DNA of 64,000 nt from a bacterium (GTDB lineage Bacteria > UBA8248 > JACPRG01 > G963555815): contig OZ244653.1 in the NCBI GenBank assembly GCA_965218795.1, positions 4,704,001 to 4,768,000 of the forward strand, read 5' to 3'. Both the position numbers and the translations under genes were made by a program. A model generated the notes under the pieces. That model was not told where the DNA came from. It ran no database searches and saw only the letters and a program-made list of their open reading frames with translations. Below, one piece after another: positions 1 to 64,000 of the stretch. The number at the start of each line of letters is the position of its first letter. Position 1 is the first letter of the stretch.

Positions 1-62
1 TATATGGGGGTTCAGAAGGTCTGTCAACGGGCCGCCCGAAAGGCTCCAGGGGACTGATGAGG

Positions 63-896
63 TCACAGTTTTCGATAGGTCTTTTGCAGGATCAGGGCGT
101 CCTCTTCAAGAATAGGGCTTTCGCAAATCAGCAACCCGCCGGCTTTGAAGTCTTTCAAGGCCTTTAAGACCCCTTTGTAGTCAAAAGTCGTTTCCTTGAG
201 AATGACATGATTTCGCTCTCCTTTTGGGCCGTATTCAATGCCCGAAAGGTGGATGTGCATGTCCTTCAGGGCCGTATTGCCAAGTTTAGTACGCACCAAT
301 TCCAAGATTTCGCAAAATTCCTTGTAAGAATTGAATTGACCGGTATTTCGAGCATAGATATGGGAAAAGTCGATGCACGGCCTCACCCCTTTGACGTCTT
401 TCGCCAGCCGCAGGGTTTCCCCCAACGAGCCGAATTGCGAGCCCTTCCCCGTGGTTTCCGGGTCAAGGCAGACGCCGACCTTTTCTTTTCTCAGTTGGGC
501 GGTCAATTCTTTCAAGTGGTTCCGAACTTTTGGGTAAATCTCCTTGGATGTCGCTCCCATATAGAACGCCGGGTGAAATGCGACTCCCGTCGCCTGAAAA
601 CAATGTCCTATCCGGGCGGAGTTCAGGATTCGCTCCCGGCTGGCCTCGATTTTCTCCGGCTCCGGGGAATTCAGATTGATCCAATAAGGGCCGTGGACCG
701 AAAGCGCGACGTCGTTTTCCTTTGCTGCCTTTCCGACTTCGAAGGCCATCGCCTCCTTCATTCGGACGCCCTGAACGAACTCAACCTCCATGCAGTCAAG
801 GCCCAGTTCCCGAATTCGGCGAACCCCGTCGATCGACCCCTTTTTACCCCCGACGCTCGATGGGATGCCGGCCGTACCGAATCGAAGCTCGCTCAT
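63..896 (-). CDS. Endonuclease IV / AP endonuclease family 2 TIM-barrel protein (archaeal-type Nfo-like)
   Basis: MSELRFGTAGIP start; HGPYWINLNS, FHPAF, PETTGK, DFSH, HIHLSGIEY..GE.NH, ESP motifs. ATG overlaps the engB stop (ATGA). Confidence 0.8.
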   Translation of the reverse strand: MSELRFGTAGIPSSVGGKKGSIDGVRRIRELGLDCMEVEFVQGVRMKEAMAFEVGKAAKENDVALSVHGPYWINLNSPEPEKIEASRERILNSARIGHCFQATGVAFHPAFYMGATSKEIYPKVRNHLKELTAQLRKEKVGVCLDPETTGKGSQFGSLGETLRLAKDVKGVRPCIDFSHIYARNTGQFNSYKEFCEILELVRTKLGNTALKDMHIHLSGIEYGPKGERNHVILKETTFDYKGVLKALKDFKAGGLLICESPILEEDALILQKTYRKL

Positions 897-1528
897 CGTT
901 CCCCTTCGTCCTTTGCATCCATGGTTATCGGGCCGCCGGCTCGCAGCCATGGATGAAGCCTGCGCCACAGGATGTTTCTGCCTGACCCGTTGTCTGAGGA
1001 AAATGGAATCGGATCCCCCGCCCCCAGCGATAATTCTTTTTTCACCTGCGCCGCCGCGGCCGCCTGCTTCGATCTCGAGAGCTTGTCGGCCTTGGTCAAG
1101 ACGACCAAGGCGTCGATCTGTTTCGAGGTGAGCCAATGGAGGAGGTCCAGGTCCATCTCCATCACGCCTCGCCGAATGTCCAGAATAAGGACGACCCCCC
1201 GCAGCTCCTGCCGCCGCTCCAGGTAGGTTTCAATCATCTCTTTCCACGATCCCCGGACGCGGCGGGGCACCTTGGCGTACCCGTAACCCGGCAGATCCAC
1301 GAACCGGAACTCTGACTTTCCCGCCCGAATACGAAAGAAGTTGAGGGTCCGCGTTTTCCCCGGCGTCCCGCTGGTCTTGACCAGGCCCTTGCGCCCCAGA
1401 AGGGTATTCATCATCGAGGATTTCCCGACGTTGGAACGGCCGGCGAATGCGACCTCCGGGAAGGAGCCTCCGGGGTAATCCTTGAACCGAACCGCCGATT
1501 TCTCAAACTCCGCTTTCGTCACCTTCAA
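893..1528 (-). CDS. engB: Ribosome biogenesis GTPase YihA/YsxC
   Basis: GRSNVGKSS, TPGKT, DLPGYG, TKADK motifs. Confidence 0.95.
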   Translation of the reverse strand: MKVTKAEFEKSAVRFKDYPGGSFPEVAFAGRSNVGKSSMMNTLLGRKGLVKTSGTPGKTRTLNFFRIRAGKSEFRFVDLPGYGYAKVPRRVRGSWKEMIETYLERRQELRGVVLILDIRRGVMEMDLDLLHWLTSKQIDALVVLTKADKLSRSKQAAAAAQVKKELSLGAGDPIPFSSDNGSGRNILWRRLHPWLRAGGPITMDAKDEGER

Positions 1529-2319
1529 GGGGGGTTCCTCCCCGGCGGCTGGCTCTTGGAAAGAACCGCTTCGGCCAGTCGCGGCAGGATCTCTCCTGCC
1601 TGCCCCTTCAGGACGATATCGGCCTGATCATCCAGTGGGGTATCTTCCCGGTTGATGATGATGAGCCGGCACCCGCGGGATTTCGCCCTCGCCGGCAGAT
1701 TGGCCGCGGGTTGGACGACGAGGGAAGTTCCTACCACGAGGAAAGCATCGGCCTCTCCGGTCCACTTCATGGCTGATGCCATTCGGTCCGGCGGAATTCC
1801 TTCTCCAAAGAAGACCGCATCCGTCTTTTGAATTCCACCGCAGTCCGGGCAATGTGGGGGCAGCTCGCCCCCCGCCACCCGCTCGTTCACCGAATCCCGA
1901 CTTTCGCGGTTCCCGCAGTCAAGACACTTCACCCAGTGCGAGGTTCCGTGGATCTCGATGAGGTCAATATCCGGGTAGCCCGCTTTTTGGTGCATGCCGT
2001 CAGTGTTCTGCGTAATGACTCGACGAAGGATCCCGCCCCTGTGCAACTCCGCGAAGGCCCGATGCCCGGCGTGAGGGACCGCCTCTTTGTTTTGTCTGTA
2101 AGCCGGAGGGGTCATCTGCCAGTAGCGAATTCGCGATTCGATATCGTTCACATAATAGCGGTATGTGAAATCCCTTTGGTCCATTCGGGTCCAGATTCCT
2201 CCAGGGGAGCGAAAATCGGGGATTCCGGATTCCGTGCTCAGGCCTGCTCCGGTCATGGCGACAGCAGAGCGGCTCTCCGTCAAAATCCCTACAGCCTTTT
2301 GAAGCGGTTTTGTATCCAT
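1525..2319 (-). CDS. cobB: Sir2-family NAD-dependent protein deacylase
   Basis: GAGLSTESGIPDFR, TQNTDGMH, HG, two CxxC, GTSLVV, IIIN motifs. Confidence 0.9.
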   Translation of the reverse strand: MDTKPLQKAVGILTESRSAVAMTGAGLSTESGIPDFRSPGGIWTRMDQRDFTYRYYVNDIESRIRYWQMTPPAYRQNKEAVPHAGHRAFAELHRGGILRRVITQNTDGMHQKAGYPDIDLIEIHGTSHWVKCLDCGNRESRDSVNERVAGGELPPHCPDCGGIQKTDAVFFGEGIPPDRMASAMKWTGEADAFLVVGTSLVVQPAANLPARAKSRGCRLIIINREDTPLDDQADIVLKGQAGEILPRLAEAVLSKSQPPGRNPP

Positions 2320-2379
2320 ACCCCGTTCTATTGTTGAGAAATCACCCTACCCGGATGGGTCGGGGTTCCATCCCTTGCA

Positions 2380-3348
2380 TTACAAAAAGATCATCCCCAT
2401 GAGAACCAGATAGAGCACATACGCCGCAAGGATCGTACCGCCCTCAACCCGGCTGATACGACCTCCTCGCATTCCGAACGTCAGGAGCAATGCGATCAGG
2501 AGAACGGAGAAAGGGACGTCAAGCCCCCGTGTCTGTGGTACGACGGGCAAGGGGTGGGCGAGGGCGCTCGCACCAACGACCCAGAAAATATTCAAGACGT
2601 TGGCTCCCAGAATGTTTCCCAGACTGAGGTCGACATGTCCCCGGATTGAGGTTGCGACGGCGAACGTAATCTCCGGGAGAGATGTGCCGATGGCAACAAT
2701 GGTCAACCCGATGATGAGATCCGAGACCCCTGCGTGCCGTGCGATTTGAGCCCCATTTTGAACAAGGAAAATGCATCCCACGCCGACGCAAACGGCTCCG
2801 ACGATGAACCACGAGATCGGGTGGACCCAATTCTTCGCGATGATCTCAAGGGCGGATTCATCCAATTCGTTTTCCGATGACGACTGCCGCCAGCTGAGAT
2901 AAAGAAACGCGAAGAAAGCGAGTGTAAAGAGCACGCCATGGGCGCGCCCAATCGTCTGACCGAAGGTCGCACCTGTCATCGCGAGCGCCGCGGCCAAGGC
3001 ATAGAGCCCTTGAAACCGAAAAATCTTTTTTGGAACGGGGTAGGCCCTGAGCAGTGCGGTCATTCCGACAATCAACCCGATGTTGCAAAGGTAGGAGCCC
3101 ACCGCGTTTCCGACCGCCATCAGAGGTTTGGCCAAAAGCGCCGCGCTGAATGAAGTTACGAATTCAGGAAAGGTGGTGGCAAGGCTTACAATTGTGGCCC
3201 CCACCACCACCTTGGGGATATTGGCTGCCTCGGCGATGAAAACGGCTCCGGATTCGAACTTCCCGGCCCCCCATACCACCAATGCGGCACCCAGAGTAAA
3301 AAAGATGCTGTTCGCAGGCAGGCTCAGGCTCGCAAAGTAGGATTCCAA
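2380..3348 (-). CDS. Calcium/sodium antiporter (CaCA, YrbG-like)
   Basis: Two alpha repeats (ATTFPE..GNAVGS and GTSLPE..GNILGAN); many hydrophobic helices. Confidence 0.9.
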   Translation of the reverse strand: MESYFASLSLPANSIFFTLGAALVVWGAGKFESGAVFIAEAANIPKVVVGATIVSLATTFPEFVTSFSAALLAKPLMAVGNAVGSYLCNIGLIVGMTALLRAYPVPKKIFRFQGLYALAAALAMTGATFGQTIGRAHGVLFTLAFFAFLYLSWRQSSSENELDESALEIIAKNWVHPISWFIVGAVCVGVGCIFLVQNGAQIARHAGVSDLIIGLTIVAIGTSLPEITFAVATSIRGHVDLSLGNILGANVLNIFWVVGASALAHPLPVVPQTRGLDVPFSVLLIALLLTFGMRGGRISRVEGGTILAAYVLYLVLMGMIFL

Positions 3349-3438
3349 CGGACAGTCCTCGGACTCGATCCTCTCCGCATTCGTCGCGGATCCCCTCTCA
3401 TGCGGTGGAGGCTCGGCCCTTTCAGGGTGTGATTCAAT

Positions 3439-4140
3439 TCATCGGGGCGCAATCAGGACGACAAACTCTCCCTTGGGTTTCTTCGCAGCGAGTGCTTCAG
3501 CAATTTCTCCAGGCGTTCCGCGAATCTTCTCTTCGTGAATTTTCGTCAGCTCGCGAATGACAACGACCTGTCGCTCACCCATGATTTCTTGGAGTTCGCG
3601 GAGAAGCTTGACAATCCGATGGGGAGATTCGTACAAGATAACCGTGCGCGATTCTTCCCCAAGGACTTCGAGCCGCCGGAGCCGGCGGCCCGCCTTGACG
3701 GGCAGAAAACCCTCGAAGGTAAACCGATCCGTCGGAAGCCCGCTGCACGACAGAGCGGCCGTCACGGCCGAAGGGCCGGGGATTGGTACGACGGGAAGAT
3801 CTCCCTCAATCGCGCGTTTCACCAGATAATACCCCGGGTCGGAAATACCGGGAGTTCCGGAATCCGTCACCAGTGCCACGCTCTCTCCCTCCCGCAACCG
3901 CTGAAGCAGAGAAGGTGTCCGTGCTTCTTTATTGTGGTCGTGAAAGCTTTCGAGTCGTTTCCCGGTAATTCCATGCCGAGAGAGCAGCTTCCTGGTGTGT
4001 CGCGTGTCCTCCGCCGCAATGAGGTCTGCGGATTCCAGAGTTCTCAATGCCCGCAGGGTAATGTCTTCCAGATTTCCGATAGGGGTCGCGACGACAAACA
4101 GCTCCCCGGTGCAATTTCCTTTTCCCTGTAGAGCGATCAT
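3439..4140 (-). CDS. rsmI: 16S rRNA (cytidine1402-2'-O)-methyltransferase
   Basis: VATPIGNLEDIT, AAEDTR, DSGTPGISDPG, YESPHR, RELTKIHEE, KGEFV. Confidence 0.95.
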   Translation of the reverse strand: MIALQGKGNCTGELFVVATPIGNLEDITLRALRTLESADLIAAEDTRHTRKLLSRHGITGKRLESFHDHNKEARTPSLLQRLREGESVALVTDSGTPGISDPGYYLVKRAIEGDLPVVPIPGPSAVTAALSCSGLPTDRFTFEGFLPVKAGRRLRRLEVLGEESRTVILYESPHRIVKLLRELQEIMGERQVVVIRELTKIHEEKIRGTPGEIAEALAAKKPKGEFVVLIAPR

Positions 4141-4308
4141 CCGGACATTCTAAGCGACGAACCGGCCTGTCGACGAGAGCTTCCGCAATGCAGGGAGAAT
4201 TCCGCGGTTGTTTCTCATCTCAAGAGAATACTATGATGTTGAGGTATCATTTGCTATTACAAGGCCTGGGGTGGAAAAGAGGAATCCCTTCGCTGGGAAC
4301 TTCAGATC

Positions 4309-5373
4309 ATGAAAGTTTATGAGCGGCTGATTCGGCCCGCGTTGTTTACGCTCCCCGCGGAAAGGGCTCATGAATTTGCGAAACGCGCCCTCGGAATCGA
4401 AGCCCCTTGGCGACGGCTGGCGGGACGGTTTGAATCCCGCGATCTTCGTCTGGAGACCGAAGTGGCCGGCCTCCGCCAGTCCAGTCCCATTGGCCTGACC
4501 GCGGGATTGGATAAAGACGCCGAGGCATTGCCGGGCCTCTTCCATCTGGGTTTTGGCAGTCTCACCATCGGAACGATGATGCCTCGGGTCAGGAAAGGGA
4601 ACCCCAGACCCCGCATTGTGCGTCTTCCGGATCGGATGGCCGTCATCGATCATATGGGCCTGCCGTCCAAGGGAATCGCGTACGGAGTGGGCCGGTTGAA
4701 ATCATTCCGTGCCCGTCACCCAATCGGTCAGGGACCCCCGGTCATCGTCAGCGTGGGCGGACTCACCATCGATGAAGTCCTGGCGTCCCATCAGGCCGTC
4801 GAGCCGTTGTCAGACGCTGTCGAGTTTGATCTCACCTGCCCAAACGTCACTGAACGGGGAGATTTCGAGACCCTCGAGGGAATGAAGCGATTTGTGGAGC
4901 GACTTGTCGAGGTGCGGAGCAAGCCGTGTTTTTTCCGATTGCCCCTTCGACTCTCGGACGATCACTGGCGCAAGGGCCTTGCCATCACCGAGATCGCTGT
5001 GGAATATGGGGTCGAGGGGGTCACGCCGGCCGGTGGGATTGCCATTGATGATAGCCGGTTGGCGCTGAAAAAGGGCGCATTGGCGGGAAAGCCTCTACTG
5101 GAGAACTCTCTTCAAATCCTGCGGGATTTAAGAAGCGCGTTTGGTCAGGACATTGTGATTCGCATCGCGGGAGGGGCGACGGATGGCAACGCTGTCTTTC
5201 GGATGCTGGAAGCGGGAGCGGACGCCGTGAATGTCTTGACGGCTTTCATCTACCGAGGTCCCGGCGCCGCGGGGGCCATGAATCGGGAGTTGAGTGAAAT
5301 CATGGACGCGGAGGGGGTGGGATCCGTCGGAGAGATTCGCTCCCGGGCGGCCGCCGTCGCGTCCGGCGCTTAG
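4309..5373 (+). CDS. Dihydroorotate dehydrogenase-like FMN enzyme, paralogue 1 (non-canonical active site)
   Basis: Class 2-like N-terminus (LIRPALFTLPAERAH), AGLDK, GNPRPR, DLTCPN, TAFIYRGP. Confidence 0.8.
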   Translation: MKVYERLIRPALFTLPAERAHEFAKRALGIEAPWRRLAGRFESRDLRLETEVAGLRQSSPIGLTAGLDKDAEALPGLFHLGFGSLTIGTMMPRVRKGNPRPRIVRLPDRMAVIDHMGLPSKGIAYGVGRLKSFRARHPIGQGPPVIVSVGGLTIDEVLASHQAVEPLSDAVEFDLTCPNVTERGDFETLEGMKRFVERLVEVRSKPCFFRLPLRLSDDHWRKGLAITEIAVEYGVEGVTPAGGIAIDDSRLALKKGALAGKPLLENSLQILRDLRSAFGQDIVIRIAGGATDGNAVFRMLEAGADAVNVLTAFIYRGPGAAGAMNRELSEIMDAEGVGSVGEIRSRAAAVASGA

Positions 5374-5422
5374 AGTTCGTATCCGCCCGTCTTATTCGTT
5401 CGAAAATGAGAGACCGCTGCTC

Positions 5423-6490
5423 GTGAGTCTTTACACTCGGGCGATCCGTCCTGTCCTTTTTACCCTGCCCGCTGAAAGCGCCCATCATCTGGCCAAGCGC
5501 GCGCTTTCCATCGAGTTCCCTTGGCGCATATTCGGTCAACAGTATCAGGTCCTCGATCCACGGCTGGAATGCGAGGTTGCGGGACTCCATCAACGCAGTC
5601 CGTTCGGTCTCACGGCAGGATTCGACAAGGATGCATTGGCTCTTCCCGGACTTTCTCATCTCGGGTTCGGGAGCATCACCGTGGGAGCCATTATGCCGAG
5701 ATTCAGGGAGGGGAATCCGAAACCGCGTTTGGCCCGACGTCCCGCGGATGGCGCGTTGGTCAATTGCATGGGGCTTCCCTCCAAGGGTCTCGACTATGCC
5801 GTTCGCAACCTCCGGCGCTACCGCGCGGTTCATTCCGTTGGCGGCCCGCCGATCATTGCCAACGTCGGCGGGTTCTCCAAAGAGGAAATTCTGTCCACCT
5901 TCAGAGCGAGCGAGCCTTACGTGGACGCTGTCGAGCTGGACCTGACCTGCCCAAATGTGAAGGTGGAAGGGGAAATGGCGAAGATGGACGGCATTCGATC
6001 CGCTATGGACCAGGTCATGGCCGAGCGGACCAAGCCGATTTTCACCAAACTTCCTCTACGTTCCACCGATGAGGACTGGCGGAGGGCGATTGAGATGACC
6101 CATGCCGCGGCTGAAGCGGGACTGGACGGCATTACAGCGGCGGGGAACCTCCGCGTCGAGGACCGGCGGCTTTCGAAGCCTCAGGTATCGTTGACCGGTC
6201 GGCCGTGCTTTGAAAACACGTTGGACATCGTCCGGGAGTTGCGGGCGGCCGCTGGCGAGCGGCTGGCGATTCGGATGGCCGGCGGGGTATCTACGGGCGA
6301 GGATGTCTTTCGCCTGCTTCAGGCCGGCGCGGATGCGGCGAACGTGTTCACGTCTTTTGTGTATCAGGGACCATCGATTGCCGCGCGCGTCAACCATCAA
6401 TTACTCGCGAAGATGGATCAGGAAGGTGTTGGGTCTGTCCACGAGTTGAAAGGACGCCGGTCTCAATCCACAGCGGCTGTATCCGGGTGA
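5423..6490 (+). CDS. Dihydroorotate dehydrogenase-like FMN enzyme, paralogue 2
   Basis: Colinear with paralogue 1: AGFDK, GNPKPR, NCMGLPSKG, DLTCPN, TSFVYQGP. GTG start chosen by alignment to paralogue 1. Confidence 0.8.
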   Translation: MSLYTRAIRPVLFTLPAESAHHLAKRALSIEFPWRIFGQQYQVLDPRLECEVAGLHQRSPFGLTAGFDKDALALPGLSHLGFGSITVGAIMPRFREGNPKPRLARRPADGALVNCMGLPSKGLDYAVRNLRRYRAVHSVGGPPIIANVGGFSKEEILSTFRASEPYVDAVELDLTCPNVKVEGEMAKMDGIRSAMDQVMAERTKPIFTKLPLRSTDEDWRRAIEMTHAAAEAGLDGITAAGNLRVEDRRLSKPQVSLTGRPCFENTLDIVRELRAAAGERLAIRMAGGVSTGEDVFRLLQAGADAANVFTSFVYQGPSIAARVNHQLLAKMDQEGVGSVHELKGRRSQSTAAVSG

Positions 6491-6590
6491 CGTCCGATCC
6501 CCGCATTTTGATTCCGAAATCATTGAATCTCGAATTTCCTGATTCTTCTGCCTGGGAAAATCCCCTATCAATCTTCGATGAACGCGTTCG

Positions 6591-7325
6591 ATGAATAGAG
6601 ATTTCCTCCAAATCCTGCTTCGATTCTTTCAAGATGTTTCCCCGTTATCTCTCGCCAGATGCTATCCGAAAGGATTGAAAAGAGAGGATGCGGAATTCCT
6701 GCAAAGGCTGGACTTCAAGGGACGTACCGTCTATGACGTCGGAGCCTACAAGGGCTATTACAGTTTATTTTTCGCCCGGGCGGTGGGGTCTCGGGGGCGA
6801 GTGATATCGTTCGAGCCCCATCCCGAAAACTTTCGAAAATTGACGAAGAGGACCAAGTGGAATCTGCTTGACAATGTCGAACTGCGGCAGGTTGCCATAG
6901 GAAAGGAAAGCGGGAGGGGAAATTTGGCTTTTCGGGCCTCCGGTACGGGGACCTCGAGCCTTCAGGAAGGGTTGAGCGCGGATATTTCCCAGGAAGTCGA
7001 CAGCCAGACGGTTCTTGTCGATATGGACTCCCTGGACCACTTGGTATCCGCCTACAGATTGCCGCAACCGGATTTCATCAAGATTGATGTCGAGGGTCTC
7101 GAGATGGAGGCTCTTTCAGGCATGGAAGATACATTGGAGAAGTTCAGGCCGGAACTGCTCATCGAGATTCACGGCGCGGACCTGAAAAGCAGGCTGAGGA
7201 ATGCGGAAGAAGTCGTCGGATTTTTGATCCGTAAGAAATATTCTCTTCATCACGTCGAATCCAATTCGGAAATCACCATCGACAATTTTGAAATTGCAAA
7301 GGAGGGGCATTTGTATTGCTCTTAG
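6591..7325 (+). CDS. FkbM-family methyltransferase
   Basis: YDVGAYKG, SFEP, FIKIDVEGLE, LLIEIH. Confidence 0.88.
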   Translation: MNRDFLQILLRFFQDVSPLSLARCYPKGLKREDAEFLQRLDFKGRTVYDVGAYKGYYSLFFARAVGSRGRVISFEPHPENFRKLTKRTKWNLLDNVELRQVAIGKESGRGNLAFRASGTGTSSLQEGLSADISQEVDSQTVLVDMDSLDHLVSAYRLPQPDFIKIDVEGLEMEALSGMEDTLEKFRPELLIEIHGADLKSRLRNAEEVVGFLIRKKYSLHHVESNSEITIDNFEIAKEGHLYCS

Positions 7326-7391
7326 GTTTCAGGGTTCGGATTCCTTCGTCGGCCGGGGGGAACGTTTGGCGATTGAGTTGAAGGTGCATGC

Positions 7392-7421
7392 AAAAAGGGA
7401 GACCCATCTCCGGGCCTCCCT
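7392..7421 (-). terminator. Probable intrinsic terminator of the minus-strand deaminase/binding-protein cluster
   Basis: Imperfect GC stem AGGGAGACCC/GGGCCTCCCT next to an A5 run (U-tract on the minus strand), just past the stop at 7445. Confidence 0.45.
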
Positions 7422-7444
7422 CTTCTGGAATCATTTTTCAGGTT

Positions 7445-8327
7445 TCAGACCGAAACGCGGACGGTGATTTTCTCGTAGTCCTTTTCCTTCATCTCATCCC
7501 GAAGGCCCCAGGACTCAAGCCAGGCATGGGTCTCTTCATAGAACCCCTTGTCGTACGGCTCGAAGACCAGGAGTTCGCCGAGAGAAAACTTCGAGTAATC
7601 GTAACCTCCCCTCAAATGGGGGGGAATGTTTTTCTCCCACAGCGGCAAGCAGGACGAAGGATTGGCGCGCAGTTCTGCGTCGGCCCTCTGTAGCACCTGA
7701 AAATAGGCGTTCATAACGTTTACGTCCAGGGCGTCACTGACCCAAAACAGCGTTCGGAATTGCCCCTGGGCCAGACGGCGCATTCCCTTCTGTTCGGCCA
7801 TGCTGACTTCGGGGTCCAGGAGGTTGACCGCGTTGATCTCCCCGGATTCCAATGCCTCGAGCCGCTTTCCCGGTCCGCCCAGGTTGAGGATGATGATTTT
7901 GTCCCGAGGGTGAATCATCTCCATCGCTTTCAGAGCCGTGAAGTGGCTCCCCGCCCGGATGCCGACCCCGATGGGAACGCCCCCGAGATCGAGAAGCGAG
8001 CGATAAGGAGAATCCGGACGGACGAAAACGGAGTAGTTGGCCACCCCGTAGAGATCCGGCACGAACTTTCCCATTCCGGCCCCCGCATTGCTCGTCGATC
8101 CCCAGTGGCAGGCGGAATTGACGACTGAGATCCCTTCCATGAACGGACGGTCCTGCGGGCGGTCGTAATAGGCTTTCCCGTCGTGCGTGCTGACGTCATG
8201 CAGCACGCCTTCCAGGTGCTCCGGTTCCAATCCCTCCTCCTGCGTAGGTACCGTTCCGAAGCGCAACCCATTCATGAAGCCGCATGAAATGAGGGACGAC
8301 TTTGATAACCGTCAATTCTGATGCCAT
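7445..8327 (-). CDS. NMT1/THI5/SsuA-like substrate-binding protein with a 1-nt frameshift at ~8243
   Basis: Removing base 8243 joins MASELTVIKVVPHFMRLHEWVALRNGTY to QEEGLEPE...; later motifs VRPDSPYRSLLDLGGVPIGV, GSHF, RLEALESGEINA. GGGAGA RBS upstream. Confidence 0.7.
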
Positions 8328-8426
8328 GGTGGTCTCTCCCACCTTGCAAGAAACTCTTTCTTCTAATGGGTTCAATTCGACCGCGGACAAAAAATTCCCC
8401 TTGCTGCCGGACCGCGCGGGTCCGGT

Positions 8427-8921
8427 TCAGCCCGGAGGCGTGGAGGGCGCCGCGAGGTCCCAATCCTGCCAGGCCTTGAACACCTCTTCGGCCCTTTCTT
8501 CCAAAATGCCCCGAATAACCTGAATGTCCAAACCGCTCAGCTCTACCACTCGCTCAATGGTGTAATCTCTCAGGTCATATCGCCCGTTGGAGTGCCTCCG
8601 GAGAGCTTCGGGACCGGCGCCAATGACTACTGTACCGATGCCGGAATAAAGGGCGGCTCCGGCGCACATCGGACAGGGATCGCAGTTGGCGTACATGACG
8701 CAGCCCCGCATGTCGCCCTTGCCCAGATGCTGCGCTGCTTCACGGATGGCGTTCATCTCGGCATGGGCGGTCGGATCCTTCATGGCAATCCCTGTGCTCC
8801 TTCCCTTGCCGATGACCTGCCCGTCCTTCACAATGATGCCCCCGTAGGGCAGGAATCCCGCCCGGACGCCGTCCTCCGCCTCCTGAATGGCCATGGCCAT
8901 GAATTTTTCGTGGTCCGCCAA
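8427..8921 (-). CDS. Zinc-dependent nucleoside/nucleobase deaminase (copy 4)
   Basis: PYG, DPTAHAE, NCDPCPMC. Confidence 0.9.
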   Translation of the reverse strand: MADHEKFMAMAIQEAEDGVRAGFLPYGGIIVKDGQVIGKGRSTGIAMKDPTAHAEMNAIREAAQHLGKGDMRGCVMYANCDPCPMCAGAALYSGIGTVVIGAGPEALRRHSNGRYDLRDYTIERVVELSGLDIQVIRGILEERAEEVFKAWQDWDLAAPSTPPG

Positions 8922-8970
8922 GAGCTTTCGTTCTCCAGGTCTTATGCTCTCATCTGATGAGCGTGGAGGG

Positions 8971-9474
8971 TTACTCGCCGGATCTCAGGACATTCGGAGA
9001 CGCGGTCGACCAGTCCCCATATTCGCGAAAGGCGCGTTCCACCTCTTCTTCAAGAACTTCAGTGACGACCTCCATTTGGAATCCGGTCAACTCCAGCAGG
9101 CGCTCGATGCTGTAGTCCTTCAGGTCATAGGACCCCCCCGATTCACTCCTCAGCGTATCAATGCTGGCCCCGATGACGATGCCTTGAGCCCCGGAAGCCA
9201 CGGTCGCCCATGCGCACATCGGGCAAGGATGGCACGAGGTATATAAAGTGCAGTCGCTGAGTATGGGACCCTTGAGATTAGCCGCCGTGTTCCGAACTGC
9301 CATGGTCTCCGCATGCGCGGTCGGGTCTCCTGTCGAATTGACGATGTTCCGTCCTCTGCCCACGATTTCGCCTTCTCGAACGACGACGGAACCAAACGGC
9401 CGCTCTCCCGATTGGATTGCGCCGCGCATTTCCTCGATGGCCATGGCCATGAATTTTTCGTGTTCACTGCTCAT
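8971..9474 (-). CDS. Zinc-dependent nucleoside/nucleobase deaminase (copy 3)
   Basis: MSSEHEKFM start matches the paralogues; PFG, DPTAHAE, SCHPCPMC. Confidence 0.9.
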   Translation of the reverse strand: MSSEHEKFMAMAIEEMRGAIQSGERPFGSVVVREGEIVGRGRNIVNSTGDPTAHAETMAVRNTAANLKGPILSDCTLYTSCHPCPMCAWATVASGAQGIVIGASIDTLRSESGGSYDLKDYSIERLLELTGFQMEVVTEVLEEEVERAFREYGDWSTASPNVLRSGE

Positions 9475-9529
9475 TCTGGCTTTCTCCCGGCTTGGGTCTG
9501 ATATGGAAAGACCTTTCCGACCCGGCTGG

Positions 9530-9610
9530 AGCTTGGACCGGTCATATTCCTCCAAAACCTTTTCTGCTTCATCCTGCAAGACACCCCGGACGACTCCCAA
9601 TTCGCCCTCG
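9530..9610 (-). pseudogene. C-terminal remnant of an additional deaminase copy
   Basis: Encodes LGVVRGVLQDEAEKVLEEYDRSKL, matching the C-termini of the neighbours (LEVIRGVLQDDAEKALAEYDWSTL; LQVIWGVLQDEAEQVLAEYGWSKI). Confidence 0.7.
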
Positions 9611-9632
9611 GCATGTTCGGCGACTGATCCGG

Positions 9633-10100
9633 CTAGAGCGTGGACCAGTCGTATTCCGCGAGGGCCTTTTCGGCATCGTCCTGAAGCACTCCCCGGATCA
9701 CTTCCAGAGGCATATGCATCTGATCGGCGAGGCTTTCAGCCTTGTATGTCCTCGGGGTCTCGGCTCGGATTTCCGCCAATTTCACCGATCGGGCGCCCAC
9801 GACCAATCGATGAATCCCGGAGAACAAGATCGCGCCGGCGCACATGGGACAGGGGTCACAGGACGTGTATAGCGTACACCCGTCCAAACTCGATGAATTC
9901 AGGTTGGCCGCCGCGTCGCGAACCGCGCTGGTCTCCGCATGTGCCGTCGGATCCTCAGAGGAGTTCACCGTGTTGAAGGCCCGCCCAACGATTTCTCCGT
10001 CGCGCACAATCACTGAGCCGAAAGGCTGTTCACCATTCTGGAGTCCCTTACGGGCTTCTTCGATAGCCATAGCCATGAACGTTTCATGTTCGCTGCTCAT
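9633..10100 (-). CDS. Zinc-dependent nucleoside/nucleobase deaminase (copy 2)
   Basis: PFG, DPTAHAE, SCDPCPMC. Confidence 0.9.
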   Translation of the reverse strand: MSSEHETFMAMAIEEARKGLQNGEQPFGSVIVRDGEIVGRAFNTVNSSEDPTAHAETSAVRDAAANLNSSSLDGCTLYTSCDPCPMCAGAILFSGIHRLVVGARSVKLAEIRAETPRTYKAESLADQMHMPLEVIRGVLQDDAEKALAEYDWSTL

Positions 10101-10145
10101 TCCGTGTTCTCCCCTCGCTCCGAACCCTCCGGCAGAGCGAATCGA

Positions 10146-10616
10146 CTAGATTTTCGACCACCCATATTCCGCAAGCACCTGTTCGGCTTCGTCCTGCAGG
10201 ACGCCCCATATGACTTGCAGGTCCATATTCATCATCTCAGCAAGCCGGTCGGGTCGGTAGGTTCGTTCGCCTGCTTGACCTCTCAGCTTCACCAGGGTTT
10301 GACCGCGTCCGGCGATGACCAGCGTACCGATCCCTGCGTTGAGAATGGAGCCGCAACACATCGGGCACGGTTCACAGGACGTGTAGAGGGTACTGCCCGA
10401 CAGGTTTGGGGTCTTCAACCGTATCGAGGTTTCCCGAACCGCCCTGGTTTCCGCGTGGGCCGTGGGATCGTTCGAGGAGTTGACCGTGTTGTACGCGCTG
10501 CCAATCACCTCGCCGTCCCGAACGATGACGCTTCCGAAAGGAGCTTCCCCTTGACTCAAACCCTTACGGGATTCCTCGATGGCCATGGCCATGAACTTTT
10601 CGTGGTCGTTGCTCAT
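10146..10616 (-). CDS. Zinc-dependent nucleoside/nucleobase deaminase (copy 1)
   Basis: PFG, DPTAHAE, SCEPCPMC. ATG overlaps the LLM stop (ATGA). Confidence 0.9.
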   Translation of the reverse strand: MSNDHEKFMAMAIEESRKGLSQGEAPFGSVIVRDGEVIGSAYNTVNSSNDPTAHAETRAVRETSIRLKTPNLSGSTLYTSCEPCPMCCGSILNAGIGTLVIAGRGQTLVKLRGQAGERTYRPDRLAEMMNMDLQVIWGVLQDEAEQVLAEYGWSKI

Positions 10617-11626
10617 CTTGAAGCTCCTTGGGTGCGATTCCATTGTGCCGCCAGAAGACTCAGGGCGTGTTTTCGGCTCTCCGGAGATCCTCGAAGGGCC
10701 AGTATGGGAATTTCGAGTCCTGTCTTGACGTATTCGGAGATGCGATCGGTGGCCATCTCCGGTGTGCCCGTTACAGTAAAGGCATGAACGATCTCCTCCG
10801 GCAAGAGGCGCCGCATGGCCGTCCAGTCTTCCTTGACGAGTGCTTCGTTGACCGCGTCGATGTCAAGATGCACGCCGGTCAATTCAAGATTCGTCCGTAA
10901 GCCGGGATTTCGGAGCAGATACCCGAGCCCCTTCTGGGCTTCCAGGAGAGCGTCTTCGTAACTCTCGGAAATGGTTGTCATGATCAGACTAGCGTATGTG
11001 AAATGACCTTCCGTGTTGCCGCCGTCCTTTCGGCCGCTCTCGGTTTGTTGCATGGCCCACTCGATGTACTGAGGCGATACGGCCGCGGAGAAGACGACCC
11101 CGTCGGAAACTTCTCCAGCGAGCCGGCACATTCTTTCACCGATGGCCGCCAGATAGATGGGAATGGGCGGCCCCGGAATCTCGAAATCGATGTGGGCCCC
11201 TTTGAGGCTCAAAGTCTCGCCGGTGAATTCCACTCGATCCCTTTTTGCCTCCCAAAGCCGCCGTATCGAACGAATCATGTCACGCATATGGGCCAGAGGT
11301 CTTTTCAAGGAGATTCCCATCTCCCCCATTACCTGCTCATTGGCTGTCCCGGCGCAGAGGGCCGTGCGGCCGGGGGCGTACTCGGCCAGCGTGGCGATTC
11401 CCATCGCCCAAAAGAGTGGATGAGCTACGTAGGGACTCAAGGCGGTGGGAACGATATGCGCGTTTCTCGTTGCCGCCAGGAAGGCAATCGACGAAGAAAC
11501 AGCATCCCGGTACCCCAAGTGCTGATCGGCCCAGATCGAATGAAATCCCGCATCGTCAGCCATCCGGCACATGTCGATCATGTCGGCCAGCGAGATGCGT
11601 CCGTCCAGATCGATTCCCAGTTTCAT
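10613..11626 (-). CDS. LLM-class flavin/F420-dependent oxidoreductase (Mer-like)
   Basis: ADDAGFHSIWADQH, PYVAHP, PIPIYLAAIGERMCRLAGEVSDG, VTGTPE. Confidence 0.85.
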   Translation of the reverse strand: MKLGIDLDGRISLADMIDMCRMADDAGFHSIWADQHLGYRDAVSSSIAFLAATRNAHIVPTALSPYVAHPLFWAMGIATLAEYAPGRTALCAGTANEQVMGEMGISLKRPLAHMRDMIRSIRRLWEAKRDRVEFTGETLSLKGAHIDFEIPGPPIPIYLAAIGERMCRLAGEVSDGVVFSAAVSPQYIEWAMQQTESGRKDGGNTEGHFTYASLIMTTISESYEDALLEAQKGLGYLLRNPGLRTNLELTGVHLDIDAVNEALVKEDWTAMRRLLPEEIVHAFTVTGTPEMATDRISEYVKTGLEIPILALRGSPESRKHALSLLAAQWNRTQGASR

Positions 11627-12056
11627 CGAAAGCCCTTGGCCGGGGGTGGGGTGAGATCTGGCGACTAGTGTAGCCGTTCTTGTGCCGACATCCAAAAAGA
11701 ATTTTGTCGAAGCGGCGTTCCTGAGTATGCAGACCGAATCAGATCATCTCTCGACTCGAATTCGGAGCGTTGAAATGTGCAAATCGTCTGCCGGAATCAG
11801 AAGGGTGAATTCTTTCGGGCAGAGCGGAAAGGAGCTTGCGATTGACGCGGAGACGTTGAATCGGGGAGCCAAAAACCGGAAGCCTGGATATCACACCTCT
11901 CCATACGGCATCATTGAGGATGTTTCCCTCTGCTTTCTCAGGGGCTGATCCGGTTGCTCCTCCCTCGAGTGGACGGGAAAACACCGTTCACGGGGTCTGG
12001 CTTCCGGGTTTGGTCAGGGAAGGGACGTGACTCGCCGGGCAGAACCGGATTTTTCT

Positions 12057-12941
12057 TTACGTTTCTATCTTCCACAGCCGCGCCGTGTTCCGCCACATGA
12101 TCCTTTCCATGTCCTCATCCGAGATGGGCTCGAGGCCCAGCCGCTCGGCTTCATCCTTCAAGCCGAGCATCAGCTCGACGGCCATATGGGTGTGAGAATT
12201 CTCGGAGCCGAAGAGGAGTTTGTCATACCCGCAGAGCCGGCCGAACCGCTGAATCGCGCGGAGGTTCTCCTCCGGAGTAAACCAGCCCCAGTACGCCATG
12301 TCGGCGTGGATATTGTCGTACTTCGCGATAAGAGCCATGCACTCGTCCACCCACGGCCATCCCAAATGGGCCACGACGATCTTGAGTTCCGGATAGCGGT
12401 ATGCAACGTCATCGAGAAGATAGGGTTGCTGATACTTCAACGGGGCGTTGAGGCAGGGCGTCCACCCCATGTGGCACTGCATCGGGATGTCCAGCTCGAT
12501 GATCTTCTCGTAGACGGGGAAAAGGCGCTCGTCACGCGGGTCGAAGTGATCATAGGAGGGGTAGAGCTTGACCGCGTCCATCCCCAAATCCTTGATGCAG
12601 CGCTCGATTTCATGGATCGATTCGAAAATGTCCCGAAACGGATCGACGCTGCACGTCATGGCGAACCGCTCCGGGGAGACGGCCTTGACTTCCAGGAGGA
12701 AGTCATTCGGGCAGAAGGGGCCTTTCCGATCCGGATACACCCTGCGGTGGTCGGACGTCATGACGCACATCTTGTCGATTCCGTGCTCGTCCATGGTCTG
12801 AACCATGCGCTCGCCCACAGAGAGATCCGGCTCTCCCCCCCATCGGCGCACGCCCCCCCAGGCCCGGTAGAGCTCCTTCACCCACCATTCCGGATAATGC
12901 TCGTGAAGCTTCCCCACGTGAACGTGACAGTCGATAATCAT
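12057..12941 (-). CDS. Amidohydrolase_2 family metalloprotein
   Basis: IIDCHVH, VKLYP, CHMG, VAHLGWPW, LLFGSE; AGGAGG RBS. Confidence 0.88.
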   Translation of the reverse strand: MIIDCHVHVGKLHEHYPEWWVKELYRAWGGVRRWGGEPDLSVGERMVQTMDEHGIDKMCVMTSDHRRVYPDRKGPFCPNDFLLEVKAVSPERFAMTCSVDPFRDIFESIHEIERCIKDLGMDAVKLYPSYDHFDPRDERLFPVYEKIIELDIPMQCHMGWTPCLNAPLKYQQPYLLDDVAYRYPELKIVVAHLGWPWVDECMALIAKYDNIHADMAYWGWFTPEENLRAIQRFGRLCGYDKLLFGSENSHTHMAVELMLGLKDEAERLGLEPISDEDMERIMWRNTARLWKIET

Positions 12942-13075
12942 GGGTGTCCTCCTGTGAAGGGGAGCTTTCCTCATTCAAGCCCGATCCTTCCGACGAAGGG
13001 TCTGAGCGGATCCCGGGACGCGCATTCCCGCGATATCGTCAATGAGAGGGCGCAGGGAATTGAGGACTCCCCAGC

Positions 13076-15385
13076 CTACCCGTTGGATTCGGCTTCCTTC
13101 GCCCGAATGGCCTGGAGCAGTTCCTGGGGGCGGATGGGTACCTTGTGGCAGCGGACGCCCACGGCGTTGTGAATGGCGTTCGCGATCGCCGCGGCAACCG
13201 GGTTCACAGGCCCTTCGGAACAGCCCTTTGCCCCGAGTGGACCGAGTGGGTCGTCCGACTCGATGAACTCGTGGCGGATGGGCGGCATGGCTTCGGCCTT
13301 GGGGACGGCGTAATCGGCCAAGTTGCCGTTCAGCGGCTGGCCGTTCTCGAACACCATGTCTTCGAAATAAGCCCACCCCAGTCCCTGGGAAACGGCCCCT
13401 TCCGTCTGGCCTTCCGCTCCGAGAGCGGAGATGACTCGTCCCACGTCGTCTACGGTGACGAATTCCAGAATATCCACCTGCCCGGTTTCCGTATCCACTT
13501 CGACCTCGGCGATCTGAGCTACGAATTCGTAGCCGGGGGCCACGTTGCCGTCCAGAAGCGGCGGCCGGACGATTTCGTTCTCGGCCTCGTAATGACCGAC
13601 GGCCATGACCGGTCCTCCGTCACCCGCAAGACGCTCTTTGTGAGCGGCTTCGCCAATGCTCATGCCCCGATCGGGGGAGCCCTTGACGAAAATCCGGCCT
13701 CCTTCAAAGACGAGGTCATCGGGGTCCGCCTCGAGCTCGTTGGACACGACCGCGGCGAGCTTTTTCTTCAGGTCCACCGCCGCCTTGTGAACGGCGTTCC
13801 CGCCAACCATCGTGATCCGGCTCGCAAAGGAACCGAGGGTGTAGGGGGCGACGTCGGTGTCCGGCGCGCACATGTCGATGTCGGTGATATCCACGCCGAG
13901 CTCCTCCGCGGCGAACATGCTGAGGACCGTCGGCGCCCCCTGTCCGTTGTCCCCTTCGCCGATGAGCAGGCCGATCCGGCCGTCGTCATGCGCATGAAGA
14001 ATGGCAGTCGACCCCTCCCAACCGGCGATCAGGCGGTTGCCGCTCACGTGGTTGGCGCAGGCCAGTCCGATTCCCCGCCGCCGGGTTCCGGACTCGCCCT
14101 GACGGGTTTCCTCCCGCTTGCGTTTCCAGTCGGTCATCTCGACCGCCCGCTCGATACATTCGGGCAGCGCGTTCGTTATGGCGTTCCACTTGTGAATCGA
14201 GAGTTCGCCCGGCTCGAGAGCGTTGTGGAGCCGCAGGTCCGGCGGATCCATTCCCAATGTCTCGGCGAGCATATCCATCATGATCTCACCGGGAACCGTC
14301 GTTTGAGGTGTTCCGAATCCGCGAAACGCTCCTTTGGGGGGATTGTTGGTGTACACCAATCGGGCCTTCACCCCGCAGGCCTTCCACCGGTACAGCGACG
14401 GCCAACGGGTCACCATCGTATTGACGATGCCCGGCGAGGGTCCGGCGTATCCGCCGCATTCCGCGACCAGATCGAGGGCGTGCGCCGTGAGTGTCCCGTC
14501 TTTCATGGCACCGATCTTCAGCCGTACCCTGGCGGGGACCCGCATTCGCGTCGCGCCCCGAAAAGATTCGGTTCGAAGGTTTTCCAGCTTGACCGGCCGA
14601 CCGGCCTTCAGGGCGAGCAGACCGCTGATGAAGGCATTCGGATCGTCGATTGATTTTCCGCCGAACGCCCCTCCCACGTAAGGCTGTATCAGCCGAACCC
14701 TAGAAGTATCCAGCCCCAGGCCCATGGCGATTCTGTCCCGGCCAAGGAAGACTTTCTGGCAAGGGACGTACATGACCAGCTTGCTTCCATCGGTCGGGTC
14801 GGCGACTGTGCAATTGGGCTCGGTGAAAGCGTGATATTGGGTCCTGACTTCGAATTCTTCTTCCAGAATGACATCGGAGGACGTAAAGGCCGCCTCCAGA
14901 TCCCCGCCTTTCTGGAAGTCCAATTCGTGGCAGAGATTGTTCGGGGCGTCGTCATGAATCAGAACGGCGCCATCGGACATCGCGTCTTCGGGAGAGAAGT
15001 AGGCGGGAAGGACTTCATATTCCACATGGATGCGATCAACGGCCTCCTCGGCGGCCTCCCGGGACGCGGCGGCCACTGCCGCGACCTCGTGACCGATAAA
15101 GCGCGCCCTGTCGATGGCGAGAGCTGTCTGATCTTTCCGCATCGTGCCGTAGCCTGCTCCCGGAGGAATGTCTTGACCCGTCACGATTGTTTTGACGCCG
15201 GGCATCTTCAGGGCTTGGGAGGTGTCGACCCGCAGGATTCGCGCATGAGGATGTACGCTGCGTAAGACCTTCCCGTGGAGCAAACCGGGGAACTTCATAT
15301 CCGTAGCGAACCTGGCCTGCCCCGAGACCTTCACCGGGGACCCGATCATCGGTGCGCGTGATCCGATTACCTTGAACGAGCTCAT
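13076..15385 (-). CDS. Xanthine dehydrogenase family molybdopterin-binding large subunit
   Basis: KVSGQARFATD, RSVHPHARI, VGGAFGGK, AFRGFG, GQG, GAKGCSE; AGGAG RBS. Confidence 0.92.
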   Translation of the reverse strand: MSSFKVIGSRAPMIGSPVKVSGQARFATDMKFPGLLHGKVLRSVHPHARILRVDTSQALKMPGVKTIVTGQDIPPGAGYGTMRKDQTALAIDRARFIGHEVAAVAAASREAAEEAVDRIHVEYEVLPAYFSPEDAMSDGAVLIHDDAPNNLCHELDFQKGGDLEAAFTSSDVILEEEFEVRTQYHAFTEPNCTVADPTDGSKLVMYVPCQKVFLGRDRIAMGLGLDTSRVRLIQPYVGGAFGGKSIDDPNAFISGLLALKAGRPVKLENLRTESFRGATRMRVPARVRLKIGAMKDGTLTAHALDLVAECGGYAGPSPGIVNTMVTRWPSLYRWKACGVKARLVYTNNPPKGAFRGFGTPQTTVPGEIMMDMLAETLGMDPPDLRLHNALEPGELSIHKWNAITNALPECIERAVEMTDWKRKREETRQGESGTRRRGIGLACANHVSGNRLIAGWEGSTAILHAHDDGRIGLLIGEGDNGQGAPTVLSMFAAEELGVDITDIDMCAPDTDVAPYTLGSFASRITMVGGNAVHKAAVDLKKKLAAVVSNELEADPDDLVFEGGRIFVKGSPDRGMSIGEAAHKERLAGDGGPVMAVGHYEAENEIVRPPLLDGNVAPGYEFVAQIAEVEVDTETGQVDILEFVTVDDVGRVISALGAEGQTEGAVSQGLGWAYFEDMVFENGQPLNGNLADYAVPKAEAMPPIRHEFIESDDPLGPLGAKGCSEGPVNPVAAAIANAIHNAVGVRCHKVPIRPQELLQAIRAKEAESNG

Positions 15386-15539
15386 CCATTCACTCCTGCG
15401 AAGCACAGGTGATGTAACGGTTTCCGTGAAAATACGGGAACCGTCATGCCTTGAGCACCTGTTACGTAACCGTTCGGAAAGCTTCCCCGTATCGCCAATG
15501 GCTTCTTCATGAAAACATATCACCGAATCGAGCGGCCAC

Positions 15540-16476
15540 TCAACTCTTTATCAAAGTAATCAGGGCGATGCCGGCAACGACGGAAACAGTGCCGATGTAC
15601 GTTCTTGCCGTGATCTTCTCCAGCGTCTCTCAAAAAGAGCGCCGCCATGGAGATCGATAACAGAGGTGTCGCACCGAGAATCGCCATCACCCGCGAGACC
15701 TGCCCGAGAGAAATGGCGGAGAAGAGAAAAAACAATGTGACGGCGAGGCTGATCCCTGCAAGGAGAAAGAACCGGAAGGCCCTGGCAGAGCGCACCAGCC
15801 GCCTGCCTTTCGGAAAAATTCCGTACGTCAGGGCGAGAACAACCAATGCCGAGAATGTGGAAATCAAAATGGCGACGTGAGGGAGGGGGATCATCGACAA
15901 TCCGATCTTCCGGATAATGCCCGCCAGACCCCAGAAAAATCCCGCGCCCAGCGGCAGGATCGCATCTCTCCACCGCAGCGGAGCCTGCCCCTTTGGGCGC
16001 ATGATCACCCAGATGCCCCCGACGATGAGAACGGTGCCGATGTACATCGTCCAATGCGGCCGCTCGCCCAAGAGCGCGACACCGAGCAGAACCGAGAAGA
16101 GCGGATTCGAGCCCATCCCCATGGGGGCCGCCCGCCCGACCCCCAAGCGGCTCAAGGCGATGTAGTACAGCGTCATGGAAAGGGCCGGGGAGCTGAGCCC
16201 TCCCAACAGAAACCACAGGACGCCGGTCCGCGGCAAATCCATCCACCGAACGCCGAGGGCCGCGCAAACCCCCGCATAGGCCATCAGGACGGTCAGGTTG
16301 ATAATCACCGCCGCCATGTAGGGTGAGCCGGTCTGCAGCCCTTGCCGGTTCAGGATGCTCATCGTCGACATAGTGAAAACGGCGAGAAGGGCGAGAAGGT
16401 CAACGGGTATGGCTTGCAAATTCGGGCTTTTCCGATTGAGGAGGAAGGCTTTTACCCGGGAAACCTTGAATCGCAA
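15540..16476 (-). CDS. EamA/DMT-family transporter, paralogue 2 (1-nt frameshift at ~15624; start may be TTG 16419)
   Basis: Colinear with 16562-17449. Removing base 15624 gives LFLRDLEKITARTYIGTVSVVAGIALITLIKS*, matching the paralogue LFLGDLEKVTGRTYGGTVTIVIGVATITLLKG*. Confidence 0.85.
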
Positions 16477-16561
16477 CGTGTACAGGGGCTCAGTTCAATC
16501 CCCGCCTTGCGGCAAAGTCAGCAAACACTCCGGGGCGCGTCTGTTTTGAGGGGGAAGGCGG

Positions 16562-17449
16562 CTAACCCTTGAGCAATGTAATGGTGGCAACCCCTATCAC
16601 GATGGTGACCGTCCCGCCGTAGGTTCTGCCGGTCACTTTCTCCAGGTCGCCGAGGAATAGGGCCGCCAAGGTGATGGTGCAGAGAGGGATGATCCCCATG
16701 ATGGCCATCACCCTGGAGACCTGACCAAGGGCGAGGCCGGAGAAAAGGAAGTAAAGGGTGATGGCAAAGGCGAGGCCCGCGTACAAGGAGAATTTTACGG
16801 CCCGCCAGGATCGCACGATTCGTCTCTTTTTCGGAAAAAACCCGTATGTCAGAGCCAGGAATGCCAGCGCCGTTGTCGAGGAGATCACTAGGCCAACCTG
16901 AGGTACCGGTATGTATGACAATCCGATCTTCCGAAAAACGGAAGCCAGTCCCCAGAAAAATCCGGCGGTCAAAGGAATCAGTGATTCCCTCCATTTCAAG
17001 GGCGGTTGGTCTTTCGGTCTTGTAATCACCCAAATCCCGCCGATGATCAGGACCGTACCGACGTATAAAGACCAAGAAGGCCGCTCACCCAGGAGGATGA
17101 CGGCCAGCGCGACGGAGGAGAGCGGATTTGCGCCCATCGCGATAGGAGCGGCTTGTGCCACGCCAAACCTGCTCAGCGCATAGTAGTAGATCGTCATCGA
17201 TAGAGCGGGTGAACTGATACCGGCCACCAGGAACCACATGACTCCGGTCGGCGGAAGTTCCGTCCAAGGGGTTCCCACTACGGTACAAGCGATGAAGTAG
17301 AAGAAGAAAACCGTTGCATTGATAATGACCGCCGCCATGTAGGGCGAACCCGTCCGCAGCCCCTGACGGTTCAGGATGCTCATGCTGGACATTGTGAGTG
17401 CGGCGAGAAGCGCGATGATATCGACGGGGATGGCTTGGATGAAGGGCAA
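16562..17449 (-). CDS. EamA/DMT-family transporter, paralogue 1
   Basis: About 10 TM helices in two EamA repeats (NPL..VILLGERP; PL..LAALFLG). Confidence 0.88.
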   Translation of the reverse strand: MPFIQAIPVDIIALLAALTMSSMSILNRQGLRTGSPYMAAVIINATVFFFYFIACTVVGTPWTELPPTGVMWFLVAGISSPALSMTIYYYALSRFGVAQAAPIAMGANPLSSVALAVILLGERPSWSLYVGTVLIIGGIWVITRPKDQPPLKWRESLIPLTAGFFWGLASVFRKIGLSYIPVPQVGLVISSTTALAFLALTYGFFPKKRRIVRSWRAVKFSLYAGLAFAITLYFLFSGLALGQVSRVMAIMGIIPLCTITLAALFLGDLEKVTGRTYGGTVTIVIGVATITLLKG

Positions 17450-17635
17450 GGGGGAGTTTTCCCTTCAGGCGGGCGTCGGATGCCGGCCGTTCGGCGGAAT
17501 GGCGATTGCGATCGAACCGGCAGTTAAGCCTTCGGAGGAGAGAAAGTCAATTGCGGCGCGATGGGATCTTGTTCCAGCGTGCGGATCCATTTTCCACGGA
17601 TCCGCCATCAAGAGAGTCATCCAGGTGTCGTCACG

Positions 17636-18112
17636 TCAGGGATTCTGGAGCGCGGCCGTCTCCGGAGTCATCATCCAGGCGATTCGCCAACCTTGATGGG
17701 GATCACCTTCCAGGCAAACCGCCGTCACCTCCCTGAATGAAATGATGTCCCACGCCTCACTGCCCATCACCAACAGAGAGACCAGCTTGGACAGGAAAGG
17801 CAGATGGCCGATAATCATTCGGTCCTCGCTCGATTGGGCCACCTCGTCGGCAATGGGAACGACAGGGTCCATAGGCGCCAGCCCCTTTCGTTCCATGACT
17901 CCGGTTGCAGAATGGACGGAGGAACCCAGGAGATTCGCTGTCTGGACCGCTCTAAGCTTGTCGCTGTGCCAGACGGCGCCGACGGAGATCCCCTTTGCCT
18001 TCAGGAACCGGGCCATCACTTCAGCTTGCTCCCGGCCTTTTGTCGAGAGAGGACGCCGGGGGTCTTGTTCTTCCGGCAAGGCCTCGCCATGTCGAACCAG
18101 GTAAATGCGCAT
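17636..18112 (-). CDS. sixA: Phosphohistidine phosphatase SixA
   Basis: MRIYLVRHGEA, RPLS, SDKLRAVQTA, IIGHLP. Confidence 0.88.
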   Translation of the reverse strand: MRIYLVRHGEALPEEQDPRRPLSTKGREQAEVMARFLKAKGISVGAVWHSDKLRAVQTANLLGSSVHSATGVMERKGLAPMDPVVPIADEVAQSSEDRMIIGHLPFLSKLVSLLVMGSEAWDIISFREVTAVCLEGDPHQGWRIAWMMTPETAALQNP

Positions 18113-18275
18113 CAATGGATTCCTTAGAGCGCTGGGTGATTCTGGCCAATTTTGAAACTTCGATGTATTGTAATGGGAATTCCAATCAAAATCCGAATGT
18201 AACTCGAACGATCGGAAGACCGGGATGTTTTCGAACACCTTGGCGGACCTTTGAATATGAAAGGAGGGTGAGGCA

Positions 18276-19349
18276 TTGAGCGAAGGGAGCGATGTGATTG
18301 CCGAAGTGATGGAAAGCAGCAAGGGACGGATGATCGGGGACGGGTTGGAAGCCGCCGACATCGACGAGATCCTGGAGCGGTGTTCGGGCTGGGGGGACTG
18401 GTATGAAGTGGTCACCGGCATCGGGGACCGATACGAACAGATGGCTGAAGAGAGGCTCTCCAATGGATACAGCATTTCGGCGGGCGTATACCTCTGGCGG
18501 GCCTGCATGTATTACCACTATGCACAGTTTTACATGTTTGAGCGTCCCGACTTGAGGGAGGCCGGTCAGAAGAAGAAGGTCGATCTTTACCAGCGCGCCG
18601 CGCCCCTTTTTTTCCCGCCGGCGGAACGCGTCGACATTCCGTTCGAAGGATTCACCATTCCCGGCTATTTTCGAAAACCCCGCGGCGTTGAAAACCCTCC
18701 CTGCGCCGTCTTGATCGGAGGCCTCGAGAGCACCAAGGAGGAAAGCTACCTGTTCGAGCATATGTGCCACGACCGGGGGATGGCGACCTTCGCCTTTGAC
18801 GGACCCGGACAGGGCGAGATGTTCTTCCAGACGAGGATCCGTCCCGATTTTGAGCGGTTCACCTCTGCGGTGCTGGATTACCTGGAGACCCGGAGCGACA
18901 TCGACACATCCAAGTTCGGCGTTCTGGGTAGAAGCTTTGGGGGTTATTACGGGCCCAGAAGCGCCGCCCACGACAAACGAATCGTCGTCTGTGTCTGCTG
19001 GGGAGTCCTGTACGAGCTCCAAACGTATTGGTGGGACATGCACGATCTCACGCGCAATGGGTTTACCTATTGCGCAGGGGAAACGGATCCCGAGAAGGGG
19101 AAAGAGACGCTGAAGTTCATCGACCTCTCCGATTGCTCGGACAAGATTAGCTGCGCACTGTATCTTCAGCACGGAATGAAAGACGACTTGATTCCCTTCA
19201 ACCAGGCCGCCCGGCTGGAAAAAGAAGCCGTGAACGCGAAGGAGATTGTGACCCAGTATGAACCCGAGGGGATTCACTGCTGCCACAACCTCTATCACGT
19301 GACGCGGCTGCCCATGGCTGACTACTTGGCCAAACACCTGGTCGGCTGA
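18276..19349 (+). CDS. Alpha/beta hydrolase, 2,6-dihydroxypseudooxynicotine hydrolase-like
   Basis: GGLESTKEE, RGMATFAFDGPGQGE, GVLGRSFGG nucleophile elbow, C-terminal HCCHN; AGGAGG RBS. Confidence 0.8.
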   Translation: MSEGSDVIAEVMESSKGRMIGDGLEAADIDEILERCSGWGDWYEVVTGIGDRYEQMAEERLSNGYSISAGVYLWRACMYYHYAQFYMFERPDLREAGQKKKVDLYQRAAPLFFPPAERVDIPFEGFTIPGYFRKPRGVENPPCAVLIGGLESTKEESYLFEHMCHDRGMATFAFDGPGQGEMFFQTRIRPDFERFTSAVLDYLETRSDIDTSKFGVLGRSFGGYYGPRSAAHDKRIVVCVCWGVLYELQTYWWDMHDLTRNGFTYCAGETDPEKGKETLKFIDLSDCSDKISCALYLQHGMKDDLIPFNQAARLEKEAVNAKEIVTQYEPEGIHCCHNLYHVTRLPMADYLAKHLVG

Positions 19350-19529
19350 CGAAGGAGGGACCGGGCGGTCATCGCCGAATCACAAACCGAATGGATTCTG
19401 ATGGTGTGACGGCACTTGAAACTCTGCGACTGCAGAGAGGGCTCCCGGTGACAGGCCTCCTGAAGATTGCGCGATGGGGGCCGGGCCATAGAATAGTTAC
19501 AGGTTTGTCAGGTTTTGGGGAGACTGGTT

Positions 19530-20885
19530 TTGAGTGACGTTCGGTCAGTTTGCAAGAAGGCGGGCGAAGCGTTTCTGACTCTTTCCCCTTTGGGGCCGGA
19601 CGTGCGCGATGCGGCGTTGGAGGCGATGGCGCGAGCCCTGGATCGAGGGGCCGAGGAGATCATGGCCGCCAATCAGGAGGATTGCAGCGACGCCGAAGCG
19701 GCCGTGAACTCAGGCGGCATGTCCCAAGCCGTCTTCAAGCGTCTTGCTCTCGATACGAGCAAGATACAGTCCATGGTGGAAAATATCCGCGCCGTACGAA
19801 ACCAGGACGATCCTCTTGGTGATTGCGATTACGCATGTCGCCTGGACGAGGGATTGGTGCTCCGCCGCGTGACCTGTCCCCTGGGGGTCATCGCCGCAAT
19901 TTTTGAAGCCCGCCCTGATGCGGTTCCCCAAATCGCCTCTCTCTGCTTGAAGTCCGGAAACGCCGTCATCCTCAAAGGTGGAAAGGAGGCGCTGCGGACC
20001 AATCGCGTGACCGCCCGTCTCCTGGATGAAGCCGCCGTGTCGGCCGGTATCCCGCCCGGAGCTCTTCAACTCCTGGAAGCCCGCGAAGAGGTCAGAGAGT
20101 TGCTGAGCATGGATGGGCTGGTGGATTTGGTCATTCCTCGGGGAAGCAATGCGTTTGTGCGATACATCCGCGACCATACACGGACACCTGTTCTCGGACA
20201 CGCGGACGGAATCTGTCACCTTTATGTGGATCGGGCCGTTGAACGATCCGATTCCTTTCAGGCCGCGATTGCGATCGTCCTGGATGCCAAGACGAATTAT
20301 CCGGCGGCATGCAACTCTATCGAGACGATGCTGGTTCATGAAGAAGTGGTGACTGAATTCCTACCCCCCGTGATTTCGGCTCTGGGAGAGGCGGACGTCG
20401 AGGTCAGGGGGTGTCCGAAGAGCCGTCAGATTGTCCCCGATGTGATCCCCGGCACTGATGAAGATTGGGATACGGAGTATTTGGATCTGGTCCTGTCGGT
20501 CCGGGTGGTGACGAATTTGGCGGAAGCCATTGGACACATCAATCGGCACGGCTCGAAGCATACAGATGGAATCGTGACGGAGGATCCGGAGGCGGCCGAG
20601 AAATTCTTGAGCGGGGTAGACGCTGCGAGCGTTCTATGGAATGCTTCCACCCGGTTTGCGGACGGGTACCGTTATGGACTGGGGGCGGAAGTCGGAATCA
20701 GCACTGAAAAACTTCATGCTCGCGGTCCAGTCGGACTTGAAGGGCTGGTGACTTACAAATACCAAGTCGTGGGTTCGGGTCACCGCGTCAGTGATTACAT
20801 GGGAGAGAACGCGCGGCCCTTCCAGCATACTTCACTGTCAGAAGATACCGATATCTTCTCGCAAGAGCTCCGGGCTTCCCGCTAG
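19530..20885 (+). CDS. proA: Gamma-glutamyl phosphate reductase
   Basis: PLGVIAAIFEARP, KSGNAVILKGGKEA, IPRGS, CNSIET, NASTRFADG, GISTEKLHARGPVGL. Confidence 0.95.
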   Translation: MSDVRSVCKKAGEAFLTLSPLGPDVRDAALEAMARALDRGAEEIMAANQEDCSDAEAAVNSGGMSQAVFKRLALDTSKIQSMVENIRAVRNQDDPLGDCDYACRLDEGLVLRRVTCPLGVIAAIFEARPDAVPQIASLCLKSGNAVILKGGKEALRTNRVTARLLDEAAVSAGIPPGALQLLEAREEVRELLSMDGLVDLVIPRGSNAFVRYIRDHTRTPVLGHADGICHLYVDRAVERSDSFQAAIAIVLDAKTNYPAACNSIETMLVHEEVVTEFLPPVISALGEADVEVRGCPKSRQIVPDVIPGTDEDWDTEYLDLVLSVRVVTNLAEAIGHINRHGSKHTDGIVTEDPEAAEKFLSGVDAASVLWNASTRFADGYRYGLGAEVGISTEKLHARGPVGLEGLVTYKYQVVGSGHRVSDYMGENARPFQHTSLSEDTDIFSQELRASR

Positions 20886-20894
20886 CATCCCCCA

Positions 20895-21377
20895 TCAGTC
20901 CGAGGCGAGTCGTTGAGGGTCAGGCCCCGGCAACCGGGAATCAACCTCTCTTTTGGGGAAGCAGATACGGTGGTCGAACCGAACGACCGCCCGGTACGTC
21001 AGGAAATAGGTCCGATTGAAACCTCGAGCATTCGTCATTTGATCCAACAGCAAATGGGAAAAGTGCCCCATGGCCACCCCCAATATCCATGGAGCATTTT
21101 GGAACGAGGCTGCCAAAATCAAGAGCACAGCCGAAATCTCAAAACCGTGAAGGAAAAGAAAGGCCGTCCCCGGAGTGTTGACGGGCCCCACTCCCAGGCG
21201 CGCCATCCGGCGGAAGGCTTCCCTCGGTCCCCAATGAAGCGCGAAATCCACAAAATGGTCCAGATCGATGGCCCACCCCGCTAGAAAAAAGGCTCCTCCA
21301 ATTTCCACCGATCCGGAGACCACGCCTACACCGATGCCGGCCGCTGCGGAAACCGTCATATGTCGTGCTGCATTCAT
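20895..21377 (-). CDS. Membrane protein, possible membrane-bound metal-dependent hydrolase
   Basis: N-terminal His, DLDH, LHGFE and HFSHLLLD motifs among hydrophobic segments. Confidence 0.6.
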   Translation of the reverse strand: MNAARHMTVSAAAGIGVGVVSGSVEIGGAFFLAGWAIDLDHFVDFALHWGPREAFRRMARLGVGPVNTPGTAFLFLHGFEISAVLLILAASFQNAPWILGVAMGHFSHLLLDQMTNARGFNRTYFLTYRAVVRFDHRICFPKREVDSRLPGPDPQRLASD

Positions 21378-21486
21378 GCACTCATTGTTCTCCTGGAATG
21401 CATGCAGTTCGATTGTGCATGATACGGCCGAAGCCGCCTATTGAATATCGAGGTAGGCACTTTCGACATTGAAGGAAAATAACAGT

Positions 21487-21729
21487 TCAACCCTCTCCAC
21501 GCAGTCTCTCCTTCTTCCATTTCTTCTTCAGATAATTCGTGATGAGGATTTCCATCATTTCCTCTGCATCTTCCTGATCATCGCCGATGCCATAAAAATC
21601 CCGTTCGATGGCGTTTTCCCCATCGTTCGGTTTCATCCCCTCATCGTACAGATTCGCCCACACCTCCCATCTTTCTTCGCTCTCGGAGAACCGCAATTCG
21701 ACGGCGCGACCCAAGATATCTTTTTCCAT
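21487..21729 (-). CDS. Small acidic hypothetical protein
   Basis: 80 aa, GGGAGAG RBS, protein-like composition; no motif recognised. Confidence 0.6.
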   Translation of the reverse strand: MEKDILGRAVELRFSESEERWEVWANLYDEGMKPNDGENAIERDFYGIGDDQEDAEEMMEILITNYLKKKWKKERLRGEG

Positions 21730-21789
21730 GGCTCTCCCTTCCCAAGGGCAGCGGGAATCTCAATCCTGATGAGACGCACCCTGGGTTCG

Positions 21790-22317
21790 CTACAGGTGAT
21801 CCGTCACAACCGCCCGGCAGGAGTCCGCGTTGGCCTTTGTCACACGGTCCACAACGGCTGACAAGGTGGCCCTGTCGATGCCCAATTGCCGCGCAGCATC
21901 CAATTGATCGCGGACGCCCGATTCGGCTCCTCGGGTGATGCTGACGGCCAGTCGGATGAGCAGTTCTTCGCGCTGCGTCAACGGGCCGATTTCCTCCGAT
22001 TCGGGAAGGATTTCCTCCGGTTCGGGAAGGATTTCATCCGGTTCCTCGTCCCATCCTGATGGAACGTCGGATTCCACCTCCCAGTTGCTCTCGTCTTGGT
22101 TCTCTTCGATATCGGAGCCGGCCGAGCGTACGTTGACCGCCTGTAACCCTTGGGGAAATTGTGCAACGTCAAACTCGACGATTTGATTCTCGTGCAGGTC
22201 GGCAAATTCGGTTTTGCGGAGTTTCGAGCAATGGAAGAAAAGATCCTCCCTGTTCGACGTCTCAATAAATCCAAATCCTCTATCGGTAATCAGCCGCTTG
22301 ATTCTTCCTTTTGACAT
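21790..22317 (-). CDS. Cold-shock domain protein fused to a CMD/AhpD-like helical domain
   Basis: RGFGFI (RNP1), LFFH (RNP2), QAVNV; acidic linker; LTQREELLIRLAVS..AARQLGI. Confidence 0.8.
   Translation of the reverse strand: MSKGRIKRLITDRGFGFIETSNREDLFFHCSKLRKTEFADLHENQIVEFDVAQFPQGLQAVNVRSAGSDIEENQDESNWEVESDVPSGWDEEPDEILPEPEEILPESEEIGPLTQREELLIRLAVSITRGAESGVRDQLDAARQLGIDRATLSAVVDRVTKANADSCRAVVTDHL
21990..22050 (-). repeat. Three imperfect 21-bp tandem repeats encoding EPDEILP/EPEEILP/ESEEI
   Basis: ATTTC(C/A)TCCG(A/G)TTC recurs at 21-nt spacing. Confidence 0.75.
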
Positions 22318-22532
22318 TGAATATGCATCCTTCTATCTGGCCCTGAAAATGAAATGGATCAGCCGATCCGCCCGCCAGTTGGACAGCCGTCCTCAAATCG
22401 GATAACTCATTGTTTGATGGGTTGCTGAGATCCATTTCAAAAATCGACCAAAGCTCAATGGGTGAAAACACAATTCTTACGGATAGCCCAGTAAAAGCTA
22501 AGCTGCCGAGTGTTTCCTCTGCCCGTCGAACG

Positions 22533-22718
22533 TTACATCTCAATCAGAGCCTTCTTGACGTTAAACAGCTTTCCATCCTCGTTCTTGATCAATACGAGAT
22601 CTCCCTCCCAGTCTTGAATAACGGTCACCTCCTCTCCCTCGCTGAATTCAACGGGTTCCGGGTCACCATCCTTGCCCATCCGAATGTAAGCTGTGAAGTC
22701 CTCTTTGACTGTGGCCAT
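22533..22718 (-). CDS. Small SH3-like beta-barrel hypothetical protein
   Basis: 61 aa, VEFSEGEEVTVIQDW..VLIKNEDGKLFNV; GAGGAG RBS. Confidence 0.6.
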   Translation of the reverse strand: MATVKEDFTAYIRMGKDGDPEPVEFSEGEEVTVIQDWEGDLVLIKNEDGKLFNVKKALIEM

Positions 22719-22963
22719 TCTGGCGAATCTCCTCGTCCAGCCGTCCGTCTCGACGAACGTCCGACGCTCTTCAAAAAATGTCAAACGACCTGAACAATCG
22801 ATTGGCCGAATCTGGATTCGGCCGATAACCCTTAATTTTTCTGAAATTATATCCGACTCCGACCGATCGTCAATACTGCAATGAGCGGTCGCCTTCCTTG
22901 GCTTCTATGGTGTTCGGCTTATTTCTCGGGCTTCTTCTTTCGTCCGACGTTTCCGGCGCCGTC

Positions 22964-23800
22964 TCAGGTCGCCCTGGGGTATTTGCGTTTCTCTGCAGGC
23001 CGATGCTTGCGTAGCGTTTCGATGAATTCGACTCCGTTATCAATGATTGCCTGCCACAGTTTCTCGCCCTTTTCCACTGTGGCGACGGTCGGGTCGCCAA
23101 TGTGAGATGGAGGGGTATAGAAGCTCTGATCGTCTGCCGTAATCGTGATGGGGATCCTGTCACCGGTGGCGAAGTGGTCATGGGAGAAGAATCGCGTTTC
23201 AAAGTGGAGATTGCCCCGGTGCTCAAAGGCCTTGTCCATTTGCACCAGTTCGGGGCGCCTGAAAAGCATGTGGGACGTCTCGAACTCTCCGCCATGCTGT
23301 CCTGCGCCGGGATTTTCGCAAACCTCTCTGTGGGTTGAAGATGCGATGATCAGAGGGTCGTATAAAGCAAACAAGACCTCCGGATGCTCTTGTTTGACGG
23401 TCTTGCTCGCAATCCCGATCACAGCGACGTTGGCCAGCCGGTGACCGTTGAACGTGATGATATTTTTGAATCCATGTTTGATGAGACTGCGGTAGATATC
23501 CTTGAGGAGATGAACCACCGTTTCCGGCTGAAGTGAGATTCCCGGTTTGTGCATGTGATGCTGAGCGTCTCCAAACCAATTCGGGGGCGTGCACAGGACA
23601 CCCGCCGCCTCCGCAATCCCTTCCGAGTAATCAATGGCCTCGAATCCGTCGACCCCGATGGGAAGATGCGGACCGTGCGGCTCGGTACTTCCGATGGGGA
23701 CGACAACGATGTCTTCCTGCTCCAGGTATTCGGCAATCTCCTCCCACGTCAGATCCTGCATCCAAATGGATTTGAGTTTCTTCTTGCGCGCGGCAGCCAT
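22964..23800 (-). CDS. Creatininase (creatinine amidohydrolase) family protein
   Basis: PIGSTEPHGPHLP.GVD, NGH, HGGEFETS, GDPTVAT.EKGE. Confidence 0.9.
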   Translation of the reverse strand: MAAARKKKLKSIWMQDLTWEEIAEYLEQEDIVVVPIGSTEPHGPHLPIGVDGFEAIDYSEGIAEAAGVLCTPPNWFGDAQHHMHKPGISLQPETVVHLLKDIYRSLIKHGFKNIITFNGHRLANVAVIGIASKTVKQEHPEVLFALYDPLIIASSTHREVCENPGAGQHGGEFETSHMLFRRPELVQMDKAFEHRGNLHFETRFFSHDHFATGDRIPITITADDQSFYTPPSHIGDPTVATVEKGEKLWQAIIDNGVEFIETLRKHRPAEKRKYPRAT

Positions 23801-23879
23801 TCGTTCTTTCCCCCTTTGCGGCAAAAGGCGTCCCAGTCGTTGAGTGGGTAGAAGGCAGGCGGGCCCAAGGACTCGGACT

Positions 23880-25682
23880 TCATGTCTTGGCCTCGATGTG
23901 CGGTCGTTCCTCACCGACTTTCAGCGGATCGATGGTCGTTACGGCGACGGGTTCAGTTCGGAGCGCGATAGCCCCATCCTCCGAGCGGCGAAGGTACGTA
24001 TTGCGCAGCCAGTTTTGCTGGTCCATCTCGATGAAATCGTCCCGGTGATGATTCCCCCGGCTTTCGGTCCGCTCCAATGCCGCGCGGGCCACCAACATGC
24101 AAGTGTCGAGCTGGTGCGGAAGGAGGAGAGCCGTCGCCCATTCCAGATTGAATCCCTTGGGCTTACTGTTGACCTTGGCCCGGGGAAGAAGCTCATGCTT
24201 CGTCTCGTCGAACCAATCCAGCGCGGCGCTGAGGTCCTTTTTGTTTCGAATGATGCCGACCTTTTCCCACATGGTTTCCTGCATCTTCTGTCGAATCCGA
24301 ATAGGGCTTGGACCCGAGGTTTCGCCGTCCTCCGTCCAGCGGAGAATCCGCCGGCGTTCCGCCTCCACCGCAGAAGCCGAGACGTCTTGACCTGGGTGAC
24401 GAGCGGCGTAGGCCGCCGCCTCCCGGCCGGCGATTCGTCCGAAGGCAAGAACATGCGTCAGGGCGTTCCCGCCCAGACGGTTTGCCCCGTGCACGCCGCC
24501 TTGAACTTCGCCGGCCGCGTACAGTCCCTGAACGTCCGACATCATATCCATCCCGGTCCGAACGCCTCCCCCCGTGAAATGCGCCTTGGCGCCCACCTCC
24601 ATGGGTTCTTTGGACAGATCGAACCCGATTCGCTCGCAGCGGACCTTATAACTTCTGGGTACGGACCTCCCGCCCTGGAATTTGTTGAACTCGTAGTCCA
24701 GGACGTCCGGGGGAACCGTCGTCAGATCCATGTAACATCCGCCGTGTGGAGAGCCCCGCCCATTCCGCACTTCGTTGTAAATGGCGAAAGAGCGCACGTC
24801 ACGTGTGGTGTTCCATTTTCGTATGTGGTCGTATGTGGAGAGAAAGTCTTCGTCCAAGGCGTTTTTGAACTTCCCGTGCTTTCGGATCTCGGGCCGCCAG
24901 CCGGGAAAATTCGTCAGGGTGGGATTGATGTGGGTGATGCGGGGGTCGACTTGGGACGGAACGAACTGGATGAATTCCATATCGACCATTTCCGCTCCTG
25001 CCTGAAATGCCATGCCGTGCACGTCGCCCCCGGTCTCGACCGCATTGGTCGTGAACCGGTATGGCCATAGGGTGGAGTAGCCGCCGGCGGCCAGTATGAC
25101 AGCCTTCGCCTTGAAAACCTTATATTCCCCGCTCTTCCAGTCCATCCCGGTTACGCCCGTAACCCTGCCGTCTTCCGTAACGAGACTGGAGACAAGAATG
25201 TTTTCCATCCAGGGGATATTGAGCCGGTCGATTTCTCTCCGGAGCGCCCACATAATGCGGGGACCGGTCATGAATCCGTAGTGAACGGAGCGCTTCCGGG
25301 AATGACCGCCGGGAGGCCAGATCAAGTCGAATCTCCCTTCCCGGTTCTTCCGGAAGGTCTGTCCGCCACCCCACTCATCCAACTCGTACAAGGTTTCAGG
25401 TGACTCTTGGGCATACAACTTGACGAGGCGCTGGTCGGACATGCAGTAGCCGCCGACCACGGTATCGTAAAAGTGTAGATCCGGGGTGTCGTCCTCGCCG
25501 ACCGCACCCGTACATGTATGACCCGCGGTGATGGTTCCACCGCTCCGGCCGAAGGTGCCCCGGTCGAGCACGAGGACTCGGGCGTTGCTTTTGGCGGCGT
25601 GAACGGCGGCTTCGCCCCCGGCTCCGCCAGAGCCGACGACAATGACGTCGGTCTCGATCGCATTCTGGGTCTTGGGGGTCAC
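23880..25682 (-). CDS. SdhA/FrdA/NadB-family flavoprotein, paralogue 2
   Basis: VVGSGGAG, AAGG, DMEFIQF, HFTGGG, HGANRLGGNAL, RTESRGNH. GTG start aligned with paralogue 1. Confidence 0.88.
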   Translation of the reverse strand: MTPKTQNAIETDVIVVGSGGAGGEAAVHAAKSNARVLVLDRGTFGRSGGTITAGHTCTGAVGEDDTPDLHFYDTVVGGYCMSDQRLVKLYAQESPETLYELDEWGGGQTFRKNREGRFDLIWPPGGHSRKRSVHYGFMTGPRIMWALRREIDRLNIPWMENILVSSLVTEDGRVTGVTGMDWKSGEYKVFKAKAVILAAGGYSTLWPYRFTTNAVETGGDVHGMAFQAGAEMVDMEFIQFVPSQVDPRITHINPTLTNFPGWRPEIRKHGKFKNALDEDFLSTYDHIRKWNTTRDVRSFAIYNEVRNGRGSPHGGCYMDLTTVPPDVLDYEFNKFQGGRSVPRSYKVRCERIGFDLSKEPMEVGAKAHFTGGGVRTGMDMMSDVQGLYAAGEVQGGVHGANRLGGNALTHVLAFGRIAGREAAAYAARHPGQDVSASAVEAERRRILRWTEDGETSGPSPIRIRQKMQETMWEKVGIIRNKKDLSAALDWFDETKHELLPRAKVNSKPKGFNLEWATALLLPHQLDTCMLVARAALERTESRGNHHRDDFIEMDQQNWLRNTYLRRSEDGAIALRTEPVAVTTIDPLKVGEERPHIEAKT

Positions 25683-25797
25683 CGGAGAGTTCTCCACACG
25701 CGCGCTCAATGGAGATGATCGCGGAACGAGACAGCGAGAAACGGTAAAACCGCTCATCTTCTGCAAAAGAAGAGCGGGGTTGGGGGGACTGACCCAA

Positions 25798-26160
25798 TCA
25801 GTCCGTGAATTCGTTCTGAGCGTATTCCGATCTTTCCATTTTTTCGCCGAATTCCACCACCAGGTCTCGGATCAGGCGATAGCGCGGTACGGGCTCGATC
25901 ACCATCCCTTCTTCCAGCGGGATCTGGCAGGAAAGGACGGATTTTCCATTGACCCGCATTTGACAGGTACGGCAGTCTTCAATTCGGCACGACCACCGGA
26001 CGGCGAGCGAATGGTCGATCTCCTCCTGAATGTAACGCAATCCGTCGAGGACCTTGATGCCCTCCCACCATGGAATCGTGAATTCCTGCAATCGGCCCTC
26101 GGTCTCTCCCGCGCCTGGATCCTGACGGTAGACCTTAAACTGTAATTTGCGGTCGCTCAT
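25798..26160 (-). CDS. Stand-alone 2Fe-2S protein (SdhB/FrdB N-terminal domain only)
   Basis: SCRIEDCRTC..VNG..VLSC and IRDLVV motifs; 120 aa; no 4Fe-4S/3Fe-4S motifs. Confidence 0.85.
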   Translation of the reverse strand: MSDRKLQFKVYRQDPGAGETEGRLQEFTIPWWEGIKVLDGLRYIQEEIDHSLAVRWSCRIEDCRTCQMRVNGKSVLSCQIPLEEGMVIEPVPRYRLIRDLVVEFGEKMERSEYAQNEFTD

Positions 26161-27928
26161 GGATGACCTCCTTCGGGTCAATTGTCGTGACATGCAGAGG
26201 TTCCGTCCGGAGTTCCACGGCTCCACTGTCGCCCCGGCGCAGATAGACGTTTCTCAGCCAATTTTCATTATCTATGGCCAGATGGTCGTCTCGATGGTGA
26301 TTTCCACGGCTTTCCGTCCGCTCCAGCGCCGCACGGGCGACCAACATGCAGGTGTCGAGCTGATGGGGAAGGGTGACGGCCGTTGCCCATTCCCAGTTGA
26401 AGGGCAGGGGTTTGGATTCGATCCTGGCTCGCGGCAGCAAATCATTTTTCGCCTCGGCGAACCAATCCATCGCGGACTTCAAGTCGGTTTCGTTCCGGAT
26501 CACCCCTACCTTTTCCCACATGATTTCCTGCATTCTCTGACGGAGGCGAATCGGGCTTTCACCCTTTCCGCTTCCGTCCATCCAGCCGAAAACCCGCTGA
26601 TGTTCCTCGTCCACTTTGGCGTCGATGACCTTTGGCGAAGGCGCCTTGGCGGTGTAAGCCGCTGCTTCCCGTCCGGCCACGCGCCCAAAGGCGGCCACAT
26701 GAGTGAGGGCGTTGCCGCCCAAGCGGTTTGCGCCGTGTAAGCCGCCCTGGGTCTCGCCCGCCGCGTATAAGCCTTCGACGGTCGACATCATGTCCACGCC
26801 CGTCTGCACCCCCCCGCCGGTGAAGTGAGACTTGGTTCCTACCTCCATCGGCTCCTTGGAAAGGTCGAATCCCACCCTCTCGCAACGGACGCGGTAACTC
26901 TTGGGAATCGATTTTCCACCTTGGAACTTGTCGAATTCGTAAATGAGGATGTCTCGCGGTACAGGCGTCAGGTCCATGTAACAGCCGCCGTGGGGCGAGC
27001 CAAGACCGGCCCGGACCTCGCTGTAAATGCCGAAGGAGCGAATGTCCCGCGTGGTGTTCCAGGATCGGACATCATCGTACTTCGCGAGAAAGTCCTCCCC
27101 CTTTGAGTTCAGAAATCTTCCGTGTTCCCGAATTTTCGGTCGCCACCCCGGGAAATTCGTGAGCGTGACATTGATGTGCGTAATCCTTGGATCCACCTGG
27201 GAGGGGAGAAACTGGACGAACTCCATGTCGACCATGTCCGCGCCCACTTCATAAGCCATTCCGTGAACGTCGCCTCCGCACTCGACGGCCGTGGTCGTGA
27301 ACCGGAGGGGCCAGAGGGTGGCGTATCCGCCGGCCGCCAGGATGACCGCTTTGGCTTTAAAGACCAGAAACTCTCCGGTCTTCCAGTCCAGTCCGGTCAC
27401 GCCCCCGACCTTCCCATCCTCGACGAGGATGCTGGTGACCAGGATGTTCTCCATCCATGGCACGGCCATTCGGTCGATCTCTCTGCGAAGGGCCCACATG
27501 ATCCGCGGGCCGGTCATGAACCCATAGTGAACCGATCGCTTGCGGGAATGTCCCCCGGGAGGCCAGATCAGATCGAATTTTCCATCCTTGTCCTTCCGGA
27601 AGGTCTTGCCCCCGCCCCACTCATCCAATTCGTAAAGCGTCTCAGGGGATTCCTTCGCGTAGAGATCGACAAGTCGCTGATCGGGAATGCAATAACCTCC
27701 GATGACGGTGTCGCGGAAATGCAATTCGGTCGTGTCATCATCTCCGACCGCCGCCGTGCAGGTATGGCCGGCCGTGATGGTCGCTCCGCTTCGGCCGAAA
27801 GTGCCCCGGTCCAGGATCAGCACCTTCGCTCCGTTTTTTTGGGCATGGATGGCCGCTTCACCACCCGCGCCGCCGGATCCGACGACAATGACGTCCGTAT
27901 CGATGGTACGTTGGGATTTCAGGTTCAC
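26135..27928 (-). CDS. SdhA/FrdA/NadB-family flavoprotein, paralogue 1
   Basis: Same motifs as paralogue 2, with long identical peptide stretches; AGGAG RBS. Confidence 0.88.
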   Translation of the reverse strand: MNLKSQRTIDTDVIVVGSGGAGGEAAIHAQKNGAKVLILDRGTFGRSGATITAGHTCTAAVGDDDTTELHFRDTVIGGYCIPDQRLVDLYAKESPETLYELDEWGGGKTFRKDKDGKFDLIWPPGGHSRKRSVHYGFMTGPRIMWALRREIDRMAVPWMENILVTSILVEDGKVGGVTGLDWKTGEFLVFKAKAVILAAGGYATLWPLRFTTTAVECGGDVHGMAYEVGADMVDMEFVQFLPSQVDPRITHINVTLTNFPGWRPKIREHGRFLNSKGEDFLAKYDDVRSWNTTRDIRSFGIYSEVRAGLGSPHGGCYMDLTPVPRDILIYEFDKFQGGKSIPKSYRVRCERVGFDLSKEPMEVGTKSHFTGGGVQTGVDMMSTVEGLYAAGETQGGLHGANRLGGNALTHVAAFGRVAGREAAAYTAKAPSPKVIDAKVDEEHQRVFGWMDGSGKGESPIRLRQRMQEIMWEKVGVIRNETDLKSAMDWFAEAKNDLLPRARIESKPLPFNWEWATAVTLPHQLDTCMLVARAALERTESRGNHHRDDHLAIDNENWLRNVYLRRGDSGAVELRTEPLHVTTIDPKEVIHERPQITV

Positions 27929-28368
27929 GGGGGATGACTCCTGCTAATGGAAGTAGCCGTGTAGCGATGCGATCGTGGAGAAAGGCATTCAAAAATTTCC
28001 AGGCGATGAGCGCGTCATGATGAATCGAATCGGAAAATGTCTCCATGCGATTGATAAACAAAAGGCGGCCAGGGGGAAAACCCACTCCCTATTCTCCCAC
28101 AAGGGCCGAACATTGACAATTCGGCGGAAGCTTCAATAGATTGGCCGGACACCCGAGGCGCCGCATGGAGGAGGGACGGACTTTTTGTTATCAAGCCGCT
28201 TTCCCGGGACCCATGGCGGCAGCGACGACAGGGTAACAATCCGTCAATGGGTGAGATCTTGGCCAAAACTCCGGGAAGAGCGCGGACTGTCTGAAGAGGG
28301 GGGATGCCGGCATTCTGTCGGCGAATCTTGACTTGTATCTCGACAGCGCTTCTTAGAGAAGGGCGCGT

Positions 28369-30069
28369 GTGATGGTCGCCGGAAAATCTCCGGATTTTAT
28401 TCTTCTGAACGGCCGAGTGCTGACGTTGGACGAACGTTTCTCGGTTGCCCGAGGACTCGCCGTGCAGGGAAGTCGAATCCAGGCTGTCGGAGGAACCGCC
28501 GCCCTGAGAAGACTGGCCGGCCCTCGTACAGAGGTCCTGGACCTTCGGGGGAAGACCGTCATGCCGGGCTTTGTGGATGCCCACGCTCATATGGACCGTG
28601 AGGGGCTCAAGTCTCTTTACCCCACCGTTGCGGGCGCGCGGTCCATTGAGGATATTCAGTCCATTGTCCGGCAGCAGGTGAAGCGGAAGAAGCCGGGGGA
28701 GTGGATTGTGACCATGCCTTTGGGCGAGCCTCCCTTCTACTTTGATCCCGTGGACACTCTAAGAGAAGGACGCCCGCCCCGACGCGAAGACCTCGATGTC
28801 GCGGCGCCGAGAAATCCGGTTTACATCCGGGGAATCTGGGGGTATTGGGGCCGCCCTCCGATCATCTCCGTGGCGAACAGCCTGGCCCTCCAACTGGCGG
28901 ATATTCATCGGGGGACGCGCCCCCCCCATCGCGCCGTCAAAATTGAAAAAGACCCTCAGACCGGAGAGCCCACCGGTGTCTTCCGGGAGTACAATTTCAT
29001 TCCCACGCTGGAATTCACGCTCTTTCGAATCGTCCCGAGATTCACCGCCTCCGACCGCCTGAAAGCACTCCGTCACTCAATGCGGCTGTACAATGAATCC
29101 GGAATTACCAGTGTTTATGAAGGCCACGGCGTGGCGCCCGAGGTGATATCCGCGTACCAAGAACTCTGGACACGTCGCGAGCAGACGGTCAGGGCCTATC
29201 TGGTTCTCAGTCCGACGTGGCGATCAACCTCTGACGCGGTGCGGGTCATGGCCGACTGGTCTGCTTTTGCAGGTCCGGGATTCGGGGACGATTGGCTCAG
29301 GATCGGAGGCGTTTTCCTGGAATACGGCGGCGACCGACGGTTGAACCGGATCAGGGACCGTGAGTTTCCTTATACGGGGTGGGCGGGTTTCTTCTGCAAG
29401 GCCCATACACCGGAGGAGTACCGCATGCTTGCGGAATTGGCTGTGCGCCACCGCCTCCGAATTCACACCTACGTAGCGGAAGACGTCGAAGCGCCGCTCC
29501 GGATCTTGGAGGATCTTGCGCAGCACGCCCCTTTGAGAGACCTCCGCACCGTCTTTGTCCATCTCCTATTCGCCTCGCGCGATCAAATACGGCGCATGCG
29601 CCGGCTCAACATTCACCCGACCTGCATCCCGTTCAATCACCTCTTCAAGCGAGGGGTGTACCTGTTGGACAATCCTCGCCGGGCCGCCAAAGCAGTCCCC
29701 CTCCGCAGCCTCCTGAAGGCAGGGATTCCAGGCGCATTATCGACGGATAATGTTCCGCACAACCCCATGCGAATCCTTTGGGCCGCCGAGGCAAGGAAGG
29801 AGCGCACCACTGGGCAGGTGCTCGGCACGCAGGAACGCATCCCCCGAGAGGATCTCCTGAGAGGATTCACAAGCCATGGGGCGCACCTCTCCTTCGAGGA
29901 AGAGCAAAAAGGCTCGCTGACGGCAGGCAGGCTGGCCGACCTCATCATCCTCTCCGAGAATCCCCTGAAGGTCTCTACGGAGGAGTTGAAGAACATCGAG
30001 GTGCTGTTGACCATGGTTGGCGGGAGGATTGTCCATCAAAAAGCCGGGGCGTTTCCCGTGGAAATTTGA
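28369..30069 (+). CDS. Amidohydrolase_3 (YtcJ-like) family protein
   Basis: PGFVDAHAH, GEPTGVFRE, STD, KGSLTAGRLADLIIL, TMVGGRIV. Confidence 0.88.
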   Translation: MMVAGKSPDFILLNGRVLTLDERFSVARGLAVQGSRIQAVGGTAALRRLAGPRTEVLDLRGKTVMPGFVDAHAHMDREGLKSLYPTVAGARSIEDIQSIVRQQVKRKKPGEWIVTMPLGEPPFYFDPVDTLREGRPPRREDLDVAAPRNPVYIRGIWGYWGRPPIISVANSLALQLADIHRGTRPPHRAVKIEKDPQTGEPTGVFREYNFIPTLEFTLFRIVPRFTASDRLKALRHSMRLYNESGITSVYEGHGVAPEVISAYQELWTRREQTVRAYLVLSPTWRSTSDAVRVMADWSAFAGPGFGDDWLRIGGVFLEYGGDRRLNRIRDREFPYTGWAGFFCKAHTPEEYRMLAELAVRHRLRIHTYVAEDVEAPLRILEDLAQHAPLRDLRTVFVHLLFASRDQIRRMRRLNIHPTCIPFNHLFKRGVYLLDNPRRAAKAVPLRSLLKAGIPGALSTDNVPHNPMRILWAAEARKERTTGQVLGTQERIPREDLLRGFTSHGAHLSFEEEQKGSLTAGRLADLIILSENPLKVSTEELKNIEVLLTMVGGRIVHQKAGAFPVEI

Positions 30070-30354
30070 GGGCTGTCGAATGAAGGTCCAAAGTCACAGT
30101 TCGTCCTCTTGAGGATTTGTAGAACGACATTCTTGAACGGTCGTTGAATATCGAGGCGTTCGACGAAGAGAACAATCGCCGGGATGGCCTGGTGATGGGT
30201 TGCAGGCCCCGAGAGCAGGCTTGCCGAAATGCCTGATGGGGCGTGAAGAACGGCATCATGCAAGGAGCTTCCGGGCTGAAGGGAACTGGCGGGCTCCCTT
30301 CGAAATCATCCTCGTTTCGATGTTGGGACAACGCGCGGTTCGGAGAGGATTCTG

Positions 30355-31920
30355 ATGGTTTCCCAGCGACCACTGATCATGGGGCGGCGGGGAGTGATCA
30401 CCTCCGGCCATCACTTGGCTACGCTGGCCGGTGCGGAAATATTCAAAGCGGGCGGAAACGCGATGGATGCCGCCCTTGCCGCCGCTGCCGTATTGGCGGT
30501 GGTTCGCCCCCATGCATGTGGGATTGGCGGGGACGTATTCATCCTTGCAGCGACTTCGGACGGGGAGGTTCAGGCGATCAACGGATCGGGCCCCGCCCCC
30601 CAGGCCGTCCGTCGCGACCTTTTCCCACAGGGCGTTCCGATGCGAGGTCCCCTGGCCAGCACGACCCCCGGCTGTGTTGACGGTTGGTGTCGGGCGCTCG
30701 AGAAGTTCGGGACCCTGTCTTGGACCCGGATTCTGGCGTCCGCAATCGCTTTGGCCGACGAAGGGTTCTGTGTCTATCCCAAGCTGCGGACGCACATTGA
30801 GGAATCCGCGTCATTCTTGCGCGAATCCCCGAAAGCGGCCGAAATCTTTTTGCCCGGCGGGCGAGTCCCGAGAGAAGGGGAAGTCCTGCGCCAGCCGGAC
30901 CTCGCGCGAAGCCTCGGAGCCATCGCCGAGGGGGGCCGGGACGCCTTCTATCGGGGCGAGGTCGGGAGAAGTATGGTCAATGGTCTGAAAGCGCTCGGGG
31001 GGTTCATGAGCGCTCAGGATCTATCGAGCTGCCGTTCTTTCGAGGTTGAACCCCTTTCCGTTGCGTACCGGGGCTACGATGTCTATCAGATGCCTCCGAG
31101 TTCCTGGGGACTGCTCCACCTCCTGCAGCTCCAAGTGCTGGAAGGATTCGATCTGGCATCGCTGGGAGTCGGTTCCCCCGGATTGCTTCATTTACAAATG
31201 GAGGCCCAACGGGTTGCCTTCGCCGAAGCAAGGCCCTTCATTGCCGATCCGGACCATTCCGACCTTCCAGTGAATCGACTGTTTTCACAAGAGTTCGCAG
31301 AGGGCCTGCGAAACCGGATCCGCATCGATCGGGCAGACGGAGCACCGGCGGGAGGCCCCCGGGCGGATACAAGTTATCTCGCAACTGCGGATGAGAAGGG
31401 AACCATGGTTTCCCTGATCCAGAGCGTATTTCAGGTGTTTGGCAGCGGCGTGGTTGCAGGCGATACCGGAATCGTCATGAACGATCGCCTCATGGGTTTC
31501 ACATTGGAAGAAGGGCACGCGAACGTGCTGGCTCCCGGGAAGCGTCCGGCGCATACTTTGAGCCCGGCCCTCATCTGCAAGGATGGCCTTCCGCGATTTG
31601 CCTTGGGCAGTCCGGGAGGGGCGGCGCAAACAGTGACCGCCACTCAGATTACTTGCAATCTGCTGGATTTTTTGCTCTCGCCGCAGGAGGCTGTGGAGCT
31701 TCCTCGATGGTCGGTTGACGAAAAAGGCCGGCTGGGGGTCGAGGAAACCTTCCCCCCGGAGACTTGTAGAATATTGGCGGAAACAGGCCACGAGATTTCC
31801 CTCCTGCCCACGGGCGCCCTCTTGCCGGGATCGGCCAAGGTGGCTGCAATCGACCCGCACACGGGAGCACTGACGGCAGCCGCCGATGGGAGACGCGACG
31901 TCTACGCGTTGGGCCTGTAG
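30355..31920 (+). CDS. Gamma-glutamyltransferase family Ntn hydrolase
   Basis: GGNAMDAA, GIGGD, DTSY (Thr nucleophile), FGSG, PGKRP.HTL, GSPGG, ADGRRD. Confidence 0.9.
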   Translation: MVSQRPLIMGRRGVITSGHHLATLAGAEIFKAGGNAMDAALAAAAVLAVVRPHACGIGGDVFILAATSDGEVQAINGSGPAPQAVRRDLFPQGVPMRGPLASTTPGCVDGWCRALEKFGTLSWTRILASAIALADEGFCVYPKLRTHIEESASFLRESPKAAEIFLPGGRVPREGEVLRQPDLARSLGAIAEGGRDAFYRGEVGRSMVNGLKALGGFMSAQDLSSCRSFEVEPLSVAYRGYDVYQMPPSSWGLLHLLQLQVLEGFDLASLGVGSPGLLHLQMEAQRVAFAEARPFIADPDHSDLPVNRLFSQEFAEGLRNRIRIDRADGAPAGGPRADTSYLATADEKGTMVSLIQSVFQVFGSGVVAGDTGIVMNDRLMGFTLEEGHANVLAPGKRPAHTLSPALICKDGLPRFALGSPGGAAQTVTATQITCNLLDFLLSPQEAVELPRWSVDEKGRLGVEETFPPETCRILAETGHEISLLPTGALLPGSAKVAAIDPHTGALTAAADGRRDVYALGL

Positions 31921-32274
31921 ACCTTCCGCAAGAGCGCGCGAGTACGCTCAACCTCCCGTCTCATCGTGATCGACGTATGGTCTACCCGTCATGCTCTCTG
32001 GTGGTCGGGAAGACCCAGGAACAGTCCGCGCGTGTCCGATTTCGCAAGGGCGGAGGCGCGCAGGTGATTCGGACGGAATCGATCCAGGAGGATTGAGAGC
32101 ATATGGTAAAGTTGGAATCCATGGATTCGTCGGAGTCCGCAGCGCGCCTGAACGGGGCTCATCCGTTACATCCCGGTTAGGGACGAAGGGGGATTCGGGC
32201 AGCGGGAATGCGCGCCATGGGTTATCCCGAAGGCGGAGTCCTATTCGTTCCTGACTGCTTTGGGTAAACCAGTC

Positions 32275-33459
32275 ATGACAAATTCTCTCTCGCAACGCCT
32301 GCGCCAATCCATCGAGAACTTTCAAGAAGAGAAAAGGTATCGGACAGTCCCAATTCTGGAATCGGCCCAGAGCGCTCACGTCCGAATGAACGGACGGGAG
32401 GTCATCATGCTCTCCTCCAACAACTACCTTGGACTGGCCGATCATCCCAAGCTGGTGGAGGCCGCTCGGGAAGGGCTCCGCCGGTACGGGTGCGGGACGG
32501 CATCGGTCCGTTTCATTTGCGGAACCTTGGACATACACCGGGAGCTGGAAGGGAGGATTGCGGAATTCGTCGGCGCGGAGGAAGCTCTTCTGTATTCGTC
32601 CTGCGCGGCTGCGAATGAAGGGTTGATCCCGGCGCTGATGGGGGAGGGCGACCTGATTTGCAGTGATGCCCTCAATCACGCCAGCATCATTGACGGCATC
32701 CGCCTGAGTCGCGCCGATCGGCACATCTATCCTCACCGGGACCTCAGGGCCTTGGAAGAAGGGCTTGAGAATCATCAGGACGCGGGTCTCAAGATGGTCG
32801 TGACCGATGGCGTTTTCAGTATGGAAGGAGATTTGGCGCCTCTGCCGGAGATGGCTGCCCTGGCCGCCCGTTATGGCGCATTCCTGGTGGTGGACGAGTC
32901 TCACGCCCTCGGGATCCTGGGCGGTCGCGGGAGGGGGACGGCCGAGCATCTTGGTGTCGAAGATCAGGTCCAGATTCAAACGGGCACATTGGGTAAATCT
33001 TTGGGCGGCGCGATGGGCGGATATATAGCGGGCAGCCGAGACCTCATCGATTTTCTGACCCAAAGCTCGCGGCCCTACATCTTCTCGAACGCCCTGCCAC
33101 CGGCCGTTGTTTTCGTTGGGATGGCGGCCCTCGAACTGATCCGGGAGGATCCGGCTCCCCGGATTCGACTCATGGAAAATACCGAATACTTCCGAAAGGA
33201 AATGACCCTCGCCGGTTTCGAAATCATCGAGGGGTTCCACCCGATCGTCCCCGTCATGATCGGAGACACTCCAAAAGCGCTGGAGATGAGCGCCGCGCTT
33301 TTCGAAGAGGGTATCTTCGTCACCGGCTTCGGCTTTCCAGTCGTCCCGAAAGGGGAGGCCCGCCTCCGGGCGCAAATCTCCGCCGGACACAACCGGGAAG
33401 ACCTGGACCGTTGCCTCGAAGCCTTTCGGAGGGCGGGAAAACGGCTCGACATTATCTAG
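32275..33459 (+). CDS. kbl: Glycine C-acetyltransferase (2-amino-3-ketobutyrate CoA ligase)
   Basis: NNYLGL, ASVRFICGT, NHASIIDG, DESHA, TLGK, RPYIFSN, FPVVPKGEARLRAQISA. Confidence 0.88.
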   Translation: MTNSLSQRLRQSIENFQEEKRYRTVPILESAQSAHVRMNGREVIMLSSNNYLGLADHPKLVEAAREGLRRYGCGTASVRFICGTLDIHRELEGRIAEFVGAEEALLYSSCAAANEGLIPALMGEGDLICSDALNHASIIDGIRLSRADRHIYPHRDLRALEEGLENHQDAGLKMVVTDGVFSMEGDLAPLPEMAALAARYGAFLVVDESHALGILGGRGRGTAEHLGVEDQVQIQTGTLGKSLGGAMGGYIAGSRDLIDFLTQSSRPYIFSNALPPAVVFVGMAALELIREDPAPRIRLMENTEYFRKEMTLAGFEIIEGFHPIVPVMIGDTPKALEMSAALFEEGIFVTGFGFPVVPKGEARLRAQISAGHNREDLDRCLEAFRRAGKRLDII

Positions 33460-33545
33460 AAACATGCAGCGAGAAATCCCTGTCATGAGACCGGTCATCA
33501 AGAGAATCGAATTGATTCAAAGTCATTTGGAGGGAGTTCGAGCCC

Positions 33546-34442
33546 ATGACTGATAAACGCCGCGAGCGGCAGGTATACGTGAATGGTCAGTTTTTTCCTG
33601 AAAGCCAGGCATCGATTTCGGTCTTCGATCACGGTCTCCTTTATGGAGACGGTATTTATGACACGATGTGCTCGTGGAACCATTCGGTATTTCGCCTTGG
33701 AGAGCACATCGATCGGCTCTACCGCTCCGCGCACGCCGTCAAAATCAAAATTCCGCTGACCAAGAAAAAATTCTCAGAAGCCGTTATCGAGACGGTTCGG
33801 CGATCGAAGTTGAAAAACGCTTACATCAAATGCGTTGTCACGCGAGGCGTGGGACCGCAGCCTTTGCTGGATCCCCGCGGGTGCAAGCCGACGGTCATCA
33901 TATTCTGCCGCCCCTACATGTGGCTGGCGGGGTCGGGGAAGGGCATCGGAATTCGCTGCAAGATCACCCAGACCCGCCAGATCCCCAATGACGCTCTCAG
34001 CCGGCAGGTCAAGAACCTGAACTACATGAATTTTGTACTGGCAAAGCTTGAGGCCATAGAGACCGGGTTCGACAATGCATTGATGCCGAACCTGGCCGGA
34101 GAGGTGCTGGAGGGTCCGGGGCTCAATTTCTTCCTCGTGAAGGAAGGAACCTTGGTGACGCCTCCGAGGGGGGAGATCCTGGAAGGCATCACACGGACAG
34201 CCATCATGGACATGGCCGACGAGCTCGGAATTCCCGTCCAGGAAAGAAGCTTGTCCCCCTTTGATTGTTACACGGCCGACGAGGCGTTTTTTTGCAGCAC
34301 GGCCGGGGGGGTGGTTCCGATTATCGACATCGACGGCCGGAGGGTCGGCAATGGAAGGATGGGTCGAATTTCTTCAAAACTGGAGCGCACCTACTTCGAA
34401 TGGCTGGATTCCCGGCGGGACGGGACTCCCGTTGCTGGGTAA
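33546..34442 (+). CDS. PLP fold-type IV aminotransferase (BCAT/R-amine transaminase family)
   Basis: DHGLLYGDGIYDT, HIDRL, KNLNY, EGPGLN, LEGITR, ADEAFFCST. Confidence 0.88.
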   Translation: MTDKRRERQVYVNGQFFPESQASISVFDHGLLYGDGIYDTMCSWNHSVFRLGEHIDRLYRSAHAVKIKIPLTKKKFSEAVIETVRRSKLKNAYIKCVVTRGVGPQPLLDPRGCKPTVIIFCRPYMWLAGSGKGIGIRCKITQTRQIPNDALSRQVKNLNYMNFVLAKLEAIETGFDNALMPNLAGEVLEGPGLNFFLVKEGTLVTPPRGEILEGITRTAIMDMADELGIPVQERSLSPFDCYTADEAFFCSTAGGVVPIIDIDGRRVGNGRMGRISSKLERTYFEWLDSRRDGTPVAG

Positions 34443-34584
34443 TCCTCCGGAAGGCTGACCGACCAACCAGATCTCGGCGATCTGCAAACCAGTTTCTGTG
34501 AAGGGCACGATATGGTTGTGTCCCCACGCTCTTCGGGCTGTGCCGCGGTCACGATCCTTCACCCATCAACCCGGAAGAACCGAC

Positions 34585-34974
34585 ATGATCATCAGGCGAT
34601 TGGAAGAGATGCGGGGAACCGCGTGCGATGTGACGGAGAAAGACCGGTGGAACTCCGTGCGCATGTTGGTGGCCCGTGATGGAATGGGATTCTCCTTCCA
34701 CGTCACGACCATCTTCGCGGGAGCATCGCTTACCCTTTGCTATCGACACCATCTCGAAGCCGTCTATTGCCTTTCAGGCTCCGGCGAACTCACTTATGAC
34801 GAGGGCCGCGCCGCGCAGAAGATTGTACCCGGAACCCTCTACGCTCTCGATCGTCATGACAGGCACAAGATCACCGCCTCCGAAGAGCTGCGCCTCGTGT
34901 GCGTTTTCAATCCCGCCGTCGCCGGACACGAGACGCATGATGCCGGGGGCGGCTACGAGCCGGCCTTTGACTGA
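34585..34974 (+). CDS. ectC: Ectoine synthase-type cupin (solitary EctC)
   Basis: WNSVRML, DGMGFSFHVT, YRHHLEAVYC, PGTLYALDRHDRH, CVFNP, GHETHD. Confidence 0.85.
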   Translation: MIIRRLEEMRGTACDVTEKDRWNSVRMLVARDGMGFSFHVTTIFAGASLTLCYRHHLEAVYCLSGSGELTYDEGRAAQKIVPGTLYALDRHDRHKITASEELRLVCVFNPAVAGHETHDAGGGYEPAFD

Positions 34975-34990
34975 GGTCGCAATAAGGAAT

Positions 34991-35345
34991 GTGGACCCAT
35001 GCCCAGAGCGCGCAGGGGTGACTGGATTGAGCCTGCTCCCGAAGGCTTGAGTCGGGGACGAATCAGGGCGGCGGGCCTGCCTCGCCTGCTTCAACAGACG
35101 GGTTGCGCGGGGTGTGGATTCCCGCTGGAGCCTGTCCCCTCATGGATCCAGCGGGGGCGGGAATGACGAGGTGGGGGGCCAGCGCGGCTCTGGCTGTCAT
35201 TCCTGCGCAAGCAGGAATCCAGGGCGTTTGGAAGGTCCGATATTTAAACCGATCAAGGGCAAAGATTGTGAACGTGCCGGAATATGGATTCCCGCTTTCG
35301 CCTGTCTGCCCCTGCCTCGCCAGCTTCAGCAGGCAGGTCGGCAGG
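34991..35345. repeat. Cluster of palindromic GTCATTCC..GGAATCCAG (REP/dRS3-like) elements with nested CCTG hairpins, left of the ankyrin gene
   Basis: GTCATTCCTGCGCAAGCAGGAATCCAG 35196-35222; TGGATTCCCGC..GCGGGAATGAC 35115-35167; TGGATTCCCGC at 35285; GCCTGCTCCCGAAGGCTTGAGTCGGGG ~35031-35057. Confidence 0.75.
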
Positions 35346-35368
35346 CTGTACCAAAGATGGGGGAGAAG

Positions 35369-36163
35369 ATGATGTTACTTGTCAGGCCGTTCTTCATGGG
35401 GTTCTGCCTGTGGCTCGCCGCGTGGATGAGCGCAGCCCCGGCGGTAGCGGCGGGGGTTTCATGCGAGGACTGGAACACGGAGGAATTCTTCAAGCGCGCC
35501 GGCGCGGCGGACATCTCCCGCTGCCTGAAGGCCGGGGCCGACGTGAACGCGCGGACTAAAAACGGATTTACACCCCTGCACCGGGCGGCGGAGCACAGCA
35601 CAACCCCTGCGGTCGTGACGGTCCTGGTGAAGGCCGGGGCCGACGTGAACGCGCGGACTAAAAACGGATTTACACCCCTGCACCGGGCGGCGGAGCACAG
35701 CACAACCCCTGCGGTCGTGACGGTCCTGGTGAAGGCCGGGGCCGACGTGAACGCGCGGACTAAAATCGGATGGACACCCCTGTACGTGGCGGCGAGGAAC
35801 AGCACAACCCCTGCAATCGTGACCGCCCTGCTGAAGGCCGGGGCCGATGTGAACGCGCGGACTGAATTCGGATTGACACCCCTGCACTGGATGGCGGTGT
35901 TCAGCGAAACCCCGGCAATCGTGACGGCCCTGCTGGATGCCGGGGCCGACCCCAACGCGCGGGATGAAGACGGATGGACACCCCTGCATGCGGCGGCGGT
36001 GTTCAGCACAACCCCTGCGGTCGCGGCAGCCCTGTTGGATGCCGGGGCCGACCCCGCGGCAAGAGACAAGGCGGGCAAAACGCCGTGGGGCTTGATACAA
36101 ACGGATTCCCCGCTCAAGGGGACGGATGTCTACTGGCGGCTGAACGAGGGGCGGTTCAGATAG
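35369..36163 (+). CDS. Secreted ankyrin-repeat protein
   Basis: Signal peptide ending APAVAA; five 34-aa repeats GADVNAR..G.TPLH.AA; GGGGAG RBS. Confidence 0.92.
   Translation: MMLLVRPFFMGFCLWLAAWMSAAPAVAAGVSCEDWNTEEFFKRAGAADISRCLKAGADVNARTKNGFTPLHRAAEHSTTPAVVTVLVKAGADVNARTKNGFTPLHRAAEHSTTPAVVTVLVKAGADVNARTKIGWTPLYVAARNSTTPAIVTALLKAGADVNARTEFGLTPLHWMAVFSETPAIVTALLDAGADPNARDEDGWTPLHAAAVFSTTPAVAAALLDAGADPAARDKAGKTPWGLIQTDSPLKGTDVYWRLNEGRFR
35526..36080 (+). repeat. 102-bp tandem ankyrin-coding repeats; the first two are identical
   Basis: TGAAGGCCGGGGCCGACGTGAACGCGCGGACTAAAA starts at 35526, 35628 and 35730. Confidence 0.9.
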
Positions 36164-36390
36164 CCCCGATTTCCTCCCCAAAACGCACCCTGAAAGCGCC
36201 TGGAAATGACGGTTTCCGGACCGTTTCCCCTGTTTTCCCGAAAACTTCACAATGATTTCTTTTTCGGCCCGGACGCCCGAATGTCTCCTGACCTCTTGAT
36301 TCTACGTATCCCGCCCCGCCCGGTCCCGCCTGATCCCATTCACGATTATTTTTGTCTCTCCACAGACATTCGGGGGCAGGCCCCCTGCTT

Positions 36391-36567
36391 CTGGATTCCC
36401 GCCGCAGCCTGTCCCCGAAGGCTTCAGTCGGGGGGGATGACGGGCTGGGGAGTTGTGTGACTCTGTTTGGTCATTCCTGCCCATGCCTGTCCTCGAGTGC
36501 TTTTTTCGGGGCAGGAACCCATTCGGCAGACTCTTTGTCTGTCATTCCTGCGAAAGCAGGAATCCAG
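36391..36567. repeat. Second palindromic element cluster, right of the ankyrin gene
   Basis: CTGGATTCCCGCC[GCAGCCTGTCCCCGAAGGCTTCAGTCGGGG]GGGATGAC; GTCATTCCTGCC[..CCTGTCCTCGA..TCGGG]GCAGGAACCCA; GTCATTCCTGCGAAAGCAGGAATCCAG 36541-36567. Confidence 0.8.
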
Positions 36568-36796
36568 AGCGTTCGAGTAGAGGGGCTGCGAGGGAAGGAC
36601 GAAGCAGAAGGGCGGCGGGGACCCTCTGAACAGTTGGCCTCTGCCGCGGGGCCTGGCGCGGCGAAATCGGAGCGGCGCGTTGCCGCCGCCTCTTCGCGGC
36701 GTGCGTTCTGCGCGTCAGGTGAATCTCTGAGCCGGAGGCGTTACAATGCCGGCTGTTCCGTTACGCGGGGTCCAGGATTCATGAGAGGAGGAAGCC

Positions 36797-37585
36797 ATGC
36801 CGAAAGCATCGGTCAACGGTATTGAACTTCATTATGAAATTCATGGGGAGGGCGACCCGGTCATGCTGATCACGGGTCTGGGAGGCTCCGGCAGGGGATG
36901 GGGTCCGCAAGTCCCTCTTTTCGCGAAAGATTATCTGACCATCGTTCCGGACCATCGGGGCGCAGGCCAGACGACATTTGCCGAAGACGGCTACACGATT
37001 GAACAGCATGCTTCCGACATGGCGGAGACGCTCCGGACGCTGGATTGCGGTCCGGCTCACATCATCGGCTCATCCACCGGCGGAGCCATCGCAACGGTGA
37101 TGGCCCTTGATGATCCCGATGTCGTGCGCTCGATCGTCGTGTGTTCGTCGTGGGCGAAAACGGACGATTTTTTCCGCCATCAATTCGAGACACGCAAGTT
37201 GACGCTTGTCGACTCGGGTGTCAGGGCCGCTGCGGAGGCGAATGCGCTGTTTCTTTTCGCTCCGACCTATTTGCGCGATCATTACGACAAGGTACAGGAA
37301 TGGATCGAAATGGTTTCTTCCATCCCCGGGGATGTCGACATCATGGTGAAGCGGATCGATATGATCATCGCTCACGACCAGTTGAGCCGTCTGCCTGGTA
37401 TGCAAACGCCCTGTTTGGTGATTGTGGGGAAAGAAGATTTCTGCACCCCTCCCTATCTTTCGGAAGAATTGGCCGGTGCGATTCCCGGAGCGGAGTTGGC
37501 TGTTCTTGAGGGGGGCCATTTCTTCTACATGGAGCGTCCCGCGGAGTTCCACGATCGGGTCCGGGATTTCATCGAAAAACATTAG
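36797..37585 (+). CDS. Alpha/beta hydrolase, RutD/PcaD-like
   Basis: GLGGSGRGW.PQ, DHRGAG, GSSTGG, GKEDF, GGHF; GAGGAGG RBS. Confidence 0.85.
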   Translation: MPKASVNGIELHYEIHGEGDPVMLITGLGGSGRGWGPQVPLFAKDYLTIVPDHRGAGQTTFAEDGYTIEQHASDMAETLRTLDCGPAHIIGSSTGGAIATVMALDDPDVVRSIVVCSSWAKTDDFFRHQFETRKLTLVDSGVRAAAEANALFLFAPTYLRDHYDKVQEWIEMVSSIPGDVDIMVKRIDMIIAHDQLSRLPGMQTPCLVIVGKEDFCTPPYLSEELAGAIPGAELAVLEGGHFFYMERPAEFHDRVRDFIEKH

Positions 37586-37637
37586 GGATTGCGGGTCTGG
37601 AACAAGGGCGCAGGGGGGAGATGGGGACACCGGCGCG

Positions 37638-37962
37638 ATGCCCGGAGTGGAAGCCAACGGAATCGGAGTCCATTATGAAGTTTACGGGGAAGGAGAACCC
37701 CTGGTTCTTCTCGCCGGAGGGGTGGGTTTTGGCGCTTCCCGGGGCCCTCGGAATCCCTCTGGTTGCGGAAGACTTTCTGACGATCGTGCCGGATCACCGT
37801 GGAACCGGCCGGTCGAGCGTCCCCGACGGTCCGTATACCATCGAGGATCACGCTCAGGATATGGCTGGGATGTTGCGGTCAATCGGTTGCGGGCCTGCCC
37901 ACATCGTGGTCTCCTCGACGGGGGGCGCCATCGCGCAGGTCATGGCGCTCGATCATCTCTGA
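37638..37962 (+). pseudogene. Truncated, frameshifted duplicate of the preceding hydrolase
   Basis: MPGVEANGIGVHYEVYGEGEP.. shifts frame at ~37752 into IPLVAEDFLTIVPDHRGTG..SSTGGAIAQVMALDHL*; the C-terminal half is missing. Confidence 0.8.
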
Positions 37963-38019
37963 ATGAGCCGACGAAGGCTGCAACCCGGGGGACCTTCCGC
38001 CTGAGAGGGAGGGCTCAAT

Positions 38020-39117
38020 GTGAGAACGTTCCTGTTGGGCACCGCCGATGGAATCTGGGCGGCTGATTACGCCCAGCGCGAACGGATTGGGCTGGAAGGC
38101 GAGCGGGTCACGGTCATCGCGGCGTCCCCCGAACCGGATACCCTCTATGCAGCGACCGCCGGAAGCCGCATCTACAAGAGCGGGAACCAAGGGCGAAGCT
38201 GGGATTTGCAATTTGACTCCGGGGACTCGCACAATCGGTTCATGAGCCTTACCGTTTCACCGCACACCCCGCATCCGGTTTTTGCAGGGACTTGGCCGGC
38301 GAAGATTTTTCGGTCCTTGAACGGAGAGACATGGAGCGAAGCCGAGCGTTTCCAGAATACCGAAGGCTCCAAGTACTGGTGTTTCCCCCCGCCTCCTCAC
38401 GAACCCCGTCTGGTATCCATCCTCTTCCACCACGGAGATCCGAAGATTGTTTATGCCACCGTGGAGATGGGCGGCCTCATGAAAAGTCTGGACGGCGGAG
38501 AGACGTGGAAGCCGATGACCCATGAAGTCAACCGGGATACGCACGTGGTCGTCATGCACCCCACGGAGCCGGACACGCTTTACCTCACGACCGGTTTCGC
38601 GTCCACATTCCGTCCGGGTGTATACAGGTCGCGGGACGGCGGGGAGTCATGGGAATATCGGTATCGGGACATGCATCCCATGTACACTTGGCGGCTCTGC
38701 ATCGATTCTGTGAAGCCGGAAGTGCTGCATTTGGTCGCGTACCCCTATGCGCCGGGCGATTGGCATGTGCCGACGGGCACGGGCGGCACGGTTCTCCGAA
38801 CCGAGGATGGGGGTGAAACCTGGACAAAGCCGCACGATGGGACTCATTTGCCCTCTGTCAACTATTTCCCGAAAATTATCCCGGACCCCGACACGCCTGG
38901 GGCGGCAATCTTCGGCATCTCACCTTATTTGAGACCCTCAACCAATCCCAAGGACGATCTGCCCCTGAAGTATTTCAATATCGACGGGTTTATCTCACCC
39001 AGTATGGATCCGTCGGCGGAACAGGGGCGGATCATCCGCTCCGGTCCGGACGGGGAGAGTTGGGAAGTCCTGCTGGCCGGCCTTCCTCCATTCCTTGATT
39101 TCTTGCCGCTTGATTGA
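38020..39117 (+). CDS. BNR/Asp-box repeat beta-propeller protein
   Basis: Repeated S.DGGETW/S.DGGESW boxes. Confidence 0.85.
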   Translation: MRTFLLGTADGIWAADYAQRERIGLEGERVTVIAASPEPDTLYAATAGSRIYKSGNQGRSWDLQFDSGDSHNRFMSLTVSPHTPHPVFAGTWPAKIFRSLNGETWSEAERFQNTEGSKYWCFPPPPHEPRLVSILFHHGDPKIVYATVEMGGLMKSLDGGETWKPMTHEVNRDTHVVVMHPTEPDTLYLTTGFASTFRPGVYRSRDGGESWEYRYRDMHPMYTWRLCIDSVKPEVLHLVAYPYAPGDWHVPTGTGGTVLRTEDGGETWTKPHDGTHLPSVNYFPKIIPDPDTPGAAIFGISPYLRPSTNPKDDLPLKYFNIDGFISPSMDPSAEQGRIIRSGPDGESWEVLLAGLPPFLDFLPLD

Positions 39118-39272
39118 GGAATGTGCAACCATACGGACAACTCGAATCTTCGCGAATGCGAACGCTGAACACCCTGCCCAGGCATTTGCGATAAGCGGGG
39201 GCAAGGATCGACCCCTATCAGGCGTACGGGAGAGGCGAAGGAAATGATTCACTATGGAAACCGGAGACGGAG

Positions 39273-40256
39273 ATGAGCCGCAGCGAGGATCTGTTGAAGA
39301 AATTCAAGGATGTCCCGCCTCCGCATAAACCGGATTGGGGAACCCGGGGCGTGGATTTTCGCGTTCAGGAGCCATGGTCGATCAACGAAAAGTTCTTCAT
39401 CAGCGCAGCCGTGGTCGGGAGCTTTGTGAACAAGGATCAGAATCCAAAACAGCCCACATTCCCCGACGAAGTGCGTGAAGCCTTTTTCGCGGCCATCGAA
39501 GCCGGGGCTTCGGGTATCCATGTACACGTACGGGATGACGATGAAAAACCGACGGCGAAGGCCGAGATCTATCATAAGGTGCTGGATCCGATCATTTCCA
39601 GATATGGGGATGAAATCATCATCGACGGCGGAACGATGACCGGTCAGTCCTTCGAGGAATGCATGACCCCGGTCACGGAGGGCTTGTTCGACCTTTGTAT
39701 CGTCAACCCCACTTCGGGTCTCTTGGGGGACCGCCTGCGGGCGATGCGCCCGGTGACCATGCAGGCGCAGGCCGAATATTACAATGCGATGGGAGTCCGA
39801 AATATCATTGACGTCCACGAGGCCTCGAGCATCTGGAACGCCAAGCGTCACCTGATCGACCCGGGAGTCTTGAAGCCCCCCTTCGTCTGGCATCTTTTGC
39901 CGGGACTGCCGGGGACCCTGTTTATGCCGAACGTGCGGGCGACCTGGGACGGGGTGACCTTCCTGGTGGATCGGATTCGGGAAATCGATCCCGATTCGAT
40001 CATCATTTCGAGCGACGCAGGCCGGGCCTCAATTTACGGCACGGCCATCAACCACCTTCTCGGGCTGCACCTCCGCGTTGGCATGGAGGATGTGCTCTAC
40101 AAGTATCCGCACAGGAACGACATGGTCGAATCCACGGCGGAGGCGATCCGCGAAGCTGTCGAGATGGGAGAGATGCTGGGCCGGGAGCCCATGACGGCCG
40201 AGGAATTCCGCAAACTGGCCGGGTTGAGGAATCGCAGCCAGGCGGGTGTCACATAG
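39273..40256 (+). CDS. Beta-keto acid cleavage enzyme (BKACE/DUF849, Kce-like)
   Basis: AGASGIHVHVRD and LRVGMED zinc motifs; LGREPMT..E.RK. Confidence 0.88.
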   Translation: MSRSEDLLKKFKDVPPPHKPDWGTRGVDFRVQEPWSINEKFFISAAVVGSFVNKDQNPKQPTFPDEVREAFFAAIEAGASGIHVHVRDDDEKPTAKAEIYHKVLDPIISRYGDEIIIDGGTMTGQSFEECMTPVTEGLFDLCIVNPTSGLLGDRLRAMRPVTMQAQAEYYNAMGVRNIIDVHEASSIWNAKRHLIDPGVLKPPFVWHLLPGLPGTLFMPNVRATWDGVTFLVDRIREIDPDSIIISSDAGRASIYGTAINHLLGLHLRVGMEDVLYKYPHRNDMVESTAEAIREAVEMGEMLGREPMTAEEFRKLAGLRNRSQAGVT

Positions 40257-40328
40257 ACGACGAACGTGCCGGACGGTTTTTCCACGGGAATCGAATCAGC
40301 GAACAAGCAGGTGACGGGAAATTTTCCC

Positions 40329-40982
40329 ATGGGGCTGTACGAACAATATGTTTTCGCCCCTTTGATGGATTCCACGCTCGGGTCGAAGAGTGCGAAAAAG
40401 CAACGCCAGAATGCTCTGGCGGCGGCCTACGGGGACATTCTGGAGATTGGATTCGGAACCGGTCGAAACCTTCCGCATTATCCGCAGGCCGTGACCTCAC
40501 TGACGGCCATCGATCCGGCCACGTTGCTCTCCAAGAGGCGTAACGGCCGAATCGCCCGGGCGCACATGCCTGTCAGGTTTGTCGAACGGAGTGCGGAGAC
40601 GCTTCCCTTCGAAGCCGGGCGGTTCGATTGTGTCGTCAGTACCTGGACGCTTTGCACGATTTCCGATGCCGTCGGGACCATCCGGGAAATCGAGCGCGTT
40701 CTCAAGGCTGAAGGATTGTTTCTGTTTCTCGAGCACGGGCGCAGCGATCATCCCGGCGTGGCGAAATGGCAGGATCGCCTGAACCCCTTGCAGAAAAAAT
40801 TTGCTTGCGGCTGTAACATGAATCGGCCGATCGATGCCCTGATTCAGGAAGGGGGTATGACGGTGGACTCACTAGAGCGTTATTTGATGGAGGGGACTCC
40901 CCGGATTCTCGGAGAGATGTATCTCGGGGTCGCACGTCCATCAAAAGGTAGAGGAAATCATCGGAGGAGGAGAGGCCATTGA
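40329..40982 (+). CDS. Class I SAM-dependent methyltransferase
   Basis: LEIGFGTG, LPFEAGRFDCVVSTWTLC, FLEHG, GCNMNR. Confidence 0.9.
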   Translation: MGLYEQYVFAPLMDSTLGSKSAKKQRQNALAAAYGDILEIGFGTGRNLPHYPQAVTSLTAIDPATLLSKRRNGRIARAHMPVRFVERSAETLPFEAGRFDCVVSTWTLCTISDAVGTIREIERVLKAEGLFLFLEHGRSDHPGVAKWQDRLNPLQKKFACGCNMNRPIDALIQEGGMTVDSLERYLMEGTPRILGEMYLGVARPSKGRGNHRRRRGH

Positions 40983-41647
40983 GTCCGTCAGCCACGGGGA
41001 TGCTTTTGTCGCAAATGGAATGTTCGGCTTCATTGGAGCCGGAGTTTCACGAATGGTATGACGACGAGCACATTCCGGAGCGGATGAACGTCCCTGGATT
41101 CTTGAGCGCCGCGCGCTATGAGGTGATGGGCGAGGGTCCGAGATTCCTCGCCCGGTACAATCTTGAGGACCTGAGCACCCTGGAGCACCCGGATTACGTG
41201 AAGGTCAAGCAGCACCCATCCGATCGCACGGATAAGATTCTCTCCTCGGTCTCCCTGTTCACCCGGTATCTCGCCACGGTCTGCTCCGTTCATCAACGGC
41301 AGGACGCACCGGACCGACCGGGAGATTCTCCTTATATTCTTGTTGTTGCCTTCAACGTTCCCCAAGAAGCCCAGGAGGATCTGGCAAACTGGTATGAGCA
41401 GGAGCATTCGGAAATGCTTCTCAAGGCGAAAGGTTGGTGGAGATGCCTGCGGCTCAAAGTCGTCGCCGGAGAGCCCGAGCCGTGGACTGATATCGCGATC
41501 CATGAGTTGGCCGGCCCGGAAGTCCTTGAAGCTCCGGAGCGGTTGGAATCACGGAAGACACCCTGGGCCCAGCGCCTTCGCAGTCAGCCATGGTTCCAGG
41601 CGGGCAGCATGATCGTTTATCGAAAATTTGCGGATTGGCAAAGTTGA
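40979..41647 (+). CDS. Tandem EthD/DUF4286-like dimeric alpha-beta barrel protein
   Basis: Two repeats: FHEWYDDEHIPERMNVPGF and LANWYEQEHSEMLLKAKGW. Confidence 0.75.
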   Translation: MSPSATGMLLSQMECSASLEPEFHEWYDDEHIPERMNVPGFLSAARYEVMGEGPRFLARYNLEDLSTLEHPDYVKVKQHPSDRTDKILSSVSLFTRYLATVCSVHQRQDAPDRPGDSPYILVVAFNVPQEAQEDLANWYEQEHSEMLLKAKGWWRCLRLKVVAGEPEPWTDIAIHELAGPEVLEAPERLESRKTPWAQRLRSQPWFQAGSMIVYRKFADWQS

Positions 41648-41688
41648 TTGACCAAGCGGCCTTTTGGGGCCTCGGGGAGAATTTCTGA

Positions 41689-42891
41689 ATGACTTCGCTT
41701 GCGCTTACGAACATCGGGGCCGTCATCTCCGGCTCGCTCGAGACCGGCCTGATTGACGCGGACACCATTCTGGTCGAGGACGGCAGGATCAAGGAGTTCG
41801 GCCGGGGGTTGGACGCCTCCGGTTGTGACCGGATCCTTGATTGTGTCGGCACGACCGTTGCGCCGGGTCTCATCGACGGCCACCTCCACGTGGTTATCGG
41901 CGATTACACGCCCCGCCAGAAAACCGTGGATTTTCTGGAGAGTTGGGTGCACGGCGGAGTCACCAGCGGCGTCTCCCCCAGCGAGGTTCACGCGCCGGGA
42001 CGACCTACGGACCCGGTGGGCGTCAAGGCTCTCGCTATTGCCGCGCACAAATGTTTCAGCCAATTTCGTCCGGGAGGGTTCAAGATGCACGCGGGCTCGG
42101 TCATCATCGAGCCGGGATTGGAGGAGAAGGATTTCGGGGAGATGGCGGCCGCGGGCGTCTGGCTTGCGAAGGTCGGATTTGGAAGTTTTGAGCGGCAGGC
42201 AGAGTCCGCGCCCATCGTCCGCATTGCCCAGCAGCATGGTTTCAAGGTCCTCTGTCACACGGGCGGCGCTTCCATTCCCGGAAGTTCCCCGGTCATGGAC
42301 GAGGACCTCATGGAAATCCTTCCCGACATCGCCGCCCATATCAATGGAGGCACGACGGCCTTGGCGGATGAAGGGCTCGAACGGGTCATCCGTGAGACGG
42401 ACATCGATTTGCAAATCTGCCAATGCGGCAATTTGCGGAGCGCCCTGCTTACCGTCGAGCGCTGTAAGGAGTTGGGCCAGCTGGGACGGATCGACATCGC
42501 CAGCGATTCCCCGTCGGGGACGGGAATCCTGCCGATGGGCGTCATCAAGTCCATTGTTGAGATCGCCTCCCTCGCCGGCCTGAAGCCCGAGGAGGCCTGG
42601 GCGCTCGGGAGCGGGGCCCCGGCCGATCATTGGGGGCTGAAGGATCAGGGCAAGATCGCGGTGGGCGCAGCGGCTGATTTGGTCGTCATGGATGCGCCGC
42701 TGGGTTCCGTGGCTGCGAATGCCTTGGAAGCCATCGCATTGGGGGACATCCCCGGGATCACGGGCGTTCTGATCGACGGGCGGGTTTGGGCCATGAAGAG
42801 CCGGAACACACCCGCAGCCACGCGGTTCTGCCAATGGGAACGGGTCGGGCCCGAAGGCTCCCCCAACGTCGCCGATCATCTGGGTTGGTAG
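41689..42891 (+). CDS. Enamidase-like amidohydrolase
   Basis: DGHLH..GDYTPRQKT, HAPGRP.D, HTGGASIPGS, HINGG, QCGN, DSPSGTG, GDIPGI, KSRNTP; matches my recall of Eubacterium barkeri enamidase. Confidence 0.85.
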   Translation: MTSLALTNIGAVISGSLETGLIDADTILVEDGRIKEFGRGLDASGCDRILDCVGTTVAPGLIDGHLHVVIGDYTPRQKTVDFLESWVHGGVTSGVSPSEVHAPGRPTDPVGVKALAIAAHKCFSQFRPGGFKMHAGSVIIEPGLEEKDFGEMAAAGVWLAKVGFGSFERQAESAPIVRIAQQHGFKVLCHTGGASIPGSSPVMDEDLMEILPDIAAHINGGTTALADEGLERVIRETDIDLQICQCGNLRSALLTVERCKELGQLGRIDIASDSPSGTGILPMGVIKSIVEIASLAGLKPEEAWALGSGAPADHWGLKDQGKIAVGAAADLVVMDAPLGSVAANALEAIALGDIPGITGVLIDGRVWAMKSRNTPAATRFCQWERVGPEGSPNVADHLGW

Positions 42892-43031
42892 GAAATGCGA
42901 TTCAGTGGATGAAGCCGGCGCGGCTGGTCTTTTGAAGATTCCGAAGTCACCGACTTTCTCACCCACGACTCGGGAAAGCTCCGAAACAGGGAGATGGCCG
43001 ATTCTTGCCTGTGCGGGAGGTTGGGGCTATT

Positions 43032-43247
43032 TCACACTGCGCCCCCCACCTCCAGGCCGGAACGGGGTTCCAGATCCTTAGCGATTCCGTAGAGTCGATT
43101 CAGACGGCCCCGTTCATAAGGCGGGCGTCGAAAGTTCCATGGGTCCTCGACCCGGCAGAACAGTTTCTCGTAGGCCTCGGGCTTTTCCTGATTTCGAGAG
43201 AGCTCAAACCGGGTGCTGCTCAACAGTTGCTTGAGGGATAGCATCAT
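43032..43247 (-). pseudogene. Fragment of a NodS-like SAM methyltransferase
   Basis: YEKLF..EDPW..YE.. followed by a degenerate SAM motif LEVGGAV and an immediate stop. Confidence 0.45.
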
Positions 43248-43425
43248 GCCCCTTCCAAAAACTGCCCCGCCCAAGCGGACAACCCTATATTTCATGTTCA
43301 TGGAATCAAGAGAAGGACCGCAAAATAGTTCACCAAAGGTCTGACTCACCGGCGCTTTTGAGGTGAAGGGGTTGGAGACAACGCATGGGTTCTATTTTCC
43401 AATGTCTGATAGAAGGAGATGAAAC

Positions 43426-44019
43426 GTGGCCTGGATTCCCACCATTGATGAGTCGGATGCTGAAGGGCTTCTCAAGGAAAATTATGAAATTCTCAAGAAG
43501 ACACGCGGAGACATCCCGAACGTCCACAGGGCGCATAGCATCAAGCCGGAGCTCATGGCGGCCTATCGAGAATTCGGCTCAGCCGTAACCTTTGGGGCGA
43601 CCAGTCTTGGACGGGAGCGTGAAGAAATGCTCTCCGTCACCATCTCCGCATTATTGGGATGCAAGTACTGAACGGTCTCTCACGGAGAGTTTCTCTGTGA
43701 GGTCAGTTCGGGAGACGCGAAGAAAAAGGCCATTGCCCTGAAGGAGGATTATCGGAAGGCGGGGCTCAGTCCAGCCGATGAGGCGATGATGGAGTTCGCG
43801 GAGAAAATTACACTCCATCCCAGCACCCTCACCCGTGAGGATGTCGATCATCTCCGGACTCATGGGTTCGACGACCGGGCCATTCTGGAGATTGCCACCG
43901 TCTCGGCTTATCGAAATTACATCGCCCGAGTCGCCAGCGCCCTGGGCGTGGAGGTGGACGAAGGCATTTTTGCAGATGACCCGGAGGTTCGGGCGAGGTT
44001 GGAAGAGGGACTGGTTTAG
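43426..44019 (+). CDS. AhpD/CMD-family peroxidase-related selenoprotein (Sec at TGA 43669-43671)
   Basis: ORFs 43426-43671 and 43786-44019 share one frame and only this TGA separates them; read-through gives EMLSVTIS..GCKYUTVSHG (AhpD-type CxxC..H). Hairpin follows; selA and selB are in the window. Confidence 0.88.
43679..43701 (+). promoter_or_regulatory. Putative bacterial SECIS element
   Basis: 10-bp stem CTCACGGAGA/TCTCTGTGAG (one G-U pair) with a GTT loop starting 18 nt after the UGA. Confidence 0.75.
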
Positions 44020-44105
44020 TCAAGGAATTCGGCTGATAGCGTAGGGATCGAATTCGGATTTGACATTTTCCTTATTTTGACAAGGGGGAGCGCCAATTTC
44101 CTTCC

Positions 44106-44417
44106 TTACAGCCCCTTTTCCTTCTTGAGCGTGTGTTTGGCCCGGGCCTCTCCCTCGGCGTGGGGTTTCGTGTCGTGTTCCCAGAGGAGTTTTTCCATCG
44201 TTTTCTGGATGACCTCAGCTTCCTCCGAGAATCCAAGTGCTCCGAGGCACTTCAGGGCCATAGCGAGAGAGTTATAATTGGCCGGGTAGGAATCCGAGCA
44301 GGCGGCGTAGGCCTTACGGGCCAAGTCCAAGGCCTTTTCCGGGTCACCTTCATCAAGGGCGGAGTGGGACGACTCCAAAAGCTCATGATACTGTTTCAAA
44401 TGCGGATTGTTGTCCAT
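44106..44417 (-). CDS. Small TPR-like helical protein
   Basis: ALDEGDPEKALDLARKA..YNSLAMALKCLGALGFSEEA; GGGAG RBS. Confidence 0.55.
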   Translation of the reverse strand: MDNNPHLKQYHELLESSHSALDEGDPEKALDLARKAYAACSDSYPANYNSLAMALKCLGALGFSEEAEVIQKTMEKLLWEHDTKPHAEGEARAKHTLKKEKGL

Positions 44418-44573
44418 TGAATTCTCCCTGGGCTTCGGAAGTCCGGCCCCCTTCTCAGCTTTCCAGCATGGATTGCTCGAATCGCCTGAGGGCAGATTAT
44501 CAAATGTAGAGCCGCTCGAACAAACGATTCGAGGGCGATTGGAGGAAGGCTGCCCCGGTCCACGGGGTCGTTC

Positions 44574-45473
44574 TCACGAATCGGAGCTGCCGAAGGTGTC
44601 TGAGGGTGAAGCGGACTGGATGACATCCTCCCATGCCAAAAGGCGGTCCCGCTTTTGGTCCGCGCCGCTGCCATCGTAAATGGCAATCAGGTTTCGACAC
44701 ATCCGAGCCAGAATGGCGCGGCTGCCCACCGGCGCATCCAATTCACTCTGGACGGAATACCCCATGGTGCGGAGGAAGCTTACGCACTCCTGGCGGCTCA
44801 TGTTTCGCCCGCCGTGGAAAGTGTCGATGTAGACAGGTTCCATCCCCGCCCGGTCCCTCCGGAATCTCACCAGGAAATGACCCGGGGCTGAGATCCCCTC
44901 CAGGGGTAATCCGATCCGTTTTGCAATTAAGAGATACAACGAGGACAAGCTGACAGGGATTCCAAGTTTTCGGTCCAGAACGCAGTTCAGATAACTGTTT
45001 TCCGGCTCCCGATATCCTTGAACGTTCCCGCGAAACTCCGAGTCGAAGTGCAGGTAGCGCTGGAGAGCCTTGAGCGCGTCGAGATCCCGGACGCCTCGTA
45101 AAAGGGGATCGATATCGGCCGCCATCCCATCCAGACGGTTTCTGTAATTGTCTTCGTTGAGGTCGGGGTATTCGAGTCGGGTCAGCAGAAACCAGCCTTC
45201 CTCCAGATTCGGGTCGGGCCCGCCTGGGTTCACCCAACGACGAAGCCGATCCGTCATCCAATGCTCATGAATTTTGCCGAGCGTCTCCCGCGCTCGCGCT
45301 TGCGCCAGCGTATTTTTGCCCCCTTCCGCTTCTTGTTGAAGCAACTCCCGAACGCTCTCGCCCAGATTCAGGAGTTGCTCTTCGACAAAGGGCCAGACGC
45401 GAGGGTCCGGATCGCGCATCAATGAAATGAGCGCATCCATCGAATTCGGAGATATAGTTTGTTTTTCGTTCAT
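44574..45473 (-). CDS. SirB1-like / transglutaminase-like domain protein
   Basis: FRGN..Y..PENSYL..VLDRKLGIPVSLS, PGHFLVR, IDTFHGG, ILARMCRNL. Confidence 0.85.
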   Translation of the reverse strand: MNEKQTISPNSMDALISLMRDPDPRVWPFVEEQLLNLGESVRELLQQEAEGGKNTLAQARARETLGKIHEHWMTDRLRRWVNPGGPDPNLEEGWFLLTRLEYPDLNEDNYRNRLDGMAADIDPLLRGVRDLDALKALQRYLHFDSEFRGNVQGYREPENSYLNCVLDRKLGIPVSLSSLYLLIAKRIGLPLEGISAPGHFLVRFRRDRAGMEPVYIDTFHGGRNMSRQECVSFLRTMGYSVQSELDAPVGSRAILARMCRNLIAIYDGSGADQKRDRLLAWEDVIQSASPSDTFGSSDS

Positions 45474-45533
45474 TCTTTGGCGGATTCCCAACGGGTCGCT
45501 GGAACCTGAACTTTGGCCCAGTACCGCGAAGTC

Positions 45534-45920
45534 CTACCTTCCGTTGGTGCCCGTCGAAACGGGCCGGTTCCTCAGCGGATCGGATTCCGAATAGAGAATC
45601 CGAATCGTATCTCCAATTCTGATTGCCGTCCACCTTTCGGGTTTCCCCGATGACCGGCCCTCCACGAATCCTCCGTTGCGCGTCTGAAACCGGTAAATGA
45701 TGCGCGTGGTCAAGGTTCCCGCCGCATTCCGAAACGAGTCTTTTGCGACCACCTGCCCTTCAGCCATGACGGGGCGTTCGTTGGAAGATTTCTGGCCAAA
45801 AAGTGGAAAGTACCAAAAATGAAGAGAAAGCGTGGCCGCAAGGATCAAACCCGCCGCCCAGCCGAATAACAGGCGCCCCCGCCGGCTTACATTCGGAGTC
45901 GGTGCCCGTCGTTTCGTCAC
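45534..45920 (-). CDS. Membrane-anchored DUF3592-like protein
   Basis: One TM helix, then AEGQVV..YRF..G..GDTIRILY..P. Confidence 0.6.
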   Translation of the reverse strand: MTKRRAPTPNVSRRGRLLFGWAAGLILAATLSLHFWYFPLFGQKSSNERPVMAEGQVVAKDSFRNAAGTLTTRIIYRFQTRNGGFVEGRSSGKPERWTAIRIGDTIRILYSESDPLRNRPVSTGTNGR

Positions 45921-46465
45921 CCGTCACTTCCGGATTGCGCTGATTCCATCTGGCCCTTGGGGCTTGCTCAAGGCCAATGAATGGGTGGAGCCTGGCGACG
46001 CAGGGATATCCCTGTAATTATAGCACGGGGAGGGGGGGGGAAGGATTGGATATGAAAAAGGGAGGAAAGGCTATGGAGCGGCCCGCCGCGCCGTTCGAAG
46101 GGTATTCAGGTATGGCCGGCTCCTTCGAGGATCGAATTGATCCGGATGACCCGGCCAAGCCGCTCGCCGGTCAAGAAGGTGCCTTGTGTGAGACCGACCA
46201 GTTCAAACCGTCCATCCCGAATGGCAGTGGCGGACGTCCCGCTGTCCCCGGGGTTCAACCCATTGCTGACCATGAAGACATTGGTCTTGTCCGTCTTATC
46301 CAATAAGTTCGTATCTATTTGAAGTGTAAATAGTTGATGCATCGATACCGTTGGGATTTCTTGACTTTTCAACAAGGCGATGCTAATTGATGATTGTTCC
46401 CGTACCGGTCGGGTTCTTCTCTGAAGTCCACCCTCCCGAGCTTCGCCAAGAAAGGTTGAAAATCG

Positions 46466-47215
46466 ATGTCCGGGCACTCGAAATGGTCGACTATCAAGCA
46501 CAAAAAGGCTGCGACGGACGCCAAGAGGGGGAAAATATTTACCGGGTTGATCAAGGAAATTACCGTCTCCGCCCGGTTGGGCGGCAAGGATCTGGAGGGC
46601 AATCCGAGACTTCGGACCGCCGTTGCGGCGGCCAGGAACGCCAATATGCCCCAAGACAATATTGAGCGCGCAATCCTCAAGGGCGTCGGTGAGCTTGAAG
46701 GAGTGACCTATGATGAGGTCACGTATGAAGGCTATGGCCCAGGTGGGGTCGCTGTGTTGCTCCAGGTGGTGACCGACAATCGCAACAGGATGGTTGCGGA
46801 GCTCCGTCACATCTTTTCAAAGTCCGGCGGAAATCTAGCCGAGGCCGGCGCAGTGGCTTGGATGTTCGAGAAGAAAGGGGTCGTACTGGTGGAGCGGGAG
46901 AAGGCCGTCGAGGATGAGTTGCTGGAATTGGTTCTGGAAGCGGGCGCCGAGGACCTCGCGGCGGAATCCAATCATTTTGTCGTGGCAACCGCTCACGAAT
47001 CACTTAATGAAGTTCGCGACTTTTTAACCGAACAGGGCGTTGCGATTCTTTCGGCGGAACAGACCATGATTCCCCAGGGTACTGTCGCCGTTGCCGCCGA
47101 CAATGCCCGCCGAATTCTTACTCTGATGGATTCACTCGATGACCATGACGACGTGCAGAACGTCTATTCGAATTTCGACATTCCCGAGTCGGTTCTGGAA
47201 GAAGTGGGGGCTTGA
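46466..47215 (+). CDS. yebC: YebC/PmpR family protein
   Basis: MSGHSKWSTIKHKK, NPRLR, YEGYGPGG, TDNRNR, DDVQNVYSN. Confidence 0.95.
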   Translation: MSGHSKWSTIKHKKAATDAKRGKIFTGLIKEITVSARLGGKDLEGNPRLRTAVAAARNANMPQDNIERAILKGVGELEGVTYDEVTYEGYGPGGVAVLLQVVTDNRNRMVAELRHIFSKSGGNLAEAGAVAWMFEKKGVVLVEREKAVEDELLELVLEAGAEDLAAESNHFVVATAHESLNEVRDFLTEQGVAILSAEQTMIPQGTVAVAADNARRILTLMDSLDDHDDVQNVYSNFDIPESVLEEVGA

Positions 47216-47291
47216 CATTCGTTCCCTGCAATAGCCATCCGTTCCTTGAGGATTCCGGCCGGACTTGATTTTCCGCCCACACCGGGATCCG

Positions 47292-48431
47292 TCATCCTGT
47301 AAATTCCAGAATGTCCAGACCGTCGAATCTATCGAGCAGGTAGATCAGCCCGTCGGCGTCCATGAACACGTCGTTACTCTGGACCATCGTCTGGCCTTTC
47401 CCCGGTTCCGGGACGAAATGCCCCACTTCCTCGGGCCGGTAGGGGTTGGTGATATCCAAAACCCGCATCCCGCCGGCAAACCAGGTCAGGCACAGGATGT
47501 TGTGTTCATACACCTGCTCCTGTGGCTGGTGGGCGCCGAACCACTCATCTCCGTCGTAATCGTGGTCTTGCGGATAGGACCATGTGGAGACCGGGATTGG
47601 GTTGGTTTCATCGGTGATATCGACCATCCAGAACCAGCCGTTGGGTTTGGAGGCCAGCCGGTCGCCGACGTCCTCGTCCGTGGCGGCCATGAATCGACGG
47701 CCATTCAAATCGTGGGGGATGGGAAGCGCCGTGTGGGTAGGACAGGGGTATGGGGGGCTCCAGTCCAGGTGGCTCACCATGCGGGGCCGGCTCATGTCCG
47801 AGATATCCAGTATTACAAACCCGCCCAGCCAATAACTGACGTACAGGCGCTCGCCGAGTTTGAGCGGATGATGGCATTTGTGGCGGGTGCCCTCCCATGT
47901 GGGAGTTTCTCCGCCTTCCACCCATTGTCCCGGCAGCCACCAGCGCCCGACTTCTTCGGGTTTCTCCGGATTCTTCAGATCGGCGATCAGAACAATGTTT
48001 CCGAGATACCCATCCATAAAGGGCGAGAAATATACATAGCGCCCATCGAAGTCGAACCGGTGGACGCCTCGCTCCGCGGTTCGGAAAAGGGCGATTTCTT
48101 TTGGCTTGGTGGGGTCGGAAACGTCGTACACCCTGAGACCGACTTCCGTGGCGGGCCCGTCACCGTAACGCTCGACGTTGGTGAGCATGATTCCGTCATG
48201 GGCGCGCACCTTATGGGTGTGAACGCCTTCGGGAATCTCGATATGCGAAAGCGTCCGGATGTTCTTCGGATCGGAGACGTCCAGGATTGTGGTTCCGTAG
48301 GGCGCTTGCATGTGGCCGATATAGGCCAGCTTGTCGACGACCGTGACCTGGCCGCCGCCCGGCATATCCGTCCGTCCGACCCGCCGGACGTTTTCGGAGC
48401 TCCCGTGAAGGTGTTTGTACTTGGACATCAT
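47292..48431 (-). CDS. LVIVD-repeat beta-propeller protein
   Basis: Repeated ILDVSDP/VYDVSDP/ILDISD/VLDITNP; HTH, FGAHQ, QSNDV. Confidence 0.85.
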   Translation of the reverse strand: MMSKYKHLHGSSENVRRVGRTDMPGGGQVTVVDKLAYIGHMQAPYGTTILDVSDPKNIRTLSHIEIPEGVHTHKVRAHDGIMLTNVERYGDGPATEVGLRVYDVSDPTKPKEIALFRTAERGVHRFDFDGRYVYFSPFMDGYLGNIVLIADLKNPEKPEEVGRWWLPGQWVEGGETPTWEGTRHKCHHPLKLGERLYVSYWLGGFVILDISDMSRPRMVSHLDWSPPYPCPTHTALPIPHDLNGRRFMAATDEDVGDRLASKPNGWFWMVDITDETNPIPVSTWSYPQDHDYDGDEWFGAHQPQEQVYEHNILCLTWFAGGMRVLDITNPYRPEEVGHFVPEPGKGQTMVQSNDVFMDADGLIYLLDRFDGLDILEFTG

Positions 48432-48678
48432 TGAATCCCTTCCGGCTGTTGAGCAGGCGTGCATTCTATCATGCGCAATTGATGTCGAAGCGAATGAGGA
48501 CATTGGGGTCCATCAGGATTTTCTCGGCATGTGGGCGTGATGAAAAGTGTCAATCTGGACCTCTTTCGCCAGCCGCTTTATACAGTATGCGGAATGGCCG
48601 TTCTTTCCCTCGTGGTGCTCTTGGCCGTTGGTGCCTTCGTGCTGAGGCGGGCCCCGCGATATCGCTCCTCTGAGCAGG

Positions 48679-49332
48679 TTAATCGGACAGGCAGGCAACG
48701 ACGTCTTCCCAGGGAATAGGGCCCTCCCTGAGCAGGACAGGTTTTTCTTTTCTCACGTCGACCATCGTCGAGGGCAAGCCGCCCGGCGTTCCTCCGGCAT
48801 CCAGCACCAGATCCAGGCGGTCCCCCAAAGCGCGGATGACTTCCTCTGCCATGCGGGGAGGATTCGTTCCCGTCCGGTTGGCGCTTGTTGCGGTCAGAGG
48901 AACTCCCGCCAGACGGGTGACCTCGATGGCCAGCCAAGAGCCAGGCACGCGAACGCTCACGGCGTCTCCCTCACCCAAAATGCCCGTGGGCAGCCCCTCC
49001 TTTGCATCCAGGATCAGGCTCAGGGGCCCCGGCCAGAATCTCTCCATGAGGGCCATCCCGATTTTCGGGATTCTCGCCGCAACCATCCCAGCCATATCCA
49101 TATTGGCCAGCAGGAGACCTACGGGTTTCCCCTCCGATCTGCCTTTCACGTCGAGGACCTGATTCACTGTCTTCTGATTCAGGCCGTTGGCGGCGAGGGC
49201 ATAGAAGGTTTCCGTCGGAAGACCGAGGAGGCCCTCCGCCCCGATGACCTTCGCGGCTTCTTCAAGGCTGGGGGCGTCGGGGTTGTCCGGGTCGACGGCA
49301 ATTCGCCGCGCCCTCGCGGAATCCGGCGTCAA
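48679..49332 (-). CDS. tsaC: L-threonylcarbamoyladenylate synthase (YrdC/Sua5)
   Basis: PTETFYAL, KGR..KP, FWPGPL, VRVP, TSAN, PSTMVD, LREG. Confidence 0.92.
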   Translation of the reverse strand: MTPDSARARRIAVDPDNPDAPSLEEAAKVIGAEGLLGLPTETFYALAANGLNQKTVNQVLDVKGRSEGKPVGLLLANMDMAGMVAARIPKIGMALMERFWPGPLSLILDAKEGLPTGILGEGDAVSVRVPGSWLAIEVTRLAGVPLTATSANRTGTNPPRMAEEVIRALGDRLDLVLDAGGTPGGLPSTMVDVRKEKPVLLREGPIPWEDVVACLSD

Positions 49333-49826
49333 GGAAGCCCCCCGATGCGCTTTGACTTCTCTGCGACTTCGTCGGACATTTTTTCGCGAAAGCTCTTGAG
49401 GCGTAAAGCAAGATCGGTATCGCTCAGCGCGAGGATCTCAGCGGCGAGAAGGGCGGCATTATAAGCCCCTGCCTTTCCAATGGCCACAGTCGCCACCGGA
49501 ACCCCTTTCGGCATCTGGACCGTTGAAAGAACCGAGTCGATTCCATTCAATGCGCTGTCGAGGGGAACGCCGATGACAGGTTTGAGCGTTTCGCCCGCGA
49601 CGACTCCCGCAAGATGGGCCGCGCCGCCGGCCCCGGCGATAAAGACCTTTGTTCCCTGACCATCGGCCTTCCGAACGAAGTCTCTCACCCTGTCCGGGGT
49701 ACGATGGGCCGACGCGACCAGGAATTCGTAAGGGATGTTCAGCGCATCCAGGACGCCAAAGGCCTCTGCCATCACAGTGTGATCGCTGTCGCTTCCCATC
49801 ATGATGCCGATCATTGGAGCGCTCAT
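49329..49826 (-). CDS. purE: N5-carboxyaminoimidazole ribonucleotide mutase
   Basis: MGSDSD, SAHRTP, AGAGGAAHL, QMPKGVPVATVAIG. Confidence 0.96.
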   Translation of the reverse strand: MSAPMIGIMMGSDSDHTVMAEAFGVLDALNIPYEFLVASAHRTPDRVRDFVRKADGQGTKVFIAGAGGAAHLAGVVAGETLKPVIGVPLDSALNGIDSVLSTVQMPKGVPVATVAIGKAGAYNAALLAAEILALSDTDLALRLKSFREKMSDEVAEKSKRIGGLP

Positions 49827-49838
49827 CGCCTCCACTCC

Positions 49839-50537
49839 TCATCCAGTCTCCCTCTGGTTTCCATAGATCAGCCGCATGTCCGGCTTCTCCGTACAGAAGT
49901 AATGGACCCATACGTAGGCATGGTTGAAGAAGGCGAGGGCAACCGCCATCAGTGAATCACAAGCGACGGCGATCGCCCAGAGGAACAAAAATCCATACGT
50001 GTACATGCTGTTGCTTGAATACTTGAAGATGCCTTTTTTCACCAACGGCAAGGTTCGGTATGACGCGTCGAAGTGATCGATCCCGAAGGCGCGTCGAAAT
50101 CCGAAGTATTTCGCCACGGAATAGAACGTGAAGATTGCCGGCGGCGTCGCCATGAGTAGAATGATCGCGGTGATTCGGGGGTGAAGTCCAAGCGAGCCTC
50201 GATCCGATATCCCCAGACCGAGCAACGCCAGGACGCGGCAGATTCCAAGGATTGCGAACAGGACCGCATAGAGTTCAAATCCCTTGCGCCCCAAATTCCG
50301 GGTGATGGCGGAATAGCAGAGTTCCAGCCTCCAGGCCACCCACACCAGCATCTGATGCAGGATGGGCATGACCCAGGCAAGAAGGAACCACGTCCGGGTG
50401 CTCAGGCCCAGAAAGACCGTCTCGCCTGCCCCGAATCGGCCCCAAGCAAGCCCTATGATTCCTGATAAGACGATGAGAGAGAGCAGGTGAAGGGGTTGCT
50501 TACTGAAAAAACAGCTTTTTCCACACTCCTGGCTCAT
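49839..50537 (-). CDS. Membrane phospholipid/isoprenylcysteine methyltransferase-like protein (PEMT fold)
   Basis: Several TM helices; GIDHF, KGIFKY..NSMY, TEKPDM..IYG. Confidence 0.7.
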   Translation of the reverse strand: MSQECGKSCFFSKQPLHLLSLIVLSGIIGLAWGRFGAGETVFLGLSTRTWFLLAWVMPILHQMLVWVAWRLELCYSAITRNLGRKGFELYAVLFAILGICRVLALLGLGISDRGSLGLHPRITAIILLMATPPAIFTFYSVAKYFGFRRAFGIDHFDASYRTLPLVKKGIFKYSSNSMYTYGFLFLWAIAVACDSLMAVALAFFNHAYVWVHYFCTEKPDMRLIYGNQRETG

Positions 50538-50607
50538 TGGATATTCATGGGGCTTTATCGAATCCTGGATTCAGGTGAAAGAGCGAGTCCAAAGGGGCGG
50601 CCCCATT

Positions 50608-50988
50608 CTAGATGAATGCGGCGACTTCGATCTCCACCCGCGCACCAGCGACCAGTTCCTTCACGGCCAGCGTCGTCCGTGCAGGCGGGTTCTCGGGGAA
50701 GTACTCATTGAACACGTTGTTCATTTCAATCATCTCACTCAGATCGGCCATGAAGATGGTGACCTTCACGGCCTTTTCGAGCGACGAGCCCGCAGCCTCC
50801 AGGACCGCCTTCATGTTTTCGCAGACCTGACGTGTCTCCGGCCCAATCCCACCGGGGACCAGCATTCCGGTCGCCGAATCATTCCCCAGTTGTCCTGACA
50901 GATAGACCATGTCCCCGACTTTGATGGCTTGCGAAAGCGGGACCTTTGCGGGCGGTACTTTGTCGGTATGAATGACCTCTTTGTTCAT
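50608..50988 (-). CDS. RidA (YjgF/YER057c/UK114) family protein
   Basis: SQA, SGQL, KVTIF, MN..F..YF..PPAR, VEIE; GGAGG RBS. Confidence 0.92.
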   Translation of the reverse strand: MNKEVIHTDKVPPAKVPLSQAIKVGDMVYLSGQLGNDSATGMLVPGGIGPETRQVCENMKAVLEAAGSSLEKAVKVTIFMADLSEMIEMNNVFNEYFPENPPARTTLAVKELVAGARVEIEVAAFI

Positions 50989-51169
50989 CGCATTTCCTCC
51001 CGAATTTGGTCGAACCCTCTTAGCATACGGGAGATAACGAGTCAACGCGAAGGGGGCGTCAACGGTTCATGCGGCTGAATCCCGCTTGACTTCCCAAAAG
51101 ATCGACTCCTATTCTCAAATCATGAATCCTGCGCATGTTCGGGTGGCGGAAAGTTGATGAGTCGAACGA

Positions 51170-52579
51170 ATGGATCTGTTTGAAGGCGAAAATCCGACGG
51201 GAACCAACACCCAGTCATCGGAGCCTTCTTCCGCCGATGAGCGTAAAGTTGGGGCCGGCGGCCGGGAGCCCTCCCGTCCCCTGGCCGACCGAATGCGCCC
51301 GGATCGGCTGGAGGACTTCCTCGGGCAGCAACAAATTCTCGGCGAAGAACAAGTTCTGCGGCGGATCATCGAGGCGGATGAGCCGACTTCTATCATTCTC
51401 TGGGGGCCTCCGGGCTCAGGCAAAACGACCCTCGCGCATATCATCGCCAAGCGGACGGGCGCGCATTTCGTTCACTTCAGCGCCGTTCTGGGAGGCGTAA
51501 AAGAGCTTCGGGAGATCATCGAGGTGGCTCGGAAGGTGCAGCGGGCCCAGAAACGGAGGACGGTCCTGTTCGTTGACGAGATTCACCGGTTCAACAAGGC
51601 CCAGCAGGATGCTTTTCTTCCTCACGTTGAGCAAGGGCTGATCACTCTCATCGGAGCCACCACGGAAAATCCATCCTTCGAGATCAACTCCGCTCTCTTG
51701 TCGCGGTGTCGGGTATTTGTCCTGGAAGCCTTGACGGCTGAGCAGATCCGGGACCTGCTCCGGCGCGCTCTGACAGCCGAAAAAGGACTGGCGCCGCTTC
51801 ACGTCGAAATGGATGAGGAGGCCCAGGAACATCTTGCCAGGATGTCCAACGGCGACGCCCGCGTCGCCCTCAACGCGCTGGAGATGGCCGCCTTTGCTGC
51901 CGGGCCCGACCCGAATGGACGGCGGCATGTTTCGCTGGCGGATGCCGAAGACGCCCTTCAGCGACGCGCCCTCCTCTACGATCGGGCGGGGGAGGAGCAT
52001 TTCAACATCATTTCGGCCCTTCACAAGAGCCTTCGGGGAAGCGACCCGGACGCCGCTCTTTACTGGCTGGCCCGGATGATCGAGGCGGGAGAGGACCCGC
52101 TCTACATAGCCCGGAGGATGGTTCGTTTCGCCTCGGAGGACATCGGCCTGGCGGATCCCACCGCCCTGATCCAGGCCATCGCCGCCAAGGAAGCCTTTCA
52201 CTTCATCGGCCCGCCGGAAGGCTATCTCGCGCTGGCCCAGGCGGCGGTTTATTTGGCCGCCGCCCCGAAGAGCAACGCCCTCTACCGGGCCTATGGCGAA
52301 GCCGTTCGCGACGTGCATGAGACCATGAACGAGCCGGTCCCGCTCCATATCCGCAATGCGCCCACTCCGTTGATGTCCGACCTCGGTTACGGCAAGGGAT
52401 ATCAATACGCCCATGACGACGCGGAGGCCTTCACCCCCGAGCAGATTTATCTCCCCGACAATCTTCAAGGTCGCACCTACTACCGGCCGACGAATCGAGG
52501 ATTCGAAAAAACCGTCGCCGAGCGCCTGGCTTATTGGAGAAAGCTGGTTCAAGAAGCAAGGAAAGAGCGGGATTCCTGA
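51170..52579 (+). CDS. rarA: Replication-associated recombination protein A (MgsA)
   Basis: PLADRMRP, GPPGSGKTT, DEIHRFNKAQQD, TTENPSF, SALHKS.RGSD, SEDIGLAD, VPLHIRNAPT. Confidence 0.95.
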   Translation: MDLFEGENPTGTNTQSSEPSSADERKVGAGGREPSRPLADRMRPDRLEDFLGQQQILGEEQVLRRIIEADEPTSIILWGPPGSGKTTLAHIIAKRTGAHFVHFSAVLGGVKELREIIEVARKVQRAQKRRTVLFVDEIHRFNKAQQDAFLPHVEQGLITLIGATTENPSFEINSALLSRCRVFVLEALTAEQIRDLLRRALTAEKGLAPLHVEMDEEAQEHLARMSNGDARVALNALEMAAFAAGPDPNGRRHVSLADAEDALQRRALLYDRAGEEHFNIISALHKSLRGSDPDAALYWLARMIEAGEDPLYIARRMVRFASEDIGLADPTALIQAIAAKEAFHFIGPPEGYLALAQAAVYLAAAPKSNALYRAYGEAVRDVHETMNEPVPLHIRNAPTPLMSDLGYGKGYQYAHDDAEAFTPEQIYLPDNLQGRTYYRPTNRGFEKTVAERLAYWRKLVQEARKERDS

Positions 52580-52714
52580 CTGAAAACCAATCGGGGGAGC
52601 GACCGGTTCCAACGACGGTCGGACGGCGGGTACCGCGGTCGGTTTCCTCTTCGGCTTTTTGATCTGGTAATATTCCTTGAATTCAAATCATGAGGGATTG
52701 TGGAGAGTCCCAGA

Positions 52715-53386
52715 ATGGCAGCGATGGATCCGCAAGATTTTATCCAACATTTGAGGGACATCTATACGGAGGCCATATCCGACCGGCGATTCGTGTATCC
52801 GGAGTGGTTCAAGCAGAAGGGCGATAAGTTGCGAGAAGCCTACCGGCAGCTTGCATGCGCCTATTGGGCCAGTTCGGAGGTGCACGCAAAGGCCCAGGCG
52901 CGGTTCGAGCGAATCCTGGACATCGACACAAAGATCAAGTTGGCGCGTCAAGTCTGGGAGGAGGCCCGGCATTGCAAGGATGTCACTCGGCTGCTCAAGG
53001 AGTCGTTCCGGGAAAACTTCAAGGCCGACGACTATGAACCGGTACCGGAATTGACGGAATGCTTTTATGATTACTACGGGAACATCGACGATCCAGGTGG
53101 CTACTTTGCCGCGCACAACATGGCGGGAGAACGGACGGCCCTTCACATGCTCGAAGAGGCCGCCGCGTTTGCCCGAGCGGGGGGCATGGGAAGTTTGGCC
53201 CGGTTTGCCGAGAGGATCATCCCCGAAGAGCGGCTCCATGTCCGTCTGGGGGAGGAAGTTGTGGCTGCATTCGCCACCGACGAGGATGCGCAAGAAAGGC
53301 TGGAGGGGTATTTCAAGCAGGGGTTGGAGGCCCATTGGAATTACACGGAGGGCGTATACCGGAAAATCGCCAGCCTGGATGGATGA
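52715..53386 (+). CDS. Ferritin-like (di-iron four-helix) protein, paralogue 1
   Basis: WEEARH, GERTA and PEERLH metal-binding motifs. Confidence 0.75.
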   Translation: MAAMDPQDFIQHLRDIYTEAISDRRFVYPEWFKQKGDKLREAYRQLACAYWASSEVHAKAQARFERILDIDTKIKLARQVWEEARHCKDVTRLLKESFRENFKADDYEPVPELTECFYDYYGNIDDPGGYFAAHNMAGERTALHMLEEAAAFARAGGMGSLARFAERIIPEERLHVRLGEEVVAAFATDEDAQERLEGYFKQGLEAHWNYTEGVYRKIASLDG

Positions 53387-53469
53387 TTTGGAAAATCGCC
53401 TTGGAAAAGGGTTGGAGGTATGCATCGACGGAACGGGCCCAAGACAAGTCTTCTGAGGAGAGATTGTAG

Positions 53470-54156
53470 ATGGCAGCGATGACGCCAAAAGAATTTGTTC
53501 AGCACCTGCGAAAGGTGTACGACGACATCATTTCGCAGCGAACGTTCGTCTATTCGGAGTGGTTCAAGGAAACGGGAGATCGCCTCCGGGAAGCCTACCG
53601 CCAGCTTGCATGTGCGGAATACGCCAGTTCCTGGGTCCATGCGACATTGTTGGAGCGGTTTCCCGAGCTTGATCTGGACATCAAGATCAAGGTCGCGCGC
53701 CAGGTCTGGGAAGAGGCGCGACACAGCAAGGACGTGAAGTCTCTTCTAAAGGAAGCTTTTGATGAAGACTTCGCGATGCAGGATTACACCCCGGTGCAGG
53801 AACTGACCGACTGCTTCTACGGTTATTACGCTGATATCGACGACCCCGGCGCTTATTTCGCGGCGCACAATGCGGCAGGCGAGCGGACGGCTTTGCGGAT
53901 GTTGGAGAAGGTCAGCGCTTTTGCTCGTGGGGCGGGTATGCAGAGTCTGGCGCGGGTGGCCGACAAGATCGTTCCGGAAGAACGGTTCCACGTCCGACTG
54001 GGCGAGCAGGTCGTCGAGAAGTACGCGACGACCGAAGAGCGCCAGAAAAAGTTGGAGGAATATTTCCGGTCGGGTCTGGACGCCCATTGGAATTATACGG
54101 AAGGGGTGTATCGGAAGATCAACTCGATGAAGGGCGCCGAGGAAGTCACTGCCTGA
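53470..54156 (+). CDS. Ferritin-like (di-iron four-helix) protein, paralogue 2
   Basis: CAEY, WEEARH, GERTA, PEERFH; colinear with paralogue 1; GAGGAG RBS. Confidence 0.78.
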   Translation: MAAMTPKEFVQHLRKVYDDIISQRTFVYSEWFKETGDRLREAYRQLACAEYASSWVHATLLERFPELDLDIKIKVARQVWEEARHSKDVKSLLKEAFDEDFAMQDYTPVQELTDCFYGYYADIDDPGAYFAAHNAAGERTALRMLEKVSAFARGAGMQSLARVADKIVPEERFHVRLGEQVVEKYATTEERQKKLEEYFRSGLDAHWNYTEGVYRKINSMKGAEEVTA

Positions 54157-54183
54157 CATGGGTGGCCCCGGGAGGTTCAGGAC

Positions 54184-54453
54184 ATGGCCCGAATCGTAGC
54201 CATTGAATCCATCCAGGCCTGGGTGTCGGATCAGCTGCACCTTGAGATTTACAAGAGGGAAGCGGCCGATCTCGGAAGACTCGGCGAGGAAGAGGATCCC
54301 CCATTGACGTGGAAGGAGATATTCCACAGAGCCGTGGAAGAGGGGAGTCTCACGCCTGAAGATGTTCCGTACTGGCTGGGAATCGCGACAAAGGGGGAAG
54401 GCGAGGGAAACGTGGAGGATATCGAGGAAGACTACGGATCCGTCCACGTGTAG
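54184..54453 (+). CDS. Small acidic hypothetical protein
   Basis: 89 aa, GGAGG RBS, 27 bp after the ferritin-like gene. Confidence 0.65.
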   Translation: MARIVAIESIQAWVSDQLHLEIYKREAADLGRLGEEEDPPLTWKEIFHRAVEEGSLTPEDVPYWLGIATKGEGEGNVEDIEEDYGSVHV

Positions 54454-54480
54454 CTGCCCGGGTTGTCCTTCGGACGCGGA

Positions 54481-54795
54481 GTGCTTGCATTGGCAAAGCC
54501 CACCAAAAAAATTTGTCAGGATTATTTCAATCTGTTTATTCAAATGGACGACGGCGAATGGGAAAAAATCGACCGGCGGCTGGCACGTGACCGCTCTCCG
54601 GAGGAGATTGAGGACATCCAGGAGGACTTCGTCGCCTTTACGCGTTTCGTCTGGTCGAATTTCATCAACCTCCAACTGGAGTTCGAGGATCCCGTCATCG
54701 AGCGTATCCTCGCGGCCCGCGGCTCTGAAGCTCTGGACCAGCTCGAAGTCAGCCGGGAGAGCCTCGAGGCCCTGAGACCGAATCCCGCCTCCTGA
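54481..54795 (+). CDS. Small acidic helical hypothetical protein
   Basis: About 104 aa with protein-like composition; co-oriented with the previous three genes; start codon uncertain. Confidence 0.6.
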   Translation: MLALAKPTKKICQDYFNLFIQMDDGEWEKIDRRLARDRSPEEIEDIQEDFVAFTRFVWSNFINLQLEFEDPVIERILAARGSEALDQLEVSRESLEALRPNPAS

Positions 54796-54849
54796 ATCCT
54801 TACCGTTCGGCAGGTCCCGAAAGTTCCGATTAAGCCGCCTCGTGGCGGG

Positions 54850-55860
54850 TTACGGGTCCAGCACCTCTGCGACCTCGACCGCACGGCCCTCCTCTGCCGA
54901 ACGAATGGCCGCCACGACCACCGCCAGAGAATCCAAGCCTTCCTTCCCTCCGGTCTCGGGTTTTGATTGGGTCCGGATGCAGTCCGCGAAATGCTCGAGT
55001 TCGTCCATCACGATATCCACGCCTGGATACGGCACCGCGACACGGGCTTCATCGGTCTCCTTGTGGTAAAGGCCCTCATACCGATCGTAGTAGAGGTTGC
55101 CCGTGGTGCCGTAAACGTTGACGAAGTAAGTCCAGCGGGGACTCGCAAAATTGCTGCCCACATACCCCTGAACCCCCGACTCGAACTCCAGAATCGTGCT
55201 CGTCACGTCGGGGATTTCGGCTTTTGTAATCTTTCTCCCCAGAAAGGATGAAACGCGGCGAATCGGTCCGCCGAGATAATGGAGAGTGTCCACATGGTGG
55301 ACGCCGAGTTGCGTCAGGGCTCCGGCGGGACTTTCTTTCTTGTACCAGAGCCACTCGCCCTCCTCGACGATCATCCCCAACGCGTTGGAGATGTGCGCGT
55401 CGATCATCACGAGCTCGCCGAGCTTGCCCTCTTCGAGCCACTCCTTCTGGACGCGGTGTCCGCCCAGACGCCTTGAGCTGTGGCCGACCATCAATGTGAC
55501 TCCCGCCTCCTCGCAGGCGGCTATCACCTGGCGGCTTTCTCCGATGTCATTCGCAATGGGTTTTTCAACGAATACGTGCTTGCCAGCTTCCGCGGCACGG
55601 ATGGATAGATCGGTATGGGCGTTGTTGGGGGCGGAAATGACGACACCTTCAATGTCCTTCCGCTTCAGGAGGTCTTCGCAGGAAGACTCGATGTCCATTC
55701 CGTACTTTTCCGCGTACGCCTTCCGCTTTTCCGCAGAACGGCTGAAACCGGCGACGATCTCGATCTCCTCGCTCTTCGAGGCGGCTGCTGCCAGGAGCCC
55801 GCCCCACCTTCCGAGTCCGATCTGTGCCAAGCGCACGACTCCATTCGCAGCAGCCGTCAT
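54850..55860 (-). CDS. Gfo/Idh/MocA family oxidoreductase
   Basis: IGLGRWG, PNNAH, GKHVFVEKP, VGH..R, GVHHVD. Confidence 0.9.
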   Translation of the reverse strand: MTAAANGVVRLAQIGLGRWGGLLAAAASKSEEIEIVAGFSRSAEKRKAYAEKYGMDIESSCEDLLKRKDIEGVVISAPNNAHTDLSIRAAEAGKHVFVEKPIANDIGESRQVIAACEEAGVTLMVGHSSRRLGGHRVQKEWLEEGKLGELVMIDAHISNALGMIVEEGEWLWYKKESPAGALTQLGVHHVDTLHYLGGPIRRVSSFLGRKITKAEIPDVTSTILEFESGVQGYVGSNFASPRWTYFVNVYGTTGNLYYDRYEGLYHKETDEARVAVPYPGVDIVMDELEHFADCIRTQSKPETGGKEGLDSLAVVVAAIRSAEEGRAVEVAEVLDP

Positions 55861-55938
55861 CCCCGGTCTCCCTTTTACGATGGAGGATAGAAGAAATTCG
55901 AGGTTTCCGGGTTTCACCCCGGTCGTTTTGAAATCCGC

Positions 55939-57003
55939 TCACCCGGAAGGATGCGATTCCCTCTTCAGATGATCGTAGCTGGTGACTGCAAGGCGTTCCT
56001 CCCGCCCATGGCGGGAGAGCTTGAGGCCGTTGCCGGGGTCCGTCATTCGGCCGATCGGAGTGAGGACCGTCCCGGTTTCCTGGTAGACGCGCGCGGCTAG
56101 GTCTTCTGCCTCTTCCGGTTTGACTGCCAGAAGAATCTCATAATCCTCTCCGCCTTGCAGGGCCAGCGTGACAGGATCCAGGCCCCATGATTCGGCGGCC
56201 TGTCGCAGGGCGTCGGAAATTGGGAACTTCTCGCAGTCCAGAAGGACACCGGTGCCGCTGGCCTCGCAAAGGTGCGTTACATCCCCCGAAAGGCCATCGC
56301 TCAGATCGATCATCGCCGTGGCCGCACGGGATTGTGAAACGGCTTGTCCCTCGCGGACGCGCGGGGTCGGGAGGAGGAAGGCGTCCACAAGGGGCTCGAC
56401 GTCGTTCGACAAAGTTCCGGCTTCGCCCGGCCCTCCCGGACCGGCTTCAAGAAGGAGCCGAAGGCCCGCCGCCGCATCGCCCAGCGTCCCTGTAACCATC
56501 AGGACATCTCCGGGGTGCGCGCCGGACCGTGAGAGTGTCAAGTCGGGGTCCGACTCGCCCAATAGATGAACGTCCAGGATCATCGCTTCAGCCGATCGCG
56601 AAACATTTCCGCCGACGATTGTCGTCTTGTACGTTTCCCCTTCCTCCCGAAGCCCGTCGTAGACGGCTTCCAGATACTCGGCGGACGTGTCCTCGCGGAC
56701 GACGATGGAAACCAGCGCGTATTTCGGGCGGCCTCCCATGGCCGCAATGTCGCTGATGTTGATGGCCAGAGCCTTCCGGCCGAGTTGGTTGGGAGTGGCG
56801 CGGTTGCGAAGAAAATGCTGTCCTTCAACCATCATATCGCCCGTTGCCAGCACCCAGCGACCCGGTGTAAAGACCAACCCTGCGCAGTCGTCTCCATTGG
56901 GTAACACGACCCCCGGGTTGGTTTGCGGACCGAGGCGTTCCCGCAACCGATCGATCAGACCAAACTCTCCGACATCCGAAACACGCACGCTCCCGCTCCC
57001 CAT
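55939..57003 (-). CDS. thiL: Thiamine-phosphate kinase
   Basis: GEFGLI, GDDCA, NISDIAAMGG, GG, RSGA.PGD, IDLSDGL, GGEDYE, YDH. Confidence 0.93.
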   Translation of the reverse strand: MGSGSVRVSDVGEFGLIDRLRERLGPQTNPGVVLPNGDDCAGLVFTPGRWVLATGDMMVEGQHFLRNRATPNQLGRKALAINISDIAAMGGRPKYALVSIVVREDTSAEYLEAVYDGLREEGETYKTTIVGGNVSRSAEAMILDVHLLGESDPDLTLSRSGAHPGDVLMVTGTLGDAAAGLRLLLEAGPGGPGEAGTLSNDVEPLVDAFLLPTPRVREGQAVSQSRAATAMIDLSDGLSGDVTHLCEASGTGVLLDCEKFPISDALRQAAESWGLDPVTLALQGGEDYEILLAVKPEEAEDLAARVYQETGTVLTPIGRMTDPGNGLKLSRHGREERLAVTSYDHLKRESHPSG

Positions 57004-57213
57004 CCGACAAAATGAAAATCTTGATGCGGACAGCATAACGCTTGGGCATCGTCTCTGTCTTGTCGACAAAATCGGCTGAAAGCATAGACGTTGCTTTGCC
57101 TCCCAATAGGTTGAGGGATAGAGTGGAGTCATCGGTCATCTGAAATGAAGGGAATTTGAAGATTGACGGGAAACGGCTCCGAGGGATTAACGGAGACGCG
57201 CGTTGGCGCCGGG

Positions 57214-58395
57214 ATGGACTCCAGGACGGAAGGCGGACTTTCCGAAGTGGAAGCCAAGACCGCGTCCCAGGAAGAGGCGCGCCGGTTTCACCGCATCGGG
57301 CGCCGGGTGGGATTCGCCCGGACTGGCTTGGGATTTCTCTATCTCGGAATCCTTCTGGTCTCGGGTTTTTCCATCGCGCTGGCGGGTTGGAGTCGAAGTA
57401 TTGTCGCGGATCCATGGGGAGCGTTGGCCATCTACTTTTCCGTCCTCATGGCAGGCCATGAAATCTTGAATGTCCCTCTGGATATCCTGGGTGGCTATCG
57501 GGTGGCCCAGCGGTTCGGGGTATCCCATCAACCTTTTTCCTCTTGGCTGATCGACAGGCTCAAAGCAGCGAGCATTGGGCTCATCTTCGGTCTTTTGGGC
57601 TTCGAGATTCTCTATTGGCTGATGCGCGCGTCAAGTTCTGCCGTCTTTCCCTTATGGGCGGGCCTGGGGTTTCTCATATTCCTGCTGGTTGCAAGCTGGC
57701 TGGCTCCCGTCGTCTTGCTGCCGGTCTTTTTCAAAACTCGGCCGGTCGTCGATGATGCCTTGAAGAGGAAGCTCGCCGAATTGGCGCGTCATTCCGGCAC
57801 GAAAATCGGGGGAATCTTTCAGTTTGATCTCGGCCGAAAGAGTAGAACGGCGAATGCGGCACTGACCGGCTTGGGCAGGACGCGCAGGATCCTCCTCAGC
57901 GATACTCTCCTGGAGGGATTTACGCACGAAGAGATCTCTGTCGTTCTCGCTCATGAATTGGCTCACCACAAACGGCGTCACATTCCTAAATTGATTGCGG
58001 CCCAGGCCGTATTGGGAGTCGGCCTGTTCTACCTGGCTTCTTTCCTGTTGAGGAAGCTCAGCCCTCTCATGGGAATCGGGCATCCGGCGGATCCGGCCGG
58101 GCTTCCGCTCTTCTTGATCATGCTGGTTGGCGGTGGTCTTTTGATTGCGCCATTGGGAAATTGGGTATCCAGGCGGATGGAGCGTGGGTGTGATGGGTAC
58201 GCGCTTGAGCTGACACAAGATTCTGCTTCATTCTTATCCGCCATGCGGAAACTCTCACGTTTGAACCTGGCCGAGGAGTCCCCGTCTCGATGGGTCGAAA
58301 TCCTCTATTACAGTCATCCGCCGATATCCCGGCGCCTGGAGCACGGAGAGAAATTCCGACGGGAATGCCTCGCTCATCCGGTTGGACAGTCTTGA
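57214..58395 (+). CDS. M48 (Ste24-like) membrane zinc metallopeptidase
   Basis: ANAALTGLG, LSDTL, AHELAH, SRRME..D, YSHPP; several TM helices. Confidence 0.92.
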   Translation: MDSRTEGGLSEVEAKTASQEEARRFHRIGRRVGFARTGLGFLYLGILLVSGFSIALAGWSRSIVADPWGALAIYFSVLMAGHEILNVPLDILGGYRVAQRFGVSHQPFSSWLIDRLKAASIGLIFGLLGFEILYWLMRASSSAVFPLWAGLGFLIFLLVASWLAPVVLLPVFFKTRPVVDDALKRKLAELARHSGTKIGGIFQFDLGRKSRTANAALTGLGRTRRILLSDTLLEGFTHEEISVVLAHELAHHKRRHIPKLIAAQAVLGVGLFYLASFLLRKLSPLMGIGHPADPAGLPLFLIMLVGGGLLIAPLGNWVSRRMERGCDGYALELTQDSASFLSAMRKLSRLNLAEESPSRWVEILYYSHPPISRRLEHGEKFRRECLAHPVGQS

Positions 58396-58419
58396 TAAGG
58401 TTGGAAACTGTCCAGAGGC

Positions 58420-58857
58420 ATGAGCCCGACTCTTGCGGCGCCAAGGAATCTCCCTCTGCGTCATCTGTGATCTGATGAAGGAAATCTTGATGAGTCAGCG
58501 AGGTGTGGTCACGGCTCGCATGTTCGCGATCTGCACGCCGGCGAGAGGGGGTTCAGGCAATACCGCAACCATGAAAGCGATGATCATAAACGCGAGGTTG
58601 CGGAAGAGTTGGTCCGCATCAAGAGTCTGACGATTCCCGTCCTCGTGGACGGAATGGATCAGAAGTACCACGAGATGCTTGGGAATCTGCCAAACTTCTG
58701 CTACGTCGTGAATAAGCAAGGGGTTGTCGAGTGCCAAGGCACTTGGCTGCTGGGCGATGCGGTGGATGAGGTGCTGGCGGAGATGGTGACAGCGGATGAT
58801 CCCTCCCGGCCGGTCGGGAAAACGCTGGATACATCAGGCGTCGGCACTGAGATCTGA
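58420..58857 (+). pseudogene. Deiodinase-like thioredoxin-fold protein with a degenerate N-terminus (in-frame TGA 58468-58470)
   Basis: VRDLHAGE (REAHPGE-like), H.S..K..A, IPVLVDGMD..H..GNLPN..YVVNKQG; no intact GSxT(U/C)P motif found. Confidence 0.55.
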
Positions 58858-58922
58858 GGAACTCATGGGCCGTGGGCGAAACTGCTTGAAGGGGCGGTTC
58901 GCCTTCGGAAAACGGCGGCTTC

Positions 58923-60827
58923 CTATTTCTCGCGGAGGACCCGATTATCACCGACGCGCATTGTGAAGCGGGTCGAATCGAGGTGCTCCAGTAGCGGGAT
59001 GGCATGTTTCCGCGTAATGCCCAGCAAATCTCGAAATCCCGAGGCGGAGATCTTTCCCTTCTCTTTAAGGTAGGTCGTCAGGGACTCTTTGATCCCTTTC
59101 AGGCTCTCCTGATGATAAAGCAGGTCGCCCTTGACGCGAATCAAAACCCCTTCGCCGACCAGAACCTGAATCACTTCCCGATCTTTGTTGGCTGTGATAG
59201 CCAGTTGCTCACAAGCTTCGTCCAGCCGCGGGGGCTGATAGCCGGCCTTTCGGTATAATTGGTCGATTTTGTTTCGCAGTTGGCTCTGATCGGCTCCCAG
59301 GCTGACCTCGTGACTCGTGAGCCTGACGACCTCCCCTTCGGCGACCACTCCCGCCTCGCCGATCTTTTTCAGTAGGGTGCCGAAGACCTTTTCCGGCACG
59401 TCCGGAAGGCGGCTTCGGAGTTCTTCCTTCGGAATCCCCGGGCGCAGGGGGTTCTCGCGATGGAAATGTTCAAGGAGGGCATGGACACTCGATTGCAATG
59501 CGTGCATGGCCTCCTGGTGGACCGCCCAGCCCGACTGGGCATCGGCCCAGATGACAGTCCCTTCCTTCTCGAATTCGGCAAGCGCATCCATCAGGCTCTT
59601 TCGGCCGGCTGCGGTTCGCGGGAACAGGTCGGCTGGGGGCATGCCGCGGGGCCCCGCCTCTTTCAGGAAGAGAAGGGTTCGGGCCGCATCATCGGCTTCC
59701 GCCAATGCATCAAACCGCTCTGAAGTCTCCGGCCGCAGTCGGCGATGCTTCGGGGGATGACTGTCCAGAACGTTCCCGCCGCTGATGGTAGTGATGGGCG
59801 AGTAGGAACGGAGGACGTAGCGGTCTTCCGGGCGGACCACAACCGGCCGCTCCAGGCGAAGCTGAACGTATCCGGATTCCCCCGGCTGAAGGCTGCCCGT
59901 CCCGATCAGGGCCACCCGTCCGATGGCCTCGACCGTTCCCTGGTGAAAGCGGATTCGGTCCCGATTCTTGAGAGCCCTCGGCGCATCGGACAGATGTTGC
60001 AGGGTCGCATCGATCATATAAGTGGGCGTCAGGCTCTCTGTCGCGGCAAGAACGTCGCCCCGTTCAACGGTTTCCTTATCCAGCCCTTGGAGATTGATGG
60101 CCGTCCGTTGCCCGGCGGTCGCTTCGTTCACATTCTCGCCGTGCACCTGAATGCCCCGTACCCGGGCGGTGACGTCCTTCGGCTGGAGTACAACCCGTTC
60201 ATCACGGTGAATCCGGCCGGAAAACAATGTCCCCGTCACGACCACGCCGAATCCCCGCATCGAGAATACACGGTCGATGGGAAGCCGAAACGGTCCTTCC
60301 ACGTTCTTGTTCGCAACGTCTCCCGCCCGTTCCGCCAGGGCGGTCCGGATTTCCTCCACGCCCTCACCCGACTGCGAAGAGACCGGGATAATCGGCCTGT
60401 TCTCCAGGAATGAGCCTTTCAGAAATTCGCGTACGTCCTCCGTCACCAACTCCAGCCATTCCCCATCGACGAGATCCATTTTTGTCAAGGCTACGAGGCC
60501 ATCCCGGATCTCGAGCAACCGGCAGATGGCGAGATGTTCACGCGTTTGCGGCATGACCCCCTCGTCGGCGGCCACGACGAGCATGACCATATCGATTCCC
60601 CCTGCCCCTGCCAGCATGTTCCGGACGAAGCGTTCGTGACCAGGCACGTCGACCACCCCGGCCCGAATGTTTCCCGGCAGGTCCAGGGAAGCGAACCCGA
60701 GATCGATCGTGATCCCCCGTTCTTTTTCTTCCTTGAGACGGTCCGTATCCACGCCGGTCAAAGCCCGAACGAGGGCAGTCTTCCCGTGGTCGATATGGCC
60801 GGCAGTGCCCAGGACGACCTGTTTCAA
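58923..60827 (-). CDS. selB: Selenocysteine-specific elongation factor
   Basis: [32 protein letters not shown]; C-terminal winged helix [23 protein letters not shown]. Confidence 0.97.
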
Positions 60828-60872
60828 TGCAGTCTCCGTCGGCTGTGCAGACTGAAATGGCAGGGAGGGATT

Positions 60873-62309
60873 CTAACCCGTCGGCTCTTCACTCAGGGAT
60901 TCAAGGGCGGCCAGGACGTCACCTTCTTCGTCCGGGAAGACGGTCCGCAAATCCAGGAGCAGAACATCCTCCTGAATCCGACCGATGACGGGCGGATCAA
61001 GGGCCCGGAGTCGCGCTTCCATCTGATCGGGACTCAGATTCGTTGCAGGAGTGGGATTGACGGCAATGAGGGCCGTCGGGATGTCCTGGGTCGGCAGAGT
61101 CCCGCCGCCCGCCCTGGAGCTGCCCTGGACCACACGAGGGCGAAGCCGTTCGACGGCGCGAGAGGAAAGGCGGGACAAGAGACGCTCGGCCCGTTCTCGG
61201 ACGTCCGACTCTGTCGCCGACAGAAAGGCGATGGCCGGGATTCTGTCAGCCACCGATTCCGAATCAAGGTACGCCAGAAGCGTTCCCTCGAGAATCGACA
61301 GGGATAGCTTGTCGAGGCGCAAGGCCCGCATCAACGGATGTGTCTTTGCCGGATCCACGGCATTGCGATTTCCGGCGAAAATCCCCGCCTGGGGACCGCC
61401 GAGGAGTTTATCACCGCTGAACGTGACGAGATCAGCGCCCTGTCCCAGAATGTCTGATGGCGTCTCCTCCTGAATCGTATTCAACTCCCTCAGATGCGTC
61501 AGGCAACCACTTCCCAAGTCCACCATGACCGGGATCTCCCGTTCCTGGCCGAGCCGTGCGAGGTCTCGGACGGTGACCTCCTCCGTAAAACCCACGATAC
61601 GATAGTTGCTTGTGTGGACTTTTAACAGGAGCGCGGTGTTTTCCCCGATGGCGTTGGCAAAGTCCGTCAGACGGGTTTTGTTGGTGGTTCCCACTTCGCG
61701 AAGGATGGCGCTGCTTTGCCGCATCACTTCCGGAATGCGGAATCCTCCCCCAATCTCGACCAATTCACCTCGGGAGACGATGACTTCCTTTCCCGCGGTC
61801 AAGGATGAAAGACAAAGAAGAACGGCGCCGGCATTGTTGTTCACGACTCCAGCGGCTTCAGCGCCAGTCAATCGGCGGATTAAGGACTCAACAGCCGCAT
61901 CCCGTCGACCCCTCTTGCCCCCCTCCAGATCGAATTCCAGGTTGGAATAACCTGCGGCGACCTCGACAGCCTGCCTCAAAATATCGGCCCCCAGGGGAGC
62001 CCGCCCGAGGTTCGTGTGAAGGATCACTCCACTGGCGTTCACCACTTTTCGAAGCTTGGGCGTTACAATTTCCTGAACCCGGGCCCGGGCCTCTTTGGCA
62101 ATGCCTTCCGGGGACACGTCCAACTCATGGGCGTGCGGTGAATCCTGGGCTTCAAGGATGACTTGACGGTAGCGTGCGAGCGTATCGCGCACACAATCAG
62201 TCGCAGTTTCCGCCGGAAGACCGTTCGTCGATTTCCGACGAAGAACCTGGAGAACTTCATCGACGGAAGGCAGCGTTCGCAGCACTTCCTGCCGGTTTTT
62301 CTCTTTCAT
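60873..62309 (-). CDS. selA: L-seryl-tRNA(Sec) selenium transferase
   Basis: NASGVILHTNLGRA, VNNNAGA, SRGELVEIGGGFR, EVGTTN, DLGSG, SGDKLLGGPQAG. Confidence 0.97.
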   Translation of the reverse strand: MKEKNRQEVLRTLPSVDEVLQVLRRKSTNGLPAETATDCVRDTLARYRQVILEAQDSPHAHELDVSPEGIAKEARARVQEIVTPKLRKVVNASGVILHTNLGRAPLGADILRQAVEVAAGYSNLEFDLEGGKRGRRDAAVESLIRRLTGAEAAGVVNNNAGAVLLCLSSLTAGKEVIVSRGELVEIGGGFRIPEVMRQSSAILREVGTTNKTRLTDFANAIGENTALLLKVHTSNYRIVGFTEEVTVRDLARLGQEREIPVMVDLGSGCLTHLRELNTIQEETPSDILGQGADLVTFSGDKLLGGPQAGIFAGNRNAVDPAKTHPLMRALRLDKLSLSILEGTLLAYLDSESVADRIPAIAFLSATESDVRERAERLLSRLSSRAVERLRPRVVQGSSRAGGGTLPTQDIPTALIAVNPTPATNLSPDQMEARLRALDPPVIGRIQEDVLLLDLRTVFPDEEGDVLAALESLSEEPTG

Positions 62310-62466
62310 TCAAGCCCGTCCAGAATAGGCGGTAACGCCAAGGCGTATACCCATTCACCGGAAATACCTGAAATCAGAAGCTCTATTCGATTTTCCTACG
62401 CGGGTTGACCGGGTGTCAATCCGGAAGCGCGGACCCATCTGTCCCGGTTCGGCGAGACCCGGGGAA

Positions 62467-62622
62467 TCAAGAAAAGTCCGGGCATGCTTGACCGACATCG
62501 ACCAGGAGCTTGACCACAGTATTCTTGGATGTTCCCATCATACGGGCGGTCGCACGAATGCTGTTGCCTTCTACAAGGCAGGAAAAAATCTGTGTACGTC
62601 TCTCAATCGTTAGCCTATTCAT
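62467..62622 (-). mobile_element. Truncated IS1-family transposase N-terminus (51 aa, not in the ORF track)
   Basis: MNRLTIERRTQIFSCLVEGNSIRATARMMGTSKNTVVKLLVDVGQACPDFS*: an HTH start typical of these transposases (recalled), ending prematurely. Confidence 0.7.
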
Positions 62623-62646
62623 AATGACCAATTTACATAAGCGATC

Positions 62647-62910
62647 ATGGATTGCCAGAAGATTCTGTTAAATGCAAAACTTTCGCGGGATTTGGTGAAG
62701 GCTTTCCGTAAACGAATGCAGACCATCAGGGCGGCTTTGGACGAGAGAGACTTCTATTTCATGAGAGGTCTTAGGTTTGAGCCGCTGAAAGGAAAACGTG
62801 CTGGGGAATATTCCATGCGTCTGAACGACCAATTCAGACTGATTGTGAAGTTAGAGAAAAGATCAAAGGAAACGATTGTCATCATATGTTCGATTGAGGA
62901 CTACCATTAA
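62647..62910 (+). CDS. higB: HigB (RelE/ParE family) toxin, N-terminus probably truncated
   Basis: VKAFRKRMQ.IRAA.DERD, FEPLKGKR, SMRLNDQFRL, IEDYH C-terminus. Confidence 0.8.
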   Translation: MDCQKILLNAKLSRDLVKAFRKRMQTIRAALDERDFYFMRGLRFEPLKGKRAGEYSMRLNDQFRLIVKLEKRSKETIVIICSIEDYH

Positions 62911-62930
62911 GGAGATGGGGGAGCCAGAGC

Positions 62931-62972
62931 ATGACTAGCTTTAGACTCGCAGAGGTCTTTCCACCTGGTGAG
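62931..62972 (+). pseudogene. 5' stub of a HigA antitoxin cut by IS insertion
   Basis: MTSFRLAEVFPPGE directly after higB, abutting an IS3 left end at 62973. Confidence 0.7.
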
Positions 62973-63373
62973 TGAGGTGGTCCCAGAAAATCGGACAGTT
63001 TGCTAAGGTGTATTCCACGGAGGGAGGGATACGCAATGACGACACGACGGCGGTTCACGGGGGAGTTCAAGGCGAAGGTAGCGCTGGAAGCACTGCGCGG
63101 GGACAAGACGGTCCATGAGATCGCGACGCGGCACAAGGTTCATCCGAACACAGGTAAGCGTCTGGAAGCAGCGGGCGGTGGAGGGGATGAAGGAGGTATT
63201 CTCCAAGGGAGCGGAGTCGAGGGGACCACGAGGCGGATATCCGGGACCTGCACGCGAAGATCGGGGAGTTGACAGTGGAGCGGGATTTTTTGTCCAAAGG
63301 GCTCAAGGGGTGAGCCGGGAGGGACGCAGGGCCATGATCCGTCGCGACCATCCCAAGCTCAGCTTGAGCCGTC
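62973..63373 (+). mobile_element. IS3-family element (left end, frameshifted orfA, start of orfB), interrupted
   Basis: TGAGGTGGTCCCAGAAAATCGGACA terminal repeat; orfA from 63036 RRRFTGEFKAKVALEAL..LHAKIGELTVERDFL; orfB IRRDHPKLSLSR. Confidence 0.85.
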
Positions 63374-64000
63374 TGACCTGCCCCCACTAACGAGACCACG
63401 TGCTACGTTAGACACGGGACCCTTTGCAGTCCACTCCGGGGAACCGGCGCCAGGGCTTGGGTTCTTGGGAATCTGGCGTCTGGTGCGGGTGGCCGGTAGG
63501 CCAAGGCACTGTGAGGCCGTCGCTGGTTGTACTCCCGCCTCCACCTCTCCACCAGCACCTGGGCCTCTTTCAGGGTCTCGAAGCTCTCCACGTTCAGGAG
63601 CTCATCCCTCAGCTTCCCGTTGAAACTCTCCACATATCCGTTCTCCCAGGGACTCCCTGGCTCGATATACAATGTCCTCACGCCAACCGCCTTGAGCCAG
63701 TGCCTGACCACCCTCGCTGTGAACTCCGACCCGTTATCTGACCGGAGGTATTCAGGGACGCCCCGGCCCACAAACAACTCTGCCAACCGCTCCAGCACAT
63801 CCTGGTGATTCATCTGCCTTTGGACATCAATGGATATACATTCTCGGCTGTACTCATCCAAAATGGTCAGCAGCCGGAAAGCCCTCCCTTCTTGGGTGCG
63901 CTCATGCATGAAGTCATAGCTCCAGACATGGTTCCGATGAGTCGGTCTCAGGCGCACGCAAGAGCCGTCATGGAGCCACAGTCTCCTGCGTTTCGGCTGT
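63374..64000 (-). mobile_element. Second IS3-family element (right end plus DDE integrase core), runs off the window
   Basis: TGACCTGCCCCC terminal repeat at 63374; WSYDF, DEYSRE, RSDNGSEF, PGSPWENGYVESFNGKLRDE, YNQRRPHSAL. Confidence 0.92.

Follow-up and report, generated by a model that had tools for sequence, protein, structure and literature searches.

Diverged zinc deaminases and a Mer-like LLM oxidoreductase form a conserved cassette in uncultured marine bacteria

The deaminase array and its surroundings

The stretch of bacterial DNA analysed here (referred to below as the window) is 64,000 nucleotides long, and carries on its minus strand an array of four deaminase genes (D1 to D4) headed by a gene for an LLM oxidoreductase. 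These genes and those upstream of them are listed below by window position, with starts of D1 to D4 that are backed by orthologues.

8427-8921, minus strand: deaminase D4, 164 aa, TTG start, YDLRDY loop, PF00383
8971-9474, minus strand: deaminase D3, 167 aa, H before PCPMC, YDLKDY loop, PF00383
9529-9603, minus strand: relic of 25 codons from a fifth, lost deaminase copy of D2/b type, within the 158-nt spacer between D2 and D3
9633-10100, minus strand: deaminase D2, 155 aa, D before PCPMC, PF00383
10146-10616, minus strand: deaminase D1, 156 aa, E before PCPMC, PF00383, AF2 model with pLDDT 96.1
10613-11626, minus strand: Mer-like LLM oxidoreductase, PF00296 (E 9e-50), conserved start MKLGIDLDG at 11626
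12057-12974, minus strand: Amidohydro_2 protein, PF04909 (E 2.6e-37)
13076-15523, minus strand: orphan large (molybdopterin-binding) subunit of a xanthine-dehydrogenase-family Mo-hydroxylase, PF01315, PF02738 and PF20256
15520-16476, minus strand: EamA-family transporter 1, PF00892 (E 8e-26), G001 orthologue 77% identical
16562-17449, minus strand: EamA-family transporter 2, PF00892 (E 2.8e-30), G001 orthologue 73% identical at the equivalent position

The original prediction described four head-to-tail deaminase genes, and a check of open reading frames finds them on the minus strand where it placed them. All four products are CDA-fold zinc deaminases of the PF00383/COG0590 nucleoside-deaminase family, with PF00383 matches at E values of 1e-24 to 1e-29 (84.8-99.7 bits against a gathering cut-off of 25). 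Their alignment contains 41 invariant columns, identity to D1 being 61% for D2, 50% for D3 and 44% for D4, and the catalytic motifs HAE (H54-A55-E56) and PCPMC (P83-C84-P85-M86-C87) are invariant in all four copies, as had been claimed. The differences that the prediction singled out are also present as quoted: the residue before PCPMC is E, D, H and D in D1 to D4, respectively, the residues preceding DPTAHAE are NTVN, NTVN, NIVN and STGI, and the C-terminal loop reads RTYRP, RTYKA, YDLKDY and YDLRDY. D4 further carries S in place of the otherwise common N43, and Y in place of F27. If such positions are to be called pocket-adjacent, this would refer to their placement next to the catalytic motifs only.

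Translational coupling of D1 to the LLM gene is evident from the overlap of the LLM stop and D1 start codons as ATGA (10613-10616), with AAGGAG 7 nt upstream. The spacers between deaminase genes are short (45-49 nt), with the exception of that between D2 and D3, in which the relic lies. Its reading frame, ELGVVRGVLQDEAEKVLEEYDRSKL, agrees with the C-terminal strand and helix of the D2-type protein P0011 at 19 of 25 residues and with those of the b-type protein MG108_b at 18 of 25, and in G004 and L108 the same position holds an intact copy, which we term b. Scans of positions 7000-18000 for promoters and terminators returned chance levels (2 where 3.0 are expected, and 12 where 10.3 are expected). 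Expression of the cassette is only hinted at: an RNA library contains two short identical contigs (10019-10231 and 11294-11446), for which DNA carry-over is possible, and the two RNA-labelled runs each cover 5 of 30 bins, being uninformative for the uncovered parts.

The reading frame of the LLM gene extends to 11695, and the start at 11626 was set by alignment of five orthologues. Its best NCBIfam match is Mer (NF002619, 162 bits against a cut-off of 276), it scores 137.9 bits against a cut-off of 348.7 for TIGR03555, and its nearest solved relative is Mer 1z69 (E 2.6e-31); since it falls below both Mer cut-offs, we describe it as Mer-like rather than as a member of the Mer family. F420-class families make up 16 of the 21 NCBIfam families matched, all below their cut-offs. 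The genes cofE, cofD and cofG score above cut-offs in this genome, and cofE, a marker gene for F420, occurs in 37 of the 41 genomes searched in the group. Judged by these matches, the LLM protein is probably F420-dependent.

Further upstream, the linkage becomes looser. The Amidohydro_2 gene is absent in G001 and reduced to a 50-residue remnant in L110, and it lies outside the conserved core. The Mo-hydroxylase subunit has its best NCBIfam matches in the 4-hydroxybenzoyl-CoA reductase alpha subunit (576 bits) and XdhA (520 bits), both below cut-offs; no FeS or FAD subunit gene adjoins it, and no Fer2_2 small subunit was matched within the genome range of the window. It adjoins the LLM gene in G001 (86% identity), L109 and L110, yet this link may be weak, given that PF02738 is matched 73 times in the genome, or once in roughly every 70 kb, and that no such gene lies beside the cassette in G004 or G006. 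EamA transporter 2 is likewise not beside the cassette in G004 and G006, and belongs to an upstream separable module. An FkbM methyltransferase gene and two DHODH-like genes, all on the opposite strand, adjoin the array here and in G001 but do not adjoin the cassette in G004 and G006. A 276-aa reading frame downstream of D4 was considered as part of the cassette and rejected, as it is absent in G001; it has no match in Pfam, NCBIfam or the PDB, or to an NMT1-type binding protein.

Age and distribution of the cassette

The array is not an assembly artefact, a possibility that the original prediction had itself raised. It is spanned by contigs of two other studies, X5 (25,245 nt; positions 7400-12100, 13 differences) and X8 (15,766 nt; positions 7400-11663, 16 differences). 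Moreover, the array order is repeated in one genome of the same genus and in two genomes of another genus. Nor is the array a recent duplication, because DNA identity between the copies is 60-74%, with the four proteins being 44-61% identical to one another. Orthologues in G000 and G001 are 71-87% identical, as against 44-61% for D2 to D4 compared with D1. Among orthologues dN is 0.095-0.18 and dS is saturated, such that dN/dS values are rough, with that of D4 undefined.

Members of the array fall into five orthogroups, four of which are intact here with a relic of the fifth. The D1 orthogroup (14 rows) and the D4 orthogroup (4 rows) are recovered in the tree with SH-aLRT values of 99 and 95, respectively, while orthologues of D2 (in G001, G004, G006, L108 and L109) are 73-77% identical to it and those of D3 (in G001, G004, G006 and L108) 70-72%. 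The composition is D1-D2-D3-D4 both here and in G001, D2-b-D3-D4 in G004, and D2-D3-D4 in G006, so that the gene order D2-(b)-D3-D4 is kept across genera. Differences between orthogroups are fixed at positions 43, 82, 104 and 137 and in the loop at 115-119, and the residue differences noted by the prediction are fixed within orthogroups that are older than the genus splits, which would favour different specificities over redundancy. The array consists of old, maintained paralogues. The claim of diversified, catalytically intact copies stands as regards intactness and divergence, and its further step, a difference in substrate specificity, is the option that the sequences favour.

The conserved unit is the LLM gene, overlapping D1 at ATGA, followed by three to four deaminase genes. 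It is present in 5 of 51 genomes of the phylum (and missing from 46), always with the LLM gene and in many cases next to an orphan Mo-hydroxylase subunit gene, and its holders are a narrow group of uncultured marine bacteria. Orthologues of the LLM protein (E<=1e-150) occur in exactly the five genomes with array-type deaminases and in none of the other 36 of 41, and each of the five has at least one LLM copy directly beside a deaminase gene. A second LLM orthologue in G003 has no adjoining deaminase gene, and its neighbours are genes for an NMT1-type binding protein, a permease and an OCD/mu-crystallin protein. All three metagenome contigs with the LLM gene hold neighbours from the cluster: L108 has the LLM gene and three deaminases, L109 has the Mo-hydroxylase, the LLM gene and one deaminase, and L110 has the Mo-hydroxylase and the LLM gene, after which the contig ends. 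In G004 two copies of the cassette lie flanked by transposase genes and share no other neighbours, and therefore the cassette is self-contained. The pairing of reductase and deaminases as a conserved unit had been overlooked in the original prediction.

In a scan of contigs with overly broad patterns, the 80 stretches kept of 600 that matched are distant relatives (35-57% identity, many of them partial), with no close array among them. No fusion of LLM and deaminase was found among 120 of 145 longer proteins listed, the closest of which is 53% identical to D1; consequently, no close relative of the array is fused among those listed, although this is weak evidence, as scoring was limited to the 8000 candidates with the most words in common. 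Double-length proteins in eukaryotic data reach about twice the single-domain bit score at only about 34-45% identity. Among the papers listed in full-text searches of the literature, as judged from their abstracts, we found no description of a deaminase array of this kind or of a deaminase-LLM cassette. To call the locus the strongest candidate for an undescribed system is an overstatement, given that the deaminases are ordinary PF00383/COG0590 members in a genome with many expanded enzyme families.

Relation to known deaminases

D1 to D4 are not TadA, in agreement with the prediction. TadA is their best NCBIfam family and among the top structural matches of the D1 and D4 models, with likeness in fold topology up to the last strand and helix, yet they score only 84.0, 90.8, 74.4 and 73.0 bits with NF008113, about half of the equivalog cut-off of 150. 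The genome has its own TadA (C1:3490376-3490828), which scores 168.1 bits and carries TLEPCAMC. The tails also differ: D1 to D4 are acidic proteins (pI 4.7-5.2) with acidic last 25-30 residues (pI 4.05-4.57), whereas the last 25 residues of the genome's TadA have a pI of 11.4. As the C-terminal helix of TadA binds RNA (PMC9081823), the acidic tails of D1 to D4 count against TadA-like function, with C-terminal charge as an indirect proxy for the RNA-binding helix. Relatives are nonetheless named 'tRNA(adenine34) deaminase' or 'TadA' in JGI data, and a Protein Atlas query with D4 returned only generic 'nucleoside deaminase / TadA' clusters.

The best solved sequence matches are guanosine and guanine deaminases (E 3.7e-32 and 1e-31), over the N-terminal two thirds. 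D1 to D4 resemble GuaD (1wkq, 1tiy) and Arabidopsis GSDA (7dbf), which are small-molecule aminohydrolases, in the HAE motif and a length of about 155-165 aa, D1 has the same CEPCPMC motif as GSDA, and the fold is alike (TM 0.78, Z about 23). However, HMMER alignments to these three structures stop at about query residue 104-110, and a profile of the C-terminal third found no guanine or guanosine deaminase in the PDB at E<=10, but only weak TadA/RibD strand-helix matches (E 0.05-1). GFDD, which the original prediction gave as a motif of GuaD, is absent from the alignment of D1 to D4. The loop and C-terminus that complete the pocket in GuaD and GSDA are replaced in D1 to D4 by a loop of the form R..L..(Y/P)...Y-x-x-E/D-R-L and a C-terminal Trp; the loop at 104-130 has no sequence counterpart among solved structures and is not mappable onto residues of NE0047 or bGD. 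Genes for GuaD and GSDA are also solitary or in purine operons, and are not known to be arrayed behind an LLM gene. The difference from GuaD that the prediction noted is seen in sequence, with no alignment to B. subtilis GuaD or plant GSDA past residue 108 or so; the fold still superposes to the chain ends.

Likeness of fold extends over the whole length of NE0047, a guanine/ammeline deaminase of Nitrosomonas, and of Msd (TM 0.82, Z 18-21), although both are distant in sequence (E 1.6e-12 and about 3e-15, respectively). Both are COG0590 members that accept purine and s-triazine bases, Msd being a mycobacterial deaminase of 5-azacytosine, isoguanine and ammeline. Msd has a helix-loop insertion, and the two enzymes are reported to show that small pocket changes retune specificity in this family (PMC9081823). 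In NE0047, a beta-sandwich extension at the N-terminus augments the dimer, and E143 serves as a second acidic proton shuttle (PMC9081823). That extension is absent in the models of D1 and D4, in which helix 1 begins at residue 2-4. Position 119, ahead of the invariant Y120, is T in D1 and D2 and D in D3 and D4, and this D119 is a candidate for a second-acid shuttle.

Yeast cytosine deaminase is matched by sequence at an E value of only about 1e-16, and by structure from residue 1 to 160 of the D4 model (chain 8-158 of 1uaq, Z 20.8). Its C-terminal helix (W152, D155, I156) seals a pyrimidine-sized pocket, and C-terminal residues close the pocket both in this enzyme and in GSDA (PMC9081823). The structural alignments to these two proteins extend to the C-terminal segment of our models that contains W153, a residue invariant in D1 to D4 and shared by 75-100% of the rows of every array orthogroup. 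Taken as a whole, the AF2 models of D1 and D4 (the latter with pLDDT 93.6) are confident and about equally close to GSDA, TadA, NE0047 and yeast cytosine deaminase (Foldseek TM 0.78-0.86, VIA Z 20-24), and so fit tRNA deaminases as well as base deaminases.

Possible functions of the cassette

We consider it somewhat likely (with a probability of roughly 0.55) that D1 to D4 are small cytoplasmic zinc aminohydrolases with diverged specificities for free small molecules, and that the cassette serves, together with the LLM protein, in the breakdown or salvage of amino-N-heterocycles. The gene anatomy, its conservation, the orthogroups, the linkage to the LLM gene and the separation from TadA are established above; for this reading we further infer small-molecule substrates, diverged specificity, F420 use, a catabolic role and an order of steps. 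Following the chemistry of the family, zinc would be held by His54, Cys84 and Cys87 and activate water, Glu56 would act as proton shuttle, and an exocyclic amino group on a ring carbon beside a ring nitrogen would be replaced by an oxo group with release of ammonia. The four enzymes would most likely differ in the amino-heterocycle that they accept, or act in turn on the amino groups of a single compound, because they have diverged at positions flanking the catalytic motifs and in a loop that solved structures do not share. The Mer-like, probably F420H2-dependent LLM protein would serve to reduce a ring C=N or C=C bond, and in some lineages the cassette also lies alongside the orphan Mo-hydroxylase subunit gene and the two EamA transporter genes. 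Its likely role is to break down or salvage compounds resembling purines, pyrimidines, pterins or triazines, whereby ammonia is released.

Two known kinds of pathway offer partial parallels. Purine-catabolic clusters, such as puc/guaD of B. subtilis with its deaminase and xanthine dehydrogenase, similarly unite a deaminase, a Mo-hydroxylase and transporters in one neighbourhood, and links between deaminases and Mo-hydroxylases are supported by family-level fusions to xanthine phosphoribosyltransferase (XPRT), XdhC and a MoCo-binding domain. The present cluster differs in its three to four diverged deaminases, its constant Mer-like partner and its lone large Mo subunit. Melamine and other s-triazines are broken down by sequential deamination, involving TriA/TrzA, guanine deaminase acting on ammeline, and TrzC/AtzC; the use of one deaminase per amino group would give a reason for several occurring together. 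This is an analogy only, as that pathway relies mostly on enzymes of the amidohydrolase superfamily and is not known to involve an F420 reductase.

A more specific proposal, tentative and rather improbable, is a dedicated F420-linked pathway in which the deaminases, possibly as mixed dimers, would strip a poly-aminated heterocycle (diaminopurine, diaminopteridine or a melamine/ammeline-like triazine, for example) step by step, after which the Mer-like reductase would open the way to ring cleavage. If this were true, sponge-associated or marine bacteria would gain a nitrogen source that others cannot use; more generally, should its substrates prove to be amino-heterocycles of dissolved organic matter or of host origin, the cassette would provide a further means of scavenging nitrogen in a little-known phylum. 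COG0590 deaminases are often mis-annotated as TadA and few specificities are known in the family, and the cassette, with five naturally diverged and closely related scaffolds, constitutes a compact natural experiment in the evolution of CDA-fold specificity. It likewise presents a repeated link between a deaminase and an F420-type LLM reductase, for which no biochemistry is known to have been described.

Among the alternatives, it is unlikely that the paralogues form one hetero-oligomeric deaminase for a single substrate, in the manner of ADAT2/ADAT3, with their differences shaping shared or mixed active sites. The conserved order across genera, the 45-49 nt spacers and the translational coupling at the head of the array would fit such a complex, as would the dimeric nature of the family, in which C-terminal parts help to form or close the active site: in the guanine deaminase of B. 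subtilis this happens across subunits, a domain-swapped C-terminal segment providing substrate-binding residues (PMC9081823). The double-length eukaryotic proteins also lend some support, albeit at low identity. However, all copies have the full catalytic set, unlike ADAT3-type partners, copy number (three to four) and composition vary, with a fifth copy deleted here, and no close relative of the array is fused among the 120 of 145 proteins listed.

Just as unlikely is a biosynthetic or tailoring cassette that modifies a pterin-, flavin-, deazaflavin- or nucleoside-like cofactor or natural product. Mer, the nearest solved relative of the LLM protein, acts on a pterin cofactor, F420 biosynthesis is widespread in the group, the FkbM methyltransferase and DHODH-like genes adjoin the array here and in G001, and in G004 the cassette moves as a compact block flanked by insertion sequences. 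Yet those adjoining genes are on the other strand and do not accompany the cassette in G004 or G006, core biosynthetic genes are not linked to it, and 46 of 51 genomes are without it although cofE is present in 37 of the 41 searched.

Redundant isozymes, such as four guanine deaminases kept for dosage, are quite improbable. The affinity of the N-terminal two thirds to guanosine and guanine deaminases and the abundance of expanded families in the genome are in keeping with this idea, but the paralogues are far less alike (44-61%) than the orthologues (71-87%), the differences adjacent to the motifs are fixed per orthogroup, and the C-terminal third does not align to solved guanine or guanosine deaminases. 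Least credible of all is the deamination of nucleic acids (tRNA, other RNA or ssDNA), since, even though TadA structures rank with the closest in fold (TM as high as 0.86 with D1, Z as high as 23.9 with D4), the proteins fall below the TadA cut-off in a genome with a true TadA elsewhere, are acidic up to their C-termini where TadA has its RNA-binding helix (PMC9081823), and are encoded in a metabolic operon setting with transporters and oxidoreductases. Base-editing activity accordingly finds no pointer here, and use of the cassette as a source of base-editor scaffolds is speculative.

The genome contains 11 PF00383 matches in total. Other family members within it lie in metabolic settings: a solo copy is next to a gene of the creatininase family, a second is accompanied by an ADI-like gene and another LLM gene, a third by a nucleoside ABC system of PnrA type, and a fourth adjoins a Mo-hydroxylase.

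Anatomy and distribution of the deaminase-LLM cassette

As the original prediction held, four zinc deaminase ORFs lie head to tail between positions 8427 and 10616; all are on the minus strand, and the same array is contained in independent contigs from two other studies. The copies are numbered from the luciferase-like oxidoreductase (LLM) gene, and their starts were chosen by orthologue support.

10613-11626, minus strand: LLM, Mer-like luciferase-like oxidoreductase
10146-10616, minus strand: D1, 156 aa
9633-10100, minus strand: D2, 155 aa
8971-9474, minus strand: D3, 167 aa
8427-8921, minus strand: D4, 164 aa, TTG start

Each of the four proteins scores 85-100 bits on PF00383 (cut-off 25) and also hits its relative PF14437. 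In protein alignment D2, D3 and D4 are 61, 50 and 44% identical to D1, and 41 columns are invariant, including H54-A55-E56 and P83-C84-P85-M86-C87; the motif differences previously named between copies were all recovered here. The proposed coupling of the first copy to the LLM gene is also upheld, given that the LLM stop codon TGA overlaps the D1 ATG as ATGA, with AAGGAG 7 nt upstream. Spacers within the array measure 45, 158 and 49 nt. DNA identity between copies is 60-74%, too low for either a recent duplication or a repeat collapsed or expanded in assembly, and the two independent contigs (X5 and X8) span the whole stretch unbroken, with 13 and 16 differences, which together argue against an assembly artefact. 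At their 5' ends, D4, D3 and D1 have a 35-nt tract (8881-8915, 9431-9465 and 10573-10607; encoding HEKFMAMAI.E) that is 91% identical between the three, against 60-74% for whole genes; this could reflect short-tract gene conversion or nucleotide constraint around the start.

The LLM gene (PF00296) lies directly upstream of D1. It most closely resembles Mer, the F420-dependent methylene-H4MPT reductase, in both NCBIfam (162 bits, below the cut-off of 276) and PDB (1z69, E 2.6e-31), and F420-class LLM families make up 16 of its 21 NCBIfam matches. The source genome, G000, has cofE, cofD and cofG above their cut-offs, and of the 41 genomes searched (G000 plus 40 relatives), 37 have a cofE that passes this threshold. 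Across these 41 genomes, LLM orthologues (E<=1e-150) occur only in G000, the same-genus G001, G003, G004 (twice) and G006, the same five genomes that carry array-type deaminases, and each has one or more LLM copies beside an array-type deaminase. Of 51 genomes of this small phylum, 5 have array-type matches (E<=1e-55), and all 5 belong to a single family. Scanning metagenomes with an LLM alignment returned three contigs: L108, with LLM and three deaminases; L109, with a Mo-hydroxylase, LLM and one deaminase; and L110, with a Mo-hydroxylase and LLM before the contig ends.

G004, from another genus, holds two cassette copies (L025 on C5 and L026 on C7), each with LLM and four deaminases of identical scores, flanked by DDE and rve transposase genes and adjoining a TIR-domain gene; the C5 copy of LLM contains an in-frame TAA. 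The neighbours of the G006 cassette are instead UbiD-like and FAD-oxidoreductase genes, and these changing surroundings identify LLM as the constant partner. A counter-example exists, however, in G003, where a second LLM orthologue accompanies an NMT1-type binding protein, a permease and an OCD/mu-crystallin gene, with no deaminase.

Age and divergence of the array members

We built a quick IQ-TREE phylogeny (LG+G4, SH-aLRT support only) of 145 proteins: D1-D4, 15 further array members (from relatives and from metagenome contigs), the TadA and five solo paralogues of G000, and 120 listed database matches. Array members all group together in a clade with 99 rows and support 92, to the exclusion of the solo paralogues; this clade divides into five orthogroups: D1 (support 99, 14 rows), D2, its sister group b, D3 and D4 (support 95, 4 rows). 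Gene order is D1-D2-D3-D4 in the window and G001, D2-b-D3-D4 in G004, D2-D3-D4 in G006, and D2-b-D3 as far as the end of L108. Moreover, a remnant of 25 codons from the C-terminal strand-helix of a D2/b-type copy persists in the 158-nt D2-D3 spacer; 19 of its 25 residues match a D2-type protein and 18 match a b-type protein, which indicates that a fifth copy was lost where G004 retains b. Orthologues of D1-D4 in G000 and G001 are 71-87% identical, with dN of 0.095-0.18; as dS is saturated, the dN/dS of 0.04-0.15 is rough, and it is undefined for D4.

Table. Majority residues by orthogroup (D1 numbering), for orthogroups from the 145-protein tree; rows used: D1 14/14, D2 17/18, b 25/41, D3 12/14 (identical duplicates excluded), D4 4/4
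Position 82 (before PCPMC): D1 E, D2 D, b D, D3 H, D4 D
Position 43: D1 N, D2 N, b A, D3 N, D4 S
Position 104: D1 R, D2 R, b R, D3 S, D4 G
Position 137: D1 W, D2 R, b R, D3 T, D4 R

Within each orthogroup, 84-100% of rows agree at position 82; at positions 43, 104 and 137 agreement is looser in some orthogroups, as low as 40%. The loop at 115-119 reads PPR[TS] in D2 and b, and YDL.D in D3 and D4.

Family placement and probable function

Taken singly, D1-D4 are unremarkable representatives of an established family. The unusual feature is that three to four diverged COG0590 deaminases (five ancestrally) are kept in fixed order as a conserved set, coupled to a Mer-like LLM and restricted to a single family of the phylum. 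A full-text literature search, at the level of titles and abstracts, returned no description of this cassette.

The closest NCBIfam family is TadA, yet D1-D4 reach only 73-91 bits against its cut-off of 150, and G000 has a separate TadA gene (C1:3490376-3490828; 168 bits; TLEPCAMC) whose tail is basic (pI 11.4), in contrast to the acidic D1-D4 (pI 4.7-5.2) and their acidic C-termini. We consequently reject identification as TadA, in agreement with the original prediction. Database relatives are named 'nucleoside deaminase [Nitrospinota bacterium]', or TadA in automatic JGI names.

Of the solved structures, Arabidopsis guanosine deaminase (E 3.7e-32) and Bacillus subtilis guanine deaminase (1e-31) align best by sequence, in alignments that end at residue 104-108; a profile of the C-terminal third recovers nothing beyond the final strand-helix portion of TadA or RibD (E 0.05-1). 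AlphaFold models (pLDDT 96.1 for D1, 93.6 for D4) predict the common TadA/GSDA/NE0047/yeast cytosine deaminase fold (Foldseek TM 0.78-0.86; VIA Z 20-24), with scores so nearly equal that fold alone cannot choose among these families. According to a review (PMC9081823), specificity is set by C-terminal elements, namely the sealing helix of yeast cytosine deaminase (W152/D155), the lid loop of guanine deaminases and the RNA-binding helix of TadA. In D1-D4, Tyr120 is invariant, position 123 is acidic and Trp153 stands near the C-terminus, and model superpositions with yeast cytosine deaminase and GSDA extend to the Trp153-bearing segment, a candidate lid over a small-molecule pocket. Directly before Tyr120 stands Asp in D3, D4 and the solo clades, Thr in D1 and D2 of the window and mostly Ser in group b. 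Given that a second acidic proton shuttle is required by guanine deaminases and not by yeast cytosine deaminase (PMC9081823), the array halves may differ in chemistry, with purine-like as against pyrimidine- or triazine-like substrates, a lead rather than a result.

We favour, at a probability of roughly 0.55, a reading of D1-D4 as specificity-diverged small-molecule aminohydrolases serving the breakdown or salvage of amino-N-heterocycles. Through the Zn/Glu mechanism of the family they would deaminate amino-substituted N-heterocycles, releasing ammonia, with the coupled LLM as a putative F420H2-dependent reductase; a Mo-hydroxylase and EamA transporters may join the pathway in some lineages. 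What the data show is gene anatomy, conservation, the orthogroups, the linkage to LLM and the exclusion of TadA; the class of substrate, the use of F420, the sequence of steps and the catabolic role are inferred. That the four form a single hetero-oligomeric enzyme is improbable: gene order is conserved and spacing tight, but catalytic sites are intact in every copy and composition varies. About equally doubtful is that the cassette builds or tailors a molecule resembling a pterin, flavin or deazaflavin. Redundant isozymes are less plausible still, since the orthogroup-specific residues fit better with specialised, individually maintained enzymes, and nucleic-acid editing is very unlikely indeed.

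In metatranscriptome library X20, two short contigs are identical to the window, one at 10019-10231 across the D1/D2 junction and one within the LLM gene, and X19, probably an RNA run, contains pieces of D4 and LLM. These are a weak hint of transcription, as DNA may be present in such libraries.

Other family members and neighbouring genes

G000, a single 5.17-Mb contig, has 11 PF00383 matches: the four array genes, TadA, RibD and five solo paralogues in metabolic contexts. One has a creatininase-family (PF02633) gene 36 nt downstream (the pair at L111:6477-7832), and in G009 (L118:6033-7553) a deaminase match and a creatininase domain share a 506-aa ORF that may be a fusion. Another adjoins a Mo-hydroxylase. 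A degenerate paralogue (L115:7268-7855; G000 C1:4490270-4490959), with the zinc-binding His replaced by Gln (DQAE) and an extra residue in its Cys motif (PCPMRC, C-x-x-x-C), lies in an operon with a PnrA/Bmp-type nucleoside-binding protein, an ABC permease and an amidohydrolase, and may be a pseudo-enzyme or binding protein. A second deaminase-LLM pairing in G000 (L112:4805-8961; C1:3244804-3248960) joins a solo deaminase, an ADI/DDAH-like gene and a different LLM in one operon ~15 kb from F420 biosynthesis genes; an NMT1/THI5-type binding protein is encoded on the opposite strand. In genus g7, a paralogue (E about 1e-33 to 1e-35 against deaminase query A1) lies 10-13 kb from cofE in conserved synteny in 10 genomes (G017, G018, G020, G021, G030, G033-G037). 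More distant members (among P0131-P0147 and P0169) are fused to xanthine phosphoribosyltransferase (PF00156, over ten clusters), XdhC domains (P0169) or a MoCo-binding domain (P0139), Rosetta-stone links that tie the wider family to purine metabolism.

Beside the array, a second module of two EamA transporters and a Mo-hydroxylase large subunit is present in G000 and G001. G000 has 73 matches to the large-subunit domain PF02738 (about 70 genes, 750-960 aa) but only 28 to the small-subunit domain Fer2_2, which leaves many large subunits orphaned, as at 13076-15523. Together with the large coxL-like families described for sponge symbionts (PMC8941161), this abundance makes the adjacent Mo-hydroxylase less telling than it appears; the same adjacency is nevertheless seen in L109 and L110. 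Neither the Amidohydro_2 gene nor the 276-aa ORF that follows D4 belongs to the core, both being absent from G001. The ORF (within 7445-8390) has no match in Pfam, NCBIfam or PDB, its start is overlapped in another frame by a 64-aa ORF (8196-8390), and it may be a frameshifted gene or have a miscalled start. Tail-to-tail with the array, 4309-7325 (plus strand) encodes two DHODH-like (PF01180) paralogues, ~50% identical, and an FkbM methyltransferase, a trio that also adjoins D4 in G001. Further along, 22964-41647 holds many amide- or heterocycle-handling genes, with a creatininase-family protein, two fumarate-reductase-type flavoproteins, Amidohydro_3, gamma-glutamyltranspeptidase and a BKACE enzyme, as well as an ectoine-synthase-like protein and a 349-aa ankyrin-repeat protein (35114-36163).
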